DNA from: a virus
Lineage: Duplodnaviria; Heunggongvirae; Uroviricota; Caudoviricetes
Virus record (IMG/VR): IMGVR_UViG_3300046779_000230
Coordinates: 23,562-87,561 of that record
Length of the DNA stretch: 64,000 bases
Strand: one strand, 5' to 3'
Shown here: positions 1 to 64,000 of the stretch, piece by piece
How the letters are laid out: each line of letters opens with the position of its first letter
Position numbering within the stretch: the stretch's first letter is position 1
Made by a program: the position numbers and the translations under genes
The notes under the pieces: generated by a model
Seen by the model: the letters and a program-made list of their open reading frames with translations, nothing else
Database searches by the model: none
Told to the model about the DNA's origin: nothing

Positions 1-1585
1 CAGTACCAAAGTCTTCTTCTTCATTACGCAGAGCACGACCAATAGCTTTATTGTGTGCTTGTGCAGTTTTGTGCTCTGGTTCAGCGTCTGGAACTGGGTT
101 CTTTAGCTTGTACTTTGCACCACGAGAAGCATCCATCATCTTACGCTTGATAGCGTTTTCTTTGTTACGTTCTTCGATCTGCTGAACTTCTTCTTTTAGA
201 TCGCTGTGTTTGATAGTAGTCTTTGGACCATCATTGGCAGAGTGTAAGTGAACATTATCACCATCACGCTTGGCAGTCCAGTGGCGACCAGTCTCGTCTT
301 TGAACTTGTGTTCTTGTTGATCCTTCAACGCATGAATCGCTTGGTGGTGTTCTGGGTGTAACGGAATAGAGAAAGAAGAACCGTGATGTACAGTCTTCAT
401 AGTACCCCAAGAATACTTTTTAGTTTCTACTGTTGCTTCAGTGATTTCTTGCTCTTCTTTACGCAACAATTTAAAATCATGCTTGTCTAGTTTGCCGTTC
501 TTATTCTTGTCCAACTTGTGTTGGTCGCCTTTAAGTTCTTCTTTGGCAAGTTTAGTTGCAGTTGCATACATAACAGACTTGGCATCAGCACCGTATCTGT
601 CTTTAAATGAGCTAAGATTTTTCTTCATACCTTTTACGATGTCCTCTCGTTTTTTCATTTGTTCATCAGACATCTCTTCTTTAACATTAGTTGGGTGTCC
701 GTTAATTGGCTTTTTAGTAGCCTTGTATGCTTTGTGTTCTGGAGTACCTTTGATGTACTTACGATCTAGAGTTGGAGCAACTGGAGCATGCTGCTCTGTT
801 GCATATTCTTCGCGGTGAACAGTTGCACCTTTGATCTTACGTGCAACATTAGTAGCATGAGATTGAGAACCAAAAGTCTTCCACTTTTTACCGTTGATGT
901 GAACGGCATGTGGGTGATCAGCTTGCTTGGCAGGTTTGTGGTCATCCCAACCTTCATCGTTGGCACCACCATCAAGATGATATGCAAGAGATTGACGCTT
1001 GCCCATACCACTAACGCTAGACTTGTAGTCGCGAGTATATGCATCATCACGACGACCATACGCTTCTTCTACAGCTTCTTCTTTAACAGGTTTACGCCAT
1101 TCTTTATTACCATGGTAACGATCAAGATGTTTCGCAAGAGATTCTTTATCGCTGGCAGAAGCCTTTTTATGGTAGTATGCTTTCTTTGCAGAATCTGCGC
1201 TATACATTCTTGGGTTGCTTGCGATTTCACTTGGATCAAATGATTCATCAAGATCTAATTCTTCTGATACACCACGATAATGATTAAGAGCATCAGTGTG
1301 GTTATTCATTTTAGATGCCTCAAGCGCACGTTTGTTCATTTTTCGCGCATAATCTTTTTGTGCTTGTGTAGAATCTTTAGATGAAAGATCTTTTAAATGT
1401 TTAACAGCAAGGCGTTTATATGTAGTAGCCACGTCTAAGATTTCTTCTTTGACTTCTTCTTTCTTGTCAGCGTCGAACACAATGTGACGTGCTTTATATT
1501 TCTTACCAGAAGCAGAAACCTTGTAGTCTGCAGACTCGACTTCGCCTTCTTGTATTTGTTGTACGATTTCTTTAAATGTTTTCAT
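1..1585 (-). CDS. hypothetical Lys/Glu/His-rich protein; N-terminus in the window, C-terminus beyond the left edge (at least 528 aa); contains an EF-hand-like loop DKNKNGKLDKHD
   Basis: This ORF is absent from the supplied track because it has no stop inside the window. I checked every in-frame triplet from the ATG at 1585-1583 (MKTFKEIVQQIQEGEV...) down to position 2 and found no stop codon. The ATG lies 1 nt after the stop of the upstream gene (1587-1589). Only short antisense ORFs otherwise cover 1-1586. Confidence 0.7.
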   Translation of the reverse strand, partial: MKTFKEIVQQIQEGEVESADYKVSASGKKYKARHIVFDADKKEEVKEEILDVATTYKRLAVKHLKDLSSKDSTQAQKDYARKMNKRALEASKMNNHTDALNHYRGVSEELDLDESFDPSEIASNPRMYSADSAKKAYYHKKASASDKESLAKHLDRYHGNKEWRKPVKEEAVEEAYGRRDDAYTRDYKSSVSGMGKRQSLAYHLDGGANDEGWDDHKPAKQADHPHAVHINGKKWKTFGSQSHATNVARKIKGATVHREEYATEQHAPVAPTLDRKYIKGTPEHKAYKATKKPINGHPTNVKEEMSDEQMKKREDIVKGMKKNLSSFKDRYGADAKSVMYATATKLAKEELKGDQHKLDKNKNGKLDKHDFKLLRKEEQEITEATVETKKYSWGTMKTVHHGSSFSIPLHPEHHQAIHALKDQQEHKFKDETGRHWTAKRDGDNVHLHSANDGPKTTIKHSDLKEEVQQIEERNKENAIKRKMMDASRGAKYKLKNPVPDAEPEHKTAQAHNKAIGRALRNEEEDFGT

Positions 1586-1586
1586 T

Positions 1587-2027
1587 TTAATCCTTTAAAC
1601 TAGAGCGAAGCATCCACTTGTGTTTTTTATGTGAATCTAATCTGGCTGCAGCATAATCTGCTATACTATGCTCATTCGCTGCTGTTGCTGTGGTGAATAA
1701 TTTATTTAGGTTATTAAGCACTTCTTCATTTGCAAGAGACAGCTTCAATAACATAGTAGAAACCGATTGTGGTTCCTCGTCATCTTCTGGTATAGACTTG
1801 TATGCATACATCTCAGAAATACTACGTGGAGCATACTCATCTAAGATTCTTAGGTATTCTGCTGTCTTGTCGATAGAGCCATAGACATCAGAGTATATCT
1901 CGGCAAAGAAATCATGGTACTGTGAAAAGTTAATACCCTCAACATTCCAGTGATAAGAGTGTGCTTTAAAGTACATGACAAACTGATTTGCCAGTAGTGT
2001 TTTTAGCGCTAATTTCAATTCGTCCAT
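1587..2027 (-). CDS. Dps-family ferritin-like protein
   Basis: The 146-aa product has YFKAHSYHWNVEGINFSQYHDFFAEIY, which matches the Dps ferroxidase helix pattern (HW.V.G..F..H..F.E.Y). Its size is typical of a four-helix bundle. Confidence 0.75.
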   Translation of the reverse strand: MDELKLALKTLLANQFVMYFKAHSYHWNVEGINFSQYHDFFAEIYSDVYGSIDKTAEYLRILDEYAPRSISEMYAYKSIPEDDEEPQSVSTMLLKLSLANEEVLNNLNKLFTTATAANEHSIADYAAARLDSHKKHKWMLRSSLKD

Positions 2028-2028
2028 A

Positions 2029-2514
2029 TTAACTTCCTACAGCGTTGACATTATCGTAAACAGAGAACTCTGGAGTTTCAACTTTAGACTTCCAGCCCAT
2101 TTTACGCAACTTCAAAATACAATGACCTGGACCATCAAAGATCAATCTAAAGTCTTTATCAGCATAAATTCTATCTGCAAACGCATTGTGGTCAAAATCA
2201 TAATATCCAGCATTAATTAGATAATAATGATTGTGCATTAAACCAGTACCGCCGTTAACGATACGAGTAACATCAAGTTGTTTATCTTTTTTAAGACCCC
2301 ACCATATTCCAGTAATATAAACGTGAGATCCAGTATACTGAGCAAAGTGTCCGTCTGTTTCTGGAGAATCTCCAGCACCTGCTACATATACTTGTGTTGG
2401 TGTTGTTAGTACAGTACTTAGGCTAAGATCAACTGTTTGTCCAGCGGCTTCAGTTGTGTAGATTTTAAGTACAGCTTCGGTTTCTGTGTTTTTAAGAATG
2501 TGTATATTGGCCAT
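2029..2514 (-). CDS. hypothetical protein; paralog of the head-module ORF 48739-49170
   Basis: Both proteins share an N-terminus (ILK.TETEAV.K), an ITG..WG motif and a C-terminus (LKLRK..G...KVE..EF..YDN...VGS). I moved the start to the ATG at 2514-2512, which gives a TAATG overlap with the upstream stop. The track starts this ORF at 2526. Confidence 0.55.
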   Translation of the reverse strand: MANIHILKNTETEAVLKIYTTEAAGQTVDLSLSTVLTTPTQVYVAGAGDSPETDGHFAQYTGSHVYITGIWWGLKKDKQLDVTRIVNGGTGLMHNHYYLINAGYYDFDHNAFADRIYADKDFRLIFDGPGHCILKLRKMGWKSKVETPEFSVYDNVNAVGS

Positions 2515-3125
2515 TAGCAGTTCCACTTTCTAAGCGCCAAGGCTTTACGAGTTGGGCGACCCTTTTCGTCTTTCATTGGACCTTCCATACCGCCCATGCG
2601 AGCACAGAAAGACTTGCGACGTTTTGCAGCTTTGCTGTCTGGGTTTAATTTAGAAGGTGGAGTTGTGACTGGAGCTTTTAGGTTCGCACCTTTGGCATTG
2701 TAAGCGTCACGACCCTTTTGAGTCAGACCACCAGTAGAACTCTTATGTCCTTTTGCATCAACTGCATACTCCAGCAATTCTTGATCAGAAACTTCTTCTA
2801 GAGTTTCCCAGATTGATTCTACTTCTAGATTATGTTCTTGTGCTAGTTCTTCAACAGCTTGCTCGATCAAATCAAACTGAGCTTCAACAGATTCTGCCGA
2901 TGCTTTAAACGCTGCTGCAGTTGGAGCACCTTTGCTTCCTGGCTTACGCATCTTTTCACCAGAACCATTTTTGATTCTTTCACGTTTAGCGTGGATGTTA
3001 TCCCACAAGCCATTCTTACCTTCTTTGATACATGAACCTTCAGCGCATGGAGCAGTTCCAGGTTTACGCTTGTATCCTTTCCAGCAATCACATTTTTCTT
3101 CTAGGAATTGATTGAAACTTAGCAT
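2514..3125 (-). CDS. hypothetical protein with a Cys knuckle (CDCWKGYKRKPGTAPCAEGSC) and a basic C-terminus (SFCARMGG...ALRKWNC)
   Basis: The 203-aa ORF abuts its neighbours on both sides. No function was recognised. Confidence 0.5.
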   Translation of the reverse strand: MLSFNQFLEEKCDCWKGYKRKPGTAPCAEGSCIKEGKNGLWDNIHAKRERIKNGSGEKMRKPGSKGAPTAAAFKASAESVEAQFDLIEQAVEELAQEHNLEVESIWETLEEVSDQELLEYAVDAKGHKSSTGGLTQKGRDAYNAKGANLKAPVTTPPSKLNPDSKAAKRRKSFCARMGGMEGPMKDEKGRPTRKALALRKWNC

Positions 3126-3126
3126 A

Positions 3127-5475
3127 TTAGTTAGCCTTTGTGAATGTGTCGTGAGACAATCTTGATTTTTCTAGTTGGCGAATTCTTGGAACAAGTTTCA
3201 TTGCAACTCTGCCAATGATAGCCTTACGGTTCTGTAACATTCGCTCAATGCGTTCTTTTTCACCAACAGAAAGAGAAGACATATCTCTACCACGAAGGAT
3301 ACGCTTCTTCATAGTTTTGATAGCTAATCTGCGAGCACGTTTGTTGATAGTAGAATTATTAGAGTGACGACGTAAGGCTAGCTGTGCTGCACGTTCGCGT
3401 TTAGCTTCAGTCTTGCGCATACGGAATTTAGCTTTCATTCGCTCAATGCGCGAAAGAACTTCTAAGATAGCTTGTTCATTAACAGAAAATTCTAATTCAT
3501 CTCCGCTTTCTGGATCGATAACTGCAAGTTCGTCTTCGTCGTAATCATTGACAATATCATCGTCTGTGATTAGATTCAACAACTCGTCAATCTCATTTTC
3601 TGGAACGTCTTGTTCAGGTTGTCCAGCAGTAGAAATTTCTATCTTTTGATTTTCGTAAGCAGCGTCACAAGATGTTTCTTCCATTAGTTGAGCGTAGTGA
3701 GCCCAGCTGTTTTCTTCTGCTAGTTTAGATCTGTTGAGATTTTCAATTTCTTTCTTGACCTTTAGCGTATCATTACCATATTTTCTATGGTGATTGTGTA
3801 CAGCTGTTAGGTAAGCCAAACGCTTTTTAGCTGCTGTCTTATCAGACAACAGAGAGCCTTTGTCCATTTGTTGGATTTTCTTCCAATCGTCTGTTTGGCT
3901 TTCGCTCATATGTTTGATCTTCATCTTGCGAACAGTATCGCTTTGACCATGAGAAACTGAGTGACCAAGTTTTTTCTTATCAGCTGGAGACATAATATCA
4001 CCTGCTAGATTAGAGTTGCTGCTTGTGTCAACTTTAGCAACAGTGGCTTCTTTTAGTTTATTAGGTTTTAGGGTAGCGTCGTAGTCAATACCAACTTCAG
4101 TAGCCAACACTAACATCTTGTCTAAGATTGCAAGAGCTTCTGCATTCAGCGCTTTGGTTTTAACTTTACGTAGAGCATTGTTGACCAATGACTCTGGATT
4201 AGAAGAAGACTCAGCAGTTTCAATGCCGAGAATAGTAGCGATCATTCTCGCGACTTTAATCTTGTCTGTAGATTTCAAAGTCTTGTCTGTTAGTCCTTCG
4301 TTCATCTCGTCCTTACCTTTTTCTTTGTAATTAGTTAAGAAGCCTTCAATCTCATGGCGGTGCATGTGCCAGTAATCTTCGTGGTGCATAAACTCACCGA
4401 CTCTGTCTAGAGATTCTTTAGCTTTCTCGTGGTAGTTATTCCAGTCTTGTACTTCTTGTTGTGTTAGTTCTTCACCCTTTAAGTGGCGGTCATTGATAGC
4501 CATATAAGCATCAGTGCTCTTGAGAGCATTTAGAACAGCAACAGGATCTTTTTCGCCAGATCTAGCGATTGTGTCTTGGAATGCCTTCGACGCTGACTCT
4601 GCTTGGTCGAAGTTTTTAGTTGTATATCCCTTGAATGTGATTTGCTTTTTAGCATAACCAGTAGAGACATCTTCTTTTATTTGGTTTTCTGAAAGTGTAA
4701 CATCTTGGATCCACTTACGAGAAACATCGCCATTAGAATTGGCAAGGACAAGGTAATTGCTACCTCTGTCTAAAATTTCATAGCGTTGGTTGTTAGACTC
4801 AACAAATTGTCCAATGTGATAGATTTGACCTTTGTGGTATTTTTCTCTTAGAGAATCTACATCGAACTTGACATTTTCTTTTATCGCTTCAAGACCCATA
4901 CCAGAACGAATATCGTTCATTAGTCTCTTGCCATCAATGTCACGCATTGATGAAGGCAGACCAGTCTTGAATGTGGCGTAGTCGCCTTTAGAAGCCAGCG
5001 AACGCATTTTAGTGGCAGACATACCAGAAGCATCATCGGCGTCTGGATCTCGTTCACCAGCAGAAACTACTTGAATTGTATCAAAGTGGAATTCAGATCC
5101 ATTGTACTTGTTCAGCAGTTTCTCGTACTCTGGAATACGGTCACTGCCAGCAACCATAATCAGATTCTTGTACTTTTTGTTTAGTTCTTTTGCAGCTTCG
5201 ATGAATGTTCTAACTTGAGCGTTGGCTGCAACAAAGTGTGTGCGTGGAAACATAAGGTTCAAATAGTGAACCTTTTTATCTACTGGTAATGGATTCTTTT
5301 TAGCGTCTTGAGATTTTGACGCATAGATCGCATGGTCGGCACCACGCTGTGTGGCTAGTTTCTTAACTGCCTTGACTAGAAGTTCGTGTCCTGTAGTTGG
5401 TGGATTAAATCTACCAAAGGCGAACACAACTGATTTTGACGGTAATTCTTTTATTAATTGTCTGTAGTTTTTCAT
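3127..5475 (-). CDS. cytidylyltransferase/NMNAT-like nucleotidyltransferase domain fused to a C-terminal extension of about 580 aa with no recognised function
   Basis: The N-terminus has FGRFNPPTTGHELL (GxFxPxHxGH-type motif) and MSATKMRS (ISxTxxR-type motif), as in archaeal-type NMN adenylyltransferases. The rest is Lys/Glu-rich with a basic tail. A TATAAATA late motif lies 31 nt upstream. Confidence 0.6.
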   Translation of the reverse strand: MKNYRQLIKELPSKSVVFAFGRFNPPTTGHELLVKAVKKLATQRGADHAIYASKSQDAKKNPLPVDKKVHYLNLMFPRTHFVAANAQVRTFIEAAKELNKKYKNLIMVAGSDRIPEYEKLLNKYNGSEFHFDTIQVVSAGERDPDADDASGMSATKMRSLASKGDYATFKTGLPSSMRDIDGKRLMNDIRSGMGLEAIKENVKFDVDSLREKYHKGQIYHIGQFVESNNQRYEILDRGSNYLVLANSNGDVSRKWIQDVTLSENQIKEDVSTGYAKKQITFKGYTTKNFDQAESASKAFQDTIARSGEKDPVAVLNALKSTDAYMAINDRHLKGEELTQQEVQDWNNYHEKAKESLDRVGEFMHHEDYWHMHRHEIEGFLTNYKEKGKDEMNEGLTDKTLKSTDKIKVARMIATILGIETAESSSNPESLVNNALRKVKTKALNAEALAILDKMLVLATEVGIDYDATLKPNKLKEATVAKVDTSSNSNLAGDIMSPADKKKLGHSVSHGQSDTVRKMKIKHMSESQTDDWKKIQQMDKGSLLSDKTAAKKRLAYLTAVHNHHRKYGNDTLKVKKEIENLNRSKLAEENSWAHYAQLMEETSCDAAYENQKIEISTAGQPEQDVPENEIDELLNLITDDDIVNDYDEDELAVIDPESGDELEFSVNEQAILEVLSRIERMKAKFRMRKTEAKRERAAQLALRRHSNNSTINKRARRLAIKTMKKRILRGRDMSSLSVGEKERIERMLQNRKAIIGRVAMKLVPRIRQLEKSRLSHDTFTKAN

Positions 5476-5505
5476 CGTTTTCCATCTATATAAAGTAATT
5501 ATATC

Positions 5506-5513
5506 TATTTATA
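5506..5513 (-). promoter_or_regulatory. T4-type late promoter motif TATAAATA
   Basis: The motif is an exact TATAAATA on the minus strand in the 42-nt gap upstream of the ATG at 5475. A gp55 late sigma gene is present in the window. Confidence 0.55.
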
Positions 5514-5517
5514 ATTC

Positions 5518-6747
5518 TTATCTCTGCCAACCTTTGATAACGTCTGGAGAGAAGTTAGCTTTACTGAATTCTAAACGATCTACAATCTTAACAGCGCCAC
5601 CAGTTAGGTGATCAATGGCAACAAAGCCTTCGACTCCAGTTACCCTAAAGCCACTTGATGTCTTTAAGAATGTGGATATATGACCAGCTTCGTTCATCTT
5701 AGAGATTATTAGCTGCTTGGCATCAGCTATTAAAGTTGACAGTTGGAAGATTTCTGCGATTCTTCTTTGATCATGGTCTGCAAAGAACTTGACGATACGC
5801 TGGCGCTTTTCTTCGGCAGCAGCCTTGCCCTTTTCAGTCTTCTTTGAGTCAATGTCTTTTTGATAGCGAGCATGGATCCAGTCGTATAAACCTTTTACAT
5901 GGGCACGGGTGTCAGTTATTCTTTGACCTGCACGAACTTTGGTGTTGTTGTATGTATTGATCAACATATTCAACTCGTCGTCAGCAGCCATCTTGTTTAA
6001 GGCAACTGTGTCTATAACGCTAAACAACTTACCAGCGTTGGAAAGGATAGCAGTTACCTTGGCAGTTTCTTGCTTGGTGAATGTTGCTGTACCAGAGTAG
6101 TCTTTGTAAGTGGCATCGTCCATCCAGATTGTTGATACTTGATTGAACTTTGAGGCTATGTCTTTACCAAACGCAGCAGTCATAGTTTCAAACGAAGTGC
6201 CAGTGTACGTTGTGTGCCATACCACACCAATCTTTGCAGATCTTATCTTTCTACCCAACTCTGACTCAAAAGGCACAGCGTACAAAATAGTGTTTGGGTG
6301 GAATGTAATATACTTCTCACCGTCAATAGTTTCAACCTTTGTATCATCAGTGAACATCAAGTCACCTTGATAAACACCAGACTTGATACCAAGTTTTGAA
6401 AACTCAGCCAGTGCTACCTTTAATTTAGCAGCTAGATCGCCACTTGTGTCGGCATCAATCTCTGCTGCAGTTTTGTAGACCTTTGGCTCTTTGTTAAAGA
6501 CACCCTTTTTGGCAATAAAGAATTTACCGTCACGTGGATCAATACCAGCAAACACTGCTGGCGCACCGTCCCACTTGACAGTTGCTGTAATCTTAGAAGC
6601 TGAATTACCAGCCAACATGTCTCTTAGGTTTCTAAGAAAGTTAATGGCTTGACGTGTGCCATTAACTCCACCATCGAAGACCAAGTCCTCGATGTGTGTC
6701 ATGTGTGTATTCTTTTGCTCTAGAACAAATGTCTTTAAAGTTTTCAT
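5518..6747 (-). CDS. covalent nucleotidyltransferase (RNA/DNA ligase-like) protein
   Basis: Motif I is TVKWDGAPAV (KxDG), motif IV is GVEGFVAID, and motif V is GAVKIVDRLEFS. The protein is distinct from the canonical ligase at 22008-23291. Confidence 0.55.
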   Translation of the reverse strand: MKTLKTFVLEQKNTHMTHIEDLVFDGGVNGTRQAINFLRNLRDMLAGNSASKITATVKWDGAPAVFAGIDPRDGKFFIAKKGVFNKEPKVYKTAAEIDADTSGDLAAKLKVALAEFSKLGIKSGVYQGDLMFTDDTKVETIDGEKYITFHPNTILYAVPFESELGRKIRSAKIGVVWHTTYTGTSFETMTAAFGKDIASKFNQVSTIWMDDATYKDYSGTATFTKQETAKVTAILSNAGKLFSVIDTVALNKMAADDELNMLINTYNNTKVRAGQRITDTRAHVKGLYDWIHARYQKDIDSKKTEKGKAAAEEKRQRIVKFFADHDQRRIAEIFQLSTLIADAKQLIISKMNEAGHISTFLKTSSGFRVTGVEGFVAIDHLTGGAVKIVDRLEFSKANFSPDVIKGWQR

Positions 6748-6748
6748 A

Positions 6749-7963
6749 TTACTTTAGACCAAATGTACCAACAACGCCTCTGTGTGGTCCAGAAGAACCT
6801 TTCATTGTCATAGTGGCAACACGAGAAATCTTACCAGTTTCTTTGTGAGTGCCACGGATAACAGCAGAGATACCTTGGTGAACAACGTGAAGATTCTCGT
6901 AGTTCTTTAGGTGTTCGCTGGCGATACTGTCTGAAGGTTTAACAACTGCCTTAGAAGAGCCATCGCTTTGCACGTGGCTGTGCGCGACTGTGTGTGGAAT
7001 ATGTGTTGGAGCAGAAACGTGATCTGTTACAAGTTTACGTAACTCTTGATCAGATTTAGTACCGATTGCTTCTGCGAACTTTTTGGCCAGCGCTTGTTTA
7101 CCAACTAGCGCAGACGCCTCAGCTTGAGAAGCACGAGTTGCTGAATGTTGAGCAAAATGCTCTTTGTCTTTTGCTTGGTCGTGAGCGTTAACAAACATCT
7201 CTAGGTGCTTGTGCAAGTTCTTTTCTTTGGCAGATAGTTTTCTGTCTGTGGCAACCAAACCAGTTAAACGAGCATGCTCGGCACGAGCCTTGTCAATACC
7301 CATTTTATCAACTTTCCACTGAGCGTGGCGGTCTTCAGCAGAACCATGATACCCAATAGTTTCCATATTGGCATGGTGGTTTTTCATCAATCCGTTAAGT
7401 GTACCAGATGATAGTCCAGCAGTTTTCTCTAGAGAGTCAAGACCTGGATTGCGATAGTTTGGTTCTTTATTAGTACCGTACTTTGCAGAAACACCATGAT
7501 GACCAACAACCTTGCCATCTTTATGTAGCGTCATAATCAAGTCAGCGTTAGAGTTAACGTCCTTGATGCCAGTAGTCTTTTCGTGGTCGCCAGCTTTTGT
7601 TGCTTTATCTGGGTTTGATGTCCAGTGGACATTACCAACATTAACACCATTACCAAGATGACCTTCTTTGGTCAAGTGCTTTAGCAACGCTTTGGCAGTA
7701 TCTTTTGAGTGGGAATCGATCTCATTATAAGCAGCATCACCAATCTTCTTTTTAAGACGGTCATGTACTTGTTGAGGAGTACCAGCGTGGTCTTCGTTCT
7801 CAGACTCAGAACGGTGGTGTTCTGGTAGAGTGCCAGCTGGATGTAAGTGTTTTGCAAGCAGCAGTTCGTGCAGCTTGCCTTTGTCGTCAGAAGAAACAGA
7901 ACTGCTTAAAGCAGCTTCTTTGAGAACTATTTTTTCTGTTAAGAAATTCTTTAATCGTAGCAT
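6749..7963 (-). CDS. hypothetical His-rich protein
   Basis: I moved the start to the internal ATG (MLRLKNFL...), which follows the RBS AAAAGGA and lies downstream of promoter 7991-8018. The track start at 8011 falls inside that promoter. A weak PD-(D/E)xK-like pattern (NADLIM...VSAKYG) was noted but is not supported further. Confidence 0.5.
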   Translation of the reverse strand: MLRLKNFLTEKIVLKEAALSSSVSSDDKGKLHELLLAKHLHPAGTLPEHHRSESENEDHAGTPQQVHDRLKKKIGDAAYNEIDSHSKDTAKALLKHLTKEGHLGNGVNVGNVHWTSNPDKATKAGDHEKTTGIKDVNSNADLIMTLHKDGKVVGHHGVSAKYGTNKEPNYRNPGLDSLEKTAGLSSGTLNGLMKNHHANMETIGYHGSAEDRHAQWKVDKMGIDKARAEHARLTGLVATDRKLSAKEKNLHKHLEMFVNAHDQAKDKEHFAQHSATRASQAEASALVGKQALAKKFAEAIGTKSDQELRKLVTDHVSAPTHIPHTVAHSHVQSDGSSKAVVKPSDSIASEHLKNYENLHVVHQGISAVIRGTHKETGKISRVATMTMKGSSGPHRGVVGTFGLK

Positions 7964-7990
7964 ATCAATCCTTTTGAATTCAGTGTTGAA

Positions 7991-8018
7991 ATTATACATT
8001 AGATTGTACAAAAGTCAA
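7991..8018 (-). promoter_or_regulatory. sigma70-type early promoter TTGACT-16-TATAAT
   Basis: The minus strand reads TTGACTTTTGTACAATCTAATGTATAAT, ending 27 nt upstream of the ATG at 7963. Confidence 0.55.
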
Positions 8019-8041
8019 CAGATAACTGAATTATTTAGGAC

Positions 8042-8734
8042 TCATGCTAAATTGGTATACTTTCTGTCCCACTTGTAGATCTGCTGATACAGCTTGGGTA
8101 TGGCAGCATTGTTTCTGTGGTCGTAGTTGAAAGTCTTTAGGATGTACTTTAGAGTAGTAGAACCTCTGGTTGTACCAGAAGCCAGTAAGTCTGTTAGAAC
8201 AGCCTTGGGTCTGTTTACCTTAAAGTCCAGATAGACACAGTGGGCGTATGCTTGTATCTCGTCAAACTCTGATAGGTATCTACGTTCGGAATCTATCTTG
8301 TCCTTACCAACACGCTTGTAAGGAACTACATAATCACTACATTCATCGTATCTTCTATCATACTGCATAAAGTGTATGATCTCGTGCATTAGTGTTTGGA
8401 TCAACTTGAACTTAAAACGATCCCAAGTTTCTTGGTTGAATATGAATTCGTTAAAGTGTTTGGTATGAATGTTTAACAGTATCTGTCGTTTTTCTGGATC
8501 GTACTCGCCACTGACAGCAATGTAACTTTTATAGACTTTAGCCTTTGATGGCTCTTTTAAAAAGTCTAGTCTGGTTCTCCACTTTCTAAAATAAAATGAG
8601 AGACCTGCCGCATCGTTTCGATACAGATCAAGGTCTCTCCAAACTTTAGATGGGATTAGTCTAGCCCTAAAAGGTCTTTCCTTGAAGTTCAACAACTTCA
8701 TCCAATCGTAATTAGCTGTTTCTAGGAATTTCAT
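8042..8734 (-). CDS. putative zinc metallopeptidase-like protein (HExxH)
   Basis: The 230-aa product contains TLMHEIIHFMQ. No other motif was recognised. Confidence 0.4.
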   Translation of the reverse strand: MKFLETANYDWMKLLNFKERPFRARLIPSKVWRDLDLYRNDAAGLSFYFRKWRTRLDFLKEPSKAKVYKSYIAVSGEYDPEKRQILLNIHTKHFNEFIFNQETWDRFKFKLIQTLMHEIIHFMQYDRRYDECSDYVVPYKRVGKDKIDSERRYLSEFDEIQAYAHCVYLDFKVNRPKAVLTDLLASGTTRGSTTLKYILKTFNYDHRNNAAIPKLYQQIYKWDRKYTNLA

Positions 8735-8755
8735 AACACCTAGAAAGGTCTTGCA

Positions 8756-9361
8756 TTACCTAATAGAATTCTCCAAGAAGGCAAGAACTTTCGCTTGTTC
8801 CTCTAAGTTAGTGTTGTTAAACTCAGTAATATAGGACATCAGTTCAAAATTTGATAGCAAGTTACTATATTTAGTTTCTCTGCCTCTTAGGAATTGTTCG
8901 GACTGGTCTGAGCCACGATCCTTGTAGCGTTGCTCCAGTAGTTCTTTTGGAGCCTTGAGATACACAACAATCAACTCAGTGTTTGGCAAGTTCATACAGA
9001 ACTCCAAGAAAGATTGATTAAAGACTCGGTCACCTTCGAACAGGATGTTACAGTTGTTAGAAGCGATCCACTCTTGTAGTGGTGGTTGAACTGCCATGGA
9101 CAAGCGATCTGTACCAGCGAATAATTCACCTTCGTTGTACTTACCAAGGATGTACAAGTCATGCTCTTTATTATAGAGAGCAGACACTAACTTAGCAGGT
9201 TCAGTACCGATAAATTCTTTACCTTCCATGAACTTACGGAATAGCGTAGTCTTGCCTGTACCTGGACTTCCACCAACGGCAATGATCTTTCTAGTCTTGA
9301 CTTCGTTCTTGATCAACTTAACTTCGATTCGATCTGAAATACCAAATTTATCAATTAACAT
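8756..9361 (-). CDS. P-loop kinase-like NTPase (candidate DNA or nucleotide kinase of the modification cassette)
   Basis: The 201-aa product has the Walker A motif AVGGSPGTGKTTLF. Its start overlaps the upstream radical SAM gene by 7 nt. Confidence 0.55.
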   Translation of the reverse strand: MLIDKFGISDRIEVKLIKNEVKTRKIIAVGGSPGTGKTTLFRKFMEGKEFIGTEPAKLVSALYNKEHDLYILGKYNEGELFAGTDRLSMAVQPPLQEWIASNNCNILFEGDRVFNQSFLEFCMNLPNTELIVVYLKAPKELLEQRYKDRGSDQSEQFLRGRETKYSNLLSNFELMSYITEFNNTNLEEQAKVLAFLENSIR

Positions 9362-10785
9362 CTTACACCTATCATTCTCTTGTATTGTTGGAGTTTCATC
9401 TTGTTGATGGACGAAACATTGTATTTAGACTCTAGTTCATTATATCTCAGCTTTAAGATTTCGTCAATCTTAATTCCTAGATTTGCAACTGTCATGATTT
9501 GAAATTCTGCAATCTTGTTTATTGGGTCTCTACGAGACATTATAGAATTAGCGTACATGGAACATATAGTATAGTTAAGGTTCTGACTCTTTAATGTCCA
9601 TGTATTGTTGTCTGTTATTTCATATCCATAAATTTCTGGATTTAAACTAAATTCAGAACCATAGTCACCCTTGTTCTTTTTGAATAACATTAGTGGATAA
9701 ACACTTATATGGTCAACAGGATTATTTTTATCCATAATCCAATCATTGGTTTCTTCAAAATACTCTACGGTGTCATAAGGTAATCCATAGATCAAACCAA
9801 TACCTATGTTTACTTTACCATTCCACTTTTCTTTTAACCAAGACAATCTATCTTTGACTTTGTTCGGCGCGAGACTTTTACCAATGGCAATACCACTTTG
9901 CTTATTGAGCGTTTCAACTCCAAAGAAAGTGCCAACTAATCCAGCTTCTCGTAGCAAGTCAGCTTGATGTGGATACTTGTTTAACAAGTCTAGTCTAAGG
10001 TAACAAGAAAAGTTAATCTTGAAAGGCAGAGATGTGAACAGTTTGTGTATTGCTTCAATCTTGTCGTTGTCATCATTGAAGGTATCATCTGTTATGTAGT
10101 AGTTGGTACATCCAGTTGCTTCCCAAGTTTTTATCATGTCATCTCTGACTTCTTCGATGTCTCTTAAGTAAGTACCTTTCTTTTTACCAATCAAAGAATA
10201 CCCACAGAATTTACATTTGAAGATACACCCACGCGCCAACTCCAGCGGTAGAGACTCTCCGTCAAGAATAGAAAAGTCTTTTCTCCACCAATGAGTCTTG
10301 ATGTTATCCATCTTTGGCTCTGGGAATTGTTTGGAATCAAAAATCTTTGGTTGCTGTACACCATCTGCCACACCCTTTGTGTATTCAATGATAGCATCAT
10401 CTGCGTATCCTAGGATGTAAGTATCAATGCGATCATCAGAAGCCCACAAGGATCTAACACCACCATAGATCAACTGCACATTAAACTGTTTGATGTATTG
10501 AAATAGTTTGTCTACATCTGCTGGTGTCATGTGTGGAAATAGCGTTTGGTCTCCCCAGAAAAAGGTAGAAGAAAAACCAACCCATAATGTATTGTCACTG
10601 ATGTGAACACTCAATGCTTGTATGATTTCATCAACAGTAAAGTATTGAGTAAAGTCAATAACTCTAGATGTATAACCAGCGTTTTCAAGAGCAGAAGCTA
10701 TTCTGTAAGAACCCAAGTTTCTTTGGATCTGAGAATAGGTTTCTGGAGACGTTGGTCCAGCAGCAATAATAATGCAATCAATCAT
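9355..10785 (-). CDS. radical SAM enzyme with an N-terminal B12-binding-like (class B-type) domain
   Basis: ELARGCIFKCKFCGYS carries the CxxxCxxC motif. It follows a Rossmann-like N-terminal domain (MIDCIIIAAGP...LGSYRIASALENAGY). Confidence 0.8.
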   Translation of the reverse strand: MIDCIIIAAGPTSPETYSQIQRNLGSYRIASALENAGYTSRVIDFTQYFTVDEIIQALSVHISDNTLWVGFSSTFFWGDQTLFPHMTPADVDKLFQYIKQFNVQLIYGGVRSLWASDDRIDTYILGYADDAIIEYTKGVADGVQQPKIFDSKQFPEPKMDNIKTHWWRKDFSILDGESLPLELARGCIFKCKFCGYSLIGKKKGTYLRDIEEVRDDMIKTWEATGCTNYYITDDTFNDDNDKIEAIHKLFTSLPFKINFSCYLRLDLLNKYPHQADLLREAGLVGTFFGVETLNKQSGIAIGKSLAPNKVKDRLSWLKEKWNGKVNIGIGLIYGLPYDTVEYFEETNDWIMDKNNPVDHISVYPLMLFKKNKGDYGSEFSLNPEIYGYEITDNNTWTLKSQNLNYTICSMYANSIMSRRDPINKIAEFQIMTVANLGIKIDEILKLRYNELESKYNVSSINKMKLQQYKRMIGVRC

Positions 10786-11804
10786 TAAAAGAATTCTTCT
10801 AAACCAACTTGAACAGGTTTCTCATCATCAAACAACCACTCTAGGTTTTCCATCTTGCCACTACGTAAGAACAATGGAAACTTTTCTTTGTCAATACCAC
10901 GCTTGGAATCTAGACGCAAGTCAATAGTTTCGTTACGGGCTTGCCACATAACATTCCAATCAATACCATGCCAACCGTCGCCTTCGCATTTGATAATCTC
11001 TTCAGCTTGGCGATCAAGGTAGTAACCAAGATAACGCCCATGATTTTCTCTAAAGATTTTCTTAAAAGAACACAGGCATGTTTCCATGGTAAAGAAATCA
11101 ATTTGGTCTGTTAGATCTGGGAATCTTCTTCGCGTTTCTTCCAGAATGTCTCTGGCTTGTACTTCAAGAGATCCATACTCGCTTCCAGTGAGTTTTCTAT
11201 CATAATCGTCATCCTTGCCAAGGGCAAGTAGTAATCCATTACGATGAGAACGGGAACCATCATAATCGTCCAACATGAGAGAAGTAGGAGTAACAAGCAC
11301 ACCAGCAGTATGTTTAAGGTGCTGAAGATAAAACCAAGTGCTGTAACGCCCAAACTTATGCAAGCTGTTTTTAAGTACTGACCACAACGCATCAAAGTTT
11401 TGCGTCTCATTATCTCCGTAGTACGATTCGAGTGTTTCACGTTGATCTTTCTTTCCAATAAACTTTTGATACGATTCGAACATGGCAGGCAAGTGACCTT
11501 TGTTCCACTTTGTATCAGTTTGATATCTTAATCGCTTGTAGTTAGCAGTATTCCACTGCTCCATTCTATCAACAGTAGCCAACTCAAAGTCAGGAAACTC
11601 ATTCATTAGAATCCAAGCTGTTGGTAGATAGTATGTGTTACCATATAACCAACACAACCACAATCGTTGTTCATCGTTGTGTTCGTATCGCTCGTTCATG
11701 TAGTTGGTAGCCCAAACAGCTGGATCGCAGTCGTCATACTTTAACGACCATGCATACCAACGAATAAAGGCTTCACGTCGATTTTGTTTTAATCTATAAT
11801 CCAT
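10785..11804 (-). CDS. conserved hypothetical, predicted all-alpha, Trp/Tyr/Arg-rich protein; positional candidate for an aGPT-Pplase-like transferase
   Basis: The 339-aa ORF overlaps both neighbours by 1 nt. The functional guess rests only on its position within the cassette. I cannot verify any family motif from memory. Confidence 0.35.
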   Translation of the reverse strand: MDYRLKQNRREAFIRWYAWSLKYDDCDPAVWATNYMNERYEHNDEQRLWLCWLYGNTYYLPTAWILMNEFPDFELATVDRMEQWNTANYKRLRYQTDTKWNKGHLPAMFESYQKFIGKKDQRETLESYYGDNETQNFDALWSVLKNSLHKFGRYSTWFYLQHLKHTAGVLVTPTSLMLDDYDGSRSHRNGLLLALGKDDDYDRKLTGSEYGSLEVQARDILEETRRRFPDLTDQIDFFTMETCLCSFKKIFRENHGRYLGYYLDRQAEEIIKCEGDGWHGIDWNVMWQARNETIDLRLDSKRGIDKEKFPLFLRSGKMENLEWLFDDEKPVQVGLEEFF

Positions 11805-12445
11805 TATTTTAAAAAGTCTTCAAGAGATGGCTGATCCATCAGTGCATCTCGTAGCCATGCTTTACCAACTGTATCAATAGCAGCTTGAGTCTTTGCTTTC
11901 TTTTTGTCACCCCAAGTGTAAGACTCTAAACCTTCGCGACGGAATTGTTCACGAGCTTTTTGTGGTGGTAATGCTTGTAGTGGATTTACGATGGCGTTGT
12001 CTCTGTAAGCAATTTGCTCGGCACGTGTAGCGAATAGTGGTTGGTCACTGCGGAGTGAACCTGTTGGATCAACTGCCCAGAAGACCAAACCATTGCGTAT
12101 GTGCCAGCTGACAGAGGTTGGTGTACAAGAGATTTTAAGTCGTTGGACTTTTCGTTCTTCAACTGCATATTTGATCCAAGAGTCCCAGCACTTTGACGCA
12201 TATCCCTTTCCTTCTTTACCTTCAACTGTAACGATTTCATACAGGTTTGCATAGCCATCTCGATTGAATGTGGCAAAGATTAAAGAGACAACTTCACCGT
12301 TGTCTTCGAATGCCATTGGCAGATTCTTTTCATAATTATGAAAGCGAGTCCATAATGAATGTGCAGCCGATAAGAACTTGGTGTTCTTACCAGCTGGACT
12401 TGAATCAATAATTTGTTGAACTTTAGTTGAGTTAATGAATATCAT
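11804..12445 (-). CDS. GNAT-fold N-acetyltransferase-like protein
   Basis: VTVEGKEGKGYASKCWDSWIKYA matches the acetyl-CoA loop pattern (Q/R-x-x-G-x-G/A). It is followed by RLKISCTPTSVSWHIRNGLVFW. Confidence 0.5.
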   Translation of the reverse strand: MIFINSTKVQQIIDSSPAGKNTKFLSAAHSLWTRFHNYEKNLPMAFEDNGEVVSLIFATFNRDGYANLYEIVTVEGKEGKGYASKCWDSWIKYAVEERKVQRLKISCTPTSVSWHIRNGLVFWAVDPTGSLRSDQPLFATRAEQIAYRDNAIVNPLQALPPQKAREQFRREGLESYTWGDKKKAKTQAAIDTVGKAWLRDALMDQPSLEDFLK

Positions 12446-13142
12446 GTTGATAATCTACAGCGCTTTTAATAGAGACTGCACGCAATTCCATTTTCAAGTC
12501 GCCATCAAGTTTAATGTATGTATTCATTGGAACTTCCATAGTTGGAAGAAACAATCCAGCACGTTGTGGAATATCGGCAGTAGAAGTAATTATACTACCA
12601 TTAGTCATTGTAGTCAAATATAATGGTCGTTTGCCATTACGGTAAACAGTTACCTCTTTGGTAGATGCAATAAGTTGACAAACAGCCATGGACATATTAC
12701 TGAACTCTTCTAGTGGACTTTTTGCGTGTAGCACCAATTCACTGTCGTTCTTTGTTTCAGTTTTATAACCGTACAACTCTTGCCACTTTTCTGGCAGTTC
12801 TTGGGTAATAACACCATTGTGAACAATAGCAACATTATCGTTACCCAACGGTTGGTTATATTCCAAGTCGCTAGTTGAATAACGGCAGTGTCCAATCATA
12901 TACAAGTTTCCATCTTCATTCAAGAATGATTTGAAGTTATCATTATGCATGTGTTTCTCAACGAATTGATCAGCTGGGATCGCTTCTTTGATTGTAACAA
13001 GGTTACCTTTATTCCAAGCAGGAATAAAAGAAATACCAGTGGCGTGCAAACCACGAATCTTTGATTCAACGAATACACGTTTTAAGGATTCAAAATCCTT
13101 CAGAGAAGGATTCTGTATAACTGCTCCGATAACGGCACACAT
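12432..13142 (-). CDS. stand-alone class-II (Ntn) glutamine amidotransferase domain
   Basis: The protein starts MCAVIGA, giving the nucleophile Cys2. It also has IGHCRYSTSD..NQP, VHNGVITQ and KNDSELV. At 236 aa it has no fused synthase domain. Confidence 0.8.
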   Translation of the reverse strand: MCAVIGAVIQNPSLKDFESLKRVFVESKIRGLHATGISFIPAWNKGNLVTIKEAIPADQFVEKHMHNDNFKSFLNEDGNLYMIGHCRYSTSDLEYNQPLGNDNVAIVHNGVITQELPEKWQELYGYKTETKNDSELVLHAKSPLEEFSNMSMAVCQLIASTKEVTVYRNGKRPLYLTTMTNGSIITSTADIPQRAGLFLPTMEVPMNTYIKLDGDLKMELRAVSIKSAVDYQHDIH

Positions 13143-14536
13143 TAGAAGAAACTTTCAAGTGAATTAGATTTATCTGACTCTGGGTGATACTTCAACAACA
13201 CTTCTGCGCCAAGTTTTTTCTCGCAGTAGTCATACCACTCTTGACTTTCCCACATACCAGCAGAAACACCATTCCAAAGATGACGCTCAGAGCCGTCTTC
13301 GTTTCGGTGACCTGCATGCTCTTTGTTCAAACGACGAGATTCAACAAACTCATAACGGCAGTCTTCATACTCTTTTGAACCAAGTTCAAGCATCTTTTCA
13401 CGGAAATAACAAACCAGTGAAATACGTTCGGCTTCTTCATCCAACAATTCAATTGGAGTGTTACCGTGCATAACTTCGTGGTTGTTGATCAACAGCAAGT
13501 CGCCTGGACGTACATTGACAGCAACGCGATACTCTGGAGCAATTAGATAACCACCCTTGTAATTGCCGTTGTTAGAAAGAACCAACAAGTTAGAAAGACC
13601 ACTATTCAAGTCGCCTGCATCAAAGTGTGCTGCAGTACGGAATGTTTTGTTAACAGTGATTGTAGTGAATGGAGTTTCTGGAACCAAGAATTGTGGATCA
13701 AGTTTCTTGGCAGCTTCCATTTGATTATTGTAACGCCATGGCATCAACTCTTTAAAACCTTTGGCAAGAGTCTGTAGGAATGGGAATGCCATCTCAAACT
13801 TCTCACGATTCTTTTCAGTATAAGAAGTTGCACGACCATAAGGGATACGTGGGTAACGATCAAACCAACCAGCAATACCAGAGAACACACCGTTGGCATA
13901 AGTTGTTTGACAAACATATTTCTGCACAACACGCTTGGCTTCGGCACGTTGTTCATCCAAACTCAATTTACGAGTACGCTCAACCCACTCATCAAAAGTG
14001 AAATTGTCCTTTTTAACCGCCTGAATACTCCAAACATTGTTCTTATTAGAAGGCTGTTCTTTCTTGTTGGCGTGTTGACGCTTTAGTTCTTCGATTGGAT
14101 CTTCACCAAAGATGTTGGCTTTGGGATTAGAAAAGTAATCAATCACATCGTACTCATACTCAGTGACCCACTCTCTGTTACCCAACTTGTCTTTTCGTGG
14201 ACCAGCTGCGATGCCACGGTTTTGAGTCTCAACAGCTGCTTCACGTAGCCCAACATATGCAGCCAACTGTTCTTCTTTTGAGAAGAAGTTCTTACGGAAC
14301 TTAAATGCAATACGCATTTCATCCGTACCTTTAGGGCAGCTGGAGCAGTCTTTGTCTGTGTCGCAAGATGCTTGTTGAGCGATATCGCAGTTTACTGGCA
14401 TGTAAACGTCGGCGTCATAATCAACTAGAATATCGTAATGTGATTCGTCTACAAACTGACCCAGAAGATGAGAACAGTCGTGCTTTTTATCAGCCACGAT
14501 AATTTTAACATTTCTACCTTCATCTATTTTACTCAT
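13142..14536 (-). CDS. 2OG-Fe(II) dioxygenase of the TET/JBP family
   Basis: FRTAAHFDAGDLNSGLSNLLVL (HxD..[ND].N.G), KGGYLIAPE, HEVMHGNTP and ERISLVCYF align with the catalytic-core strands of metazoan TET as I recall them (AHxHRDxHNxxNG; GGVAVAP; HATTP; RISLVFY). There is an N-terminal Cys cluster, NCDIAQQASCDTDKDCSSC. Confidence 0.75.
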   Translation of the reverse strand: MSKIDEGRNVKIIVADKKHDCSHLLGQFVDESHYDILVDYDADVYMPVNCDIAQQASCDTDKDCSSCPKGTDEMRIAFKFRKNFFSKEEQLAAYVGLREAAVETQNRGIAAGPRKDKLGNREWVTEYEYDVIDYFSNPKANIFGEDPIEELKRQHANKKEQPSNKNNVWSIQAVKKDNFTFDEWVERTRKLSLDEQRAEAKRVVQKYVCQTTYANGVFSGIAGWFDRYPRIPYGRATSYTEKNREKFEMAFPFLQTLAKGFKELMPWRYNNQMEAAKKLDPQFLVPETPFTTITVNKTFRTAAHFDAGDLNSGLSNLLVLSNNGNYKGGYLIAPEYRVAVNVRPGDLLLINNHEVMHGNTPIELLDEEAERISLVCYFREKMLELGSKEYEDCRYEFVESRRLNKEHAGHRNEDGSERHLWNGVSAGMWESQEWYDYCEKKLGAEVLLKYHPESDKSNSLESFF

Positions 14537-14547
14537 TTATCTTCTCC

Positions 14548-15954
14548 TTAAAACTTGAAACTGTCGTAATTGTCTTCTCTATGTATTCGTTTACCAAAAG
14601 AGCTTTTATCAAAAACAGGTCCATCATCCTTTTCCTGTCCAGAATCTGACAATCCTTGCTGTGCAGATTCTTCAACATCATATAACTTCATCTTGGAACG
14701 ATCGATACCAACTACGAATCGTTTATAGAAGCTAGGGTCATTATAACGGTTCTTCAATTGCTTGACGATAATCTGATTCAAGGCTTCTAACTCTTCGTTT
14801 GATACCAACGCAAACATAAAGTCGGCAGTGGCAGGTAGACCAAACGATTCAGATGTATCTTCAAGACCTGGGTCTGAATTGGAATAACCAGAACGAGTAG
14901 TTTGTGTAGCCGAAAGAATCGGAACATTATACTCAACAGCTAATCCACGTAGTTCTTCTGCAATGCTCTTGATATATGTATAAGAGTTTACAGAACCACC
15001 TTGCTTCATACGCTGAGACGCACAAATGTTCAAATAGTCAATCATAATAATATCAGGGGCGAAATCTCGTTTAAGTTTCAGTTCTTCCAACAGCGCTCTA
15101 AAGTGACCAGCATGAGCACTTGCAGTTGGATATTCTTTGATGATCAGTTTACCTTTGGTCTTGTTGGCAATCTTTTGAAGACGATTATCAAAGATGTCTT
15201 TATCAACAACCTTCAATTCATCCATTGTCAAGTTCAACAAGTTGGCATCGATACGTTCAGCGATACGTTCTTCAGCCATTTCCATGGTAATGTAAAGCAC
15301 ATTACGCCCTTGGGTCAAACATCCAGCAGCCACGTGACACATGAACAATGATTTACCAACACCAGTACCAGCCAGTGCAATGTTTAGAGTTTTCTTGGAC
15401 AGACCACCTTTAGTGATCTTATTGAACATCTCTAAGTCAAAGGCAATCTTTTCTTCAACGCGATGGTAGTAATCAAAACGTGCATCATGATCTCCCAAGT
15501 AATCGTGACCAACGTGACTGTCAAAACAAACAGACAACGCTTCTGAAAGGATACTTGGGATAGCGTCTTGTGTGTGTTGCTTGTCTCTGCCGTCAATAAT
15601 TTTGATTGAATCAACAATCGCGTTATAGACAGCTTTGTCTTTACAAAACTTTTCTGTGTTAGTGACTAACCAATCACTGTTGATTGGAGCTTGTGCTAAT
15701 CCATCAATGACTTCGTTAATCTCAACCAATTCTTTATCGATAAGATCAGTACGGTTACTGACCTCAATGGACAAGATTTCTTTGGTTGCTGGTTTATTAT
15801 ATTTGTTAAAGAATTCGATAATCTCTGAAATGATCACCGACTCTTTTCTGTCGGCAAAGTAACTCTTCTTAAGGAATGGAATTACTTTGCGACAGTACTG
15901 TTCATCATAAATTAAATTTGCTAGAATCGTCTGTTCAATTCTCATCAATACCAC
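14548..15954 (-). CDS. gp41: replicative DnaB-like helicase (T4 gp41 homolog)
   Basis: It has the Walker A motif LAGTGVGKS, NVLYITMEMAEERIAERIDANLL and SAIAEELRGLAVE, which closely parallel T4 gp41. The start may instead be the ATG at 15945. Confidence 0.93.
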   Translation of the reverse strand: MVLMRIEQTILANLIYDEQYCRKVIPFLKKSYFADRKESVIISEIIEFFNKYNKPATKEILSIEVSNRTDLIDKELVEINEVIDGLAQAPINSDWLVTNTEKFCKDKAVYNAIVDSIKIIDGRDKQHTQDAIPSILSEALSVCFDSHVGHDYLGDHDARFDYYHRVEEKIAFDLEMFNKITKGGLSKKTLNIALAGTGVGKSLFMCHVAAGCLTQGRNVLYITMEMAEERIAERIDANLLNLTMDELKVVDKDIFDNRLQKIANKTKGKLIIKEYPTASAHAGHFRALLEELKLKRDFAPDIIMIDYLNICASQRMKQGGSVNSYTYIKSIAEELRGLAVEYNVPILSATQTTRSGYSNSDPGLEDTSESFGLPATADFMFALVSNEELEALNQIIVKQLKNRYNDPSFYKRFVVGIDRSKMKLYDVEESAQQGLSDSGQEKDDGPVFDKSSFGKRIHREDNYDSFKF

Positions 15955-16237
15955 CAGTATATGAAATACTATTATTCTGTAATTCTTCGAGAATAATAAA
16001 TTTCAGTAGTTCACCGATGTACATTTCAAATTCTTCGGTCTTATAAGTGACGCCAGCATCTTCATGTACATCATACTCAAAGTTCATCTTGCAAGTGTCA
16101 TCAACACCATCGTTGATTTCCTCAAATGAAACTTTCCCATAAGAGAAAATTATACCTGAGAATGGACCAGAGGTCAACTTAACTGCCTCTACTCCACTCT
16201 TGCGAGACTCTACAACAATGTAAGGTTTGTCACTCAT
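15935..16237 (-). CDS. hypothetical acidic protein
   Basis: The 100-aa ORF overlaps both neighbours. No motif was recognised. Confidence 0.45.
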   Translation of the reverse strand: MSDKPYIVVESRKSGVEAVKLTSGPFSGIIFSYGKVSFEEINDGVDDTCKMNFEYDVHEDAGVTYKTEEFEMYIGELLKFIILEELQNNSISYTGGIDEN

Positions 16238-17300
16238 CGAATTCTAGTTCTTCTAATGCTTTGTCAAGGTCTTCGCTTTGTACCATATCGACTGTGCCGA
16301 TAGAGTATTTGTCCTTCACAAAATCATAGAAAGACTTTTGCTGCAAGATAGGTAGCCAGAAGTCTTTGGTATCTGTATCCTTGATGCGATACTTCTTGTC
16401 TTCAATGACACCAGTTTCTAAATCTACCTTTGAATACCAACCATTGCTAGGCTTGACAACATGTCCTGACTCGAGTGCAAGATCAAGTAGACCGCTCCAC
16501 TTGCTAATGCCACCGTCAAAAGATACGGAAACAGGGATCTTAGATTTTTCTTTAACATGACGAGATTTTTCAACGTTGATAATAAAGTTGTAACCTACAA
16601 CTTCAGTGCCTTCTTTTTCTTGCTGGCGACCAAGGATATAAATGTTATCAGCAGAGTAGTATGAACCAGTGCCACCACCAACGATGTCTTTAGGATACAA
16701 ACCAATTTCTTTGTAGGTGTGGTTAACAACTACCATTGGAATGTCTTTAAGTGTCAAGTGTGGAGTAATCATTCGGAACAATGACTTCAACTGCTTGGCA
16801 CGACTCATGTCTGCAACAGACTTACCATCTAGGGCATCTTCAACTTCTTTCTTAGAAGCCAAGTTACCAATAGAGTCGATGATAATGATAACGTGTTCAC
16901 CACGTTCGATGTTTTGCAGCTGCTGCATGCAGTCAAACTTTAATTGTTCAATGTCGGTAATAGGAACATGAACAACTCTTTTAGTATTAATCCCAAAAGC
17001 GTCAAAGTAAGACTGAGGAGTACCAAACTCAGAATCATAAAAGAGAACAACAGCATCATCATATTTGTCCTGATATGCTTTTGCCATTAGCAAAGAGAAT
17101 GCAGTCTTAAAGTGCTTTGATGGACCAGCCCACATAGTAAGACCTGGAGTTAGACCACCATCAAGGCGACCAGCCAGCGCGACGTTAATGACTGGGATTG
17201 AAGTAGGAATCATATCCTTCTTCTTAAAGAACTTGGAATCCGATAGGATAGAAGTATCTTTGATTGTAGAATTCTTTCGGATTTTATCTAGAATACTCAT
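16230..17300 (-). CDS. uvsX: RecA-like recombinase UvsX
   Basis: It has the Walker A motif WAGPSKHFKT (T4 has GPSKSFKS), a size of 356 aa, and the expected position next to gp41. Confidence 0.9.
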   Translation of the reverse strand: MSILDKIRKNSTIKDTSILSDSKFFKKKDMIPTSIPVINVALAGRLDGGLTPGLTMWAGPSKHFKTAFSLLMAKAYQDKYDDAVVLFYDSEFGTPQSYFDAFGINTKRVVHVPITDIEQLKFDCMQQLQNIERGEHVIIIIDSIGNLASKKEVEDALDGKSVADMSRAKQLKSLFRMITPHLTLKDIPMVVVNHTYKEIGLYPKDIVGGGTGSYYSADNIYILGRQQEKEGTEVVGYNFIINVEKSRHVKEKSKIPVSVSFDGGISKWSGLLDLALESGHVVKPSNGWYSKVDLETGVIEDKKYRIKDTDTKDFWLPILQQKSFYDFVKDKYSIGTVDMVQSEDLDKALEELEFDE

Positions 17301-17554
17301 TATTCACCTTTAATGAAAGTCAGTAGAGCTTGTTCGTTCATATATCCAGAACGAGAGCGAATAGTTGCACCAGTGTCATCAACGATAACTACCATTGGTA
17401 CACCGCGAACATTATATTGTTTGGCGACTTCCATGTTCTGGTCGATGTCAATGTCTTCGATTGTGATATCAATCTTGTCGCCAGCTTCTTGAATGACACG
17501 TGACAGCATCTTGCAAGGTTGGCACCATTCGGCGTAAAATTTTAACATTTTCAT
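17300..17554 (-). CDS. trx: thioredoxin
   Basis: The 84-aa product contains the WCQPCK active site. Confidence 0.85.
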   Translation of the reverse strand: MKMLKFYAEWCQPCKMLSRVIQEAGDKIDITIEDIDIDQNMEVAKQYNVRGVPMVVIVDDTGATIRSRSGYMNEQALLTFIKGE

Positions 17555-17577
17555 ATATTTTCTCCTAGTATTTTAGT

Positions 17578-17606
17578 ATTATACAGTATATTTTATTGTA
17601 AGGCAA
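17578..17606 (-). promoter_or_regulatory. sigma70-type early promoter TTGCCT-17-TATAAT
   Basis: The minus strand reads TTGCCTTACAATAAAATATACTGTATAAT, ending 23 nt upstream of the thioredoxin ATG. Confidence 0.55.
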
Positions 17607-18194
17607 TTATGTTTTCTTAGAACGTGGCACATCGAACACGAATGTAACTCTGACATTATCACCAATGTTCTTTGCACCGTGTGGTAATTTATTGTTAAAC
17701 CAAAGCAAAGTTCCAGGCTCTACTGTAACAGATTCATCTCCCACAGTGTATATGTATCTTCCTTGAATTGAAAGATGATAGCGATCCTTTGTTCGGTAAT
17801 AATCACCGATGTCAATGTGTGTTCCAACTACACCACCAACTGGCAGTGATAAGAAACCACATCGACTGACTTTCTTGAAGTGTCGTTTGACAAAACCAAT
17901 AACTTCAGTGTGATGTTTGATTGCTGGAGTTGGAATGCACAGTTCGGTATCTCCAACATAATCATCTATGTTTTCAATACCACCCATAATTAACTGCAAC
18001 ACACCAGCTTGAACATCTGGGAATCCATACGTAAGCATGGACTTAACGCCATCAACTCGCGTTTGAATTCCCCAGTCTTCTGGATGTTGCTCCAACTGCG
18101 CCAAAATCTTTGACACATTGAGTCCAGTTTTGATTATCTTAATGTTATCCAAAGAAGTCTTCCAGTGAACTTTCTTCTTGCGTCTTCCAACCAA
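17607..18194 (-). CDS. cupin/2OG-Fe(II) oxygenase (Asp/Asn beta-hydroxylase-like)
   Basis: GTHIDIGD (HxD) and NKLPHGAKN (distal His) lie in a beta-rich protein of about 190 aa. The annotated ATG overlaps the polymerase gene by 50 nt, so the true start is uncertain. Confidence 0.55.
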   Translation of the reverse strand: MVGRRKKKVHWKTSLDNIKIIKTGLNVSKILAQLEQHPEDWGIQTRVDGVKSMLTYGFPDVQAGVLQLIMGGIENIDDYVGDTELCIPTPAIKHHTEVIGFVKRHFKKVSRCGFLSLPVGGVVGTHIDIGDYYRTKDRYHLSIQGRYIYTVGDESVTVEPGTLLWFNNKLPHGAKNIGDNVRVTFVFDVPRSKKT

Positions 18195-20631
18195 TTGGTT
18201 CGATTACGTTTTGAAGAGCATCTAAAAACACCTTTTCAAATTGAAGGTCATAGTCTATGTATGATTCCAGATTAAACTCTTTTGGCAATTCACTGGTGAA
18301 TGCGATAACGTCTTCTTGGAATGGATTGGGTTTTCTGACATAAACAAACTTGATCTTATCACCATCACGAATGGCTTGGTACTTGTTATCAATACCAAAA
18401 CGCTTGCAGTAGTGGTTGAACAGTAAGGCACCACGAACGTGGATTGGTGTACCCTTAGTGTAGATTGGAGAACCAGCGTACTGTTTCATACCATTAACAC
18501 CACGAGGGAATGCAATCTCCTGAACAGGCAGCTTATTGAACACTTCCCTAAAGTCATTAACATACTTATGTAGTTTCTTTTCGTCACCTTCTAGAATAAC
18601 ATTAATAGAGTCTTTTAACTTATCACGAATCACAGCTGGCGTTGAAGACTTGACCATCTCAAGACCCATAACTTTGATCTTGGGTTTTGCGTATTGAACA
18701 CCTTCAGAGTTGTGCACGTTTAGAACATAACGCTTTTTGGCAGTCCAGATACCTTTGTCGGCTAGAACTTCGCGCTTCATAACCATCTTCTGACTATATG
18801 CGTTCATGTACTTTGCCAACTCTTGATAACCGTCATCAATGAACGGCTGAAGAACTTCTTCGCAAACTTTGTCCATGAACTTAATCTTGGCATTGGTGTC
18901 TTTACCCTCACAAACCTTTTCTACTAGATTCTCTAGTGTCAAGTAGATTGAGTCAGTGTCGATCGCAACAACGTAATCTTTACCATCAGTCTTCATAGTC
19001 TTGTTCATGAATGCATTTAGCTTGTTAGCCATCCAACGAATAGACAATTGACCTGAAGTTGTAATACCTTCAGCCATACGAATATCAAAGTAACGGAAAT
19101 ACTGATTACCCATGGCACCGTAAGCAGAGTTAAGGGCAATCTTCATAGCCATCTGCAAGTTATTCAATCGCGAGATGTCTTTCAACAAGTGCTTTTTAGT
19201 CTTGTCTTTTTCATACTCTTGTTGAACACCAAGCATCTGCTTCTTGAACTTGGAACGATCCTTGTACATCTTTTCCATCAACTCAGGCATAAAACCTTTG
19301 ATGTCTTTACGATAACACCAACCGTTTGCAGTTAAAGCCAAGTCACGACGATGTGCATAGCTAGTATCAACTTCTTGGTTCAGCAGCTTTTCTACCGTGA
19401 CTGGAATCTTCTCATGAGTCAAAGTCTCTGGTGAGATATTGTACTGCATAATCAAGTGAGGGTACAGTGAGTTCAAGTCAAAGGATGCCATCCACTTATG
19501 TAAACCAATCAACGGATCTTTAACGAATGCGCCTTCGAATTGAGAGTCTTTGCCAGAATAAGTCTTGGCTGGAATAACAATACGCTTTGTTCGCAAATGG
19601 TTATAGATGATAGAATCCCACATACGAACTTGAGAGTAAACATCTTCTGGATTGATCTTGGCATTATAAGCCATAGTCAAATGCAGTTCGATCAGACGCA
19701 TCTTGTCTTCCATGCGGTCAACCAATTCAACGTCGTGGATGTTATACTCAACAAACTGTTGCCAGTGGTTGGTGTAAAACTCTCGGAATGTATCTCCTGG
19801 GTTTTCTTTCTTCTTGTCGCCTAATTCTTGCTCAGCGATGTAGTCCAGTCGATAAGACTCTTGCTTGGAGTATGTATACTTTTTATACAACTCAAGATAG
19901 TCAAGCTGACTAATACCAGTAATGTCGTAGTGGATCTCTTCGTTACCTTTGATGAATGTCTTACGCTCATTCACCATACCCCAAGGGCTAATTTTATTGG
20001 CAAAGGTGTCGCCAAGTTCACGGGCAATGCGACGAACCAAATATGGCACGTCAAAGAAGTCAGTGTTCCAACCAGTAATAATGTCTGGATAGTTTTGTTG
20101 CCACCAGATCATAAACTCTTTGAGCAAGTGTTGCTCATCGCGACAGTTGATATAAACTACATCATCGCGATTGTGAACGAATGCACCAATACCAAAAGTG
20201 ATGATGCGTTTAGAGATTAGATCTTTAACAGTAATCAACAACACTTCTTCGTTGGCTGTGCGAATGTCTGGGAATCCAGACTCAGTTTTGGTTTCAATGT
20301 CAATGGTAAATACCTTGAGCAATTCCATATCCCAGTTAACATCGCCTTCATAGGTGTCACTGATATATTGATATGCGTAGTTGGTATTACCAAACACTGA
20401 AAAGCCTTGGACGCCATCATAACGCTTGACAAAATCTCGCGTTTCTCTGATCGATCCAGGCTTTACTTCATCCACGTAGATACCTTCAAGAGTTTTCCAA
20501 TTAGATTGACTCTTGGAAGTCACATAGAGTGTTGGGTAAAAGTCTACTTTACGATTGTATGCTCTACCTTTATCATAGCCTCGAACGAAAATCTTATCGC
20601 CGATGGCATATACTGATGTGTAAAATTCCAT
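18145..20631 (-). CDS. gp43: family B DNA polymerase (T4 gp43 homolog)
   Basis: The motifs are Exo I FTIDIET, motif A FDLNSLYPH, motif B KIALNSAYG and motif C VAIDTDSIY. Confidence 0.95.
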   Translation of the reverse strand: MEFYTSVYAIGDKIFVRGYDKGRAYNRKVDFYPTLYVTSKSQSNWKTLEGIYVDEVKPGSIRETRDFVKRYDGVQGFSVFGNTNYAYQYISDTYEGDVNWDMELLKVFTIDIETKTESGFPDIRTANEEVLLITVKDLISKRIITFGIGAFVHNRDDVVYINCRDEQHLLKEFMIWWQQNYPDIITGWNTDFFDVPYLVRRIARELGDTFANKISPWGMVNERKTFIKGNEEIHYDITGISQLDYLELYKKYTYSKQESYRLDYIAEQELGDKKKENPGDTFREFYTNHWQQFVEYNIHDVELVDRMEDKMRLIELHLTMAYNAKINPEDVYSQVRMWDSIIYNHLRTKRIVIPAKTYSGKDSQFEGAFVKDPLIGLHKWMASFDLNSLYPHLIMQYNISPETLTHEKIPVTVEKLLNQEVDTSYAHRRDLALTANGWCYRKDIKGFMPELMEKMYKDRSKFKKQMLGVQQEYEKDKTKKHLLKDISRLNNLQMAMKIALNSAYGAMGNQYFRYFDIRMAEGITTSGQLSIRWMANKLNAFMNKTMKTDGKDYVVAIDTDSIYLTLENLVEKVCEGKDTNAKIKFMDKVCEEVLQPFIDDGYQELAKYMNAYSQKMVMKREVLADKGIWTAKKRYVLNVHNSEGVQYAKPKIKVMGLEMVKSSTPAVIRDKLKDSINVILEGDEKKLHKYVNDFREVFNKLPVQEIAFPRGVNGMKQYAGSPIYTKGTPIHVRGALLFNHYCKRFGIDNKYQAIRDGDKIKFVYVRKPNPFQEDVIAFTSELPKEFNLESYIDYDLQFEKVFLDALQNVIEPIGWKTQEESSLEDFFG

Positions 20632-21050
20632 TAGTTAGTTTTCTCTGCTAAATCTTTATAACCTGCCCAGCTTGGATGAATTCCATCAGGTTGTATTCTG
20701 TTAATTGGTAACACAGTGTCACCGAAATTCTTGGCAATAATTTGAACCCAATCTTGTACGATCTTGATATCTACATTGCTGGCTTTTAAATTACCTGCTG
20801 GTAAAATCCAGAACACACGCTTGCCTTCTGCACGTTGCCGAATAGTTAGTAGTTCTTTAAATGTATGAACACCGCTGTGATCATTCGACCCAAGGCTGAT
20901 AATAACTGTCTCAGCTGGCTGCATTTTGTGGGCGTAGTTTTTATTAAACTGCCAAGTGTTAATACCACCCTTGCCAACTAGAACACAATCTGGGCGTTGC
21001 TGATGTATACCAACAGCAATACTATCACCAACAATTAGACAATCAATCAT
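20631..21050 (-). CDS. SGNH/GDSL-family hydrolase
   Basis: It contains LIVGDSIAVG (GDS block), LGSNDH and DGIHP (DxxH). I moved the start to the ATG at 21050, which gives an ATGA overlap with the upstream stop. Confidence 0.6.
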   Translation of the reverse strand: MIDCLIVGDSIAVGIHQQRPDCVLVGKGGINTWQFNKNYAHKMQPAETVIISLGSNDHSGVHTFKELLTIRQRAEGKRVFWILPAGNLKASNVDIKIVQDWVQIIAKNFGDTVLPINRIQPDGIHPSWAGYKDLAEKTN

Positions 21051-21619
21051 ACTTGCTTTCCATATAACAACATCATAACATCCAGAGCACAATCGTGTAC
21101 TGGGTGATGTTTGATAACATTATGTCGCGCGAATTCAGGATGCTCTACGCTACAATAACCATTAGTAGAACCGTACATGATATCCACTGCAGTTCTAATA
21201 TCTCGCCACTGAGCATAACCAGTTATCTCTTGCATACCACATTTGGTTGAAAGAGAATCAATGGCAAGTTGATCCAATGAACCGCGAGCCCACATAGTTT
21301 GTTTGTGGGCATTCGGGAACTTGTTCATATAGTTATGTAGTTCAGTGATAGCTTCTTCTGCAGTTAGATCAAAGGCACTTGGATCCAAAGAAACTTTTCT
21401 AACATACTCATGTTGATTTTGCCACCACTCTAGAGTTGATAGAGTTACAGTTCTACCCAAACGCTGTACTTGATCCTTAGATTTTAGCTTAACGAAACAC
21501 GCTCCGTCAAGTAATTGTTGATAAGTTGGTTGTTGCTCTGGGTCAAAATGAATCAATGCTGCCGATAAAACGACAGCATTAGATTCGACACCCAGCGTTT
21601 CTACGTCGAAGATAAACAT
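21047..21619 (-). CDS. DEDD-type 3'-5' exonuclease (DnaQ/RNase T-like)
   Basis: MFIFDVETLG is an Exo I DxE motif. HHPVHDCALD is an Exo III HxxxD motif. Confidence 0.7.
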   Translation of the reverse strand: MFIFDVETLGVESNAVVLSAALIHFDPEQQPTYQQLLDGACFVKLKSKDQVQRLGRTVTLSTLEWWQNQHEYVRKVSLDPSAFDLTAEEAITELHNYMNKFPNAHKQTMWARGSLDQLAIDSLSTKCGMQEITGYAQWRDIRTAVDIMYGSTNGYCSVEHPEFARHNVIKHHPVHDCALDVMMLLYGKQV

Positions 21620-22011
21620 TAACTATTCTTTCTGTTTTGGTATTCTTGTTCGTGTTCATCACACAAAGTTCTAATCCATCCACCACTACGACGCGAACCA
21701 AGGTGTCCACATGTTTCGCATGTTCGCGCAGCCCAAGATTCTGCCATTGAAACTAATCCATCGATGTAATCGTCTCCGCCTTGGTAATAAAAACGAAGTC
21801 CACCAAACTTTTCTTTGATCTGTTCAACAACAACTTGTGTGACAGAACCTTCTTTAGTTTTATTGCGCCAATCAATGTGTGTTTGAATATGTGAACACAG
21901 CACTTGAATAATAGGCAACCATCCATCACCAACAGCAACGCCACCGTATTGCCCAGCAAACATCTTAGGATAAGTTTCCTCTAGATGTTTCTGGAATTCT
22001 TCATTTGTCAT
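21619..22011 (-). CDS. hypothetical protein with a C-terminal zinc-ribbon-like motif CETCG...LCDEH
   Basis: The 130-aa product contains QIKEKFGGLRFYY. Its function is unknown. Confidence 0.5.
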   Translation of the reverse strand: MTNEEFQKHLEETYPKMFAGQYGGVAVGDGWLPIIQVLCSHIQTHIDWRNKTKEGSVTQVVVEQIKEKFGGLRFYYQGGDDYIDGLVSMAESWAARTCETCGHLGSRRSGGWIRTLCDEHEQEYQNRKNS

Positions 22012-23291
22012 TTAATATCTCCACTGGCATCAGCCACTTCTTTATCATCACGAATCTCTAGAACGATAGGCAAGAAAAGAGATTCTTCACCAGCCTTGTT
22101 TTTGATACGCATGTTATACTTGATAGCAGCAATTTTACCGATAATTTCTGCACCTTGTTTACGTTGGTCATCGTTAAAACCAGAGCCAACAGAAACCTTA
22201 ATCACACCATCAGAAGACTCGCATTTGATAGCACCAAGCAGACCAGCATACTTGCCAGTGCCTTCTTCGATGCCAACAATCTTTAGATCGCACTCTAGTT
22301 CACCCTTGAATTTAATCTGAGTTTTTGAACGCTTGTCTTCCCAGATACCATTCATGTCTTTGAGGATGATACCTTCTTCACCACGCTGCAGCATTTCTTC
22401 GAACAGAGCCTTTGCAGTTTCGTAGTTATCCACTTCCCAACTCTTGACCAAAGAAACTTTCTTAGGCATTTTAATAGCTTGTAGAGTTTCGAAACGATCC
22501 TTGTACTTGCTAGTGCCTTTACCGACAATAAAGTCTTCATATGGAATCACATCCCAGATGGTAGCTTGGACTTTACTAGCTTCATCAGCTTTAATCGTAC
22601 CTTTGTTGGCTTTGTTTAGAATACCATTACCAGTTTGGCGATCAAGAATAACACCATTATCGCGCACAAGTAATTCGCCGTCAAACACAACATTCTCATT
22701 ATCGGCTAGGGCGATAAACTCTTTTTCTAAATTACCAAGCAGTTGAATCTCTTTACCATTACGACTACGGAATTCGCACTTACCATCCTTTACGATGGCG
22801 TTGAATCGCATCCCGTCCATTTTGAGTTGGACGTAAGCTGGGAACTTTACCTTGTCCACCAACTTTTGCTCGAACTGGCTGCACAACATTACTGGATATT
22901 CTAGCACCAAACCAGTCCACACTGCGTTTGCGGTTGATACTTGTACCCCACATTTTAAATCCTTTTGAATAATACGCTCAATAACCTTTGCGTCATCGGC
23001 TGACACAACTTCTAGAATAGCAGTTAGACGATCGATGGCTGCATTGCCAGTAACAACGCGACCAGACAAGTCACCAAGTGAAGGCAACATCGACTGCAGC
23101 GATGCAGCATGTGCTGTGGTGTTGGGGGTGTACTTTGGAATCTTACGCTGATAGAATTGAGTGAATGGGTCTAGAGCCAGACGAACCACTTCACGAAGAA
23201 CTGCATTGTCTTTATTAAGATTCAGCTGCTCGATTTTAAAATTACGAGAAGAGTTGGCAGCAAGTTCATCAAAAAAGACATTCAGATTCAT
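22008..23291 (-). CDS. ATP-dependent DNA ligase
   Basis: Motif I is VQLKMDGMR, motif IV is GEEGIILKD, and motif V is TQIKFKGE. Confidence 0.9.
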   Translation of the reverse strand: MNLNVFFDELAANSSRNFKIEQLNLNKDNAVLREVVRLALDPFTQFYQRKIPKYTPNTTAHAASLQSMLPSLGDLSGRVVTGNAAIDRLTAILEVVSADDAKVIERIIQKDLKCGVQVSTANAVWTGLVLEYPVMLCSQFEQKLVDKVKFPAYVQLKMDGMRFNAIVKDGKCEFRSRNGKEIQLLGNLEKEFIALADNENVVFDGELLVRDNGVILDRQTGNGILNKANKGTIKADEASKVQATIWDVIPYEDFIVGKGTSKYKDRFETLQAIKMPKKVSLVKSWEVDNYETAKALFEEMLQRGEEGIILKDMNGIWEDKRSKTQIKFKGELECDLKIVGIEEGTGKYAGLLGAIKCESSDGVIKVSVGSGFNDDQRKQGAEIIGKIAAIKYNMRIKNKAGEESLFLPIVLEIRDDKEVADASGDIK

Positions 23292-23470
23292 TTCAATTCC
23301 TTAAATTTACGGTAACGTGTGTCAAAGCCGATTGGTTTCTTAAACTTAGTTACCTTCTTTGTGTTGACATTATAGAATGCCACCATCTTGCTTTTGTCGT
23401 CAGTTAGGTAGTAGATGTGATTGGTCACATTACCAACCCAGTCACTGGTGACTTCTTGGAAGGCTTTCAT
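23288..23470 (-). CDS. hypothetical small protein
   Basis: The 60-aa ORF overlaps both neighbours by 4 nt. Confidence 0.4.
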   Translation of the reverse strand: MKAFQEVTSDWVGNVTNHIYYLTDDKSKMVAFYNVNTKKVTKFKKPIGFDTRYRKFKELK

Positions 23471-23679
23471 AGCGAGCGTGAAGGATAGCCAACAGCAAAG
23501 CCACTGGTGCCAATTTGGAAACTGCGAGAGGCTTTAGAACTCATTTTCTGAGTGGTGCGACGACGAGACTTTTTGGCTTTGACCACTTCAATCTGACCAC
23601 CACGAGCAAGGAATTGCTGTACAGCTTCAGATGTTTCTTCACGAACTTGTGATTTGGTTTTGTAGATAGTTGCTTGCAT
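23467..23679 (-). CDS. hypothetical small basic protein
   Basis: I moved the start to the ATG at 23679, which follows the strong RBS AAAGAGGA. The product contains FLARGGQIEVVKAKKSRRR. Confidence 0.45.
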   Translation of the reverse strand: MQATIYKTKSQVREETSEAVQQFLARGGQIEVVKAKKSRRRTTQKMSSKASRSFQIGTSGFAVGYPSRSL

Positions 23680-23698
23680 GATATAGTCCTCTTTCAAA

Positions 23699-23896
23699 TT
23701 AAACAAAATCGTAATAAGTCTCAGAACACATGGTACCCATCATGATACCTGCAGTCACTTCGGTATAGATTGCATTGAAAACTTTGACGGCAGTCTTTGA
23801 GTCACGTGTATTCAGGAACAGCGTACCATTCGTGAATGTAGCTGGAACATTGGTAACTGATTCAACCACTGCCAAAACTTTGTTTTCGAATTCCAT
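23699..23896 (-). CDS. hypothetical small protein
   Basis: I moved the start to MEFENKV, which follows the RBS GAGAAAGG. The track's longer ORF (to 24016) runs through a promoter and a terminator. Confidence 0.45.
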   Translation of the reverse strand: MEFENKVLAVVESVTNVPATFTNGTLFLNTRDSKTAVKVFNAIYTEVTAGIMMGTMCSETYYDFV

Positions 23897-23926
23897 CTTA
23901 GTACCTTTCTCAATCACAATAGAGTT

Positions 23927-23955
23927 ATTATACAGCAGGTGACCATAAAAGACAA
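23927..23955 (-). promoter_or_regulatory. sigma70-type early promoter TTGTCT-17-TATAAT
   Basis: The minus strand reads TTGTCTTTTATGGTCACCTGCTGTATAAT. It shares TTGTCTTTT...CTGTATAATA with the promoters at 42693 and 37726. Confidence 0.6.
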
Positions 23956-24012
23956 CAAAAAGTTGCAATGACCCCACAGGTTTGAGGGGCTTGTAAGTTG
24001 TTGATTTATAAA

Positions 24013-24036
24013 GCAAAAACCCTCCTATCGGAGGGT
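24013..24036 (-). terminator. rho-independent terminator
   Basis: The hairpin is ACCCUCC-GAUA-GGAGGGU followed by UUUUG, 20 nt after the stop of 24058-24357. Confidence 0.75.
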
Positions 24037-24057
24037 CTAAAAAGTAATACCTAAGTG

Positions 24058-24357
24058 TTACATTTTTGGCATCGCGCCAGCAGGGACGATCTGAATACCA
24101 GAACCGAATACACGGTTATATTCATTTACCATCTTTTGATCAGGTTGAGCTTCTGACGCAATAGCTGATTTATACAAATTAACATTACCATCAGCATAAG
24201 GCATATATGGAGCGATACCAACGCCCATTTGTCCAGAAGATGTTTGTTGAATTATAATATTCGCTGGGTTTTTTAATTCAAGATGTTTATCATAATGGTT
24301 AAACACTTCAGAAATTAGTTCTTCACCATTAATCAATTTAAATACTTTAACATTCAT
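24058..24357 (-). CDS. hypothetical protein; weak resemblance to ORF 42816-43169
   Basis: The 99-aa product has the N-terminal pattern KLINGEELISEV...LELKNP..I. Confidence 0.45.
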   Translation of the reverse strand: MNVKVFKLINGEELISEVFNHYDKHLELKNPANIIIQQTSSGQMGVGIAPYMPYADGNVNLYKSAIASEAQPDQKMVNEYNRVFGSGIQIVPAGAMPKM

Positions 24358-24359
24358 AA

Positions 24360-24563
24360 TTATTCCTCTATAACAAGATTTTCAATAAAATCGACAGCTT
24401 GGTGTTGATCAAAGAAAAATCTAAGATGTATTTTCTCCATATCAAAACCATGCATAGCCATAACTAATATCTGTTTGTTTTTATAAACAGATACTTTTAA
24501 AACCCAGTTACCTCTTCGCACAGTAACAAAGGAAATTAAATTGGGGGATAGTTTTGCTCTCAT
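24360..24563 (-). CDS. hypothetical small protein
   Basis: The 67-aa ORF is tightly spaced between its neighbours. Confidence 0.4.
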   Translation of the reverse strand: MRAKLSPNLISFVTVRRGNWVLKVSVYKNKQILVMAMHGFDMEKIHLRFFFDQHQAVDFIENLVIEE

Positions 24564-24572
24564 ACCTAGTAT

Positions 24573-25130
24573 TTAGGTATGACGTCTCCAGTAAAAATCA
24601 AATACTCTAAAATTGTTTTTAAAGTACATATCATATAAAGCCACTCGATCCATATAAACATCTTTTGCTATTGTGGATGGAGTTGCTGGCTCAATATTAA
24701 CTCTGGCATCTGACTCACCATATTCACTGACAACTACCATAGAGTTTTTCTTGGCAATGTGACGCATGGCTTGATTCTCAGTTAGGCAATGCATAAACAC
24801 ATGAGTGATACCACGTGTTCTCAACCATGTTACTGCACGTTCAAACATGTGTTGAGCCAAGCCTTGTCCTCTATAATCCTTATCAACAGAACATCCTAAT
24901 TCAGCTTCGTTATTAACGACAGCAACGTGGCAAGCAGCCACAAGATGTCCGTCTATATGATCTATACCAAACCACTTTGAGTCAGTCTTGAAAGAGTTTT
25001 CAATATATGATTTGATGTAATCGTCGGAGACTCCACCACCGAATCTAAGTCGACGGTCTTCTCCTTGTAAACTGGTCAAGTGAACAACCAGCTTTGTCTT
25101 ATCTAACAGCGATAATTTTCTTGGTACCAT
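24573..25130 (-). CDS. GNAT-family N-acetyltransferase
   Basis: VDKDYRGQGLAQHMFERAV is an R-x-x-G-x-G/A acetyl-CoA loop. The protein is 185 aa. Confidence 0.75.
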   Translation of the reverse strand: MVPRKLSLLDKTKLVVHLTSLQGEDRRLRFGGGVSDDYIKSYIENSFKTDSKWFGIDHIDGHLVAACHVAVVNNEAELGCSVDKDYRGQGLAQHMFERAVTWLRTRGITHVFMHCLTENQAMRHIAKKNSMVVVSEYGESDARVNIEPATPSTIAKDVYMDRVALYDMYFKNNFRVFDFYWRRHT

Positions 25131-25131
25131 G

Positions 25132-25156
25132 ATTAAAAAGGGGCATAAGCCCCTTT
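25132..25156 (-). terminator. rho-independent terminator after hsp20
   Basis: The hairpin is AAAGGGGC-UUAU-GCCCCUUU followed by UUAAU. Confidence 0.7.
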
Positions 25157-25158
25157 AA

Positions 25159-25635
25159 TTACTCTTGTAAAAGAGACTTGTCGCCTTTAGCCTTTACTGG
25201 CACTTTCTTTGGCTTAGATGCTTCTGGAATAAGACGCTCAAGAGCGATCTTAAGCATGCCATTGAAAAGTTCAGCGTCCTTGACTTCAACTTGATCGTTT
25301 AGCGCAAAAGTGCGAGTGAATGCACGTGCTGCGATACCCTTGAATAAAAAGTCTTCAGATTCGTCTGCTTTGACATTACCCTTAACAACTAGCTTACCAC
25401 CGTCAATCTCGATGTCAATCTCGTTCTGACCAAAGCCAGCAACTGCCATCTCAATGACGTAATGAGTGTCATCAACCTTACGGATGTTGTATGGAGGATA
25501 GTTTGGGATATTCTTAGTAACGTCGTCGTGCAGTTTTTGCATTTTCGAGAATTGCTCATCGAAACCGACGAAGAACTTGTCAAAGTCCTTGAACACGTCT
25601 TGACTAAAGAATGATGGAATGAATGATTTGCTCAT
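25159..25635 (-). CDS. hsp20: small heat-shock protein (Hsp20/alpha-crystallin, IbpA-like)
   Basis: YNIRKVDDTHYVIEMAVAGFGQNEIDIEIDGGKLVVKG is a typical alpha-crystallin domain. Confidence 0.9.
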   Translation of the reverse strand: MSKSFIPSFFSQDVFKDFDKFFVGFDEQFSKMQKLHDDVTKNIPNYPPYNIRKVDDTHYVIEMAVAGFGQNEIDIEIDGGKLVVKGNVKADESEDFLFKGIAARAFTRTFALNDQVEVKDAELFNGMLKIALERLIPEASKPKKVPVKAKGDKSLLQE

Positions 25636-25660
25636 ATGTTTCTCCTATTAAGCGAGGTTA

Positions 25661-25845
25661 TAAAAATTACCACCCGAAGCATGGTAGTGCTGGTTACTTT
25701 ATCCAGCGGCAATTAACGAATGCCAGTGAAATCTCTCGGACGCCATTGACCGTAGCATCAACGTTCCCAAGGTAGTGGGACAAAATAGTATGCGTTTTAA
25801 CTTATGGCGTAGGGCGCATCCCCTGCCACTTCCCATCCCTGAGAA
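25661..25845 (-). ncRNA. candidate structured RNA or leader ending in an intrinsic terminator
   Basis: This is a 210-nt non-coding gap that is visibly more GC-rich than its surroundings. Several hairpins can be drawn: CGUUGA/UCAAUG, GCUGG/CCAGC and AGGG/CCCU. A long-range pairing GGGAAGUGG/CCACUACCU is also possible. The heptamer CACUACC occurs twice. The 3' end is a UUCG-tetraloop hairpin plus AUUUUU (25661-25686). Confidence 0.35.
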
Positions 25846-26013
25846 TTATTCTGTTTGTGCAGCAGCTGCTTGTTCAGCACGCAACTGATCGATCTGTGCA
25901 TCACCTTGTTGCTTGATCTTCAAGATAAGAGCAACAACTTCATCAAATGGGTGCTTGCCCAATACGCGAAGAATAGTATTTACGTCAGATGGATTCAATT
26001 CAAGTTTAATCAT
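25846..26013 (-). CDS. hypothetical small protein (55 aa, below the track cutoff)
   Basis: The product is MIKLELNPSDVNTILRVLGKHPFDEVVALILKIKQQGDAQIDQLRAEQAAAAQTE. Its start forms an ATGA overlap with the regA stop. Confidence 0.4.
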   Translation of the reverse strand: MIKLELNPSDVNTILRVLGKHPFDEVVALILKIKQQGDAQIDQLRAEQAAAAQTE

Positions 26014-26429
26014 TTTGTTTTCTTTCCTATGTTATATTTAGCTACCAATTCCCATTGATCCTTTTCTTTGTAAGAAACGACCTTAATTTGAGACAAAGAT
26101 GCTTTTTGTTCAGACTTCTTAGTATCTAGGATCTTCAATAAATCCCAATCTTGAAGCAATGAAGCAATAGCATTTCTACGCTCTACATCACCTTGGGTAA
26201 TGTTCGATTCTTTACCGTCCAATGCAAATAGTTCTTTGAAGTGTACGATAAAGTATCTGCCTTGCTTGTGTAAGATATGGCAAGACTGATATAATTTATT
26301 CTCTTTTCTGGAAGCGATACCAATTCTGGTAAGAGTTTCGCGGACTTTTAGGAAGTTGTCTGGTTCTGGCAGACTCACCTCAAGCATGGACTCAGGAGTC
26401 CAATCGTAGTAAACCATCTCGATAGTCAT
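26010..26429 (-). CDS. regA: translational repressor RegA
   Basis: FLKVRETLTRIGIASRKENKLYQSCHILHKQGRYFIVHFKELF closely matches T4 RegA (FLKVKETLTRMGIANNKDKVLYQSCHILQKKGLYYIVHFKEML). Confidence 0.92.
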   Translation of the reverse strand: MTIEMVYYDWTPESMLEVSLPEPDNFLKVRETLTRIGIASRKENKLYQSCHILHKQGRYFIVHFKELFALDGKESNITQGDVERRNAIASLLQDWDLLKILDTKKSEQKASLSQIKVVSYKEKDQWELVAKYNIGKKTK

Positions 26430-26806
26430 TATTTTCCACCTTTATATAATTTTTCTTTTATCATAGTAAGTTGTTCATCTGAAAGGACAGTTAGTGCCTC
26501 TTTCGCCTTTTCGTCAGAGTACTTAAAGTACTCTTTAACTAAGAGCATGGATTCTGAGCTGGCATCTTTTTTAGCCCACTTACTAAATCGCTTGCGCTTA
26601 GGTATAGTATTTAGGAAAAAGAAAAACTGCCAGTCCTTATCGATGAAGCTGAGACGGTTCATCTCATTAGCATACATGACGGTGTCTGGAAAATATGATA
26701 ATCCTCGGTTTACAATATAAGGTAAGTAGTCCTTTGAAGCTGTTGGGTCTTCGAATAAATTTCTTTTGTTATCACAAATCGCATTAATAAAGTCAAAAGG
26801 TGTCAT
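26429..26806 (-). CDS. gp62: clamp-loader small subunit (T4 gp62 homolog)
   Basis: PKRKRFSKWAKK parallels T4 PRGKRYGKWAK. The gene has the expected position between gp44 and regA. Confidence 0.8.
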   Translation of the reverse strand: MTPFDFINAICDNKRNLFEDPTASKDYLPYIVNRGLSYFPDTVMYANEMNRLSFIDKDWQFFFFLNTIPKRKRFSKWAKKDASSESMLLVKEYFKYSDEKAKEALTVLSDEQLTMIKEKLYKGGK

Positions 26807-26976
26807 TCGTTAAGTACCCAATTCTCTGCTGCGTCTTCAGCTTTGTCTAGACTGTGATATGTTTCGTACAATTCTTCACCAGAAACAGTGTCAGTGAATA
26901 CTACTTGGTAGTCACCAGTGATGATTGACTCAACTGTTGCTATTCTTGTTCCTTGTTGATATGTGCTAATTTCCAT
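26803..26976 (-). CDS. hypothetical small protein (57 aa, below the track cutoff)
   Basis: The product starts MEISTYQQGTRIATVESIITGDYQVVF. Its ATG abuts the upstream stop and its stop forms an ATGA overlap with the gp62 start. Confidence 0.4.
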   Translation of the reverse strand: MEISTYQQGTRIATVESIITGDYQVVFTDTVSGEELYETYHSLDKAEDAAENWVLNE

Positions 26977-27300
26977 TTAAATAAATCCTACTTCTTTTAG
27001 GTTTTCTGATGTTGCATTGAACTTCTTGTTAGGGAATCTCTTTGCAAGTTCTTTTTCTAACTCGTCACGAGTCATGCCTTGACCCATAAACTCATCACTT
27101 TCAGAATTAAATACATACAGGGCTTCGCCATGTTTTTCGATCTTAATCGGAATGGTGTTTTCTTTGATAGTATTTACCATGTCTGTTTCAAGGTCATCTA
27201 GCATAGATGACACAATTTTCTTGGCATAACGCTCACGTTGTACCCATCCAAAAACAAAACCCAAAACAAACGCGATAACAAAAGCAATAACGAGTTCCAT
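26977..27300 (-). CDS. hypothetical membrane-anchored protein
   Basis: The N-terminal hydrophobic helix is MELVIAFVIAFVLGFVFGWV. Confidence 0.45.
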   Translation of the reverse strand: MELVIAFVIAFVLGFVFGWVQRERYAKKIVSSMLDDLETDMVNTIKENTIPIKIEKHGEALYVFNSESDEFMGQGMTRDELEKELAKRFPNKKFNATSENLKEVGFI

Positions 27301-27309
27301 ATATGTATC

Positions 27310-28263
27310 TCACTTAAATTTACAGTTAGCCATGATCTCAGTAAGAGCAGCCATGATATTCAATTCTTGATCAGCCACGAAAGCTGCCTTGTATTGATAG
27401 TCAGCCAAGATAAGAACCATCTGTGGAATGCTAGGTGGTTCCATGTAAGTAGTAGATGTATCATAAAACTGACGGAAAAGACCAGTAATATCAGCATCTG
27501 AATTCTTTGCAACCCAAGAGCGAACTTCAGTAAAGTTCTTTTCTTTCAAGAATCCAATCAGAGTCTTGTAAGATTCTTCTGACATATTGATAAGAATACC
27601 AGAATCAATCTTACCAGCCACAGAGTATTTCTGTAGTTCATTCAAGATTCGGCGATAGTCAGGAAAGTGTTTGGTAGTTAGCTCAGCAACAGACTTTGGA
27701 TCAAACTCAATACCTTCTTGCTTCAAGATTTTAGTTGCACGTTTAAAGAAAGTAGCAGCAATCTCTTGCTTGTCTTTGTTCTCAATCTTAAAATCTACGT
27801 TGGCACATCGTGAACGCAGTGGCTCAATGATTTTATTCTTGAAGTTACATGTAAAGATAAAGCGACAGTTAGCAGAGAATTCTTCCATGAAAGAACGCAG
27901 TGCTGGTTGAACAGAATCTGATGTCATGTAATCAGCTTCGTCGATAATAACAACCTTCTTGGCATCAGTCAAAGAAACAGTCGAAGCAAATGCCGTGATT
28001 GTAGTTCTAAGAGTATCAATCTTACGACCCTCGTCAGAACCGTTGATCATCAGATACTCTGCACCAATTTCATTACACAAGGCTTTAGCCACAGTTGTCT
28101 TACCAACACCAGCTGTTCCAGAAAACAAAAAGTGTGGTAGTTCACCTTGAGCAATATATTCCCTGAATGTCTTTTTCAGAGACTCTGGCAGAACACAATC
28201 ATCAATTTTCTGTGGGCGATACTTTTCAACCCACAGAAATTGTTCTTCACGGCTATCAATCAT
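27310..28263 (-). CDS. gp44: clamp-loader large subunit (T4 gp44, RFC-like AAA+)
   Basis: It contains EKYRP, the Walker A motif GTAGVGKTTVAKAL, the Walker B motif VIIDEAD and LRSRC. I chose the ATG at 28263, which follows a GGAG RBS. The track starts this ORF at 28284. Confidence 0.92.
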   Translation of the reverse strand: MIDSREEQFLWVEKYRPQKIDDCVLPESLKKTFREYIAQGELPHFLFSGTAGVGKTTVAKALCNEIGAEYLMINGSDEGRKIDTLRTTITAFASTVSLTDAKKVVIIDEADYMTSDSVQPALRSFMEEFSANCRFIFTCNFKNKIIEPLRSRCANVDFKIENKDKQEIAATFFKRATKILKQEGIEFDPKSVAELTTKHFPDYRRILNELQKYSVAGKIDSGILINMSEESYKTLIGFLKEKNFTEVRSWVAKNSDADITGLFRQFYDTSTTYMEPPSIPQMVLILADYQYKAAFVADQELNIMAALTEIMANCKFK

Positions 28264-28276
28264 TATAAAAACTCCA

Positions 28277-29734
28277 TTATTCAAATTTCAAAACATATCT
28301 ATTCTGCTCTAGCAAAGTCTTGTGATCAATCAATGCTAATTTAGAAAAGTCACTCAAGTAATTATTATACATCGACATTTGATTGGAGACAACTTTTTCT
28401 CCATGTGACTGCATAAAATTACTACTAATAGTATTCACATCAAACAAACCAAGACCATCCATAACTTGTATCCAGTTTGTTTCACTAAACATAGTCCAAT
28501 TACCAGAAAAGTACATTCTAGTTGGCATTGCACTCTTGAATGTTTCTAAGTTTTCTCTAATAAAATCTGTCTTGGTTATTTCGTTTTTCACTGTCTTCCA
28601 AAAATCACTATCTGACCGTTTTGTCATATAATGTAGTTGAACGAAATCAACAATATTATCAAATGAAGAAATAAACTCTTTATTGTAATGGTCAGAAGCC
28701 TTTCGGTTGACTACCCAATACTCAAAAGACTGAACAAACCCCATAGCTTGTAAAATAGAATTACCAATACTAGATGCTTCTAAAGGTTCAACGAACGATG
28801 CAGACAATCCAATAGAAAGACAATTATTAATCCAAAATCTATCTACTCTACCAGCTTCAAATTTAATATCTTTGGCAATATTAACTTGTTCGGTGTATAC
28901 AGATTGTACCTCATCATGTGCTTGAGATGAATTTATAAAATCATCACAGAATACATATCCATTACCATAACGACCACGTGTGGAAATTCTCCAATTCCAT
29001 CCAGAAGACAATGCTCTAGATAATGTATATGGAGATAACTGAGAGACATCATCAGTTGGGAATGCCAATGCATGATTCATTGGAAGATATTTCTTATAAG
29101 AAATCCATTTAGCTCCAAGTTTAGAAGCTAAGAATTTCTTAAATCCAGTGCTATCAATAAAGAAATCAGCATCGAATACTTCACCAGATTCAGAAACTAC
29201 AGAACCAATATCGCCATTCTCTAAGATATTTACATCTGTTAAAGTTGTCTTGACGATGTTAATATCGCGCTCTATACATTTCTTATGTAAGTATTCATTT
29301 AACTTAAATGTATTAAAATGGTATTGGAATGTTGTGTTAATTCCACCAACCATTCTAACCATATCTGTGCCAACGGTAACATCAACAAGTTGAATACCTT
29401 TGTGTATACAAGTCTTTTCTAATAAGTGGTCTTCTTGGGTTTGCCAAAAAGGTTGACCAATCGCATGAAAATAGCTTTTACCATCTCCATTCCAATTCTC
29501 AAACTTGATGCCTTTCTTCAAGGCACCATCAGTCTCGCGAACTAATTCTCGATTGTCGAGACCTACATAATCACAGAACTGAGACCAATGCTCAGTCGAT
29601 CCCTCTCCAACCCCAATAATACCAATATCTGTAGATTCGATAATGGTTATGGGGTAGAGTGGATATGCTTTACGTATAATCAAGGCAGAAATCAGACCTG
29701 CAGTCCCGCCACCTACGATTACAAATTTCTTCAT
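28277..29734 (-). CDS. flavin-dependent (tryptophan-type) halogenase
   Basis: It has VGGGTAGL (GxGxxG), IGVGEGS, LKKGIKFENW (region of the catalytic Lys) and SSGWNWRIS (WxWxI motif). Confidence 0.8.
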   Translation of the reverse strand: MKKFVIVGGGTAGLISALIIRKAYPLYPITIIESTDIGIIGVGEGSTEHWSQFCDYVGLDNRELVRETDGALKKGIKFENWNGDGKSYFHAIGQPFWQTQEDHLLEKTCIHKGIQLVDVTVGTDMVRMVGGINTTFQYHFNTFKLNEYLHKKCIERDINIVKTTLTDVNILENGDIGSVVSESGEVFDADFFIDSTGFKKFLASKLGAKWISYKKYLPMNHALAFPTDDVSQLSPYTLSRALSSGWNWRISTRGRYGNGYVFCDDFINSSQAHDEVQSVYTEQVNIAKDIKFEAGRVDRFWINNCLSIGLSASFVEPLEASSIGNSILQAMGFVQSFEYWVVNRKASDHYNKEFISSFDNIVDFVQLHYMTKRSDSDFWKTVKNEITKTDFIRENLETFKSAMPTRMYFSGNWTMFSETNWIQVMDGLGLFDVNTISSNFMQSHGEKVVSNQMSMYNNYLSDFSKLALIDHKTLLEQNRYVLKFE

Positions 29735-29737
29735 ATA

Positions 29738-30394
29738 TTAAAAGTCGAATGTAGAATCAGATTCAACAGCAACGTAATACACTAGATCACCAGCAGACTT
29801 AAAGCGAGAGATTTTCTTGCTGGAAATACTAACAGTATATTCACCTGGGAGCATCTTAAGGTTTTCAACTTTCAAGTTGACTTTGAAAGACTTGTCTGTG
29901 GATCCAACTGGCTCGCTGAAAGAGTTACCAGTTGCATTCTTTTTATCGCCAACTACAGCAGTAATAGTAGTGCCGTCACCAACAATAGAAACGTCGGATG
30001 CACGAAGAACTGAAGCAGTCTTGTGAATCATGTTCAACATGGCAGCAGTCATTGTGAACTCGATGTCAGCATTCGGGAATGTGATAGACTTTTGCGGAGC
30101 AGTCAAGACAGTTGCATCAGCTGCAAAGTATTTGATGCTCATGTTACCTTGCTTGATAGTAACATACTTTGTATCAAAGTCCAATTCAGGATCTTCGAAC
30201 AACGACATGGCACCAAGGAATTCGTTTAGATCGTAGATACCAAAGTCTGGGAATGTCTCAGAAACAACAGCGTCTGCCATCACGTTCTTTTGAGCAGAGA
30301 TTGTTGCCAGTTTATTACCTTGCTTCAACAGAAGGTTTCCATTGATGCCTGCAAAGTTCTTAAACAGGGCAAGGGTTTCTTTTGATAGTTTCAT
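29738..30394 (-). CDS. gp45: sliding clamp (T4 gp45 homolog)
   Basis: MKLSKETLALFKNFAGINGN parallels T4 MKLSKDTTALLKNFATINSG. The C-terminus YYVAVESDSTFDF parallels T4 NYVVALEADSTHDF. Confidence 0.95.
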   Translation of the reverse strand: MKLSKETLALFKNFAGINGNLLLKQGNKLATISAQKNVMADAVVSETFPDFGIYDLNEFLGAMSLFEDPELDFDTKYVTIKQGNMSIKYFAADATVLTAPQKSITFPNADIEFTMTAAMLNMIHKTASVLRASDVSIVGDGTTITAVVGDKKNATGNSFSEPVGSTDKSFKVNLKVENLKMLPGEYTVSISSKKISRFKSAGDLVYYVAVESDSTFDF

Positions 30395-30432
30395 TATTTC
30401 TCCTAAAATATATTACTATGTATAATAGATTA

Positions 30433-30456
30433 TGCCTGAAAACCAAGTTTCAGGCA
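30433..30456 (-). terminator. hairpin terminator candidate (weak U tail)
   Basis: The hairpin is GCCUGAAA-(6 nt loop)-UUUCAGGC, 9 nt after the rubredoxin stop. It is followed by AUAAUC rather than a U run. Confidence 0.45.
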
Positions 30457-30464
30457 AATTATTT

Positions 30465-30596
30465 TCACTCCATCAGGACGTAGTCGTTCTTGGAAACACC
30501 ACATTCTGGGCAGTTGACTTCATCTGGAAGACTCAACCAATCAGCTTCTGATAATTGGTGACCACAAACGATACAAACATAAATTCGTTCAGACAT
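30465..30596 (-). CDS. rubredoxin-like small protein (43 aa, below the track cutoff)
   Basis: The product is MSERIYVCIVCGHQLSEADWLSLPDEVNCPECGVSKNDYVLME, with CxxCG and CPxCG knuckles. Its start overlaps the rubrerythrin stop (TAATG). Confidence 0.6.
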   Translation of the reverse strand: MSERIYVCIVCGHQLSEADWLSLPDEVNCPECGVSKNDYVLME

Positions 30597-31045
30597 TATA
30601 GGCTCTCCTTAACTTTTTGGTATGCTTCAGCGTGACGCTTTTCAACTTTAGCAAGGGCAGCGAATCGCTTTTCAGCCAATGCCAACACTTTCTTGAACTG
30701 CTCAGCGTGTTCTTTAGATTCAGCTGCTTGGTAGCGAGCTTCTAACATAGCTTCGTCGTTCTTTTCCAACTCAGCTTCTTCTTCCATGCGTGGATACATT
30801 TCTGTAAACTCATGGGTCTCACCGAGAATGGCAAGATGCAAGCATTCTTTTGTAGATGGTTTACCGATCAGCAACTCAAGATGACCCCAAGCGTGAAGGA
30901 TCTCTTGATCAGCTGTATGTTCAAAGTGTTTAGCAACATCCTCGAACCCTTCAGCGCGTGCCAACTTGGCGAAATAACGATACTTGATATGAGCCATGGA
31001 TTCGCCAGCCAATGCGCTCTCAAGGTTTTTAATTGTTACAGACAT
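30596..31045 (-). CDS. rubrerythrin-like di-iron protein (ferritin-like domain only)
   Basis: LAGESMAHIKYRYFA, DQEILHAWGH, ILGETHEF and AESKEHAEQF provide the paired E...ExxH motifs. Confidence 0.8.
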   Translation of the reverse strand: MSVTIKNLESALAGESMAHIKYRYFAKLARAEGFEDVAKHFEHTADQEILHAWGHLELLIGKPSTKECLHLAILGETHEFTEMYPRMEEEAELEKNDEAMLEARYQAAESKEHAEQFKKVLALAEKRFAALAKVEKRHAEAYQKVKESL

Positions 31046-31059
31046 ATTTTCCTTTTAAT

Positions 31060-31593
31060 TTACCAGTCAGAACTTGGACCAGAGTCAGAACTTGATGAGT
31101 AAGAACTCGATGAATCAGAACTTGAACTCCAAGATGATTTTGGGCTAGATGTATCAGAATCACCCCAGCCATATGATGATTCATTTGTTTTTACGCTAAC
31201 AGATCCAGTGTCTTCATTTTTAGTGACAACACCAGAAATACTGTCAGAATTAGAATTAAGCAGTGTATTAATAACAACAGCAGTCATAACACCATCCATA
31301 AAACCATCATCGTGAGATTTAACAGATTGTGTTGGTGATGGAGCATAAGAAACAGTTGTTTCTTTTCCACGAGGTGGAACAGCGCGAGTATTATCTACAG
31401 CTACAGCCTTCATTTTAGCTTGAAAGTTTTTACGAGACTGACGAGCAATTTCGATTTCTCGAAGACGCTCTTGCTCAGCTTGTTCTTCTTTAAACTTTTT
31501 ACGACGTTGATTGATTCGGAGTTGAGCACGAATCGCCAGAATGGCTAAAGCCACCCCAGCAATCGCCACAGCAATTACTAGGATGTCGTCCAT
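31060..31593 (-). CDS. hypothetical single-pass membrane protein with a Ser-rich C-terminus
   Basis: The N-terminal helix is ILVIAVAIAGVALAILAI. The C-terminus is SSPKSSWSSSSDSSSSYSSSSDSGPSSDW. Confidence 0.45.
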   Translation of the reverse strand: MDDILVIAVAIAGVALAILAIRAQLRINQRRKKFKEEQAEQERLREIEIARQSRKNFQAKMKAVAVDNTRAVPPRGKETTVSYAPSPTQSVKSHDDGFMDGVMTAVVINTLLNSNSDSISGVVTKNEDTGSVSVKTNESSYGWGDSDTSSPKSSWSSSSDSSSSYSSSSDSGPSSDW

Positions 31594-32390
31594 TATTTAC
31601 CTACAACAACTTGACCACGGAAGTCGAATGGAATAACAACAGTGTTTACTTTACCGTTCTTAATACCTTCGGCGATATCAGCTTGAGCCTTTGCTTGCAT
31701 ATAAGCAATTGATTGAGCGCCTTGATTAGCCAACGCTTGCATACGACGAGCCTCAGCTTCAGCAGTCTTTACTTCAACTTCTTTTTGCTTGAATTCATTC
31801 TTTGAACGAACCAATGCGTTGGCAGATTCAACGACGCTATCAGCAGGCACTACGTTACGTACAAGAACCTGAGTAATAGTGATACTACCATCCAGCTTTT
31901 CGTCAGTCAGTGTCTTTTGAATTTGTTCTTTGATAGACAATTCCATTGCTTGACGAGCATCAGCCATTTCCAACGCTTCGTATTTACGCGCTTCTTTGTA
32001 GATAGCGTTACGTGCAGCATTGTGGATATAGTTAAACATCAAGTAAGTATCGCCATCGTGTTTAACGTGGAATGCCTTTGACTTGGTGTTATAAAGTTCA
32101 GCAACCTGAGACTGATTCAAGCTGTAGATAACGATGGCATCAAAGTCTTTCATTGTGCTGTTATCTTTGGCAATTGGAGTCATGTCGTCCAATTTCACGT
32201 TAACATCTTTGACAGGGAATGTCAGAACATCACCAACCAAGACTTGATTGAAAGAACCTGGAAGCAATTCCTCATTCTTAACTTGCTTATCAAAACCAAC
32301 TCGCAAACCAACTTCACCAGTTTCAATACGGGTGCAACCAGTCAGCAATACAGCGCCAGCCAAAATAGCCATAGAGACAAGACGTTTCAT
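31593..32390 (-). CDS. SPFH/band-7 (prohibitin-like) lipoprotein
   Basis: It has a signal peptide with the lipobox LLTGC. This is followed by ETGEVGLRVGF and a long coiled C-terminal region typical of SPFH proteins. Confidence 0.75.
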   Translation of the reverse strand: MKRLVSMAILAGAVLLTGCTRIETGEVGLRVGFDKQVKNEELLPGSFNQVLVGDVLTFPVKDVNVKLDDMTPIAKDNSTMKDFDAIVIYSLNQSQVAELYNTKSKAFHVKHDGDTYLMFNYIHNAARNAIYKEARKYEALEMADARQAMELSIKEQIQKTLTDEKLDGSITITQVLVRNVVPADSVVESANALVRSKNEFKQKEVEVKTAEAEARRMQALANQGAQSIAYMQAKAQADIAEGIKNGKVNTVVIPFDFRGQVVVGK

Positions 32391-32391
32391 A

Positions 32392-32478
32392 TTAAATAAA
32401 TCCTTTTACCATTAGAAAGAAACACACAACAAAACCAAGAACAAAATACAGTGGGCGGAGCCAGACATCATTAATCAT
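32392..32478 (-). CDS. possible 28-aa hydrophobic peptide
   Basis: The product would be MINDVWLRPLYFVLGFVVCFFLMVKGFI. It fits exactly between neighbouring genes, but it is very short. Confidence 0.2.
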   Translation of the reverse strand: MINDVWLRPLYFVLGFVVCFFLMVKGFI

Positions 32479-32486
32479 AATTCACC

Positions 32487-32663
32487 TTAGAAAGTTAGGA
32501 CAATTGCAGTCAAACAAGCCAGAGCAATAAATGCAGTCATGAAACTGTAGAATACTGCTTTGATCAGATCAAATTTTGCAGCTGGAGAAATGTGCCAGAA
32601 GTAACTGAGACCAAAGAACACCACACCCCACACTGCAAGGAATACCATAATAGCACGAATCAT
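32487..32663 (-). CDS. hypothetical small membrane protein with two predicted TM helices (58 aa, below the track cutoff)
   Basis: The product is MIRAIMVFLAVWGVVFFGLSYFWHISPAAKFDLIKAVFYSFMTAFIALACLTAIVLTF. Its start forms an ATGA overlap with the upstream stop. Confidence 0.4.
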   Translation of the reverse strand: MIRAIMVFLAVWGVVFFGLSYFWHISPAAKFDLIKAVFYSFMTAFIALACLTAIVLTF

Positions 32664-32956
32664 TTTTTAATTCTTTCTAAGAATTCTTGAGAGAGTTTAT
32701 TGTGTTGTTCAATAGAACAATAAAGAATCCACTCACAAGGAACTTTTACATTATCTTTATCCAATAAGAAATAACCAATAAGGGTATAAGGAATACCTTC
32801 ATCGATATTTCTTTCGATCGAAAAGACATCTAAGTTATCCCAATTGACAACAAAGTTACACGAAGCAAGATCAGCCTCGCGTAGATTGTCATTTTCTAAT
32901 TTCAAAGACTTAATAGTCTCTCGAGCTTCACGTAGTTCGCTAAACAAGTTCAACAT
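32660..32956 (-). CDS. hypothetical protein
   Basis: The 98-aa ORF overlaps its neighbours. Confidence 0.45.
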   Translation of the reverse strand: MLNLFSELREARETIKSLKLENDNLREADLASCNFVVNWDNLDVFSIERNIDEGIPYTLIGYFLLDKDNVKVPCEWILYCSIEQHNKLSQEFLERIKK

Positions 32957-33279
32957 TATACATCCTTTGAATACTTCACATCATGCTCATACAAGAAAGC
33001 CAAGCAACACATAGCGTGAGCCAAGTGGTGAATGCCAGACTCTGGATCAACTTGTTCGCCCATTTTCCATGCCCACACATGACGCTCAAGCGCAGCAAAG
33101 TAACGTCGCTTAGAATCAGGAACCAACTGCCAATTATCAGGCGCATATTTTTGAGCACCAAAGGTCAAAACTTTGACCATCTCTGCTTGAGCAAGAGGTG
33201 GAATCAGATCATAGCGAAGTTTATCGCCATCAAACTTACGACCATCGGGTGTAGCTTCTTTTTGTTTTTTAGTAACCAT
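32956..33279 (-). CDS. small all-alpha protein resembling the phage dATP/dGTP diphosphohydrolase-type (DUF5664-like) domain
   Basis: RKFDGDKLRYDLIPP...FGAQKYAPDNW...HHLAH resembles the K(Y/F)DxGKxRxxL...KY..NW pattern I associate with that family. This comparison is from memory only. Confidence 0.4.
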   Translation of the reverse strand: MVTKKQKEATPDGRKFDGDKLRYDLIPPLAQAEMVKVLTFGAQKYAPDNWQLVPDSKRRYFAALERHVWAWKMGEQVDPESGIHHLAHAMCCLAFLYEHDVKYSKDV

Positions 33280-33329
33280 ACTATCTCCAGTGTATCAACT
33301 ATGGGCACTCATAGAATGCCCATAAGCAA

Positions 33330-33590
33330 TTAGCCGCGAGTGAAAATGGTAGCACCAGCAACATGATTTGCAATTGCAATCATACGCTTGCTTGGCTTAC
33401 CGATGCGGTACTTAGTTGTTTCTGTGCCATCGGACAGAGTAGCTTTGTTGCTATAGATGCAATGACCTTGCATGCGCAATTGATGAATTGCATCATGTGG
33501 GTTCTTCAAACCAAAAGAGCCAGCGATCTGGCGAGCAGTGACTGTAGCACCATTTTTAAGATGATTCAATAGCTTTGCTTGTTTAGACAT
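33330..33590 (-). CDS. hypothetical protein, possible winged-helix DNA-binding protein
   Basis: The 86-aa product contains GATVTARQIAGSFGLKNPHDAIHQLRMQG, an HTH-like segment. Confidence 0.35.
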   Translation of the reverse strand: MSKQAKLLNHLKNGATVTARQIAGSFGLKNPHDAIHQLRMQGHCIYSNKATLSDGTETTKYRIGKPSKRMIAIANHVAGATIFTRG

Positions 33591-33617
33591 AATATCTCCA
33601 TACCATCAACAAAAAGA

Positions 33618-33650
33618 GGACGTAAGAGAGATGGTGTATCCCTTACGCCC
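33618..33650 (-). terminator. hairpin terminator candidate
   Basis: The 9-bp stem GGGCGUAAG/CUUACGUCC has one G-U pair and a 15-nt loop. It is followed by UCUUUUUGUU. Confidence 0.5.
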
Positions 33651-33655
33651 TGTAA

Positions 33656-34153
33656 TTAAATTTCGATGCCGTTTTCGCGGAGGATCTGATTGAAGTCCTC
33701 TGTGTCGTCATCGTATGCATCAGATTCAGCGATGACACTTTGCAAGCGTGAAGTATCCATAGTAGATTCTTTCTTCACAGCCTTGGGTGCGACAGTTTTA
33801 GTTTTAGTCTTGGTCTTAGCCACAGTAGTCTTAGCGACTTTGGCAACTTTAGCTTTAGCAGCCTTAACAGGATTCTGCTTGGCATCAAGTTCAAGATTGA
33901 ATGCCTTCATTTCCTCTGCAGTGGGAACTGGCAGTTGGTACACACCACGCTCAACTTTGTTCTTGTTGAACAACCAGTTGGGGTAACCAATCTTTTCACC
34001 CTTAACACCATTGCGTTGTTCGCGCAAGATGTAATAGATGGAAGCACACTCTTTGAGTGTAATTTGTGGGTCTTTCTTGTATTGTGGTTTTTCTGCAAGA
34101 ACAGCCACAACAAAGCGTTTCTGGGAAAGAGTCAGGTTTGCAAATTTCAACAT
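33656..34153 (-). CDS. hypothetical protein with a histone-H1-like Lys/Ala/Thr-rich segment
   Basis: It contains KAAKAKVAKVAKTTVAKTKTKTKTVAPKAVKK. I moved the start to the ATG at 34153, which follows the RBS GAAAGGA. Confidence 0.45.
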   Translation of the reverse strand: MLKFANLTLSQKRFVVAVLAEKPQYKKDPQITLKECASIYYILREQRNGVKGEKIGYPNWLFNKNKVERGVYQLPVPTAEEMKAFNLELDAKQNPVKAAKAKVAKVAKTTVAKTKTKTKTVAPKAVKKESTMDTSRLQSVIAESDAYDDDTEDFNQILRENGIEI

Positions 34154-34200
34154 AATATATCCTTTCAAGATTACAAAACATTACCGAAGTAACAGATGTT

Positions 34201-34229
34201 ATTATACAGGAACTAACAATAAAAGGCAA
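34201..34229 (-). promoter_or_regulatory. sigma70-type early promoter TTGCCT-17-TATAAT
   Basis: The minus strand reads TTGCCTTTTATTGTTAGTTCCTGTATAAT. The leader contains a UUCG-tetraloop hairpin. Confidence 0.6.
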
Positions 34230-34290
34230 GTCTTTTTTGTAATAACCCTACAGCCCGTGGGGTTATTAAAAGTAAACCTAAAGTGTTACT

Positions 34291-35415
34291 TTAGAAGGGG
34301 ATTTCCTCTTCATAAGGCTGGGGAACTACTTTTTGGGGCTTGACAGGCTCTGGTTCAGGAGAAGCCACTTTATCGTACAAGTCGATAAATGCAGTCCTAG
34401 TCGAAGCATCAAACCGATTGCAGCACAGCTGTACGGCTTTTTCGCGATTCTTAAAGATTGCAAAGGCTCGAACAATGTGAATCATACGACGAGTTGTAAT
34501 AGTCTCATCGCAACCACCATCAGCAAAAGTTCTACGAATAGCTTCAGCCCACTTGACTAGAGTTTCAGCAAATTCTTCATCAACACAAGAGTATGTATCC
34601 ATCAGATTTTTAATAATCTTAACTTCAATCTTTGCGTTGGGATAGTCTTGATCAAAGGTAACAGCAAAACGCTCAAGGAACGCTTCGTTCAGAATGTTAG
34701 TACCAATGTAACGACCATCATCACTGCCTTTACCTTTTGTGTTGGCAGTGGCGATAATGTTAAATCCCTGAGCAGGAACAATCATCTCATTTTTAAGTTT
34801 GAAGTAGTATGGCTTGCCTTCAAGGATAGGTTGCAAGCACAACAAGGTGTTGGCAGCGCCAGCATCAATTTCATCCAACAGCAGAGTACAACCTGTGCGC
34901 ATGGCGATTAGCACTGGACCTTCGACAATTTCAACATTACCCTCTTGAAGAGTCTTGGAACCAATAAGTTGTTCTTCATCAGTCATCATGTTAAGGTTAA
35001 CACGAATCAATGGCTTCTTGTGCTTGGCACAAATTTGCTCAACCATTGTTGACTTACCATTACCAGTTGGACCAGAGATATAAGTTGGGTAGAAGATACC
35101 TTCTTTGATAATAGACTCAATGTCTGAGTAGTTACCAAATGGTACAAAGTTAGGATCTTTAACAGGAATCAAAGAATTGGATTCTTGAACAACTTCTTTC
35201 GTTGGGCTTTGAGCAGCTTGCTTCTTGGCAACAGAATATGAGCCACGACCAACTTTTTCAGTCATGAGCCAAACAGGATACTTGCTAGTGCCAAGATCAC
35301 TCATAACTTCCAACAGTTGCTGTCTGGTAACAACACCATCTGCAGAAACTGCAGGGAACATCTCATACATTCGGTTCTCAAAAGAACCACGAAACTCAGA
35401 ATCAATTTTAGCCAT
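34291..35415 (-). CDS. MoxR/CbbQ-class AAA+ ATPase (CobS-like)
   Basis: It has the Walker A motif ISGPTGNGKST and the Walker B motif TLLLDEIDA. At 374 aa it is followed downstream by a VWA partner gene. Confidence 0.8.
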   Translation of the reverse strand: MAKIDSEFRGSFENRMYEMFPAVSADGVVTRQQLLEVMSDLGTSKYPVWLMTEKVGRGSYSVAKKQAAQSPTKEVVQESNSLIPVKDPNFVPFGNYSDIESIIKEGIFYPTYISGPTGNGKSTMVEQICAKHKKPLIRVNLNMMTDEEQLIGSKTLQEGNVEIVEGPVLIAMRTGCTLLLDEIDAGAANTLLCLQPILEGKPYYFKLKNEMIVPAQGFNIIATANTKGKGSDDGRYIGTNILNEAFLERFAVTFDQDYPNAKIEVKIIKNLMDTYSCVDEEFAETLVKWAEAIRRTFADGGCDETITTRRMIHIVRAFAIFKNREKAVQLCCNRFDASTRTAFIDLYDKVASPEPEPVKPQKVVPQPYEEEIPF

Positions 35416-35441
35416 AATAAATTACTCCATTCACTAACATA

Positions 35442-35470
35442 ATTATACTGTAGTTATTGTTGCAAGTCAA
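35442..35470 (-). promoter_or_regulatory. sigma70-type early promoter TTGACT-17-TATAAT
   Basis: The minus strand reads TTGACTTGCAACAATAACTACAGTATAAT, ending 26 nt upstream of the ATG at 35415. Confidence 0.6.
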
Positions 35471-37707
35471 GCAACATATCCAATGAATCGGTTCAACAAA
35501 ACACGACTTGTTTTCTTGACATTTAGATAATTACTAAACTTTCTAGAAATAGCAGAAGCACTCATATTTGAAGTTGCTTCAAGTTCACCATCATCAATCT
35601 TAGTTGAAGATTGTGGAATCAAGAACAAGTCATCTCTGCCAGTGCCACTAATAGAAGCAAAGCCAGCATTCTTAAAATCTTTTCTCCAGTCTTCAATCAA
35701 TTCTTCGTAGTTACCCTTGAAGTCTGGAATGTTGCAACGAATAACACTTCTAAGATCTCGCAATGAGTTCTTAGAAATATAAAAGCCAACGACTGCAACA
35801 CCATAACGATCCTTAATCATACGAAGGATGACTTCGGTTTGCTTGGAAGAATCTGAACTAAACTCATAAGTCTTTTGTGTTTGTTCATCACGGATAAAAT
35901 GCTTTTGTGTGATTCTCTTATACTGACCATTGATATACTCATTCGAGTAAGAGTGTAAACCTGCACGAGAACCAACATATGGACCAATAGAACCACCTTC
36001 ACCATCGGTCAGTGTGATGAAAGTCATCTTTTCAATATTGTTGTTCTTGATGTACGTACCAAGATTGTTGTAAACCCAAACAAGAGCCTGATTCAATGGA
36101 GTTGCACCAAGGTCATAACCTTCATTCAAAAAGAATTTTGGATCAAGTGTGCGTTTAGCCATAGTGTTAAATTCACTGGATGTCATTTTATCAGAGAACA
36201 ATTCCAGCAACCTAAAGTTATCATTGGTCTTTAGAGTATCTCTGTTCTTGCTAACAGATGGAGATGGAGATTTATATCCATAACGATCTATTGTCTTCAA
36301 GTGATATTGAGATGTGAAAGCCAAAACACGGTATGGAATCTGAACCTTTGAACAGAACATAGCCAAGTTAATAACTTGTTGTAGTGTTTCTGTTATAACA
36401 TTAGACATGGAACCAGACCAGTCCAACAAGAAAATCATACCGTGATTTTTACCAGTGGGTAACACAGTCACACGTTTGAACAAGTCATCATTTAGTTTAT
36501 ACGACCAAATTTTACGCATGTCCAGCGAACCAACTTTAGAAGTTTGTGCACGCTTGTACATCTGAGCAGACTTACGCATATCAAATTCTTTGACAAGGTA
36601 ATTCACAGTGCGCACAGATTCACTTTTGAATTTCTCAAAGTCTGCATCAATTTCTTTTTGACGGTTGACCATCTGTTCATACCAACTATTACGGTATGGC
36701 ATATCGTCAATAGTCCAAGTTTTTTTGATCTCGTTCAAGATAGTCTTGTAAGAGATAACAGGATCTTCTTGGTAATGAGTATCGTATTTCCAGTAAAAAT
36801 AATGAGTGCTGTCATCAGCCAAACTTTCCAGTTGCTGACTAAATGCTTTGTCTGTTAGAGACTCAAGTTCATCTTCAGTTGTATCTTGGTTTGACTCAGC
36901 AGGAGTTTCAGTCTCTTCCTGTTCACCGCTTGGCTTACCATTTGGTTGTTGCTGATCATCAGAGTCTTGCTCTGCGTCAGAGTCATCCGAGTCATTAGAA
37001 GCAGGGGCTTCATCTTCTTGATCGTCTTCTTCTTGATCGTCTGCAGAACCAAATGTCTGGCTTGGATCATCTTGGTCATCATCTTCTTCTTCTTCTTGAT
37101 CTTCGGGAATAGATGACTTAGAAGAGTTTTGCTGGCGCTGTTCTTTTTGTTGCTTGATCTGATCCTTTGAAAACTCATAAATTTCATGAGCCAGTTCAAT
37201 GACTTCTTCAACAGTCTCACATCGTTCAGCACGATCTACGAATTCACGCTCAATAGAATTGAACTTAACACCACAATCAAAACCAGCTTTGTAGTACATG
37301 TTGATTTTGTCAATCAACAAAAGTTTGTCAAATGATTGGACTTGTTTAACCTTAAAGAAGTCACGATCGTTAAGTTGTTTGTAACCAGCACTCATGCGTT
37401 TACGCAGACCTGGATACTTACGTTTGATTAGTTTTTCAATGCGCACATCCTCCAGCACATTAAGGTATGTCATAATGCGAGGATTCTTTTCGATGGGTTC
37501 GATGTACTTTTCGCCTGTGTAAAGAGCGTGACCAACTTCGTGAGCGATCAACATGTCTTCAATCTCTGGCGTCATGTCTTTCCAGAGTGGCAAAGTTAAC
37601 ACACGTGATCTGATATCAAAAGATGCAGTACGTGTTGTGGCGCGAACAACAGTTAGGTTTTCTGTTGCAAGAAGTTTAGCGGATAGGTCTGATGTTGCAG
37701 TGTGCAT
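35467..37707 (-). CDS. VWA-domain protein with an N-terminal HExxH metallopeptidase-like domain (CobT-like/DUF2201-type partner of the MoxR ATPase)
   Basis: It contains LIAHEVGHALYT (HExxH), an acidic linker of about 90 aa, and IFLLDWSGSM (DxSxS MIDAS motif). I moved the start to the ATG at 37707, which follows the RBS GGAGAT. Confidence 0.75.
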   Translation of the reverse strand: MHTATSDLSAKLLATENLTVVRATTRTASFDIRSRVLTLPLWKDMTPEIEDMLIAHEVGHALYTGEKYIEPIEKNPRIMTYLNVLEDVRIEKLIKRKYPGLRKRMSAGYKQLNDRDFFKVKQVQSFDKLLLIDKINMYYKAGFDCGVKFNSIEREFVDRAERCETVEEVIELAHEIYEFSKDQIKQQKEQRQQNSSKSSIPEDQEEEEDDDQDDPSQTFGSADDQEEDDQEDEAPASNDSDDSDAEQDSDDQQQPNGKPSGEQEETETPAESNQDTTEDELESLTDKAFSQQLESLADDSTHYFYWKYDTHYQEDPVISYKTILNEIKKTWTIDDMPYRNSWYEQMVNRQKEIDADFEKFKSESVRTVNYLVKEFDMRKSAQMYKRAQTSKVGSLDMRKIWSYKLNDDLFKRVTVLPTGKNHGMIFLLDWSGSMSNVITETLQQVINLAMFCSKVQIPYRVLAFTSQYHLKTIDRYGYKSPSPSVSKNRDTLKTNDNFRLLELFSDKMTSSEFNTMAKRTLDPKFFLNEGYDLGATPLNQALVWVYNNLGTYIKNNNIEKMTFITLTDGEGGSIGPYVGSRAGLHSYSNEYINGQYKRITQKHFIRDEQTQKTYEFSSDSSKQTEVILRMIKDRYGVAVVGFYISKNSLRDLRSVIRCNIPDFKGNYEELIEDWRKDFKNAGFASISGTGRDDLFLIPQSSTKIDDGELEATSNMSASAISRKFSNYLNVKKTSRVLLNRFIGYVA

Positions 37708-37725
37708 AATGTATCTCCAGATAGA

Positions 37726-37754
37726 ATTATACACCAAAACCGTATAAAAGACAA
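37726..37754 (-). promoter_or_regulatory. sigma70-type early promoter TTGTCT-17-TATAAT
   Basis: The minus strand reads TTGTCTTTTATACGGTTTTGGTGTATAAT, directly after terminator 37761-37787. Confidence 0.55.
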
Positions 37755-37760
37755 CACCAA

Positions 37761-37787
37761 TAAAAAACCCTGTCAGAGACAGGGTTT
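37761..37787 (-). terminator. rho-independent terminator after gp46
   Basis: The hairpin is AAACCCUGUC-UCU-GACAGGGUUU followed by UUUA (UUUUUU counting the last stem bases). Confidence 0.8.
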
Positions 37788-37791
37788 GCGG

Positions 37792-39510
37792 TTAGTTAGT
37801 TGCAATAACTGAAAAGTCGTTTCGTTTTTCAAACTTGATCACACTTCTAAACTTATCGAACAACTGGTCACCTTTGTGAGAGATAACAAAGACATTCGAA
37901 TGTTCTCCAAGAGTATTCATTAGATTCAAGAAGTAATCAGTACCAGCTGTGTCCAAACTTGAATCAAAAATCTCGTCTAATAGCAACAAGTTTGTGTTCA
38001 CTGAGTTTTTCATCTTGGCAATTTGTCGCCATGTAAACAAGATTGATAAGTCGATACGCATCTTTTCGCCTTCAGAGAAACTTGCATAAGTAAACTCATC
38101 GCGATGACGAGATTTGACAATCTCGTTAAAGTTCTCATCAAGTTCAAAGTGAATGTAAGCATCCATGGCATTCAGATACTTGTTAATCAACTTGTTCATA
38201 ACTGGCAAGTATTCACGAATGATAGCAGTTTTGATCCCAGTGTCTTTTAACAACAAGTTTGCTACTTCTTCGAGATTACGGTGTTCTTGTAGAGTAGTTT
38301 TCTGCTTGATCAATTCCATGGCAGCACTTGCTAGTTCTTTCAACTTACGCTTTTCTTCATCAACATTGGCTGTGTCCATAGTCGATTCTTCGACTTCAGC
38401 TTGAAGAGTCTTGTTCAACTTGTTCAACATAGAGATGTTGGCATTAAGCGTTGAAAGTTTGATATTTAAATCAGTGATTTCTTTTAGAACAGTGTTCATG
38501 TCTGACAAGTCGTTATTCAACTTGCTAAAGATATCTTCTAAATCAGACAGTCTCTTGTTCTCAAATTCAATCTTGGCATTTAGTTCTTGAACAATGGTTT
38601 CTTTATGATCGTGCGGAATGCCTTGTGAGCAGGACGGGCATACGCTGTTCTCATCAAAGAATTCGGCATGATGTTTGTGTTGCTCGACGATGGAAAGTAG
38701 TTTATTTTTAAACCCCTTTGCCTTTTCAATGTCACTATCAACCTTACTCTTGTTAGCAGTTTGTAGTTGGAGTGAGGTAATCTCAGCAAGTGTCTCAGCC
38801 ACCGCTGTTTCGCTTCGCTGTATTTCTGAGTTATTAGCTTCGATCTTAGATAGTAGAGATCCAATAGCTTCTGACTTGGCATTTGTAAGAGTTTTAATGA
38901 GTAACGATTGTCCATCAACCTTAGTCTTCGCAGTTGCAATCTCCCCTTCAATCCTCTTGATAGTGTCACGTGTTTCATTGGCTTTTTCTTTCAACAACTG
39001 ATTCATAGTCGAGAAGATACGAATATCAAGAATGTCTTCAATAACTTCTCGGCGTTGACTTGGAGACAACTGCATGAATGGGACAAACGAAGCTGAACCC
39101 AAGATAACAACCTGTGTGAAGGTTTTGTAGTTCAGTTTTAAAATCTGTTGCTCAAGAACTTTTTGGTAGTCTTTGGCAGCAGCATCTTGGTTCATTAAAA
39201 CACTATCAACCCAAATTTCAAATTTGTTGGGTTTGATACCACGAATAACTTTATACTTCTTGGCACCAATACTGAATTGAACTTCAACAAGACAGTTCTT
39301 ACCATTGATAGAGTTAATCAGTTGTCCCTTGTTGATATTACGAAATGGTTTACCAAACAAAGCAAAACACAAGGCATCTAGAACAGTGGATTTACCTTCA
39401 CCGTTCTTGCCAATGATAAGAGTGGTTGTTGATTTGTTCAGTAAGATTTTGTTAGCAGAATTACCAGTTGATAGAAAATTCTTCCATTCAATACTTTCGA
39501 AAACAATCAT
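37792..39510 (-). CDS. gp46: Rad50/SbcC-like recombination ATPase (T4 gp46 homolog)
   Basis: It has the Walker A motif GKNGEGKST, a long coiled coil with a CPSC zinc hook, the signature FSEGEKMR and the Walker B motif LLLLDEIF. Confidence 0.9.
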   Translation of the reverse strand: MIVFESIEWKNFLSTGNSANKILLNKSTTTLIIGKNGEGKSTVLDALCFALFGKPFRNINKGQLINSINGKNCLVEVQFSIGAKKYKVIRGIKPNKFEIWVDSVLMNQDAAAKDYQKVLEQQILKLNYKTFTQVVILGSASFVPFMQLSPSQRREVIEDILDIRIFSTMNQLLKEKANETRDTIKRIEGEIATAKTKVDGQSLLIKTLTNAKSEAIGSLLSKIEANNSEIQRSETAVAETLAEITSLQLQTANKSKVDSDIEKAKGFKNKLLSIVEQHKHHAEFFDENSVCPSCSQGIPHDHKETIVQELNAKIEFENKRLSDLEDIFSKLNNDLSDMNTVLKEITDLNIKLSTLNANISMLNKLNKTLQAEVEESTMDTANVDEEKRKLKELASAAMELIKQKTTLQEHRNLEEVANLLLKDTGIKTAIIREYLPVMNKLINKYLNAMDAYIHFELDENFNEIVKSRHRDEFTYASFSEGEKMRIDLSILFTWRQIAKMKNSVNTNLLLLDEIFDSSLDTAGTDYFLNLMNTLGEHSNVFVISHKGDQLFDKFRSVIKFEKRNDFSVIATN

Positions 39511-40568
39511 TAAACAACCTCAATGTTAACTGCTTCAGTGTATAAACTGCGCATGTATGTTTTAATCTTTTCTTTATCCATATCAGTCTCGATAGAATCA
39601 ACGTAGTGACCAAGAACAGAAAGCGTATCTTCTAGATTGATATTTTCATCATCAAGTTCGCCGTCACTAAACTCAGACATATCTTCGACAACTTTGATAT
39701 CTTGACATCCTTTATTATACAACTTTTGAATAAACTTATCAAACTTGTAATAGTCAGTTTTATTGACAACAACTAATCTAACATACTTGCCTGTTAGATC
39801 TGATTTGTCAAGGTCGAAGGGTTCTTTATCCTTGTCGTCGTACTCAATTCTCTCGAACATTCGATAAGGATTGCGAATGAAGTCGAGGTTTCTTGTGTCG
39901 AGGTCAAACAAGTGAAATCCTCGGGGATCGTTATAGTCTTGCCATGTAAGCTCATATGGGTTTCCGAGGTAGTAGATCTGCTTATCATCAGACTTGTGAT
40001 GATAATGCCCAGAAAAAACCATGTCAAACTTGTCGAATGTTTCTTTAGAAAGTCCATCATGCGATTCCATACCTCTGTACATAGCAAAGCCAGCAATTTC
40101 AAAGTGACCCATACAAATTTCGGCTTTTGTACTTTTCATATGGTCAACGCATTCAGAATAATTATCTGTACAGATCCAAGGAATCATACAAATAGAAACA
40201 CCATCAATGACGATGGTTTCTGGTTTAGAGATAACATCTATGTTGGCATACTCGTTCAACAATAAGTCTGGTGAGTTGACATCATTGGTATTCTTGAAGT
40301 AAGTATCGTGATTACCTGCCAACATATGAACTCGAATTCCTCTACGCTCAAGTTCATCAAAGAACATTTTCTTGGCTCTGTCAAGAGCGTAGAAGTTTAC
40401 GTACTTACGGCGATCAAAAGTATCACCAAGAATAAGAACAGTATTAATATTGTTTTTATCCAGCGTAGGAAAAAATACATTTTGATAAAACTTTTCAAAG
40501 AAATCCAAGAATGTGATGCTGTCGTTGCGAGCACCAAAATGTTGATCAGTTATTAACGCTACCTTCAT
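39510..40568 (-). CDS. gp47: Mre11/SbcD-like nuclease (T4 gp47 homolog)
   Basis: The phosphoesterase motifs are ITDQHFG, LGDTFDR, LAGNHD and SGHYHH. Confidence 0.9.
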   Translation of the reverse strand: MKVALITDQHFGARNDSITFLDFFEKFYQNVFFPTLDKNNINTVLILGDTFDRRKYVNFYALDRAKKMFFDELERRGIRVHMLAGNHDTYFKNTNDVNSPDLLLNEYANIDVISKPETIVIDGVSICMIPWICTDNYSECVDHMKSTKAEICMGHFEIAGFAMYRGMESHDGLSKETFDKFDMVFSGHYHHKSDDKQIYYLGNPYELTWQDYNDPRGFHLFDLDTRNLDFIRNPYRMFERIEYDDKDKEPFDLDKSDLTGKYVRLVVVNKTDYYKFDKFIQKLYNKGCQDIKVVEDMSEFSDGELDDENINLEDTLSVLGHYVDSIETDMDKEKIKTYMRSLYTEAVNIEVV

Positions 40569-40576
40569 GCAATTCC

Positions 40577-40801
40577 TCAGAATGATGTTGGTTGTGCTAC
40601 ACCACGAACAAGAGCCATCAGACCAGTTTGTAAGTCTGTTGCACCGATACTAATCCAACGCTGATCCAGAGTAGGTTGTGAGCGTAGACGTTCAACCAAT
40701 TCTCCAAGTTCAGCACCTTTGGCTTTGATCTCATTCATAAGATTAATCTCATCTTGAGAAAGATCACGATAGCCTTTAATTTGTTTGTGTTGATTGTCCA
40801 T
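40577..40801 (-). CDS. hypothetical small protein
   Basis: I moved the start to MDNQHKQIKGYRDLSQDEINLMN, which follows the RBS AAGGAG. No motif was recognised. Confidence 0.45.
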   Translation of the reverse strand: MDNQHKQIKGYRDLSQDEINLMNEIKAKGAELGELVERLRSQPTLDQRWISIGATDLQTGLMALVRGVAQPTSF

Positions 40802-40940
40802 CAGGAATCTCCTTGTATAATTTAATTTCAATGACATCTCCAGTTTTAACAGTTAGTGAAAACTGACTAGCTTCACCAAACGTGTTAAACCACTTAAAAG
40901 CCACCATTGACCCAGATGTGTAGTATGTAACTTTATACAT
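40776..40940 (-). CDS. possible 54-aa protein (below the track cutoff)
   Basis: The product starts MYKVTYYTSGSMVAFKWFNTFGEASQFSLTVKTGDVIEIKLYKE. Its start overlaps the AAA ATPase stop (TGATG) and its 3' end overlaps the next gene by 26 nt. Confidence 0.3.
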   Translation of the reverse strand: MYKVTYYTSGSMVAFKWFNTFGEASQFSLTVKTGDVIEIKLYKEIPDGQSTQTN

Positions 40941-42124
40941 CAATAAAAACCAACCTTTCTGGAATTCTTTGAATTCTTGACACCATCAGATTGCTTGTTG
41001 AAAATTTCAGCAATGCTGTACTTGCCAGTGGCACTGTCAGTTGGCGCAGCGACGCCAAGTTTGTCAGCCAATACTTTGGCTTGTGATGTATCCAACTGAT
41101 CAAAGGTAACGATGTCAAAACAACGACCTGGACGCACCAAGGCAGAATCAACATCGCGAATGCTTGGCAAATTTGTAGAGAAGATCATCTTCTTACCGCG
41201 AGTTGTAACCAAACCATCACCCACGTTCAAGAAACGGTGCATCATTGTGTTACCGTCACTACGAGACTTCAAGAATGCATCACTGTCTTCCAACACCATG
41301 ATTTCAGTGTCGTCTTCGATAAAGCGTGCAAAGAAACCATCCTTCTCAAGGATTTGAGAATCGTAAGAAACGATTGCGGATGCGTTGCGGTGAGACAGCA
41401 AGCCACGGATGAATGTAGTCTTGCCAGTTCCAGGTGGACCAATCAACAGCAAGATGTTTGCTGAAGAATTCATATATCGATCGTAGTAGCTTTCCAGAGA
41501 TTCACCATTAAGGAATGGATACATCTCAGCAACTGGCAAACGATCACGGTTAAGAGGGACGCTCACAGAATGACCATCGCTGCCGTAAACCCATTCGATG
41601 TGAGATGTCACAACAGAGAATGCGTCTTCAACCATCTCGATGATCTCAGTAACAAACTCTTGGCTACCATATGCACGAACATTAGTTGAGTTTGAGCTAA
41701 CGCTGTATGTGATGTATTCGTTGGTTGCTTCAATGACGATAAAGCCAGAAGAAGAACCACCTTGAACAATCAAATCACCATCAAAGTTTTGTTCAACCCA
41801 ATTAGCCCATGTGCGACGATTGGCAAGCACAGTTGTATCGCGGTGGAGTGTGCGTTGGTTTGCGTCAACGCGACGCTTTAAAATTTCTGATGTGATCAGA
41901 TCATCAAAGTCGTTAACACCAAGAAAGATTTTGTTGTCAGTTTGATTGTTCATATATGTATTCAAGTTCAAATAATTATCATCTGCAGAAATTGTTCTAC
42001 GCTTTAGAGTTCTACCACTTCTTGCTCTAATCGCTCTAGCCCTAGCGGGTCTGTATGCTATTGCTCGTTCAATACCACCATTACTAAGGCTATTGATCAA
42101 GTCCCTCACGCTCTGTGACATCAT
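40940..42124 (-). CDS. classical-clade AAA ATPase (BCS1-like)
   Basis: It has the Walker A motif LLIGPPGTGKTT, the Walker B motif IMVLEDSDA and ALVRPGRCFD. The N-terminal domain of about 220 aa is of unknown function. Confidence 0.8.
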   Translation of the reverse strand: MMSQSVRDLINSLSNGGIERAIAYRPARARAIRARSGRTLKRRTISADDNYLNLNTYMNNQTDNKIFLGVNDFDDLITSEILKRRVDANQRTLHRDTTVLANRRTWANWVEQNFDGDLIVQGGSSSGFIVIEATNEYITYSVSSNSTNVRAYGSQEFVTEIIEMVEDAFSVVTSHIEWVYGSDGHSVSVPLNRDRLPVAEMYPFLNGESLESYYDRYMNSSANILLLIGPPGTGKTTFIRGLLSHRNASAIVSYDSQILEKDGFFARFIEDDTEIMVLEDSDAFLKSRSDGNTMMHRFLNVGDGLVTTRGKKMIFSTNLPSIRDVDSALVRPGRCFDIVTFDQLDTSQAKVLADKLGVAAPTDSATGKYSIAEIFNKQSDGVKNSKNSRKVGFY

Positions 42125-42656
42125 CTACTCCATCATCAATAAATTCATCTAAGTTTGGTTGCTTTTTCTTTTTCTTTTCTTTTTTGCGTTCAATAAACGT
42201 ATCGTCAAACGTCTGATTGGCTTGCATAAATTCAAGATAAGCATTGTGGTATCCTGTACCTTCGTCTTGCTCTTGCAGTTCAAACATCTCAAAGGGCATG
42301 TCTTGTATCAACTTGCCTTTGATGTATGATTGTTTCTTTTCTTTTGCTATCCTACGCAAGAATGCATAGTAAATAATTTGGGTGAAGTATGCAAAAGGAT
42401 TGCTGGACTTGTCTGGGTTAAAGTTATCAATGTACTGAATGCAGTTCTCGATACCGTCGAGAATCATATCATCACGATATGAGTAGTTGATAAAGTTTGG
42501 CTTGTACGAAAGGTGATTGGCGATCTTTAAGATGCATTCACCGATGTAGTTGCTAATGATTGGCTTGGGTCTGCCTTCTTGTTTAGCCAACTCCACAGAG
42601 TCTCTATACTTAATTAGTGCATCTAAAAAATCTTTGTTATTTACGTAGTGAGCCAT
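42090..42656 (-). CDS. gp55: late-transcription sigma factor (T4 gp55 homolog)
   Basis: YVNNKDFLDALIKY parallels T4 YVNNKELLQAIIDW. NPFAYFTQIIYYAFLRRIAKEKK parallels T4 [23 protein letters not shown]. Confidence 0.9.
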   Translation of the reverse strand: MAHYVNNKDFLDALIKYRDSVELAKQEGRPKPIISNYIGECILKIANHLSYKPNFINYSYRDDMILDGIENCIQYIDNFNPDKSSNPFAYFTQIIYYAFLRRIAKEKKQSYIKGKLIQDMPFEMFELQEQDEGTGYHNAYLEFMQANQTFDDTFIERKKEKKKKKQPNLDEFIDDGVDDVTEREGLDQ

Positions 42657-42692
42657 ACATGGGCGTTCCTCTTGTAGTTCAAGTTATCAAGT

Positions 42693-42721
42693 ATTATACA
42701 GCAACAAGTGTGAAAAGACAA
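42693..42721 (-). promoter_or_regulatory. sigma70-type early promoter TTGTCT-17-TATAAT
   Basis: The minus strand reads TTGTCTTTTCACACTTGTTGCTGTATAAT, ending 36 nt upstream of the gp55 ATG. Confidence 0.6.
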
Positions 42722-42815
42722 ACTTTCTTTTGTAGCCAAAGCATTGCAAAATACATTTGCTTTTTTATTTGACTTGAGGCATAATTCAGGGTGTTAGGGT
42801 TGGTAAAGATATAGA

Positions 42816-43169
42816 TCAATTAATCGTATCGTTACCGTCCATTATGAATCTGTAGGATCCGTCATCCTCTGCTTCTCTCTCAGGACGCTCATCTTCTTCT
42901 GACTCTGTCAGCCTGATGTATGTTTTTATAAATGGCTCAGCCAGATTTTTGATAAACATTACATCTCTCTTGTCCAAGATGAATTCAGAATCTTCAGTGA
43001 AGGGACAGAATGGAGCAGCTGCAAGATGTTCTCTACCATCTGCAAGAGATGGCACAGACTTGATCACAAGAGGATTATTCAGCTGAACAAAATTTTCATC
43101 CTCAGCCCCTAAGACAGACATCAACGTCTCTCCAGAAACAAGTTTCAACACAACATAGACATCATTCAT
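42816..43169 (-). CDS. hypothetical protein with an acidic C-terminus
   Basis: The 117-aa product has the N-terminal pattern LKLVSGETLMSV...VQLNNP..I, which weakly resembles ORF 24058-24357. Confidence 0.45.
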   Translation of the reverse strand: MNDVYVVLKLVSGETLMSVLGAEDENFVQLNNPLVIKSVPSLADGREHLAAAPFCPFTEDSEFILDKRDVMFIKNLAEPFIKTYIRLTESEEDERPEREAEDDGSYRFIMDGNDTIN

Positions 43170-44653
43170 TGTAAGTCAACTTCCACAAGTTTTAGTTTAA
43201 ATTGTTCTTCAGCGTATGTCTTGTAACGCTCAGCAGCATGATTTAGTGTATGATTCTTCCAAGACTTCCAATGCAAGTCATCTGCAATGTCGTAAAGTTT
43301 ACAAGAAACCTTACCGTCCTTTAAACGCAAACCACGACCAATGGATTGTAAATTTCTAATTTTTGATTTTGATGGCGACGCAAAGATAACATTCTCGATG
43401 GATGGTATGTTGATACCTGTGGAGAACGTGCCATAAGATGCGATGATGATTGCATCGTCTTCACCTTCTGTGATGTGACGAACTGCTTCTCTATCAGCTG
43501 TGTCTGTTCCACCGTACACAAAAAAGACTTTTCTGTCATCGTGTACTTTATCTTTTATAAGATCGTAGAGAACTTTACCGTGCTTTTCAACGTATTGAAA
43601 AAGAACGAGCGTATTACCTTTAGAATTTACTGCCAGATTTCTGATGAACTTGTTACGCTTTTCGTTCGTAACTAGCCAATCCATTTCTTCTTGGTACGTG
43701 TTTTTATTACGTTCTTTACGAATTAACTCACTATATTTTAATATAAGACACGTTATATTTAGTTGAGTCAATTTTCCAGAATCCATCAACGCTTTGGTAG
43801 TTGTCACACGATGTACTGGACCAAAGATACCTTCAAGGACTAGCTGGTGAATCTTTTTATTGTCTAGTGTACCAGTTGTGCCAATGCGATATTGGATGGT
43901 GTCCATCTTTTCCATAACACCAGTTAGTGACTTGGCTTTAAAGTTATGAGCCTCATCTCCAAACATAACATGGAACTGTTTGAACCATGACTTTGGTTGC
44001 AAGTAGATGGATTGCCAAGTTGTGATCAACACATGCTTGGTAAAGTCTTTTGGAAACCCACTGTATAACTTTTGGCAGTGGGTACCAACATCAAACCCAT
44101 TTGCTGATGAATAGTCTTCAAAGTCAGCGTACATCTGTTCAACTAGCGAAGTTGTTGGAACAATAAGAATACACTTACGTCCTTCATTCAAATGCCAACG
44201 CATTGTAGTGTATATGATGAACGACTTACCTGACGCAGTTGGCGACAGTAGTAATACACGCTCTTTGTTAAGAGCAGTCTGTACAGCTTCTACTTGATAA
44301 TCTCTAATCTCAATTGGCTTACCACGTCCATGTGGATTTAACCATTTGGCAAACTCTTCAACAAGTTCTGTTGTTATATTGTTGTTTGGAGCAAAGTTGT
44401 CTTTTAGTTCTACTGTATATTGATTGCGTTCGGCGAACTTGACAACATAATCTAACAATCCAATGTACAGAGTTTTTCTTACTTGATCATATAGACGCAC
44501 CTTACCGTCCCACAATCTTGCTCTGTATTGAGGAGTGTATTTTGCACCTGGATATTCATATGTGAAGAAATCAGCGATCTCCTGTTCAACAGAAGGGTCA
44601 CTGAATACTCTGACGTAAACTTCGTCTAGCTTTTCTACTTTTATTACATTCAT
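43166..44653 (-). CDS. uvsW: UvsW SF2 helicase
   Basis: It contains LLSPTASGKS, MFGDEAHN, GTTGT and QSIGRGLR. I chose the ATG at 44653, which gives a TAATG overlap with the uvsY stop. The track starts this ORF at 44680. Confidence 0.9.
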   Translation of the reverse strand: MNVIKVEKLDEVYVRVFSDPSVEQEIADFFTYEYPGAKYTPQYRARLWDGKVRLYDQVRKTLYIGLLDYVVKFAERNQYTVELKDNFAPNNNITTELVEEFAKWLNPHGRGKPIEIRDYQVEAVQTALNKERVLLLSPTASGKSFIIYTTMRWHLNEGRKCILIVPTTSLVEQMYADFEDYSSANGFDVGTHCQKLYSGFPKDFTKHVLITTWQSIYLQPKSWFKQFHVMFGDEAHNFKAKSLTGVMEKMDTIQYRIGTTGTLDNKKIHQLVLEGIFGPVHRVTTTKALMDSGKLTQLNITCLILKYSELIRKERNKNTYQEEMDWLVTNEKRNKFIRNLAVNSKGNTLVLFQYVEKHGKVLYDLIKDKVHDDRKVFFVYGGTDTADREAVRHITEGEDDAIIIASYGTFSTGINIPSIENVIFASPSKSKIRNLQSIGRGLRLKDGKVSCKLYDIADDLHWKSWKNHTLNHAAERYKTYAEEQFKLKLVEVDLQ

Positions 44654-45090
44654 TACATTCCAGCTAGGAACTTTTTCCATTCCACGTGTGTTTTAATCTG
44701 CCAATCTCTGGCTTTGATTTGACTTAATATAGACTCAAGCAGGTATATCATTGTTTCAAGATACTCAATCTTGACTCTCATTGTATTTAGATCTGAGTCC
44801 CCTTGAAGGAATTCGTCCATCTCATTCTTTAGTGGCTTAATACCTTGCCACTGTACCCAGCCGAGTTCATTCAATTCATCGCGGCTGAGTTCACCCCTGT
44901 AGTACCTAAACTTATTCTTGCGAAGTTGGTTATGGTCTGATGAAAGTTTTGTGTGTTTGAGTTTAACCCCTACGAGTAATCGTAGATATTTTGCGTGTAG
45001 CTTTGGGGTTGCTGTGGCTTGTTCGCCGAGAAAGTTATCATTAATGGAACAGTCTTTGTCCCATTCATCTTGTAGCTGTTCAATATTCAT
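44653..45090 (-). CDS. uvsY: recombination mediator UvsY
   Basis: The 145-aa product has the expected position next to uvsW. Its helical pattern is similar to T4 UvsY (LQ.E...D........A...P.L..K....). Confidence 0.8.
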   Translation of the reverse strand: MNIEQLQDEWDKDCSINDNFLGEQATATPKLHAKYLRLLVGVKLKHTKLSSDHNQLRKNKFRYYRGELSRDELNELGWVQWQGIKPLKNEMDEFLQGDSDLNTMRVKIEYLETMIYLLESILSQIKARDWQIKTHVEWKKFLAGM

Positions 45091-45114
45091 AATATCCTCA
45101 AAAATTATGTAGAC

Positions 45115-45143
45115 ATTATACTACATAATTGTAATAATTTCAA
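45115..45143 (-). promoter_or_regulatory. sigma70-type early promoter TTGAAA-17-TATAAT
   Basis: The minus strand reads TTGAAATTATTACAATTATGTAGTATAAT, ending 24 nt upstream of the uvsY ATG. Confidence 0.55.
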
Positions 45144-45673
45144 TTAAATTTGTAATAACTGTATCTGAATGTGGCGTTACCTACTAGGTATTGCACGTCT
45201 TGATTTGTTGATTGGAAGTTAAGAGATTCCAAAGAAATTGGAAATAGATCAATAAAACTAACTGTTTGAATAGCTTTATTGTTAGATCCTAAGATTTCTA
45301 GAGTTGCATCAGAATAGTTTTTAGCTAATTCAGAAACAACACCACGTTGGTCTTCGTTGATAAAATTAACGTACTGATTGTAGTCATTAGGAAATCCCAA
45401 TGCAATAATCCAGTTGTATATGGATTTGTAGTTCTCCATACTTTCGTCTACCAAAAACTGAACATTCAAAGTATCGTAAGTAAGAGACTCACCTGGAATT
45501 GGTGTTGTGTGGAATGGGTTTCCAAACTCTGGTGAACCAATCAAAATCCCTGGAAGATTTACTTGCTGACAGAAGAATGATACGCTTGGTAATTTTTGAA
45601 TGGCAAAATTGAACCCATTTGGTGACAATGGATTTAAATTTGCTGGAAGAGGACAGGTAAGTGTTGTAGCCAT
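45140..45673 (-). CDS. gp19-superfamily tail protein; by size and synteny a gp3-like tail-tube terminator
   Basis: At 177 aa it contains FNFAIQKLPSVSFFCQQVNLPGI...LNVQFLVD...F.YSYYKF. This parallels the tube protein in this window (FRVELTFPSFV..FLCKAATLPAS...WSVTVYND). It sits directly after gp23, where gp3 lies in T4-like cyanophages. Confidence 0.55.
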   Translation of the reverse strand: MATTLTCPLPANLNPLSPNGFNFAIQKLPSVSFFCQQVNLPGILIGSPEFGNPFHTTPIPGESLTYDTLNVQFLVDESMENYKSIYNWIIALGFPNDYNQYVNFINEDQRGVVSELAKNYSDATLEILGSNNKAIQTVSFIDLFPISLESLNFQSTNQDVQYLVGNATFRYSYYKFN

Positions 45674-45687
45674 AAAATTATTTAGGA

Positions 45688-45715
45688 ATTAAAAAAGGCT
45701 CCCGAAGGAGCCTTT
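45688..45715 (-). terminator. rho-independent terminator after gp23
   Basis: The hairpin is AAAGGCUCC-UUCG-GGAGCCUUU followed by UUUAAUU. Confidence 0.85.
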
Positions 45716-45750
45716 GAGTACCTATCTTACGTAGGTTCTATCTTACTTGA

Positions 45751-47028
45751 TTACATCAAGTTTGTAACTTTAACCTTGCGGTAGTATACGTTTTGGCCAG
45801 AAGCCATGCTAGTGAATGGGTTTGCAACCATACCGTAGCGAGTCTTGAAACCAATCTTTGGTTGGAAAGTGTTTGGATCAACTGCACGAACCATTTGTAG
45901 AGGAACGTATGGGCAGTAGAACAAACCAGCGTCAAAGGCAGAAGTACCTTTGTAACCAACAACGAAGAACTGGCTAGCAGACACGTTTGCAGAGTATGGA
46001 TCAACATACACTTTGTACTTGCCGTTTAGAACACCAGCGAAAGTAGTAGAAGTGTCGTCAACGTTTAGACCATTGTTACCAGCCAAAGCAGGAGTGTAGT
46101 CTAGAACACCAGCCATCGCCAATGCAGAAGCAACGTCTGCAGAAGTGATGATGAAGTTACCACGACCACGACGAGTTTGTTGACCGATAGCGTTTGCTTC
46201 ACGTTCGATTTGGAACATCAAGCCCTTGAACTTTTCAACAGACCAGCGACCATTAGAGTCAACGTCCAAGTCGAAAGTACCAGCAGTAGCAGTACCAACT
46301 TGGGCACCAGCCTTAGCAGCAGAGTAAACAGTACGAACAACTTCGCGGTTGATTTCTGCAGTGATTTCAGAAGACAAGATGTTAGACAATTCGCCTTCAG
46401 CATCCAAACCATGAACTGCCTTCAAGTCTTGAGCCAATTCAATAGTGTATTCTGCTTTCAAAGCACGAGTTTGTGCAGTAACAGTAGTCTTCTCGATAGA
46501 GAATGCCATTTGGTTGAACGCTGTTGCGCCACCTAGATCTTCAGCAGTAGCTGTAGAAACTGGAGTACCAGTAGTGTAAGTACCGTCAACTGGGTTAGAA
46601 CCAGCGTGAGTACCAGCACCAGAGAAGTCAGTATCTGCTTCGTTAAATAGAGCTTCAGCGCCAGCTTGGTTAGTGTACTTGCTCTTCATAGCGAAGATTA
46701 AACCAGTTGGTTGAGTCATTGGCTGAACACCAGCGATGTCATAAGCGATCATCTGTGGAGCAGCACGGCGAACCAAGCTGATTAGAACTGGATCGTAACC
46801 AGCCATGTTTGCGTTAGTACCAGCACCACCCAAAGCGATACCGTCGCCACCAGCGTTAGCTGGAGTAGCTTCGAACAATGCTTGAGCTTGCTTTGCCATT
46901 TCGCGTTCTTGGTTTTCCAAAAGAACAGCAGTAACTTCCTTACGGTAGTTGTCTTTGATAGATGGTGCAGATTCTGCGTTTAGAATCGGTGCCCATTTTT
47001 CCATTAGTTGTTGACGTGATGCAGTCAT
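45751..47028 (-). CDS. gp23: major capsid protein (T4 gp23 homolog)
   Basis: IELAQDLKAVHGLDAEGELSNILSSEITAEINREVV parallels T4 IELAQDLRAVHGMDADAELSGILATEIMLEINREVV. FQPKIGFKTRYG parallels T4 FQPVMGFKTRYG. Confidence 0.95.
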   Translation of the reverse strand: MTASRQQLMEKWAPILNAESAPSIKDNYRKEVTAVLLENQEREMAKQAQALFEATPANAGGDGIALGGAGTNANMAGYDPVLISLVRRAAPQMIAYDIAGVQPMTQPTGLIFAMKSKYTNQAGAEALFNEADTDFSGAGTHAGSNPVDGTYTTGTPVSTATAEDLGGATAFNQMAFSIEKTTVTAQTRALKAEYTIELAQDLKAVHGLDAEGELSNILSSEITAEINREVVRTVYSAAKAGAQVGTATAGTFDLDVDSNGRWSVEKFKGLMFQIEREANAIGQQTRRGRGNFIITSADVASALAMAGVLDYTPALAGNNGLNVDDTSTTFAGVLNGKYKVYVDPYSANVSASQFFVVGYKGTSAFDAGLFYCPYVPLQMVRAVDPNTFQPKIGFKTRYGMVANPFTSMASGQNVYYRKVKVTNLM

Positions 47029-47054
47029 TTTATTTTCCTTTTAAATTGTTGAGA

Positions 47055-48038
47055 TTATTTGCGGTTTAGTGCTTGTAGATACTTTGCCATTGTTGGGTCA
47101 ACTTTCTTTTCCTCGAACAATGCTTCTACTGGAGCGTCTGATACAACAGAAGATACTTCTGCTGCTGGTTTTGCGACGAAATAATTTTCGCGGATTGTTT
47201 GAACTTTACCTTTGAAAGATTCTGAATCTTCAAAGACTAATTCTTCTGCTAGACCTTTCAACTTCTCGACTTCAGTTGCCGCCAAACCTTCGCATGCCAT
47301 TGTAACGATTTCGTTACGAGTCATTTCGCTGACAGTTTTTGTCAACTCAACGTTGGCTGCTACTTGTTCGTCCAACTTAGCGTTTAGTTGTTCAATCTGT
47401 TCTTCTAAAGAACCTAGTACATCAAACTTCTCTTCTGGAACTTCGATATAGTGTTCTTCGAATAAACCTTTTAGTCCAGCAACAAATCCTTCTAGGATTT
47501 CCGCCTTCATACCACGCTCAAGGGCTAATTCATTCTGTGCCATCCACTGCTCGGCAATATAGCCAAGATATCCATCAACTTGTTCAACAATTCCCTCGAT
47601 ATTCTGTGCTAGTTGTTCATCCAACTTAGCTTCGAATGCTTCTTCTAGTTTAGCAACTTCTTGCTTAACTCTAGATACTACAGCTGCTTCAAAAATAGTT
47701 GCAGCTTTAGTTTTAAATTCTTCTGACAATTCTTCGCCGTTGATTAGAGCAGCAACATCAGCAGAAACGTCTACAGACAATTCTTCTTTAACTGTTGGCT
47801 TTGCGTCTTGTGCAGATGCGTTTGCTGTTACTTTGTTAGCCTTCTTAGAAGTACCACCTTCAGCAGACTTTTCATCTTCAACATCATTACGTGCGTTGTC
47901 TGGGTTCTGTGCAGCAGACGGAGCTTTTAGAGCTTCTTCGTCTAACTCATCTTCTACTAGATCTTCGGACAATTGCTCTTCAATTTGAGCTTCCTTAGAT
48001 TCAGCTAGAAGTTTAGCGATTTTTTGTTCGATTGACAT
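47055..48038 (-). CDS. gp22: prohead scaffold/core protein (gp22-like)
   Basis: The 327-aa protein is highly acidic and coiled-coil. It lies between the protease and the major capsid gene. Confidence 0.75.
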   Translation of the reverse strand: MSIEQKIAKLLAESKEAQIEEQLSEDLVEDELDEEALKAPSAAQNPDNARNDVEDEKSAEGGTSKKANKVTANASAQDAKPTVKEELSVDVSADVAALINGEELSEEFKTKAATIFEAAVVSRVKQEVAKLEEAFEAKLDEQLAQNIEGIVEQVDGYLGYIAEQWMAQNELALERGMKAEILEGFVAGLKGLFEEHYIEVPEEKFDVLGSLEEQIEQLNAKLDEQVAANVELTKTVSEMTRNEIVTMACEGLAATEVEKLKGLAEELVFEDSESFKGKVQTIRENYFVAKPAAEVSSVVSDAPVEALFEEKKVDPTMAKYLQALNRK

Positions 48039-48072
48039 CGTGTTCTCCTGTAACTGGAATAGTTCTATTAAA

Positions 48073-48088
48073 TTATTTATTATTTATC
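48073..48088 (-). promoter_or_regulatory. late promoter motif GATAAATAATAAATAA (two overlapping nATAAATA boxes)
   Basis: The motif lies 42 nt upstream of the gp22 ATG and overlaps the gp21 stop codon. An identical 16-mer occurs at 58101-58116. Confidence 0.55.
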
Positions 48089-48737
48089 TGATTTCACTCA
48101 GAAATTTCTTGAAAGCGTAAGCCTTTGCTTCTTCTAAATTCTTTGATGAAGTTTTCTTAATTAAAGACTTGACAGCATCAATATGTTTTTCCACAAACTT
48201 TCCATCAACAAATACCCACTCTTTAGATTCCATAATGCCTCTAACGAAAGCATCTGGAGCAGATGGGTCGGCAACGATATCAGCGGCTGTTGAAAGCATA
48301 AAATCGTCTTGTACAACTTGAACACCTTCTTTGTTCATCTGTAAAGAACCAAGAGCACGACTAGAAACGCCAAGGTTTGCTCCACCGTCTAATAGACCAC
48401 GTGCAATATTACCCATTGGTGTTTCAAGAATCTTTGCTCTACCGATATAGTTGGTACCTTCTTTACGAAGATCAACAATAAGATGAGACACTCTGTCTAA
48501 GTTAATAGATGGTGTGTCTGGGTGGCCAAGTTCACCGTAAGCGCGATTTGCTTTAACATATGATTCCATATATCTTGCAACTTCTTTATCCATGATTTGC
48601 TCTGGATAAGATCTACCATTACGGTTTATTAGTTCTGATTGAAGAAAAATACCTTCGATAAAGTATTGTTTACTTTTACCTAGTTTTTCTTCAACGATAA
48701 ATTTTGTATCTAGAACTTCTTCTCTGATAAGTTTCAT
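48084..48737 (-). CDS. gp21: prohead protease (T4 gp21 homolog)
   Basis: GELGHP parallels T4 GELNHP. LGVSSRALGSL parallels T4 PGVSSRGLGSL. Confidence 0.9.
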   Translation of the reverse strand: MKLIREEVLDTKFIVEEKLGKSKQYFIEGIFLQSELINRNGRSYPEQIMDKEVARYMESYVKANRAYGELGHPDTPSINLDRVSHLIVDLRKEGTNYIGRAKILETPMGNIARGLLDGGANLGVSSRALGSLQMNKEGVQVVQDDFMLSTAADIVADPSAPDAFVRGIMESKEWVFVDGKFVEKHIDAVKSLIKKTSSKNLEEAKAYAFKKFLSEIR

Positions 48738-48738
48738 T

Positions 48739-49170
48739 TTAGCTTCCTACTGTAGTTGTGTTGTCGTAAGAACCGAATTCTGCGTCTTCTACTTTAGGTG
48801 CATATCCAGAAACTTTACGTAGTTTTAAATATAACTCTACATAACCAGTACCAGTTTGCGCGACTTCAATGTCGAATGTGTTCGCTGTATTCTCTGATGG
48901 CAACTCTTGACCATCAAAAGAAATCATATCAGCTTGTTCAGTTGGTAGTGTCAAAACTCTTGTTGAGTTTCTAGAAACTGCAATAACATTGGCATTCTCA
49001 CCACCCCAACGAACACCAGTAATATTAACTGTTTGTGTCGCGCCAGAGATAGCTTGGTTGCTGTCTAAAATGTCTGCTTGAATATCAATAGTAGCAGTGC
49101 CGCCATTACCTGCGACTTTAACAACAGCTTCTGTTTCTGTTAGTTTTAAAATGCTTTTAGTTAGTGCCAT
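48739..49170 (-). CDS. hypothetical head-module protein; paralog of 2029-2514
   Basis: See the entry for 2029-2514. The two proteins share their N- and C-terminal blocks. Confidence 0.5.
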   Translation of the reverse strand: MALTKSILKLTETEAVVKVAGNGGTATIDIQADILDSNQAISGATQTVNITGVRWGGENANVIAVSRNSTRVLTLPTEQADMISFDGQELPSENTANTFDIEVAQTGTGYVELYLKLRKVSGYAPKVEDAEFGSYDNTTTVGS

Positions 49171-49606
49171 TTTGTTCCTCTAATTTATCGAGCACATATA
49201 GAAAGTTTTCTTTTGACTCTCTCATATACTCAATAATATCTTTTTGATTCTGTAACAAATTATTTAGGCGTTCTTGAGTTTGTTCTGAAATTGCTACAAT
49301 TGTTTTGTCTGACAGAACATAATGTATCTTGTTCTCAACTAATCTATCAATTTTGTTGTATTTACGCAGTTCACAGATAACAGGGTCTACTGAAAAAATA
49401 TTAGAAGCAGCTAACTCAACATATGACTCTATCAGAGTATCTGTTACTCTAACATCATGATGTTCTTTGATTATTTCTGCTACCTTTGAAGATGGAATTT
49501 CTTCGTAGGCTTCTTTAACTACTTCTTCTACAACATGATCAGTTGATGGCTTACCCACAGACTTGCTGTGTATATTCATTGAACCAACAAACTGTTTATA
49601 ATTCAT
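49157..49606 (-). CDS. hypothetical protein in the position of the T4 prohead-core gene gp68
   Basis: The 149-aa ORF lies between the portal and protease genes. The call rests on synteny only. Confidence 0.4.
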   Translation of the reverse strand: MNYKQFVGSMNIHSKSVGKPSTDHVVEEVVKEAYEEIPSSKVAEIIKEHHDVRVTDTLIESYVELAASNIFSVDPVICELRKYNKIDRLVENKIHYVLSDKTIVAISEQTQERLNNLLQNQKDIIEYMRESKENFLYVLDKLEEQNGTN

Positions 49607-49788
49607 TACTCAGCTTCTGCCTCTGTTTCTGTCTGTTGGACATTGAACATATTTTGAGCAACTTGTACTCTCATATCATCTAGCTTCACAGATAATTTTT
49701 CTGCCATAGCGGCATTGAATGCAGATTCTGTATCAACAGCATTACCTGTAACAATAGCAGAAATAAGATCTTTCACAGTATCAGTCAT
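49606..49788 (-). CDS. hypothetical small acidic protein in the position of the T4 prohead-core gene gp67
   Basis: The 60-aa ORF has the C-terminus ETEAEAE. The call rests on synteny only. Confidence 0.4.
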   Translation of the reverse strand: MTDTVKDLISAIVTGNAVDTESAFNAAMAEKLSVKLDDMRVQVAQNMFNVQQTETEAEAE

Positions 49789-49798
49789 TTAGTTCTCC

Positions 49799-51472
49799 TC
49801 AATTTGGCCATTTGCCTTTAGTCGGCTGTTTATTTGTTTGTTGCGTTTGGTCGTCTGCTGGTTGCTCATCTTGCGGAGCAGCGTCGGCACCTTGGTCACC
49901 ACCATCTTGTCCTTCAGGTTGAACCATGTTCTGCGCCATAAAGTTTTGTGCAGCTGTTTGTTGAGCGCCATCTAGTGTGCCCAATTGTTCAGCGTGTGAT
50001 AATTGGTCAGCTTGTTCAGATTCGATTTGGTTTTCGATTTCTTCAATCTCATCATCTTTCAATTGAAGAACATTCTTACGAACCCATTCTTTTGAATAGT
50101 ACTTGCCAACGAATGGATCTAACTGAGCTAACATGTTAACACGTTGTAACAATACTTCTGAATCTTTTAGTTCTGAGTAGTGATTGTCTTCAACAAAGTC
50201 GTAACGAATGTCTTGCTTGATATCATCCCACTCTTCTGGGCGAATGATATTCTTTGCGATTAACTGAACACGTAGCGCATCAGTAAACATTGTAGAGAAT
50301 TTTCTACGCAGTCTAACGATAAACTTATTAAACTTAATTTCTTCTCTGCTGATTTCAGTTGAACGACCAATAGAAAAACCTTGCTGCTCTTGCAAACGGC
50401 TAATTGGCACGTTTAGTGAGTGGTACAACTTGGATTGGAAGTATTCAATATCTTGAATCTCACCAAGGTTTTGTCCACCTGGAAGTGTAGTAATTTCTGT
50501 GCCTTTACCGCCTTCACGACGTGGCATCCAGAAGTCTTCCATCATTGAAAGGTGTTTACGATCGTCACGTGTTTCACCAGTAGTTGCGTCATAAACAATC
50601 TTGTTACGGAACTTGTTCATAATATCGTTAACATACTGTTCAGCTTTTAGCTTTGGTAAGTTACCAACGTCAACGTAGAAAATTCTACGCTCTGGGGCGC
50701 GTGAAATACGATAGATGACTAGGGCGTCTTCGATAAGTTTTAATTGGTTTACTGGTTTGATTGCCTTATGTAGATAAGACATCATCATGCCAGTGTTCTG
50801 GTCAATGTAACCAGATGGTACATACAACACAGAATCAAGGGACATCTTCACCCCTTGTGTAGCTGAGTCAGTGATACCTTTATCATTGTAAAGATAAAAC
50901 TCTTCGACTGTCTTTACAACTTCTAGTCCTTGAGCGTTTTTTTCTTTTACAATGTTTTTAATTCTACGAATCTTACGAGGATCAATGTATCTAAGTTCTA
51001 CGATACCTTGCTTGACATTCTTTTCGTCAATCAAGATATGAAAATACAATCTTCCGTCAATGTACCAATTACGGAATAACTCGTGTGCGCGATCGTTGAA
51101 TTTTAAAATCTTTAAGACTTTTGCAAATTCTTCTGAGATCTTTTTCTTGATTGCAGAAGAAACATTAACATCGTCTAATACAATACTGACTGGTGGATGC
51201 ACTCCATCAGCCACTATAGATTCATTAACAATATCATCAATAGCACCATCACAATCGCTGTACTGAGCAGTTTCACGATAACGACGAATTAAATCATTCT
51301 CGTTTTTTACGATGCTATCTAAGTCGATGACCATGCCATAATAACCACCAGAATTGACTCCAAAACTGGTGTTTACTACAGTTGCACCATCACCATCAGC
51401 TGCGCTCGGAGCAACAATACTCAGAGGCGCAGCTTGGTCTTTACGTTTTATCTCGAACCCAAAAATATTCAT
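49799..51472 (-). CDS. gp20: portal protein (T4 gp20 homolog)
   Basis: At 557 aa it contains a YRISRAPERRIFYVDVGNLPK core block like that of T4-type portals. It has the expected position between gp19 and the prohead genes. Confidence 0.88.
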   Translation of the reverse strand: MNIFGFEIKRKDQAAPLSIVAPSAADGDGATVVNTSFGVNSGGYYGMVIDLDSIVKNENDLIRRYRETAQYSDCDGAIDDIVNESIVADGVHPPVSIVLDDVNVSSAIKKKISEEFAKVLKILKFNDRAHELFRNWYIDGRLYFHILIDEKNVKQGIVELRYIDPRKIRRIKNIVKEKNAQGLEVVKTVEEFYLYNDKGITDSATQGVKMSLDSVLYVPSGYIDQNTGMMMSYLHKAIKPVNQLKLIEDALVIYRISRAPERRIFYVDVGNLPKLKAEQYVNDIMNKFRNKIVYDATTGETRDDRKHLSMMEDFWMPRREGGKGTEITTLPGGQNLGEIQDIEYFQSKLYHSLNVPISRLQEQQGFSIGRSTEISREEIKFNKFIVRLRRKFSTMFTDALRVQLIAKNIIRPEEWDDIKQDIRYDFVEDNHYSELKDSEVLLQRVNMLAQLDPFVGKYYSKEWVRKNVLQLKDDEIEEIENQIESEQADQLSHAEQLGTLDGAQQTAAQNFMAQNMVQPEGQDGGDQGADAAPQDEQPADDQTQQTNKQPTKGKWPN

Positions 51473-51492
51473 AATTAAGTTTTTAGTTTAAC

Positions 51493-52080
51493 TTATAGAG
51501 GTAGAGAACCAACTGGTGTATCAATAGAAACATTGACACCAAAGCCAGAAGTCGCACCAGTGTTAGAAGTAAAGAAGTTGTATTGGAATTCAACATCAAA
51601 CTGCTCAATGGCATTTTGTTGTTCATAATCCAAGCCAATAGCTCCAATTACAGTTGGGAATGCGTCTACAAACTTATAAGTCTTGACAGTTGCACCATTA
51701 CGATCTAGTTGGTGAACAGCTAGGTCAACTTGATAGTCAGATGGGTTTACACGACCGCTAGTAGTGTCGTAGTTCTGAATACCAGACTGCCATTGTTCTA
51801 GAGCATTACGAATACCGAATGTAGTATCGTTATACACAGTAACTGACCATGGTTGGAAAGTGCGTTCACCAGCGAAGTTTACTGGGCGACCACGATACAA
51901 AACTGGAATAGTTTCGATAGTAGAAGCTGGTAGTGTTGCTGCCTTACATAAGAATTGAGCACGTTGTCCTGCAACAACACCCAATGTCACGAATGACGGG
52001 AATGTTAGTTCAACACGGAATTGATTAGGGCGAGCACCGCCCCCAATCATTTGTGCCTTAAAATCAGCGATATTTGCCAT
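51493..52080 (-). CDS. gp19: tail tube protein (T4 gp19 homolog)
   Basis: RPNQFRVELTF...FLCKAATLPAS..ETIPV...GERTFQPWSVTVYND parallels T4 gp19 RPNLFQVEISY..FQCKATALPAG..EKIPV..GDRTFDDWTVTVMND. Confidence 0.9.
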   Translation of the reverse strand: MANIADFKAQMIGGGARPNQFRVELTFPSFVTLGVVAGQRAQFLCKAATLPASTIETIPVLYRGRPVNFAGERTFQPWSVTVYNDTTFGIRNALEQWQSGIQNYDTTSGRVNPSDYQVDLAVHQLDRNGATVKTYKFVDAFPTVIGAIGLDYEQQNAIEQFDVEFQYNFFTSNTGATSGFGVNVSIDTPVGSLPL

Positions 52081-52099
52081 TTAAATCTCCTTGTTCCTT

Positions 52100-52107
52100 T
52101 ATTTATC
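52100..52107 (-). promoter_or_regulatory. late promoter motif GATAAATA
   Basis: The motif lies 20 nt upstream of the gp19 ATG. Confidence 0.5.
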
Positions 52108-52116
52108 TCTTACTTC

Positions 52117-54285
52117 TTAAGCGCCGATTTCGCTAAAGTTGATACCAGAGCGAGCAGCCACGAAGTTCAAGCTGATAAAGTTGATAGAACGGTTTGGTTT
52201 AACGAAGATATCGGCAACGAATTCGTTACGGTCAATAACCTCACCAGTGTTGTTAGATTCGTCGCACTTAACAACGAAGTCTGTGATACCACGGCGACCT
52301 TGTACATCACGTAGGAATGGCTCGACCAAGTTCTTGAACTGAGCGCGAGTGAAACCATCGTTGAATTCAAACAACTGGTACTTAGCAGCAGTAGCGATTG
52401 CTTTCTCAAGAACGATAAACAAACGACGAACGTTGATACGATCAAACGCAGATGGCTTGCTTAGAAGAGTCTTGTCGCCAAATAAGACAGTACCTTCGCC
52501 TGGGAATGTAACAACTGGGTTTACGCCAGCTTTGTACAAGTTATCGCGATCAGTCTTGTGTAAGAATACACCTAGTTTAACAACATTCTTGATTTGACCA
52601 CGGTTTAGACCACCTGGAGAGAACCATGGGTCATTAGTATAGTCAGTGCGCGCACATAGACCAGCAACATCACCGTTCAATGGGATCCAACGATACTTGT
52701 CGTTGTAACGGTCATATTGATATTTGTAACCAGAGTCCATCACTGCATAAGAAGTAGACGGAAGAGCATTTCTATACTCGATAATCTGATCAACAGCAGA
52801 AGATCCATTTAGGATAACTTCTCCAGTATCTACGTTTTCTGGTGAAATGAACACAACACAATCTTTACGTGTTTCAGCAACGTTGTTAATAACATATGTT
52901 GCAACAGTGGCAGAAGCCTTGCCCAATGGAATCAAGCTGATGTCGTATTCAGTGTCGTTGGCTAGCAATTCCCATGCTGTCATTAGTTCACCATCAGTTG
53001 GCATACCACCATCAACACCACCAGATAGACGGTAATCGCTGTAACCAGCGTTTACGAATGCTGTATTGTCAGCAACACCACCCCAGTTAGTTCCACCAAC
53101 TGGATGATCCATCCACCAGATGTACTGAGAGCGAGAGTTAATAACATCTTTGTAGTAGTTGTTTGTTCCATCAGATTTCTTGGCATTTAGAGCTTTAGAA
53201 ACAAATGCAAACTTTTCTAGAACACCGCCTGGAGTTCCAGTCCAACGACCATCAGCGTCAATAACGATAACGTGTAGTTCATCATTAGAACCAGAAACAG
53301 AAGCAGCAAAATCTGAAGTTCCTGGAGCTGAATCGAATTCAGACTTATGATCCCAAGTAGCCCATTCACCTGCATCACACACACCAACGTAAATAGAGTT
53401 ACCAAGAGTACCTGGATACTTAGCAGCCCACTGCCCGATAACAGCAGCGCCATCGTGGTAGTTTTGTAGATAATCTGAAGAGTTATTAACCTTAACACCA
53501 GAAACTACTACAGTAGCTGTTGCAGTCGCTGCTGTTCCGCCGCCACCTGCAGGTGCATTGATAGTAACAGTTGGCGCAGATGTGTATCCAGAACCAACGT
53601 TAGAAACAAAAATACTAGTAATAATAGAATTACCTATTGTAACAGTGCCTACTTCTGCACCTGTGCCATTACCAGAAATAACAGCAGATGGAGAAGAAGT
53701 ATAACCAGTACCAGCATTAGTGATTGTGATACCAGTAACAACACCGCTAGAAATAATAACAGTACCTTGGGCTCTAACACCACCAGTTACTTGTGGTAGG
53801 GCAAAATCTACAGTAGCTGTAGTGTATCCAGATCCACCGCTAGAAATTGTAGCAGCAGTAACACCGCCGCCAGATAATCTTGCCACACCAGTTGCAGTAA
53901 CACCACCTGGAGTCTGTGGATTTGAGAATGTTACTGCTGGAACATCAGTGTAACCAGAACCTGGTGTAGTCACTGTTACACCAGTAACCATACCAGTTTG
54001 AACTGCTACGGCGTTTCTTGCCTGAGCAGAATCTGTTCTAACTGCGATTAAATTGTTTGTATATGATAGGAAGTTTGCAGCAGTGAAAAAGTCTGCAGCG
54101 TTGTGTTCTTCTGGTTTGCCAAAGTTACGAACCAATTCATTTTCTGAAGACACTGTTGTAGGAGCCAATACTGGACCCCACTGGAAATGCCCAGCAAAAC
54201 CGCCAGCAGAACTAGATACTGCTGGAACGATTGAAGAAAAATCTTTTTCTGTGACTGCAACGCCTGGAGATAGTTGGAACGGCAT
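52117..54285 (-). CDS. gp18: contractile tail sheath protein (T4 gp18 homolog) with an inserted four-fold repeat
   Basis: The C-terminal block is GVNPVVTFPGEGTVLFGDKTLLSKPSAFDRINVRRLF, typical of sheath proteins. The gene has the expected position between gp17 and gp19. Confidence 0.9.
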   Translation of the reverse strand: MPFQLSPGVAVTEKDFSSIVPAVSSSAGGFAGHFQWGPVLAPTTVSSENELVRNFGKPEEHNAADFFTAANFLSYTNNLIAVRTDSAQARNAVAVQTGMVTGVTVTTPGSGYTDVPAVTFSNPQTPGGVTATGVARLSGGGVTAATISSGGSGYTTATVDFALPQVTGGVRAQGTVIISSGVVTGITITNAGTGYTSSPSAVISGNGTGAEVGTVTIGNSIITSIFVSNVGSGYTSAPTVTINAPAGGGGTAATATATVVVSGVKVNNSSDYLQNYHDGAAVIGQWAAKYPGTLGNSIYVGVCDAGEWATWDHKSEFDSAPGTSDFAASVSGSNDELHVIVIDADGRWTGTPGGVLEKFAFVSKALNAKKSDGTNNYYKDVINSRSQYIWWMDHPVGGTNWGGVADNTAFVNAGYSDYRLSGGVDGGMPTDGELMTAWELLANDTEYDISLIPLGKASATVATYVINNVAETRKDCVVFISPENVDTGEVILNGSSAVDQIIEYRNALPSTSYAVMDSGYKYQYDRYNDKYRWIPLNGDVAGLCARTDYTNDPWFSPGGLNRGQIKNVVKLGVFLHKTDRDNLYKAGVNPVVTFPGEGTVLFGDKTLLSKPSAFDRINVRRLFIVLEKAIATAAKYQLFEFNDGFTRAQFKNLVEPFLRDVQGRRGITDFVVKCDESNNTGEVIDRNEFVADIFVKPNRSINFISLNFVAARSGINFSEIGA
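53500..53994 (-). repeat. four tandem protein repeats of about 40 aa (G[ST]GYT..P.V.I/F) within the sheath gene
   Basis: Residues of about 98-262 carry TTPGSGYTDVPAVTF, SSGGSGYTTATVDF, TNAGTGYTSSPSAVI and SNVGSGYTSAPTVTI. Confidence 0.7.
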
Positions 54286-54360
54286 TGTTGTTCTCCTTGT
54301 TTAATAGTTTTACTCTAGACAATTTTATGTCTACATTTTATTTAGTTTTTACAGGATTTC

Positions 54361-55938
54361 TCAAAAGTCTAAGGGGTCTGATTCTGGCTGTCCATCATCA
54401 TAGAAACCGAATGGAGTCAATTCCTCTTCAATTGCCTGAATTTGCTTCTTATACATAATTTCTCTTAGGTTTATGTTATTTAGGTCTTTAAAATAACTGT
54501 TTGTAGACAACCAGCTAAACAAGACCAAAGGCATAACCAAGTCATCATGATAACCTTCATCTGCTTCATACGAACCTTTCTTTTCGATAAATGTCGAAAT
54601 TTCAGATATCGTGTCTGCGTCATTAATAATAAGTTTATTTTCTTCTACCATAGCTTTAAAGTTATGGCATCCGATTCTCTTGATTTTCTTGTCAGTGACA
54701 ACACCAAGTTGTGTTTTACCACCACCAAATCCACCAGAAACTACCTGTCCACCATTTGTTCTGGTAACCATCAAAATATTCTCATACTCTAATTCTTGAT
54801 ACAAAATATGAGCCACTTGCTCAGAGATGTTAATCTCTAATAACACAAACGCTTCGTTGTAGTCTTTACCAACTTTGTAGATTACGTTTGGATATAGCAG
54901 TGGACTGATTTCGTTATTTCTGTACTTTGCAACAATTCTGTACGGTGTTTCTGTTATGTCAATAACTTGGAAGGCTGAGTAGTCGCCACCAACACCTTTG
55001 GCAACGTCGGCTATCATACAGTAAGTGTGTCCAGCTTGTGGTTTCACATAGACATCTAGACCATCTTTACTATACTGAATAGTATCTACTGACATTCTAG
55101 CAATAACATCGGCATTGACTAGGGTTAAACTAGAACCCAAGAATTTACACAAAACTTCTTGGTTGTACTTGAGATCACCAAGCATGGCTTTTTGTTCGTT
55201 CGCCCATGCTTCATCTCGACCTGGAATTTCCCAGTAAGGAATGAATAGTGGAACAAAACCGTTGCGACCATTTTCAGCGTCATTCCAAAACTTCCAAAAG
55301 TGGTTGTAACCAAGTGGAGTTGAACTCAATAGAATCTTGGTAGTTTGACCAGCAGAAATAGTTGGATATACTGATGTAAAGAATTCTTCAGCAACGTTGT
55401 TTGGAATAATCGCAGCTTCGTCAACGTACAGCATGTTAACAGACTTACCACGAATACCAGACTTACCAGTTGCAGCAGTGAATACCTTTGAGCCGTTTTC
55501 TAGTTCAATGTCACCTTTGTTCCAAGTAGTAACACCTTGCTGCATCCACTTTGGTAGTAACTCATACATTGTTTGGTAACGATCCAAAACTTCACGGGCA
55601 GCAGTAGCTTTGTTGGCTAGAATAGCAACAGTTTTATTTGCTTGGAATAAGGTGTACCAAAGGATGTAAGCAGCAGAAGTAGTAGTCTTACCTTGCTGTC
55701 GTCCTTCCATAAGAATAACGCGACGGTTATTGTGGATGATGTTTACTTTATTTTTCTGACAGTCGTACAGTTTGAATAACTTTAGACCATGATCCAGAGT
55801 AACGATCTGGCAGTAGTTTTCAATAAAGTAAATCGGATCCTGAGAACACTTAATGTACTCTTGGATATTCTGTGGTGTAAACTCAACTGTAACGCCAGCC
55901 GCTTTAAGGTTGGCGTTACTATTATAAATCTCAGCCAT
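54361..55938 (-). CDS. gp17: terminase large subunit (T4 gp17 homolog)
   Basis: It has the Walker A motif EGRQQGKTTT and the Walker B motif MLYVDEAA. At 525 aa it has the expected position before gp18. Confidence 0.9.
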   Translation of the reverse strand: MAEIYNSNANLKAAGVTVEFTPQNIQEYIKCSQDPIYFIENYCQIVTLDHGLKLFKLYDCQKNKVNIIHNNRRVILMEGRQQGKTTTSAAYILWYTLFQANKTVAILANKATAAREVLDRYQTMYELLPKWMQQGVTTWNKGDIELENGSKVFTAATGKSGIRGKSVNMLYVDEAAIIPNNVAEEFFTSVYPTISAGQTTKILLSSTPLGYNHFWKFWNDAENGRNGFVPLFIPYWEIPGRDEAWANEQKAMLGDLKYNQEVLCKFLGSSLTLVNADVIARMSVDTIQYSKDGLDVYVKPQAGHTYCMIADVAKGVGGDYSAFQVIDITETPYRIVAKYRNNEISPLLYPNVIYKVGKDYNEAFVLLEINISEQVAHILYQELEYENILMVTRTNGGQVVSGGFGGGKTQLGVVTDKKIKRIGCHNFKAMVEENKLIINDADTISEISTFIEKKGSYEADEGYHDDLVMPLVLFSWLSTNSYFKDLNNINLREIMYKKQIQAIEEELTPFGFYDDGQPESDPLDF

Positions 55939-55941
55939 ATT

Positions 55942-56688
55942 TTAGAATGTGTCTTCCCAACTCTCGCTAGTTACTTGTGCTGTAGCTGGATCGCCAGTTG
56001 CAGTATATGTTTGATTTGGATTAGTCAAGTCAGCATTATTGCCGACATTCGCGTTGACTGTTTGAATAACTTCTTTACTGCCAATTCCACCAAATATGTT
56101 GGTTTTCATTTGGAATTGTAGAGTGTGTGTTACGAATCTACGTGTTTGAAAGTCGCCATCATACTCATCGGATACGCTTACACTATTCAATATGATAGGA
56201 ACATCCAATTTAACATTCATGTCTGGTACAGCATTGATAGTTAGCGTGTACTCTGGAGTGAATGTTGGAAGTATTTGCTCTAATATCTGTAGACCATCTT
56301 CTTGAGTCTTTGTCAAGATATACAATGAAATATCAATGTTGTATGGCACTGGAGTGTACAGAGTTGGCACTGAACCCAAACCGCCACCACACTTTATTTG
56401 TTGCATACGATTCATCTTACGAGTTGGATCATAAGAATATCCATTGATCTCGAAAGACATTCTTGGTAGAGAAACGTATGTGTTGTTGTCTAGGTTTGGA
56501 TCTGAATCTATTCTAACCAACCACTTTTCTTTTGGTGCATACGCAAGAGGAACTTGTAATCTTTGTACAGTTGTACCAGTCACAGAGTCGCCTTGCTTTC
56601 TGTCGATATAGATGTCACTGAACAGTCTACCGAATGCTACGATAGACTTTCTAATTATTCCGTGATAAAAAACATTACCGTTTAACAT
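55942..56688 (-). CDS. gp15: tail sheath stabiliser/terminator (T4 gp15 homolog)
   Basis: FSDIYIDR, VPLAYAPKEKW, LPRM and LQILEQILPTFTP parallel T4 gp15 FSNIQIKR, VPITYASKEHF, LPRI and FQIVEQILPYFQP. Confidence 0.85.
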   Translation of the reverse strand: MLNGNVFYHGIIRKSIVAFGRLFSDIYIDRKQGDSVTGTTVQRLQVPLAYAPKEKWLVRIDSDPNLDNNTYVSLPRMSFEINGYSYDPTRKMNRMQQIKCGGGLGSVPTLYTPVPYNIDISLYILTKTQEDGLQILEQILPTFTPEYTLTINAVPDMNVKLDVPIILNSVSVSDEYDGDFQTRRFVTHTLQFQMKTNIFGGIGSKEVIQTVNANVGNNADLTNPNQTYTATGDPATAQVTSESWEDTF

Positions 56689-57344
56689 TAAGCAACCTCA
56701 CCGAATGGGTTTGATTCATTGAACAATACATCAGCTGCTTGAGTTTTATATGCATTGTTATCGCCGTATGACTCTTGTACATCGATATCTGGTGCTTTGT
56801 CTACATCAAATGTTTTTAGATTTTCAAAGGCATCAACTTCAGCAACGCCAGTATTGATAATCTCTGACGAGTACTGGAATAGTTCTACTTGCAATTTGTA
56901 CACGTACAACTTTCCTATTTGATAGAATGGATCTTGGTGTTTGACAAACTTGATCTCAAACAATCCCTTTGTCAGAGGAAAGAATATCAAATCACCTTCA
57001 GCTGGACGATTAGGTAGTATAGAAATGTTTTGTGACCCAACGACTTGCTCCCATCTACGGCGAGAGACTACAAGCGTTGCAGACTGTTCCATCATAAGAC
57101 CAAACTTTTGAACGAATGCGCCTTGTCCATCAAAGTTGTCGATGTTTTCAAAATACATCTCTAGTGGGACAGCGTGTTCAAATTTACTTAATCTGTCTTC
57201 GCCAAGAATTTCATCTTTTGATACCAGAGATCTTGGAATGTAAAGAACATCATTACCATACATCTTCAACGATTCGATGATGATATCCTCAATGAGATTT
57301 CTCTCATTGGTAGTGCCGTGTGAAAAGTATGGATTTGTTGCCAT
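56688..57344 (-). CDS. gp14: neck protein (T4 gp14 homolog)
   Basis: PAEGDLIFFPLTKGLFEIKFVKHQDPFYQIG parallels T4 gp14 [31 protein letters not shown]. Confidence 0.85.
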   Translation of the reverse strand: MATNPYFSHGTTNERNLIEDIIIESLKMYGNDVLYIPRSLVSKDEILGEDRLSKFEHAVPLEMYFENIDNFDGQGAFVQKFGLMMEQSATLVVSRRRWEQVVGSQNISILPNRPAEGDLIFFPLTKGLFEIKFVKHQDPFYQIGKLYVYKLQVELFQYSSEIINTGVAEVDAFENLKTFDVDKAPDIDVQESYGDNNAYKTQAADVLFNESNPFGEVA

Positions 57345-57346
57345 TA

Positions 57347-58084
57347 TTATCCCAAGAAAAAGTCTAGTGGAGCAGACTTGTTCATTAGATCGTCTTCTAA
57401 ATCTTTGATCTCTGTAACGGCTTCGTCGTACAGCTTATCACCGTCCAAGATAACACCGCCTGGAAGTTGAATTCCAGAAAACTTCTTAATGTTTATAGCC
57501 CACTGCTTTTTAAATAGTGCAGTCACGTAATGTTTCAACCAAGACTCATTCCACATCTTAGTGTATGTAGTTGGGTCTAGAGCGCGATAACATTCTACTA
57601 CCACGTATTGCCCTTCTTGCACATCTGATTCCCAATTCACATCCAACATCAATCTGCCTTGGATTCTATTGAAGCGATAAAGCGTTGCGCCATTCAGCTC
57701 CATATCCAACAAAGACAAGTGACTCATAATAGTCTTGTAGTAGATGATAGAAGTTGAAGTCAAGTCATACAAGTCGTGTAATCTCAGTTGGTACTGAACG
57801 TCGAATAGACTCTTAGAAGAAGATGAATGTGAGAAAGGAATAACGCGAGTAACACCATAAACTAAGTCTGGCATTGGAAGATATTGATTTGCGATATCTT
57901 CTGCAGTCACTTGGTGTTTTAGATAAACCTTTTCAGAACCATCCCAGTGATATTGTCTCCAGTATTCGATAGCTTCGTCTATTCTATCTTCTAGCTGGAC
58001 ATTATCTACGTTAATTTCGACAACAGGTGCACCCAGCGCTCTAAGCGCATATTCTTTTAGTTGTTCTCTAGTGCTTACTGCCAT
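57347..58084 (-). CDS. gp13: neck protein (T4 gp13 homolog)
   Basis: The call rests on its position upstream of gp14/gp15 and on the N-terminal pattern LKEYALRALGAPVVEINV...QLEDRIDEAI. Confidence 0.75.
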   Translation of the reverse strand: MAVSTREQLKEYALRALGAPVVEINVDNVQLEDRIDEAIEYWRQYHWDGSEKVYLKHQVTAEDIANQYLPMPDLVYGVTRVIPFSHSSSSKSLFDVQYQLRLHDLYDLTSTSIIYYKTIMSHLSLLDMELNGATLYRFNRIQGRLMLDVNWESDVQEGQYVVVECYRALDPTTYTKMWNESWLKHYVTALFKKQWAINIKKFSGIQLPGGVILDGDKLYDEAVTEIKDLEDDLMNKSAPLDFFLG

Positions 58085-58100
58085 GTTATTTTCCTGAGTG

Positions 58101-58116
58101 TTATTTATTATTTATC
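58101..58116 (-). promoter_or_regulatory. late promoter motif GATAAATAATAAATAA
   Basis: This 16-mer is identical to the one at 48073-48088. It lies 24 nt upstream of the gp13 ATG and overlaps the stop of 58112-59149. Confidence 0.55.
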
Positions 58117-59149
58117 CAGTAAAAATGTTCTGATAGTCGTCTAGTAAGAACAACCACTCAGGCTCATGGATAGAAAATGTTGAAATCTTTTTTGGTTTAT
58201 TTCTAGCATAGTGTTCCATACCTCGATCCGCTAGAAAGTCTCTCATCTGCCATCTGTGTGTAGAAGAGTCGCCTTTAACTTTTGTAAATGGTTCGTTGGT
58301 GCTAATAGCCCACTGCTGAAATTCAATAGAATCAAAAAACCCATGAATCATTTTAGCTTTTTCTGGACTAAGAAGAATCTTGTGTTCGTATATCGCTGTA
58401 TACCAGTCTAGGTTAAAAATGCAATACCATCTAAGGTCTGCAATAGTTTCTATTTTTCTTGGTGAAGTTTGAATAATTGGGTTTAAAAATTCAAGCAAGT
58501 CTTCATTAACATTACCGATATAAGACTCATATATCGTTTCTTTGTTACCTAGTGTATGATGAAACATAGCCTTATCACCAGTAGCAAACATATCATCAGT
58601 TGGTCCAAACAATTGATTGCCACACATACCACTAACAAAGATAGAATCATCAGTATTGTGAAAGCTAAAGTTATTTCTGGCTCCAACTCTAATATCAAAT
58701 AAGAAATCGTTCTTTATCTTAGAGTCAAAAAGATCGCCAGATTCTATGATAGAATTATATGTACCGAACACTCTTACTTGATCTTTATCTACAGCAAACT
58801 CTTTTAAAATGTAAAGAATATATGTACTGTCGATGCCACCAGACCACATAACATTAATTTTCTTACCAGTAGATAGAAGTTCTTTAGCTCGACGCTCTGC
58901 AACTTCATGAAAGCTAGTGTTATAGTTTTCTACTCGTTTTGGGATTGGATGAAGGTTTGGAGTTATATCGAGAAAGTGTTTCAGGTTTCCAGTCCTATCA
59001 TAAACAGCATTATGCTTGTTTAGACCGAACCACTCATAACTCTCGAATACATCTCTTGTATTGGCTAAGAATGGTGTTGACTCTATTGTTTCTCGACTTC
59101 CAGTTAGAAGTTCTGATATTAGTTGTGGGTTATAATATAAAATAGACAT
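58112..59149 (-). CDS. PP-loop ATP pyrophosphatase (asparagine-synthetase-domain-like adenylating enzyme)
   Basis: INVMWSGGIDSTYILY carries the SGGxDS PP-loop. At 345 aa it has no glutaminase domain. Confidence 0.7.
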   Translation of the reverse strand: MSILYYNPQLISELLTGSRETIESTPFLANTRDVFESYEWFGLNKHNAVYDRTGNLKHFLDITPNLHPIPKRVENYNTSFHEVAERRAKELLSTGKKINVMWSGGIDSTYILYILKEFAVDKDQVRVFGTYNSIIESGDLFDSKIKNDFLFDIRVGARNNFSFHNTDDSIFVSGMCGNQLFGPTDDMFATGDKAMFHHTLGNKETIYESYIGNVNEDLLEFLNPIIQTSPRKIETIADLRWYCIFNLDWYTAIYEHKILLSPEKAKMIHGFFDSIEFQQWAISTNEPFTKVKGDSSTHRWQMRDFLADRGMEHYARNKPKKISTFSIHEPEWLFLLDDYQNIFTG

Positions 59150-59168
59150 AGTGCCTCTAAGGAATCAA

Positions 59169-59184
59169 GGGAGCCGAAGCTCCC
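59169..59184 (-). terminator. UUCG-tetraloop hairpin (weak terminator candidate)
   Basis: The hairpin is GGGAGC-UUCG-GCUCCC followed by UUGAUUCC. Confidence 0.4.
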
Positions 59185-59189
59185 CTTTA

Positions 59190-60137
59190 TCATTGCAATT
59201 TAATTTTTTCTACTAATCCAGGTGAGAAGTAGTCTTGGAATTTATCATATACTGTAGAAGTGATTTCTCTAAACTTAGATTCTTCTTCTTCACTCATCTT
59301 GACAACTTGAATGTCATTTTGTTTACATTGTTCAAGAATATTTGGGATATCAGCAACAGACTCTTTACGCTCTTGACGCGCTGCGTTAAATGCAGCAGTA
59401 GTCATAATCTTCTGAGTCTTTTTATCAAATTGCTTAAAGAAGTCTTGATTAACAATAATAGAAGTTAAGAACAAGCTATGTGATGTTTCGTTAACTATCT
59501 TGAAAGACTTATATTGATCTAATGGGAAAACACGAACGTATGTAGACTCACCTGCAGCAATCTCGCCTTTGTCTGCATACTGGTTCATTTCTTCCAAAGT
59601 GATATCTTCGCGTGGAATAGAACCAAGAGCCTTAAATGTTTCAACGGCAACTGGAGAACGAGAAGTTCTAACCACTTTACCTTTCCATGCATCTACAGTG
59701 TTTGCAGCAAATGTAGATGGAACAATACGGTAACCACCAGAGTATGTAAATGACATAGCTTTAATGTTGGAATTCTTAGAAACCCCAGCCAATAGTTCTG
59801 TGCCAATTTCACCTTCTAGAACACGGTCAGCGTGTTCATGATCTTTGAACAAAAACGGCAGATCAAATGCATGTAGATCTTTGTTGTAGTCACCAAGCCA
59901 AGTAGTGTAGATGTGAGACATCTCAATCTTACCTGTATTGATTAAATCCATAAGATCGTATTTTGTTACTTTCTTACCATCGTTATATTTTTCAGCATAG
60001 TCAGAAAGAGACAAAACTTCGATGTCAAACGCACCGTCCGTTTTCTCGTTAACTTCTTTTGCAAATCGTTCAGCTACCTTCAAAAACAAGCCGATTGGCT
60101 CGTGGGCGATAACCCATTTGACATGTTTAGTAGTCAT
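59190..60137 (-). CDS. TRAP-type (DctP-family) solute-binding protein homolog without a signal peptide
   Basis: Three blocks match the DctP pattern: FDLPFLFKDHEHADRVLEGEIG, GKVVRTSRSP..ETFKALGS and GEIAAGES. The N-terminus MTTKHVKWVIAHEP lacks a hydrophobic leader. Confidence 0.7.
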   Translation of the reverse strand: MTTKHVKWVIAHEPIGLFLKVAERFAKEVNEKTDGAFDIEVLSLSDYAEKYNDGKKVTKYDLMDLINTGKIEMSHIYTTWLGDYNKDLHAFDLPFLFKDHEHADRVLEGEIGTELLAGVSKNSNIKAMSFTYSGGYRIVPSTFAANTVDAWKGKVVRTSRSPVAVETFKALGSIPREDITLEEMNQYADKGEIAAGESTYVRVFPLDQYKSFKIVNETSHSLFLTSIIVNQDFFKQFDKKTQKIMTTAAFNAARQERKESVADIPNILEQCKQNDIQVVKMSEEEESKFREITSTVYDKFQDYFSPGLVEKIKLQ

Positions 60138-60436
60138 TTTAGTTCCTCTAAAACTTTGGTTTCAAAAAACCATTTTTCTGTTTGTGATTTTAAATCTATT
60201 TGCCTTCTTAAGAAGGGAGTTCTATTATTTATAAGAATCCTAATAATACTCTCTTCTGGAATTTCTTCTTTATTTAGGATCTGGGATGTCGGTATAACCG
60301 TATCTCTGTAACCATATTCCTTCGCAGAAGAGTCGTAAAAAAAGTAGTCCTTGACCGTGAATCCCTCACATCCACTTAGCGGAGATCTAGGGTACTGATT
60401 TATCTCGAATAGAAATTCATTAATATATGGTGTCAT
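60134..60436 (-). CDS. hypothetical protein translationally coupled to the rSAM gene and the SBP-like gene
   Basis: The 100-aa ORF has 4-nt overlaps at both ends. Confidence 0.45.
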   Translation of the reverse strand: MTPYINEFLFEINQYPRSPLSGCEGFTVKDYFFYDSSAKEYGYRDTVIPTSQILNKEEIPEESIIRILINNRTPFLRRQIDLKSQTEKWFFETKVLEELK

Positions 60437-61806
60437 ACTGATACGATCGGAATTACTTTTTTCTTGGTTTCGACTTTTCCATTAATCATCCAGAAAATGT
60501 CTTTTCTGTCTTGTCTTAGTGGTCCATCGATATAAACTGGAATGTGTCCTGTTAAAATTTCAATAGCTGCACAAAAAATGACAATGTTGTCGCTAAATGA
60601 GTTATCGCATGTGGCTTCCCATAATGGACCAGTTAAAAAGAAACAAGCACCTTTACAGATGTGTAACACAGGGCACTTAGAACATTCTTCTCGATCACTC
60701 CAATGCGTTCCTGTTTTTATCTCAATATTTTTAAGATCTTTAACATTACCCAAGTGGTGTGAAATTCCAGATGGATTATGCGAAACTGTAGATACATTCT
60801 GGCAAGTTAAGACATTACCCTTTAAGTCTATAGCAATATTTTCAGACTTGTCCATACCACATTTCTGAGATAAGGTTTCTTTTCTAACTCCAGTTTCCAG
60901 AGACTTAATAAAGTTACTTATTTTTGTTTGTATTGTGCTGTATCGAGTAACACTGTCTGCGCGAAGTTCGTCGAATGTAAATTTTCTATAGTTAATATGA
61001 GATTCATCATTCATTAAAGAGTTAGCAGTACCACCCTCGTCGTATGCGTCAATAAAAGTGCCTTCGCCGATTGATAGGTACTTTACATATTCTTCACCAA
61101 GTTCTTTTCTGATTAACTCTTCGAAAAATAATTGAATGTTTTTACGGCTAATATTTTTGTTAGTTATCATAGAATTGAAACTAACACGACCTAGAGGAGC
61201 TAAAGTTTTATATGCGTAGATGATACCTTCTCTACTGGATGGGTCATCTAGTGGGTCTGGACCGCGAATAAATTGACCAACCGCATCATGAGAAATACCA
61301 ACAGTAAACCTTAAGTTGTTTAACCAATCAACCTTTTCTTTGTCTAGTAGACTACCATTAGTGATAATAGAAAATTCTGAGTTTGGATACTTAGCGCGAA
61401 TTTCTTCAGCAAGAGGTTTCAAGGTCTTCCAATATACTAGAGGTTCACCACCCCAAAATTCAAAGTATCTATTCGAACCCTTACCGTCTTCTCCACCATC
61501 AAACCATGATGGTATTTGTTCTACAAATTCTTGAATATCATTTGGGTTTGTAGAATCTGCGTGTGGCACAAATCTCTGATTGCAGTAATCACACTCGAAA
61601 TTACAAGAAAGACCAAGCTGTATCTTAACAGTTTTTGGTGCCTTGCCAATTTCTAGTTTTTTCTGAGATTGTGGGAGATTGTTTATTCTAGTTTCGATGA
61701 CAGCGGTGCCATCTTCCCATGTTAGGGTGCTAAACGTAGAATTATAGATCAATTTTTTAGTTAGACCGTCTTTTGGGTTAACTGATGTTATTACAAATTG
61801 TGACAT
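60433..61806 (-). CDS. radical SAM enzyme with a C-terminal SPASM domain (peptide/protein maturase type)
   Basis: GLSCNFECDYCNQ carries CxxxCxxC. The SPASM pattern is CGMDKSENIAIDLKGNVLTC (C-x13-G-x4-C), then CSKCPVLHICKGAC (CX2CX5CX3C), plus a downstream Cys. Confidence 0.85.
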   Translation of the reverse strand: MSQFVITSVNPKDGLTKKLIYNSTFSTLTWEDGTAVIETRINNLPQSQKKLEIGKAPKTVKIQLGLSCNFECDYCNQRFVPHADSTNPNDIQEFVEQIPSWFDGGEDGKGSNRYFEFWGGEPLVYWKTLKPLAEEIRAKYPNSEFSIITNGSLLDKEKVDWLNNLRFTVGISHDAVGQFIRGPDPLDDPSSREGIIYAYKTLAPLGRVSFNSMITNKNISRKNIQLFFEELIRKELGEEYVKYLSIGEGTFIDAYDEGGTANSLMNDESHINYRKFTFDELRADSVTRYSTIQTKISNFIKSLETGVRKETLSQKCGMDKSENIAIDLKGNVLTCQNVSTVSHNPSGISHHLGNVKDLKNIEIKTGTHWSDREECSKCPVLHICKGACFFLTGPLWEATCDNSFSDNIVIFCAAIEILTGHIPVYIDGPLRQDRKDIFWMINGKVETKKKVIPIVSV

Positions 61807-61824
61807 TATATACCTTAAATGAAA

Positions 61825-61845
61825 TTCTGGGGACTAGCCCCAGAA
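61825..61845 (-). terminator. hairpin between the late motif and the rSAM start (terminator or 5'-leader structure)
   Basis: The hairpin is UUCUGGGG-CUAGU-CCCCAGAA followed by UUUCAUUU. Confidence 0.5.
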
Positions 61846-61846
61846 G

Positions 61847-61854
61847 TATTTATC
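61847..61854 (-). promoter_or_regulatory. late promoter motif GATAAATA upstream of the rSAM operon
   Basis: The motif lies 40 nt upstream of the ATG at 61806 and overlaps the stop of 61853-62632. Confidence 0.45.
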
Positions 61855-62632
61855 AAGAAATTGTTATGGTAAAATCAGCTATACCTGTGTATTTTCTATG
61901 ACCAGCCTTAACTCTCACTAAGTCTCCAACATCCATACCAGTAGTTAAAAGTTTAAACGAACCAGAACCATTGGTTAATGGCACTCTAAGTTTATTTGGA
62001 ATTCCATAAACTTGCTCTAAATAAACTTCCTTGACAGTAGGGCTAGAAGAAACATCAATAGTAATACTAGAGTCTACTCCGACAGAAGACTGTGTAGAAG
62101 ATAATGTCACTGGAGCTATTAGATCTCTAGTGAAACGAACTGTTTCGCTTGTGACATGTTGAGCAGATGGACCTTCTACGATATAATCTACATCATCGCT
62201 ATCTTTGATAACATATGTAAAGTCCGTGAAATCTCCCTCAGAATCTTCAACGAAAATTCCAAACGGTGTGTAGAAAAAACCAGATTCCTGAGAATACCCT
62301 TGTTTCTTAGAGACTAGTGTTTCTGCCAATAAATCTATGACCATTGGCGCGCAAACTGGATGGTGTGTATTATTCCCATCAGAATCTAATAATGGATAAC
62401 AACTTTCTACAATAGTCCACACAGACTGATCACAGAAACCTTTTGATGCCTTTAATGTTTGTAAAGACATTTCACACCAAAATATTTCTTTGTACTCTCC
62501 ATCTTTATTCACAGAGACTTTAACTTCTAGTGTTTCAGGTTGTATATTCAAAAATATCTTGGGTGGTGTTAGGTTTTCACCCGCTTCTTTATTGAAGATT
62601 GTGTTTGGCGTTTTCGATCTAATAATTCTCAT
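61853..62632 (-). CDS. hypothetical protein, possibly virion-associated (beta-rich C-terminal domain)
   Basis: The 259-aa ORF lies between the fibre-like gene and the rSAM operon. No motif was recognised. Confidence 0.4.
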   Translation of the reverse strand: MRIIRSKTPNTIFNKEAGENLTPPKIFLNIQPETLEVKVSVNKDGEYKEIFWCEMSLQTLKASKGFCDQSVWTIVESCYPLLDSDGNNTHHPVCAPMVIDLLAETLVSKKQGYSQESGFFYTPFGIFVEDSEGDFTDFTYVIKDSDDVDYIVEGPSAQHVTSETVRFTRDLIAPVTLSSTQSSVGVDSSITIDVSSSPTVKEVYLEQVYGIPNKLRVPLTNGSGSFKLLTTGMDVGDLVRVKAGHRKYTGIADFTITIS

Positions 62633-62640
62633 AGATTACC

Positions 62641-63786
62641 TTAACAGTTGCAGTTGCAGTTACAATTATGTGCACGAAGAACCATGTTAGTTCCTTGTCT
62701 AATTGTATCATACCAAGTTGTGTCATGTCCTGGGGGATTACGTGAAGCATTACCCATACAGTTACCTACAGCTCGACCACCACCACCGTCAACGAAGAAA
62801 CCATAGTTACCTAAGTTGTTAACGAATTGAGATAGGTGACCTGGACGACCTTGTACGTTACCCCATGGAGTCACTTCAGCATAGAATGCATATCCAACGT
62901 TAGTTACGCTAACTGCTCCAGTGTTACCTTGAACAGATGTAACTGGGACTGAGACTACAACTGCGCCAGTGTTACCTTGAACAGATGTAACATGAGCAGA
63001 AACTGTTGGATTACCAGCAACACCATCTCCGTTAGAAACTGTAATACCACCACCAGCAACAATAGTTCTTGTTGCCATAGAACCAGTACCAGTTCTTGAA
63101 AGCATACCAGTTGTTGTCAAACCAGAAAGAGCAGACAAGTCAGAGTCGAATGGCTGAACGTCAGTACCGATTGTTAGACCAAGAGTGGCACGAGCAGTTA
63201 TTGCATCGCCATCGTCTAACAGAGTTCTGGCATATGGCGTCAAGCTAGTAGTATCGGCAGTGCCAAGACCTGTGTAATAAGGCAATGTATTTGCTGCAGA
63301 TGTTGTTGCAGCTAGGGCATCTAACTCTAGATTCCATGCTTGTACATCAGAACCAATGGCTAGACCCAAGTTAGTTCTAGCGCCAGCTGATGTAGATGAG
63401 CCAGTACCACCGTCTGCGATTGCCAAGTCTGTGATACCTTGGATTAAACCACTGGTAATCGCTGCTTCACCAGAATGTTTACCACTAAAATCTGCAGCTG
63501 TGATTACGTTGGCTTCAAAGTTACCTGAAGCATCACGAACTACTGCAGAGCTTTTATCAGCACCAGCTGGTAGCAATACAGATGCACTATAACCATCTAG
63601 TAAGTCGGCATCTAAGCCAGAACCGCTGCCGTCAACTGTTTTAAGTTTAGTTAAGATATCAGCTGCATTATAATCAACAGCTGTTAATTTTGTGGCTAAT
63701 TCGTTGTTCAGGTTACTAAAGTTTGCATCGACTTCAGCGTTAGTCAGCGGACTTCCTTTAGTACCTCTTAATGTAATAACTGCCAT
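62641..63786 (-). CDS. tail-fibre-like protein ending in (Asn-Cys)4
   Basis: The N-terminus [24 protein letters not shown] is a common phage-fibre N-terminal motif. SVQGNTGAV fibre repeats occur twice. The region between is Gly/Thr/Ala-rich and beta-type. The C-terminus is [11 protein letters not shown]. Confidence 0.75.
62644..62667 (-). repeat. codon-level tandem repeat encoding NCNCNCNC at the extreme C-terminus
   Basis: The minus strand reads AAT TGT AAC TGC AAC TGC AAC TGT TAA. Confidence 0.9.
62918..62991 (-). repeat. 26-bp direct repeat at a 48-nt period
   Basis: ccagtgttaccttgaacagatgtaac occurs at 62918-62943 and again at 62966-62991. It encodes [11 protein letters not shown] twice. 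Confidence 0.9.
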
Positions 63787-63797
63787 TTAAGGATCCT

Positions 63798-64000
63798 TTA
63801 TTTTTGCAAAATTTGGAGAATCAAAGATTTTATCTCTTGCAATTCATTCTTTATATTATTTATCTCTTTGGTATTATGAGAAATTTGATCCATCTTTTCC
63901 TTTTGGATTCTGGCTTCTTCTCTTCTCTGTAGATACCTTTGAACTTCGGTCTTATCAGTATTTATGATAGCCCCGTTAGAGACATCCCTAACTAGGCTAT
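63798..64000 (-). CDS. 3' end of a coiled-coil hypothetical protein running off the right edge (or a 31-aa ORF from the ATG at 63893)
   Basis: I checked the frame by hand and it is open from 64000 to the TAA at 63800-63798 (...EARIQKEKMDQISHNTKEINNIKNELQEIKSLILQILQK). It is not in the track. Confidence 0.35.
   Translation of the reverse strand, partial: SLVRDVSNGAIINTDKTEVQRYLQRREEARIQKEKMDQISHNTKEINNIKNELQEIKSLILQILQK
63857..63864 (-). promoter_or_regulatory. late promoter motif GATAAATA
   Basis: The motif lies 71 nt upstream of the fibre-like gene's ATG, inside the preceding ORF. Confidence 0.4.

Follow-up and report, generated by a model that had tools for sequence, protein, structure and literature searches.

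This locus raises the question of what a nucleotidyltransferase (NT) of 782 residues does for the phage that encodes it, and where it acts. The original prediction saw a single open reading frame in which an NMNAT-like enzyme is fused to a domain of about 580 residues, an arrangement that it called atypical. The frame is indeed single and continuous, and it lies on the minus strand, which had not been given before:

3127..5475, minus strand: complete coding sequence of 782 aa, stop codon included (open reading frame, with homologue and cluster comparison)

The fusion, on the other hand, turned out to be ordinary. More than 5,400 homologues were found, the best 120 of which all measure 680-1280 aa, and long forms also occur in isolates (DLP6, 722 aa; HTVC008M, 596 aa); judged from these comparisons, the long architecture is common. 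The protein matches PHROGs 3041 and 395, the phage 'cytidyltransferase' family (E 4.2e-71 and 7e-57, respectively), and by sequence it belongs, as one of the long forms, to a "cytidyltransferase/NMNAT-like" family that is widespread among aquatic T4-like phages; two separate searches each brought up homologues of this family by the thousand. Literature searches for 'cytitidyltransferase' and 'DUF6267' found no papers, and no biochemical characterisation of any PHROG 395/3041 family member appeared in the literature searched. The family itself is already known; what is new here is a leader, on this gene and its neighbours, that resembles a capsid-targeting sequence of T4.

5446..5475, minus strand: leader MKNYRQLIKE, residues 1-10, like the T4 capsid-targeting sequence (CTS), its I-K-E being of the kind that gp21 cleaves (sequence likeness)

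The T4 CTS reads MKTYQEFIAE (PMC8442874), and experimental mapping has shown that its residues 4 and 7 serve in targeting and its residues 8 and 10 in processing (PMC9026906). MKNYRQLIKE resembles it at these mapped positions (Y4, L7, I8 and E10), with an aromatic or hydrophobic residue at 4 and 7 and [ILV]-x-E at 8-10. Conservation among 81 long homologues is high (M1 and K2 100%, Y4 90%, L7 93%, [ILV]8 100%, E10 85%), and 109 of 120 short homologues of the cyanophage type start with M-[RKN]-F-x-[QE]-F-[IL]-x-E-A, eight of the other 11 carrying the motif 8 residues downstream. In the cyanophage forms leader and NT domain are set apart by about 25 aa of low-complexity linker, and in our protein the leader is modelled with a pLDDT of only about 50, so that we do not count it as part of the fold. 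There are departures from the T4 pattern as well: Glu10 is followed at P1' by Leu-Pro in the 782-aa protein as against Ala in the leaders of T4 ipII and ipIII (translated, with ipI, for this comparison), position 10 of HTVC008M gp130 is not Glu, and neither the S-PM2 DUF6267-NT fusion nor the cyanophage DUF6267 proteins carry a leader. A literature search combining 'capsid targeting' with 'cyanophage' found a T4 review alone.

Within the window, by which we mean the whole 64-kb stretch of DNA analysed, MKNYRQLIKE shares first place when 486 Met-initiated 10-mers are scored by BLOSUM62 against the T4 CTS, and the best four of the 486, scored blind, are the N-termini of the NT gene and three neighbours. 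A loose regular expression for the leader matches four adjacent window genes only, and five of seven consecutive genes have a leader-like N-terminus. The neighbouring genes are as follows:

5518..6747, minus strand: DUF6267 gene, upstream partner, 409 aa, CTS-like start MKTLKTFVLE (leader score 27), invariant K-[WY]-D-G (Pfam PF19782, E 1.6e-108)
6749..7963, minus strand: upstream gene without a family match, probable true start the ATG at 7963, giving MLRLKNFLTE (leader scoring)
2514..3125, minus strand: downstream gene with a DUF6321 domain, CTS-like start MLSFNQFLEE (Pfam PF19846, E 7e-25)
1..1585, minus strand: gene running off the window start, N-terminus MKTFKEIVQQIQE (leader score 28), its first six residues being those of T4 IPI (MKTFKEF)

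The same pattern extends to 80 related loci, where a score of at least 20 is reached by 6.5% of Met near ORF N-termini against 0.68% of internal Met, and where about 20 unrelated families carry the leader. Leader-bearing ORFs are enriched for ATAAATA upstream. The NT gene also adjoins a variable DNA-modification cassette. Elsewhere in the window we found:

48084..48737, minus strand: gp21-type protease of head maturation, which would be expected to take off the leader (PHROG 207, E 1.4e-76)
42090..42656, minus strand: gp55-type late sigma factor, expected to read a promoter of the TATAAATA type (PHROG 234, E 1e-60)

A gp45 clamp, a scaffold (PHROG 237, E 1.5e-78), a portal and a major capsid protein are encoded as well, and the window thus holds the prohead protease and scaffolding core that go with internal head proteins of the T4 type.

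Two elements lie upstream of the start codon:

5506..5513, minus strand: TATAAATA, T4-type late-promoter-like element, 30 nt 5' of the ATG (exact match)
5482..5494, minus strand: conserved TTTATATAGATGG element just 5' of the start codon (conservation in related loci)

The exact TATAAATA that the original prediction placed upstream is there, but taken alone it is not above chance, the window having 2 copies where 3.2 would be expected. The window count of ATAAATA is by itself not above chance either; its ten copies all lie on the coding strand, and most stand shortly before genes for head or tail, such as those for the scaffold, the tail tube and other virion proteins. Of 43 related loci, about 37 have a (C/T)(T/A)TAAATAAT element at the same position before their homologue of the gene, the TATAAATA/CTAAATAA element being kept upstream of the gene in relatives, and most of the related loci keep TTTATAGATGG just 5' of the start codon, with its ATG in frame or out of it. 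We therefore weigh TATAAATA and ATAAATA only by strand, position and conservation across loci, not by their counts. With a gp55-type sigma factor and a gp45 clamp in the window and a promoter-like element conserved in relatives, the late timing proposed for the 782-aa gene is plausible.

The internal head proteins (IPs) and Alt of T4 are directed by a CTS, processed by gp21 and ejected with the DNA. The present protein shares with them a leader of about ten residues that matches MKTYQEFIAE at the mapped positions and ends in [ILV]-x-E; as at the T4 ip loci, several unrelated neighbouring genes have this leader in common, in the company of a gp21-type protease and a scaffold; the cargo would be a large enzyme, like Alt, and part of it is highly basic, like the IPs. 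It differs from Alt in being a nucleotidyltransferase of the HIGH type and not an ADP-ribosyltransferase, and packaging, cleavage and ejection are here predicted from sequence; its carriers, moreover, are aquatic T4-like phages related to Kyanoviridae and not Tevenvirinae. Since the N-terminus is like the head-loading signal of T4, the protein is probably, on a modest balance, an enzyme that the phage head carries as cargo and that enters the host together with the DNA, as Alt and the internal proteins of T4 do.

Homologues have been met in particles. S-SZBM1_140, a homologue by our own comparison (35% identity, E 1e-43), is among the proteins that mass spectrometry detected in purified virions (PMC9146016), S-CREM2 ORF154 was detected in virions too (PMC10665884), and short homologues were also found in the virions of S-SCSM1 and S-CBWM1; the published detections consist of 2-3 peptides, for which their authors allow carry-over contamination. 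Several cyanophage studies found the family in virion proteomes without explaining why. S-SZBM1_139, another virion-detected protein, was considered as an equivalent of DUF6267 or of the C-terminal MID and TAIL modules described below and set aside, HMM tests showing neither; the DUF6267 homologue of that phage is S-SZBM1_141, which is not reported in virions. It had been supposed that the long extension might tether the enzyme to a particle: the link with the particle fits the evidence, but the likely signal is the N-terminal leader and not the C-terminal extension.

What the enzyme would do depends on its NT domain, of which the main features are:

4876..5436, minus strand: nucleotidyl(adenylyl)transferase domain of the HIGH superfamily, residues 14-200 (motifs and fold)
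5386..5397, minus strand: T27-T28-G29-H30, (H/T)xGH motif (conservation in 60 homologues)
5002..5022, minus strand: M152-S-A-T-K-M-R158, SxTxxR motif (S153, K156, M157 and R158 invariant in homologues)

Residues 14-200 form an intact TxGH/SxTxxR nucleotidyltransferase of the NMNAT/PPAT fold class, with the Rossmann-like fold, the (H/T)xGH motif and the ISxT-type motif of the HIGH-motif superfamily (Pfam PF01467 clan). Of the two motifs on which an NMN/NaMN adenylyltransferase had been proposed, MSATKMR stands at 152-158, but the supposed HxGH, within the stretch GRFNPPTTGHELL (residues 21-33), is really TTGH, with T27 and H30 invariant and G29 at least 90% conserved in 60 homologues, and the HxGH with both histidines that characterises NMN/NaMN adenylyltransferases is absent. 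The nearest folds are NadM/archaeal NMNAT, PPAT and NadD, the PPAT score almost equalling that of NMNAT, and cytidylyltransferases are less near. No sequence model assigns the domain to the NMNAT, PPAT, NadD or cytidylyltransferase families; the NadR and NadD models of NCBIfam give 14-16 bits against cut-offs of 112-341 (TIGR01526, 15.7 against 341; TIGR00482, 13.8 against 112), and among PDB chains phmmer with the whole protein and a 60-sequence profile returned only weak, non-significant or low-complexity matches. In comparison with NadM/archaeal NMNAT and with NatV of KVP40 (NMNAT-Nudix, NARP2-type salvage), the 782-aa protein has TxGH instead of HxGH, no Nudix domain and no Nampt/NadV in the window, while it departs from phosphopantetheine adenylyltransferase (CoaD) by a second motif that ends in Arg as in NMNAT, by the lack of a sequence-level match and by its extra domains. 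A reading of the NT domain and the barrel that follows it as FAD-synthetase-like was dropped, the barrel having only about 55 residues and the NT domain alone aligning to RibF.

These comparisons bear on the alternative that survives best, on its enzymatic side the reading of the original prediction: a cytoplasmic late NMN/NaMN adenylyltransferase that sustains or rebuilds NAD+, is not packaged and resembles a CTS incidentally. It agrees with the nearest folds (NMNAT, NadD), with the SxTxxR motif, with the JGI pipelines, which call homologues NaMN or NMN adenylyltransferase, and with cyanophage papers that label the family NMNAT. We nevertheless regard it as unlikely, since no NMNAT model reaches threshold and the PPAT score is nearly equal, no Nampt, Nudix or Adps/Namat partner lies in the window, the leader is kept across two subfamilies and is common to unrelated neighbouring genes, and homologues have repeatedly been detected in virions. 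That the window has no NadV/Nampt partner had been noted before, and it holds, by PHROGs or Pfam, for ORFs of at least 320 aa other than the one truncated at the start of the window, and for some of the smaller ORFs; the co-encoded Nampt/NadV of NARP2-type systems is thus not found within the 64-kb window.

A second alternative turns on the DUF6267 gene, which adjoins the NT gene or sits 1-3 genes 5' of it in DLP6, HTVC008M, S-SZBM1 and three related loci (L007-L009). In S-PM2, p142, annotated 'cytidyltransferase', comprises the C-terminal half of DUF6267 and the NT domain, p141 being the N-terminal half; the fusion is real and its gene model odd (the p141/p142 split), and PHROG 455 was set aside as proof of a clean DUF6267-NT fusion. 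With a DUF6267 protein that would be ligase- or capping-like by its K-x-D-G, the NT enzyme might be directed at nucleic acid or protein, for example at DNA or RNA ends at entry, the barrel and the basic tail binding the polymer. We hold this to be quite improbable, given that small-molecule adenylyltransferases fit the fold better and that no relation between DUF6267 and ligases was detected: neither phmmer nor a 4-sequence profile matched the PDB, and hhalign against the ATP-dependent DNA ligase of the window gave 0.3% probability. DUF6267 as a ligase was accordingly rejected, the idea resting, for want of such matches, solely on the K-[WY]-D-G pattern.

Very improbable, in turn, is the sugar-phosphate or glycerol-3-phosphate cytidylyltransferase implied by the GenBank name 'cytitidyltransferase', which would feed cell-wall or DNA-glycosylation precursors. 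A match to Pfam CTP_transf_like that is marginal only, the family names in PHROG and GenBank, and the variable DNA-modification cassette beside the gene are in its favour; cytidylyltransferases (TagD and CCT, acting on glycerol-3-phosphate or choline-phosphate) are not nearest by fold or by sequence.

The remainder of the protein, which had been taken for one domain of 580 residues, is in fact a succession of modules:

4690..4863, minus strand: small Tudor/KOW/SH3-like beta-barrel, residues ~205-262 (fold)
4669..4680, minus strand: I266-K-E268/D269, conserved [ILVF]-x-E-D junction (conservation and starts of separate genes)
3916..4671, minus strand: 'MID' domains, all-helical and conserved, residues 269-520 (conservation profile and AF2)
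3619..3915, minus strand: variable low-confidence linker, residues 521-619 (alignment and AF2)
3478..3618, minus strand: conserved acidic patch, residues 620-666, net charge -19 (conservation and charge)
3130..3477, minus strand: 'TAIL' module, basic, helical and conserved, residues 667-782 (conservation, AF2 and charge)

Two statements about this region have stood: it carries no recognised motif, searches of Pfam, NCBIfam and PDB sequences returning no match for it (no Pfam/NCBIfam domain lies past residue 116), and it ends in a tail rich in Arg and Lys (residues 667-782, pI 11.9, net charge +23). AF2 models residues 281-380 with a pLDDT of 82-97 and residues 401-470 with 83-88, and the linker has an identity to homologues of 0.10-0.17 and an alignment occupancy of about 0.4-0.6. 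Foldseek with the C-terminal 502-residue model against the PDB gave nothing significant; the best match, a chain of the cyanophage A4 pre-ejectosome (E 0.23, TM 0.17), was set aside as non-significant. Because there is no fold match, we read the role of the C-terminal 500 residues from charge alone. The TAIL module matches PHROG 23027 (E 8e-11), stands at the C-terminus of hundreds of proteins, some of them with other N-terminal regions, and occurs also in gp159 of Sinorhizobium phage phiM12 and in Rhizobium phage RHph_I1_18. The cyanophage and pelagimyophage 'cytitidyltransferase'/NMNAT-like proteins (PHROG 395 and 3041; Syn9 gp184, S-SZBM1_140, HTVC008M gp130, DLP6 AAY80_068) have a homologous NT domain and barrel (35-43% identity) and share the DUF6267 neighbour, the CTS-like leader and members detected in virions; the cyanophage forms differ in measuring 350-400 aa, without the helical MID and the basic TAIL, and HTVC008M in having another C-terminal module, DUF5824.

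Between barrel and MID, 126 of 130 sequences have E268, and I, V, L or F occupies position -2 without exception. In many phages the MID and TAIL part is a separate gene that starts with M-[ILF]-x-E-D at this junction, and in one locus (L010) start and stop overlap there (ATGCTGAATGA). By comparison of sequences, I266-K-E268/D269 is a natural fission point of the 782-aa protein, and it is a candidate second protease site. That both halves are separate overlapping genes in some relatives could suggest that the long ORF arose artificially when two genes were fused by a sequencing or assembly frameshift, a reading that can practically be discounted in view of the unbroken frame, of other 782-aa members of the 90%-identity cluster in at least nine other independent records from three sources (NCBI, JGI and Logan), of a cluster representative 99% identical to the protein, and of fused homologues in the hundreds.

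Coming back to a cargo enzyme delivered with the DNA, the successive steps can be pictured as follows. The gene would be transcribed late from the gp55-type promoter (TATAAATA), the CTS-like MKNYRQLIKE would draw the protein into the prohead's scaffolding core, and the gp21-type prohead protease would cut the leader off after Glu10, at the I-K-E site; the same protease may also cut at I-K-E268/D, parting enzyme and barrel from the helical and basic portion. It is probably the basic C-terminal module (+23) that keeps the protein attached to the packaged DNA. On entry, residues 14-200 would most likely adenylylate a small phosphorylated metabolite, the leading candidates being NMN or NaMN, giving NAD+ or NaAD, so that a role in NAD+ metabolism is possible, and the similarly tagged, co-encoded DUF6267 protein may work with the NT enzyme. 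It is tempting to go further and to see in the conserved island of aquatic T4-like phages, with its adenylyltransferase, DUF6267 K-x-D-G protein, DUF6321 proteins and several small IP-like proteins under a shared CTS-type leader, a pre-packaged kit of injected enzymes. In such a kit the adenylyltransferase, alone or with DUF6267, would restore or make an adenylylated cofactor (NAD+ or a relative) as the DNA enters, or would adenylylate a macromolecule of host or phage, a counter-defence or takeover delivered as protein; we offer this wider scheme as a speculation that is unlikely to hold.

Few unexplained genes are as widespread in marine and freshwater T4-like phages as those of this family. 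A T4-type capsid-targeting leader, if it proves true, would account for the way in which the protein gets into the particle, would make a whole set of neighbouring genes candidates for coding injected proteins, and would extend a mechanism of T4 to phages of cyanobacteria, SAR11 and methylotrophs. Finally, if the enzyme makes NAD+, it would represent a variant of phage NAD+ counter-defence that is delivered as protein.

A single uninterrupted ORF of 782 aa was found on the minus strand at 3127..5475, where the original prediction had placed it, and a frameshift or assembly artefact can be dismissed because 782-aa members of its cluster recur in NCBI, JGI and Logan records. The representative of its 90%-identity cluster is 782 aa long and 99% identical, eight further members from these sources have the same length, and residues 1-290 are matched at 100% identity by two IMG/VR contigs. 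Residues 21-33 read GRFNPPTTGHELL and residues 152-158 read MSATKMR; the first motif, announced as HxGH, is actually TTGH, whose Thr27 is invariant in 60 homologues. Module borders were drawn from conservation along the protein, two AlphaFold models and charge analysis.

Modules of the 782-aa protein
residues 1-10: leader, pLDDT about 50
residues 14-200: nucleotidyltransferase (NT) domain, TxGH and SxTxxR motifs invariant
residues 269-520: conserved helical domains (MID), model largely confident (pLDDT 82-97 over 281-380, 83-88 over 401-470)
residues 521-619: variable linker, conservation and confidence low
residues 620-666: acidic patch, net charge -19
residues 667-782: conserved basic helical module (TAIL), pI 11.9, net charge +23

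The C-terminal region, for which structure prediction had been advised, could be modelled as several modules, but its last 502 residues gave no significant match to solved folds in a structure-model search (best E 0.23).

The first motif, TxGH, has the PPAT form; the second, SxTxxR, has the NMNAT/NadD form. Sequence comparison assigns the NT domain to nothing narrower than the broad superfamily PF01467 (21.5 bits, cut-off 21), and no solved relative of the protein was found by sequence or by family profile. Foldseek ranked NadD first (E 3.6e-6), followed by human NMNAT, FAD synthetase and PPAT, a ranking that marks the modelled domain as an adenylyltransferase-like member of that superfamily. 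The proposed NMNAT identity is borne out in fold resemblance but not in family membership, the target falling far below threshold with the NadR and NadD family models; NMNAT is the leading candidate activity, not an established one. The target also matches PHROG 3041 (E 4e-71) and PHROG 395 (E 7e-57), both named 'cytidyltransferase', and its homologues in T4-like cyanophages are called 'cytitidyltransferase' in GenBank, an activity that we consider less likely.

The fusion had been described as atypical, a view that did not hold. There were 572 tblastn matches among isolated phages, chiefly T4-like cyanophages, and more than 5,400 homologues in a metagenome protein collection; the best 120 of these are all 680-1280 aa long and long forms also occur in isolates (DLP6, 722 aa; HTVC008M, 596 aa, with a different C-terminal module, DUF5824), therefore the long architecture is typical. 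An exhaustive search with residues 281-782 matched 994 representative proteins. When domain HMMs were run on the best 144 new representatives, 72 had the full NT-to-TAIL architecture, 47 had barrel/MID/TAIL or MID+TAIL without the NT domain, and 16 had the TAIL module alone after other N-terminal regions. The TAIL module was likewise seen without an NT domain in rhizobiophages, mid-protein in phiM12 gp159 (602 aa; locus L003, 4341-6149) and C-terminally in a 255-aa RHph_I1_18 protein (locus L004, 4620-5387). Many MID+TAIL proteins start with M-[ILF]-x-E-D-I-x-P-G-Y-A-P, exactly at target residues 266-269, and in the related locus L010 the end of the NT-barrel gene and the start of the MID+TAIL gene overlap in ATGCTGAATGA. 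The two halves, being either fused or encoded by coupled genes, are thus functionally linked. At this barrel/helical junction 126 of 130 sequences have Glu268, with Asp269 behind it and only I, V, L or F occurring at position -2; the pattern fits the [L/I]-x-E site of the prohead protease gp21 and coincides with the natural fission point, so that cleavage might occur here, judging from the sequence.

Internal proteins of T4 enter the prohead via a 10-residue capsid-targeting sequence (CTS), MKTYQEFIAE, which is then removed by gp21 (PMC8442874). In mutational mapping, targeting depended on positions 4 and 7 and processing on positions 8 and 10, and the CTS has been reviewed as perhaps a general route by which T4-like phages load diverse proteins (PMC9026906). 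The T4 genome confirms MKTYQEFIAE/A in ipII and ipIII and MKTFKEF... in ipI. Our target begins with MKNYRQLIKE/LPSK, and among 81 long homologues M1, K2, [ILV]8, L11 and P12 are conserved in 100%, Q6 in 99%, L7 in 93%, Y4 in 90% and E10 in 85%. Short cyanophage-type homologues start with M-[RKN]-F-x-[QE]-F-[IL]-x-E-A in 109 of 120 cases (e.g., MKFLEFIKEA), sharing the ...EFIxE/A part with the T4 CTS, and an Ala/Lys/Thr-rich linker of about 25 residues separates this leader from the NT domain.

The leader is shared by neighbouring genes. All Met-initiated 10-mers of the window's 67 proteins were scored with BLOSUM62 against the T4 CTS, the target itself not serving as query, and the top four of 486 were all gene N-termini: the target (28), MKTFKEIVQQ of the gene running off the window start (28), MKTLKTFVLE of the DUF6267 protein (27) and MLSFNQFLEE of the DUF6321 protein (21), against a background mean of -1.7 (SD 6.8). 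Of 484 Met positions, 4 fitted a loose regular expression; they belong to four adjacent genes and include Met17 of 6749..8011. Taken together, the two scans place the leader in five of seven consecutive genes. In a wider survey of plus-strand ORFs from 80 related IMG/VR loci (1.07 Mb), scores of at least 20 were reached at 175 of 2,702 Met positions within ORF residues 1-26 versus 51 of 7,524 internal ones. The leader-bearing ORFs (e.g., MKTLKDFIAE, MLKFKEYIAE) form about 20 single-linkage families, including the NT family, DUF6267 (36 loci) and a 202-205-aa family (8 loci), and several are of T4 internal protein size (77-138 aa). Some high-scoring 10-mers (MLTYSEFMAQ, MKSYKDFVQS) occur far into very long ORFs (L025 6466+, L030 7446+, L040 4045+, L017 15362+), some 90 residues short of the C-terminal end, and could be internal leaders or small genes merged by a simple ORF caller.

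The gene directly 5' of the target is DUF6267 (E 1.6e-108), which adjoins the NT gene or lies 1-3 genes upstream in cyanophages, HTVC008M, DLP6 and three metagenomic relatives. In S-PM2 (locus L012, 3016-4795) p142, annotated 'cytidyltransferase', consists of the NT domain fused to the C-terminal half of DUF6267, whose N-terminal half is the separate ORF p141; this reflects either genuine splitting and fusion or a frameshift in the deposited sequence. The fusion is why PHROG 455 hits both genes in the window. DUF6267 has an invariant K-[WY]-D-G-A-P, with EG-x-V and K-x-V-D-R further along, a pattern reminiscent of covalent nucleotidyltransferases; neither profile searches nor an hhalign comparison with the DNA ligase of the window detected a ligase relationship. 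Further upstream, 6749-8011 (-) has a mechanical TTG start and no family match; its true start is probably the ATG at 7963 (Met17), giving the CTS-like MLRLKNFLTE, and a sigma-70-like TTGACT-16 nt-TATAAT and a CTAAATAA element lie 5' of it. On the other side, the DUF6321 protein (2514-3125, -; PHROG 16028 over residues 37-78) carries a short basic motif, GLW(D/A)NIHAKR..., which is also present in small neighbours of relatives (L009 6699-6971, L002 3830-4342) as well as N-terminally in one MID+TAIL protein (P0134) and which appears to be a mobile mini-module. A Dps/ferritin-like gene without CTS-like leader (1587-2027, -; PHROG 3636, PF00210 in relatives) lies 3' of the NT gene, 1-2 genes away, in all relatives examined (L007-L010). 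The gene running off the window start (1-1585, -; 616 aa in L013/L014) opens with MKTFKEIVQQIQE and has the same first six residues as T4 internal protein I (MKTFKEF); relatives encode a 611-750-aa protein with similar leaders at this position.

The predicted late expression gained support. At 5506-5513 (-), TATAAATA is found without mismatch 30 nt 5' of the target ATG. Counts are by themselves uninformative, since neither TATAAATA (2 copies, 3.2 expected) nor ATAAATA (10, 14.6 expected) exceeds expectation in the window. Each of the ten ATAAATA copies is in coding-strand orientation, and most precede the start codon of a virion gene (scaffold, tail tube and others) by some 20-90 nt; (C/T)(T/A)TAAATAAT occurs 28-32 nt 5' of the homologous ATG in about 37 of 43 related loci with intact N-terminus, amid diverged flanks. 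ATAAATA is present in the 100 nt 5' of 15.6% of leader-bearing ORFs but of 8.3% of the others (p = 0.003). Because the window also encodes gp55 and gp45, late transcription of the target has good support. A further element, TTTATAGATGG (5482-5494, -), ends 4-6 nt 5' of the NT-gene start codon and is kept in most related loci (L013-L050), its ATG in frame or not; it may serve as a signal in translation or transcription.

All window genes are on the minus strand, and PHROG scans identify a T4-like myovirus with DNA polymerase, DnaB-like helicase, UvsX, UvsW, UvsY, clamp loader, gp45 clamp and gp46/47, the late sigma factor gp55 (E 1e-60), a gp21-type head maturation protease (E 1.4e-76), and major head protein, scaffold, portal, tail tube, sheath and large terminase. 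Gene order is that of the Kyanoviridae phage S-SZBM1; no close nucleotide relative was found among isolated phages, the nearest by protein being Melnitz, HTVC008M, phage C48C1 and DLP6. Between the DnaB-like helicase and the leader-gene cluster, 8756-14536 (-) looks like a DNA hypermodification cassette.

Genes of the cassette
8756..9361 (-): P-loop kinase-like
9355..10785 (-): radical SAM (PF04055)
10785..11804 (-): amino acid:DNA transferase (PF18724)
within 8756-14536 (-): 213-aa gene of unknown kind
12432..13142 (-): glutamine amidotransferase-like
13142..14536 (-): DpdA/TGT-like (PHROG 24024)

The equivalent slot holds Tet_JBP in the related locus L007 and AGT, DNA methylase and dCMP deaminase in L009, which suggests an exchangeable island of DNA-modification genes. 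Amid the tail and structural genes, 60433-61806 (-) encodes another protein with a radical SAM domain (PHROG 1802, E 4e-64), preceded by an ATAAATA element.

Homologues of the target have been detected in virions. S-SZBM1_140, found in purified particles by mass spectrometry (PMC9146016), is 35% identical to the target over 277 aa (E 1e-43), matches the NT and barrel HMMs and starts with MRFRQFIIEA. S-CREM2 ORF154 was also detected, its authors noting that such proteins often are and cautioning about carry-over (PMC10665884), and S-SCSM1 ORF91 and S-CBWM1 were reported likewise (PMC9602691). Neither these papers nor the literature searched tied the family to a capsid-targeting sequence. The suggestion that the extension might tether the enzyme to a particle points the right way. 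Domain architecture, fold class, the leader and its presence in neighbouring genes, the encoded machinery, the conserved promoter element and the occurrence of homologues in virions are demonstrated here or in the cited work; for the target itself we infer packaging and cleavage, and likewise its substrate and what its basic tail does. The best-supported reading is that of a CTS-tagged enzyme that would be expressed late, enter the prohead through its tag, lose that leader to the gp21-type protease and reach the host together with the DNA, in parallel to T4 Alt, except that the cargo would be an NMNAT/PPAT-class adenylyltransferase. Such a reading offers a testable mechanism for a very widespread and unexplained gene.

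Follow-up and report, generated by a model that had tools for sequence, protein, structure and literature searches.

A probable thymidine hypermodification gene cluster with polymerase-like C-terminal tails in an uncultured T4-like phage

Introduction

Phage gene clusters that combine a T-dioxygenase with a GATase, a P-loop kinase, and an AADT were listed by Lee et al. 2021 (PMC8989533), and clusters of the same kind were listed by O'Toole et al. 2025/2026 (PMC13229309). The general architecture of the locus described here is already known from these two studies, and the statement in a preliminary description of this DNA that its combination of enzymes matches no pathway was overstated. For the transferases M6 gp51 and ViI gp247, a Glu and a Cys are essential, and the methylene intermediate of the AADT accepts diverse nucleophiles (PMC8989533). 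Published TET relatives linked to GATase and AADT require ParB as activator. In T4, residues 892-SLDFLF-897 of the polymerase gp43 sit in a pocket of the sliding clamp gp45 (PMC12746103), and the T4 alpha-glucosyltransferase binds gp45 as well (PMC13216743).

The locus analyzed here belongs to an uncultured T4-like (Kyanoviridae-related) myovirus. Judged from its sequence, it probably encodes a post-replicative thymidine hypermodification pathway with clamp-recruited TET, GNAT, and transferase, which would convert thymine to a bulky base. The polymerase-like tails shared by TET, GNAT, ADDT, and a glycosyltransferase are new here.

Results

Six overlapping, co-directional ORFs on the minus strand occupy positions 8756–14536 of the window, i.e., the whole 64-kb stretch that was analyzed from a genome of roughly 160–170 kb (Table 1). 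The overlaps are 1 nt at 13142, 11804, and 10785, 14 nt at 12432–12445, and 7 nt at 9355–9361, and the helicase gene gp41 lies directly upstream. The ORF list thus bears out the preliminary description in arrangement and junctions. We examined 80 IMG/VR contigs from about 350 having a related TET and found the cassette again at the same locus in dozens of them, with the order uvsX-gp41-TET-GAT-GNAT-ADDT-(orf141/rSAM)-KIN. The ORFs are genuine genes: they recur in the same order and with 50–99% protein identity in dozens of independent metagenomic contigs. The earlier view of a six-gene cassette holds for the reality of the ORFs but not for the unit: the conserved core comprises five genes (TET, GAT, GNAT, ADDT, and the kinase), and the rSAM gene is an optional insert between ADDT and the kinase. 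Most relatives carry a 141-aa ORF (orf141) in this slot, which is missing from the window.

In sister phages, the middle genes give way to one of two other sets, with an amidoligase or with a glycosyltransferase. Between the GNAT and amidoligase variants, TET, GAT, ADDT, and KIN are constant and the acyl-forming genes differ: the former has GNAT-A, the latter an amidoligase together with a different GNAT. The neighbor orf230 comes after the kinase in almost every relative and is kept even where glycosylation genes replace GAT to KIN. Its residues M116, H117, E118, and H121 are unchanged in 18 orthologues, and profile searches of Pfam, PHROG, and PDB returned no relative.

Table 1 Coordinates of the cassette genes, their motifs, and associated features in the window
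Feature	Position	Strand	Evidence and remarks
orf230, conserved 230-aa neighbor	8042..8734	-	HExxH motif invariant; candidate pathway member only
P-loop kinase (KIN), 201 aa	8756..9361	-	Pfam Ploopntkinase3, phrog_800; Walker A residues 31-39
Radical SAM enzyme (rSAM), 476 aa, N-terminal Rossmann-like domain, class-B/cobalamin-type architecture	9355..10785	-	Pfam Radical_SAM 1.1e-13
rSAM [4Fe-4S]/SAM motif C187-x3-C191-x2-C194	10204..10227	-	Invariant in 43 homologues
Amino acid:DNA transferase (ADDT; formerly aGPT-Pplase clade 2), 339 aa	10785..11804	-	Pfam PF18724 1.9e-21; phrog_3271 1.3e-54
ADDT tail GLEEFF, predicted clamp-interaction peptide	10788..10805	-	Tail in 49/50 orthologues
ADDT catalytic motif E241-T-C-L-C245	11070..11084	-	Alignment with proven enzymes
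GNAT-fold acyltransferase, 213 aa (putative)	11804..12445	-	Borderline Pfam Acetyltransf_1; Foldseek on AF2 model
GNAT tail SLEDFLK, predicted clamp-interaction peptide	11807..11827	-	Tail in 59/62 orthologues
Stand-alone class II (Ntn) glutamine amidotransferase-type glutaminase (GAT), 236 aa	12432..13142	-	Pfam GATase_6 2.9e-10
TET/JBP-family Fe(II)/2OG dioxygenase (TET), 464 aa	13142..14536	-	Pfam Tet_JBP, phrog_24024
TET tail SLESFF, residues 459-464, predicted sliding-clamp interaction peptide	13145..13162	-	90/94 orthologues end [SGAD]L[DE]xF[F..]
gp41 DnaB-like replicative helicase	14548..15954	-	Pfam DnaB_C 2.7e-20; phrog_19 5e-128; fixed upstream anchor of the island
gp43 DNA polymerase C-terminus SLEDFFG, reference clamp-interaction peptide	18148..18168	-	Gene 18145-20631
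gp45 sliding clamp, proposed docking platform	29738..30394	-	33% identity to T4 gp45, E 9e-27

The motifs quoted in the preliminary description for TET, GAT, GNAT, rSAM, and the kinase are all present and invariant across orthologues, and profile and fold searches confirmed each domain assignment, which supports its reading as a DNA-modification cassette. Residues 234–380 of the dioxygenase match Tet_JBP (PF12851, 9.1e-27), and the match to phrog_24024 reaches 3.5e-164. H304-x-D306, H357, and R371 show no variation among 25 orthologues; the N-terminal extension of ~230 aa is family-specific. A placement among protein or small-molecule hydroxylases had been named as an outcome that would speak against DNA modification, but the opposite was found, with TET2 as the best solved relative in a PDB profile search (2.4e-4). 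Over its catalytic core, the window enzyme shares 45.7% identity with the ParB-adjacent TET from Pelagibacter phage HTVC112P. We predict that the enzyme hydroxylates the C5-methyl group of thymine in DNA.

The 339-aa ORF, earlier assigned as the transferase by position only, shares PF18724 with the proven glycine:DNA transferases M6 gp51 (1.4e-46) and PaMx11 gp46 (1.6e-27). In an alignment of the window family with Cr30, M6 gp51, and PaMx11 gp46, E241, C245, and K248 never vary. The guess was right: homology shows the protein to be an amino acid:DNA transferase with the catalytic Glu/Cys of the proven enzymes intact. The kinase scores 30.7 bits for Ploopntkinase3 (cut-off 27) and matches phrog_800 (6.3e-15), which also holds the proven 5-hmdU DNA kinases M6 gp54 (2e-39) and PaMx11 gp49 (5e-30). 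Its Walker A motif GGxPGTGKTT is invariant across orthologues. The comparison with 5-HMUDK that had been proposed came out in favor of kinship, as hhalign aligned the kinase to M6 gp54 with a probability of 90% (E 1.6e-6); a score for PF18751 and not for the HMUDK model PF18748 counts against it. It is a predicted 5-hydroxymethyl-dU DNA kinase.

Across 26 orthologues, GAT keeps the N-terminal M1-C2, R87, N109-G110, and D133 without exception, and its top PDB match is the glutaminase domain of GlmS; by homology, the glutamine site is complete. Since the 120 best homologues all measure 223–247 aa, GAT always stands alone, without a synthase domain. Neither a GAT fusion nor co-folding supported a link between GAT and the transferase. 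Cr30, M6, and PaMx11 differ from the window in having ADDT and kinase without any GAT; both observations weigh against the pathway proposed below. The 213-aa ORF is probably a GNAT-fold acyltransferase, given its borderline score for Acetyltransf_1 (21.6 bits, cut-off 20.7) and a modest AF2 model (pLDDT 57.5 overall, about 70–80 for residues 1–105). The 50 top Foldseek PDB matches of this model were all GNAT acetyltransferases, with weak E-values of about 2e-3, and a PDB sequence-profile search gave no match. The loop EGKEGKGYAS is invariant across orthologues, and GNAT is the most conserved protein of the cassette (77–92% identity across the family).

B12-binding rSAM families are the top NCBIfam matches of the rSAM enzyme (TIGR04072, 5.6e-18, residues 24–341). 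Its AF2 model (pLDDT 87.6) retrieved TsrM (5e-12) and OxsB (3e-11) ahead of AprD4 and MiaB/RimO in Foldseek. The gene occurs in a minority of relatives, there always between ADDT and the kinase and sometimes in two copies, and is an accessory tailoring gene, not part of the core.

TET, GNAT, and ADDT end in short peptides resembling the C-terminus of the phage polymerase gp43, which reads SLEDFFG where T4 gp43 has ASLDFLFG and which is present in 45 polymerase orthologues of related loci. P206, S207, L208, E209, F211, and L212 are invariant in the GNAT tail (alignment A2), as are G334, L335, and F338 in that of ADDT. The tail is absent from GAT (0/76), KIN (0/41), and rSAM of the window type (0/14), and from orf141, orf230, gp41, and UvsX. 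An unbiased scan of related loci found a SLExFF-type tail in 262 of 1271 ORFs, every one of which was gp43, TET, GNAT, ADDT, a variant glycosyltransferase, or one rSAM paralogue; most glycosyl-variant loci have the tailed glycosyltransferase. Like the window, the T4-like phages DLP6 and C48C1 have a tailed TET, whereas the TETs of the non-T4-like HTVC112P, P12024L, and S-CBWM1 lack it, as do the M6 and PaMx11 enzymes. This suggests that three cassette enzymes share the peptide by which the polymerase holds the clamp and that DNA is modified while it is copied. The kinase, which likewise has to work on DNA, is tail-less, and this speaks against tethering.

Discussion

In the pathway that we propose, TET would turn thymine of newly made phage DNA into 5-hydroxymethyluracil, and the kinase would phosphorylate the hydroxyl to give 5-PmdU. 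The transferase would form a Cys-C6 adduct and an exocyclic methylene, which a nitrogen nucleophile captures. Preferably, this would be ammonia freed from glutamine by the glutaminase, yielding 5-aminomethyl-dU. GNAT may then N-acylate the amine to 5-acetamidomethyl-dU or a related N-acyl derivative, and in the window phage, rSAM may add a further radical step, e.g., methylation or rearrangement. TET, GNAT, and the transferase would be drawn to gp45 by their C-terminal peptides.

The ammonia/acyl model draws on the breadth of nucleophiles accepted by AADT, on PaMx11, which makes 5-AcNmdU through a GNAT acting on 5-NmdU, and on the constancy of TET, GAT, ADDT, and KIN while the acyl-forming genes vary. 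We see a real if lesser chance that the same cassette performs another middle chemistry, in which the transferase, as its counterparts in M6, ViI, and SP10 do, adds a free amino acid (e.g., Gly, Ser, Gln, or Glu), the Ntn enzyme either serves as amidohydrolase for a glutaminyl or gamma-glutamyl adduct or supplies ammonia to amidate the appended carboxylate, and GNAT acetylates the amine of the amino acid. All characterized PF18724 enzymes use an amino acid or polyamine and not ammonia, GAT in variant loci adjoins an Amidoligase_2 gene, the partner usually seen where carboxylates are amidated, and the Ntn site retains its residues for binding the alpha-amino and carboxylate groups of glutamine or a gamma-glutamyl moiety. 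However, carboxylate activation would call for an ATP-dependent ligase, which the majority cassette lacks, a glutaminase would be superfluous if Glu were transferred directly, and PaMx11 gp48 acetylates only the free aminomethyl group, not the glycinyl adduct. Thymine as the substrate is indicated by the absence of a C5-methyltransferase motif pair from the window and from 1.07 Mb of related loci, by the TET core, which is closest to a ParB-adjacent phage TET, and by the finding that phage enzymes of this kind oxidize T and have GATase, kinase, and AADT as linked genes (PMC13229309). That no ParB was found in the 64-kb window counts against it, and a methyltransferase or a hydroxymethylase may lie in the remainder of the genome. 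Phage TETs of clades A and B oxidize 5mC, and for some contigs, phosphorylation of 5hmC by P-loop kinases has been suggested (PMC8256090). Yet cytosine hypermodification via 5hmC is very improbable here, for neither the window nor 1.07 Mb of related loci contained a C5-methyltransferase motif pair, ADDT and 5-HMUDK-type kinases are known on 5hmU only, and a C5-MT accompanies just 6% of phage 5mYOX pathways. We give hardly any credence to a cluster whose substrate or product is, instead of DNA, a small molecule, e.g., a nucleotide or an amino-acid metabolite: pathways of that kind often include GATase, GNAT, rSAM, and kinase domains, but the Tet_JBP and ADDT families are DNA-specific, characterized phage T-dioxygenases are inactive on nucleosides and nucleotides, and the cluster enzymes bear polymerase-like tails.

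Whether rSAM takes part in thymidine hypermodification is less certain, and it may possibly be a passenger that landed in the operon. It is missing from most relatives, the window copy has no clamp tail, and its homology to the isomerase M6 gp53 does not extend beyond the rSAM core. Moreover, homologues of 48–52% identity lie without TET, ADDT, or KIN within the flank of ≤8 kb examined, either beside Trp-halogenase and 2OG-oxygenase genes (L013) or on an unrelated 209-kb contig (L104). On the other hand, rSAM in these phages always takes the slot between ADDT and KIN, across lineages with TETs just 71–83% identical and in both GNAT and amidoligase variants, at times doubled. The window gene has translational overlaps on both sides, and the C-terminus of one paralogue (L102/L103), ...IGLENF, resembles the ADDT tail. 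That the tails bind some other common partner, or serve as a folding or turnover signal, is unlikely, even though clamp binding is predicted from sequence, the kinase goes without a tail, the gp55 homologue of the window does not visibly end in the motif, and the head-tail adaptor (57347–58084) likewise ends in ...APLDFFLG. The tail is in essence the polymerase's own C-terminus (SLEDFFG), located where T4 has its clamp-interaction peptide, the complex of which is solved, and is limited to DNA-acting enzymes of T4-like phages. Clamp tethering is further favored by the gp45 homologue in the window, the T4 alpha-glucosyltransferase precedent, and the lack of tails in non-T4-like TETs and the M6 and PaMx11 enzymes. 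With clamp-recruited enzymes, modification would follow the replication fork and be restricted to phage DNA, and its likely purpose would be to shield this DNA from host nucleases.

Locus and source phage

The preliminary description had delimited six minus-strand ORFs as a cassette, and all six were found at exactly the coordinates it reported. They encode a TET/JBP dioxygenase (TET), a stand-alone Ntn glutaminase (GAT), a GNAT, an amino acid:DNA transferase (ADDT), a radical SAM enzyme (rSAM), and a P-loop kinase (KIN), the GNAT assignment being tentative, and neighboring ORFs overlap by 1, 14, 1, 1, and 7 nt. Beyond the helicase gene gp41, further upstream, are UvsX, a thioredoxin, a cupin oxygenase, and the gp43 polymerase. 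As the GC content of the window is even (about 0.37–0.43), the cassette does not form a compositional island. A promoter and terminator scan gave results near the shuffled expectation and defined no transcription unit.

The closest cultured relatives of gp41 are those of Methylophilales phage Melnitz and T4-like cyanophages (about 65% identity). Hence, the source is an uncultured Kyanoviridae-related myovirus. A DNA-level search of GenBank phages gave no relative of the cassette, the sole match being a 218-bp patch in DLP6. Cr30, DLP6, and C48C1, the T4-like isolates whose TETs are closest, have neighbor genes that differ from the cassette; thus, there is no cultured model.

The ORF that always follows KIN, orf230, encodes an invariant HExxH. 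No relative was found in Pfam, PHROGs, or the PDB, a PDB profile search included, and orf230 is kept in the glycosyl variant of the island described below. One idea is that it may be a metalloprotease clearing stalled covalent ADDT-DNA adducts. Downstream of the island, a 782-aa protein with an N-terminal cytidylyltransferase-like region (phrog_3041, phrog_395) is encoded along with DUF6267 and DUF6321 proteins.

Coordinates of the cassette, its neighbors, and other features (window positions unless a related locus is named)
Feature	Position	Strand	Remarks
TET	13142-14536	-	464 aa
TET C-terminus	13145-13162	-	...NSLESFF
GAT	12432-13142	-	236 aa
GNAT	11804-12445	-	
GNAT C-terminus	11807-11827	-	...PSLEDFLK
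ADDT	10785-11804	-	339 aa
ADDT C-terminus	10788-10805	-	...VGLEEFF
rSAM	9355-10785	-	
KIN	8756-9361	-	
orf230	8042-8734	-	230 aa
782-aa protein	3127-5475	-	
gp41 DnaB-type helicase	14548-15954	-	ORF upstream of the cassette
gp41 C-terminus	14548-14580		orthologues end ...[FY][DE]GFKF
UvsX C-terminus	16230-16260		orthologues end ...LEELEFDE
gp43 polymerase C-terminus	18148-18168	-	...SSLEDFFG
Trp-halogenase-family flavoenzyme	28277-29734	-	between clamp loader and sliding clamp
gp45 homologue (sliding clamp)	29738-30394		encoded in the window
gp55 late sigma homologue	42090-42656	-	ends ...TEREGLDQ
Head-tail adaptor (phrog_211)	57347-58084	-	ends ...APLDFFLG
orf141	L097:11655-12080		141 aa
Trp-halogenase-family flavoenzyme	L097:13506-15047		inside the cassette, next to rSAM
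Trp-halogenase-family flavoenzyme	L013:6470-8008		adjoins an rSAM homologue, outside any TET cassette
ParB-like, TET, and FkbM-family genes of HTVC112P	L110:3009-5231		three genes in a row

Conservation and variants of the island

Identical copies of TET and GAT are encoded on several metagenome contigs (Logan, JGI, and NCBI), with the gene order unchanged. Scanning IMG/VR with TET gave 350 relatives, and in the best 80 of these, which were examined and are 70–99% identical, the order uvsX-gp41-TET-GAT-GNAT-ADDT-...-KIN-orf230 recurs. The most conserved cassette protein is GNAT (about 80–90%), the least conserved is GAT (50–65%). The slot between ADDT and KIN is variable: it holds the 141-aa ORF (orf141) in most contigs, is empty in some, and carries rSAM in the window and a minority of others. 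Locus L097 has rSAM plus a Trp-halogenase-family flavoenzyme at this place, and L102 has two rSAM paralogues. Therefore, the conserved unit comprises five genes, and rSAM is an accessory. The orf141 protein, present in L097 and about 35 other loci, has no family match. No homologue of orf141, amidoligase, or ParB was found in the window.

Two alternative islands occur at the same locus behind the same TET. In the amidoligase variant (L038, L040, L042, L044, and L102), GNAT is swapped for an Amidoligase_2 protein, a different GNAT, and a ParB_N protein, and GAT, ADDT, and KIN are kept. In the glycosyl variant (L051, L072, and L073), a cytidylyltransferase and a glycosyltransferase stand in place of GAT through KIN.

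Inserts of 600–700 nt at TET|GAT and GNAT|ADDT in relatives were suspected to be homing endonucleases. Both the 200-aa insert at TET|GAT (L010) and the shorter one at GNAT|ADDT (189 aa, L030) encode small 2OG-Fe(II) oxygenases (PF13759); the commoner GNAT|ADDT insert of 225–242 aa has no Pfam match. These PF13759 oxygenases are gained and lost between cassette genes even between 99%-identical genomes. In L010, L017, and L106, the one between TET and GAT is flanked by proteins 99–100% identical to those of the window, so that this insert is a presence/absence polymorphism between near-identical genomes.

Identity and active sites of the cassette enzymes

TET: The protein matches Pfam Tet_JBP (PF12851) with an E-value of 9e-27 (93.7 bits against a cut-off of 34.9), and its closest solved relative in the PDB is TET2. 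The HxD...H iron triad and the 2OG-binding Arg (H304-x-D306, H357, and R371) are invariant in 25 orthologues. The catalytic core is 45.7% identical to the TET of the Pelagibacter phage HTVC112P, which adjoins a ParB-like gene. At the motif level, the C5-methyltransferase pair (PCQxFS and ENV) is absent from the window, about 38% of the genome, and from 1.07 Mb of related loci. For ADDT and 5-HMUDK-type kinases, 5hmU is the sole known substrate, and phage enzymes of this broad group oxidize thymine in DNA (O'Toole et al., PMC13229309). Taken together, these points make thymine in DNA the likely substrate of TET. A DPPY-type methylase is likewise absent at the motif level from the window (the same 38% of the genome).

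O'Toole et al. describe GATases, P-loop kinases, and AADTs as "consistently linked" with the subclass associated with ParB (PMC13229309). A tblastn search with the ParB_N protein of L040 returned nothing in the window, and no ParB domain was found in the cassette; at this locus, ParB_N is confined to the amidoligase variant. The cultured pelagiphage HTVC112P encodes a ParB-like protein, a TET of 302 aa, and an FkbM-family methyltransferase in a row, which is likely a ParB-dependent T-dioxygenase system in an isolate. This row carries the annotation "DnaJ / SNF2 DNA repair protein," and the TET homologues in the GenBank entries of Cr30, DLP6, S-CBWM1, and HTVC112P (L001, L002, L109, and L110) are labeled "SNF2 DNA repair protein." Similarly, phrog_800 and the proven 5-hmdU DNA kinases M6 gp54 and PaMx11 gp49 (L099 and L100) are labeled "terminase small subunit." Such misnomers conceal these cassettes from keyword searches.

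GAT: The protein consists solely of a class II (Ntn) glutaminase domain, matched by GATase_6 (2.9e-10). Its glutamine site is invariant, with the N-terminal Met-Cys (C2), R87, N109-G110, and D133. There is no fused acceptor (synthase) domain in GAT, and all of the 120 best homologues are 223–247 aa long.

GNAT: Acetyltransf_1 is passed narrowly (21.6 bits against a cut-off of 20.7), and the (Q/R)xxGxG/A loop is only partly canonical (GKEGKG). The predicted model is modest (pLDDT 57.5, the N-terminal 105 residues being better), and its top 50 fold matches are all GNAT acetyltransferases, with weak E-values of about 2e-3. A PDB profile search was empty. As the hhalign comparison with PaMx11 gp48 was not significant (probability 0.1%), the tentative membership rests on Pfam and the fold.

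ADDT: The preliminary description had called this ORF the transferase by its position only, and the guess proved right, as PF18724 (ADDT) matches with 2e-21 (77.3 bits against a cut-off of 26.2). The same model matches M6 gp51 and PaMx11 gp46, which are proven glycine:DNA transferases. In the E-x-x-x-C motif, E241 and C245 are invariant and align to the pair in these two enzymes; the active-site Glu and Cys of the characterized transferases are essential (PMC8989533). A direct hhalign comparison with M6 gp51 was not significant; hence, membership rests on the Pfam model and the motif.

KIN: The Walker A motif GGSPGTGKTT is invariant. KIN does not match HMUDK_HMUD1 (PF18748), the family of M6 gp54, and matches PF18751 (Ploopntkinase3) instead. 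KIN falls into the same PHROG (phrog_800) as M6 gp54 and PaMx11 gp49, both proven 5-hmdU DNA kinases, and its hhalign comparison with M6 gp54 gave a probability of 90% (E 1.6e-6).

rSAM: The CxxxCxxC cluster motif is invariant, and the confident predicted structure (pLDDT 87.6) has a partial TIM barrel. The best NCBIfam matches are B12-binding rSAM families, of which TIGR04072 aligns from residue 24. In Foldseek, TsrM (5e-12) and OxsB (3e-11) rank best, followed by AprD4 and MiaB/RimO, and the N-terminal Rossmann-like domain of the model resembles the cobalamin domain. The "class-B-like" architecture proposed earlier from the sequence thus holds in the family matches and the model. With regard to putative cobalamin binding, the close fold matches include the cofactor-free AprD4 and also the MiaB/RimO enzymes; PF02310 does not match the window rSAM and matches 2 of 120 homologues, and the PDB profile search gave only a marginal match to TokK. 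M6 gp53, an SPL-like glycinyl-thymine isomerase, is the only characterized DNA-hypermodification rSAM. With an hhalign probability of 0.6% and no alignment beyond the cluster motif, the window rSAM is, by sequence comparison, unrelated to it.

A partnership of rSAM with a halogenase, as in L013 and L097, was considered and rejected because no link was shown: the window halogenase lies 18 kb off and is a distant paralogue (27% identical) of the cassette-borne enzyme of L097.

Polymerase-like tails at the C-termini

TET, GNAT, and ADDT of the window end in an acidic and hydrophobic motif at the extreme C-terminus, which resembles the tail of the cognate polymerase gp43. In T4, gp43 ends ...ASLDFLFG, of which 892-SLDFLF-897 is the clamp-interaction peptide in the gp45 pocket (PMC12746103), and gp43, gp55, and gp33 have similar C-termini that can replace one another as clamp epitopes (PMC2988020). 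There is also a precedent for a modifying enzyme, as T4 alpha-glucosyltransferase binds gp45 (PMC13216743).

Among orthologues, the tail is present in 90 of 94 TETs, 59 of 62 GNATs, and 49 of 50 ADDTs. It is found in none of the GATs (0/76), KINs (0/41), window-type rSAMs (0/14), orf141 (0/35) and orf230 (0/38) proteins, gp41 helicases (0/89), or UvsX proteins (0/68). In an unbiased scan of related loci (L004–L108), 262 of 1271 ORFs had the tail, confined to six protein kinds: TET (96), GNAT (63), ADDT (54), gp43 polymerase (45), the variant glycosyltransferase (2), and one rSAM paralogue (2). In the amidoligase variant, the C-terminal sequence of the alternative GNAT is ...VDLNSFL. The tail also occurs in the TETs of two T4-like phages, DLP6 and C48C1, and is absent from those of HTVC112P, P12024L, and S-CBWM1 and from the M6 and PaMx11 enzymes. 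We infer that the DNA-acting cassette enzymes ride the replicative clamp via predicted gp45-binding tails. Related T-dioxygenases are activated on dsDNA by ParB, a CTP-dependent DNA clamp; therefore, the gp45 tail may be the solution of a system without ParB.

The head-tail adaptor is the sole other window ORF that fits a loose form of the pattern, and this match is probably coincidental. The C-termini of gp41 and UvsX orthologues are conserved but unlike the polymerase tail, and they may be other replisome docking peptides. The gp55 homologue ends without the clamp-binding C-terminus expected from T4 gp55.

Comparison with known systems

Clusters of a T-dioxygenase (5mYOX) with a GATase, a P-loop kinase, and an AADT (= ADDT, aGPT-Pplase clade 2) have been catalogued by Lee et al. 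(2021 NAR, sequences 22–25 of Fig. 2; PMC8989533) and, as the "ParB-dependent subclass," by O'Toole et al. (2025 bioRxiv, 2026 PNAS; PMC13229309). The cassette shares with them Tet_JBP, the glutamine amidotransferase, the P-loop kinase, the AADT, the occurrence in metaviromes, and the lack of an adjoining dUMP hydroxymethylase or C5-methyltransferase, and its TET core is closest to a ParB-adjacent TET. It differs in that neither window nor cassette has ParB, in the length of TET, which has an N-terminal extension of about 230 aa, whereas the characterized enzymes have about 290–330 aa, in its fixed place behind gp41 in a T4-like replication module, and in the polymerase-like tails on TET, GNAT, and ADDT. 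Judged by its sequence, the cassette works like the characterized thymidine hypermodification pathways and belongs to this catalogued class. The hypermodification reading of the preliminary description is thus supported, but the novelty it claimed was overstated.

The 5-acetylaminomethyl-dU pathway of Pseudomonas phage PaMx11 consists of gp46 (AADT), gp47 (FAD lyase), gp48 (GNAT), and gp49 (5-HMUDK). Common to both are the AADT Pfam family, the kinase PHROG, a GNAT as the likely last step, and the predicted product class, an N-acyl aminomethyl-uracil. In PaMx11, however, 5hmU is made before replication by a thymidylate-synthase-like hydroxymethylase, whereas the window TET is predicted to make it in DNA. 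The window has a glutaminase in place of the FAD lyase, the two GNATs have no detectable homology, and the PaMx11 enzymes have no clamp tails. The 5-aminoethyl-dU pathway of Pseudomonas phage M6 (gp51 AADT, gp52 PLP decarboxylase, gp53 rSAM isomerase, and gp54 kinase) likewise has an AADT, a kinase, and a radical SAM tailoring enzyme in one operon. Here, gp53 is spore-photoproduct-lyase-like, whereas the window rSAM resembles TsrM and OxsB and has a Rossmann domain at its N-terminus, and the window cassette has no PLP enzyme.

With T4, the window phage would share a DNA-modifying enzyme on the replicative clamp and, as the predicted binding element, a short acidic/hydrophobic C-terminal peptide. 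In the window, this peptide, whose binding is presumed from its likeness, is a near-exact copy of the polymerase tail and is found on at least three enzymes of a multi-step thymine pathway. Trypanosomatid base J (JBP1/2 plus a glucosyltransferase) resembles the predicted route in the hydroxylation of thymine in DNA by a TET/JBP enzyme followed by transfer onto 5hmU, and sister phages carry TET, a cytidylyltransferase, and a glycosyltransferase at the same locus. The window cassette, in contrast, is predicted to use phosphorylation and amine substitution, not glycosylation.

Proposed pathway

From the enzyme identities and intact active sites demonstrated here, we infer the following order of reactions. 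TET would convert T to 5hmU, and KIN would phosphorylate 5hmU to 5-phosphomethyl-U. ADDT would then form a Cys-C6 adduct and an exocyclic methylene; this ADDT intermediate accepts amines, hydroxyls, and even thiols (PMC8989533). The nucleophile that we prefer is ammonia from the stand-alone glutaminase, which would give 5-aminomethyl-dU. GNAT would subsequently acylate this base; PaMx11 gp48 acetylates 5-NmdU.

A serious rival is a route in which an amino acid is appended instead of ammonia. Ammonia followed by acylation uses every core gene and fits the variants, in which TET, GAT, ADDT, and KIN are constant and the amide-forming enzymes vary (GNAT, or the amidoligase plus another GNAT). Neither fusion nor structural evidence tying the glutaminase to the transferase was found. 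With ammonia as the nucleophile, a tentative picture is that TET, the amine transferase, and the acyltransferase (the glycosyltransferase in sister phages) would form an assembly line on gp45 via copies of the polymerase peptide, the sliding clamp replacing the CTP clamp of ParB. The product would be an N-acylated 5-aminomethyluracil with its N from the glutamine amide, altered further by the B12-type rSAM in the window phage. As a whole, we consider this picture possible but rather doubtful.

Significance

Thymidine hypermodifications stop both restriction enzymes and CRISPR nucleases, and new DNA chemistry and enzymes can be drawn from them. Glutaminase-containing clusters have been catalogued, and we know of none with a known product. 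The lineage is abundant in metagenomes, with about 350 TET relatives in IMG/VR and 451 GNAT and 1999 GAT protein clusters, and a single locus offers natural swap experiments in its GNAT, amidoligase, and glycosyl variants. The 2026 PNAS paper of O'Toole et al. raises the questions of why and how thymine is modified after replication in phages and of what replaces ParB in systems without it; to these, the clamp tails offer a directly testable answer. Tests would be most worthwhile for the product and the clamp coupling. If true, coupling to the replisome would account for the efficient and selective marking of phage DNA by a post-replicative pathway, and the end product would be a base not described before.
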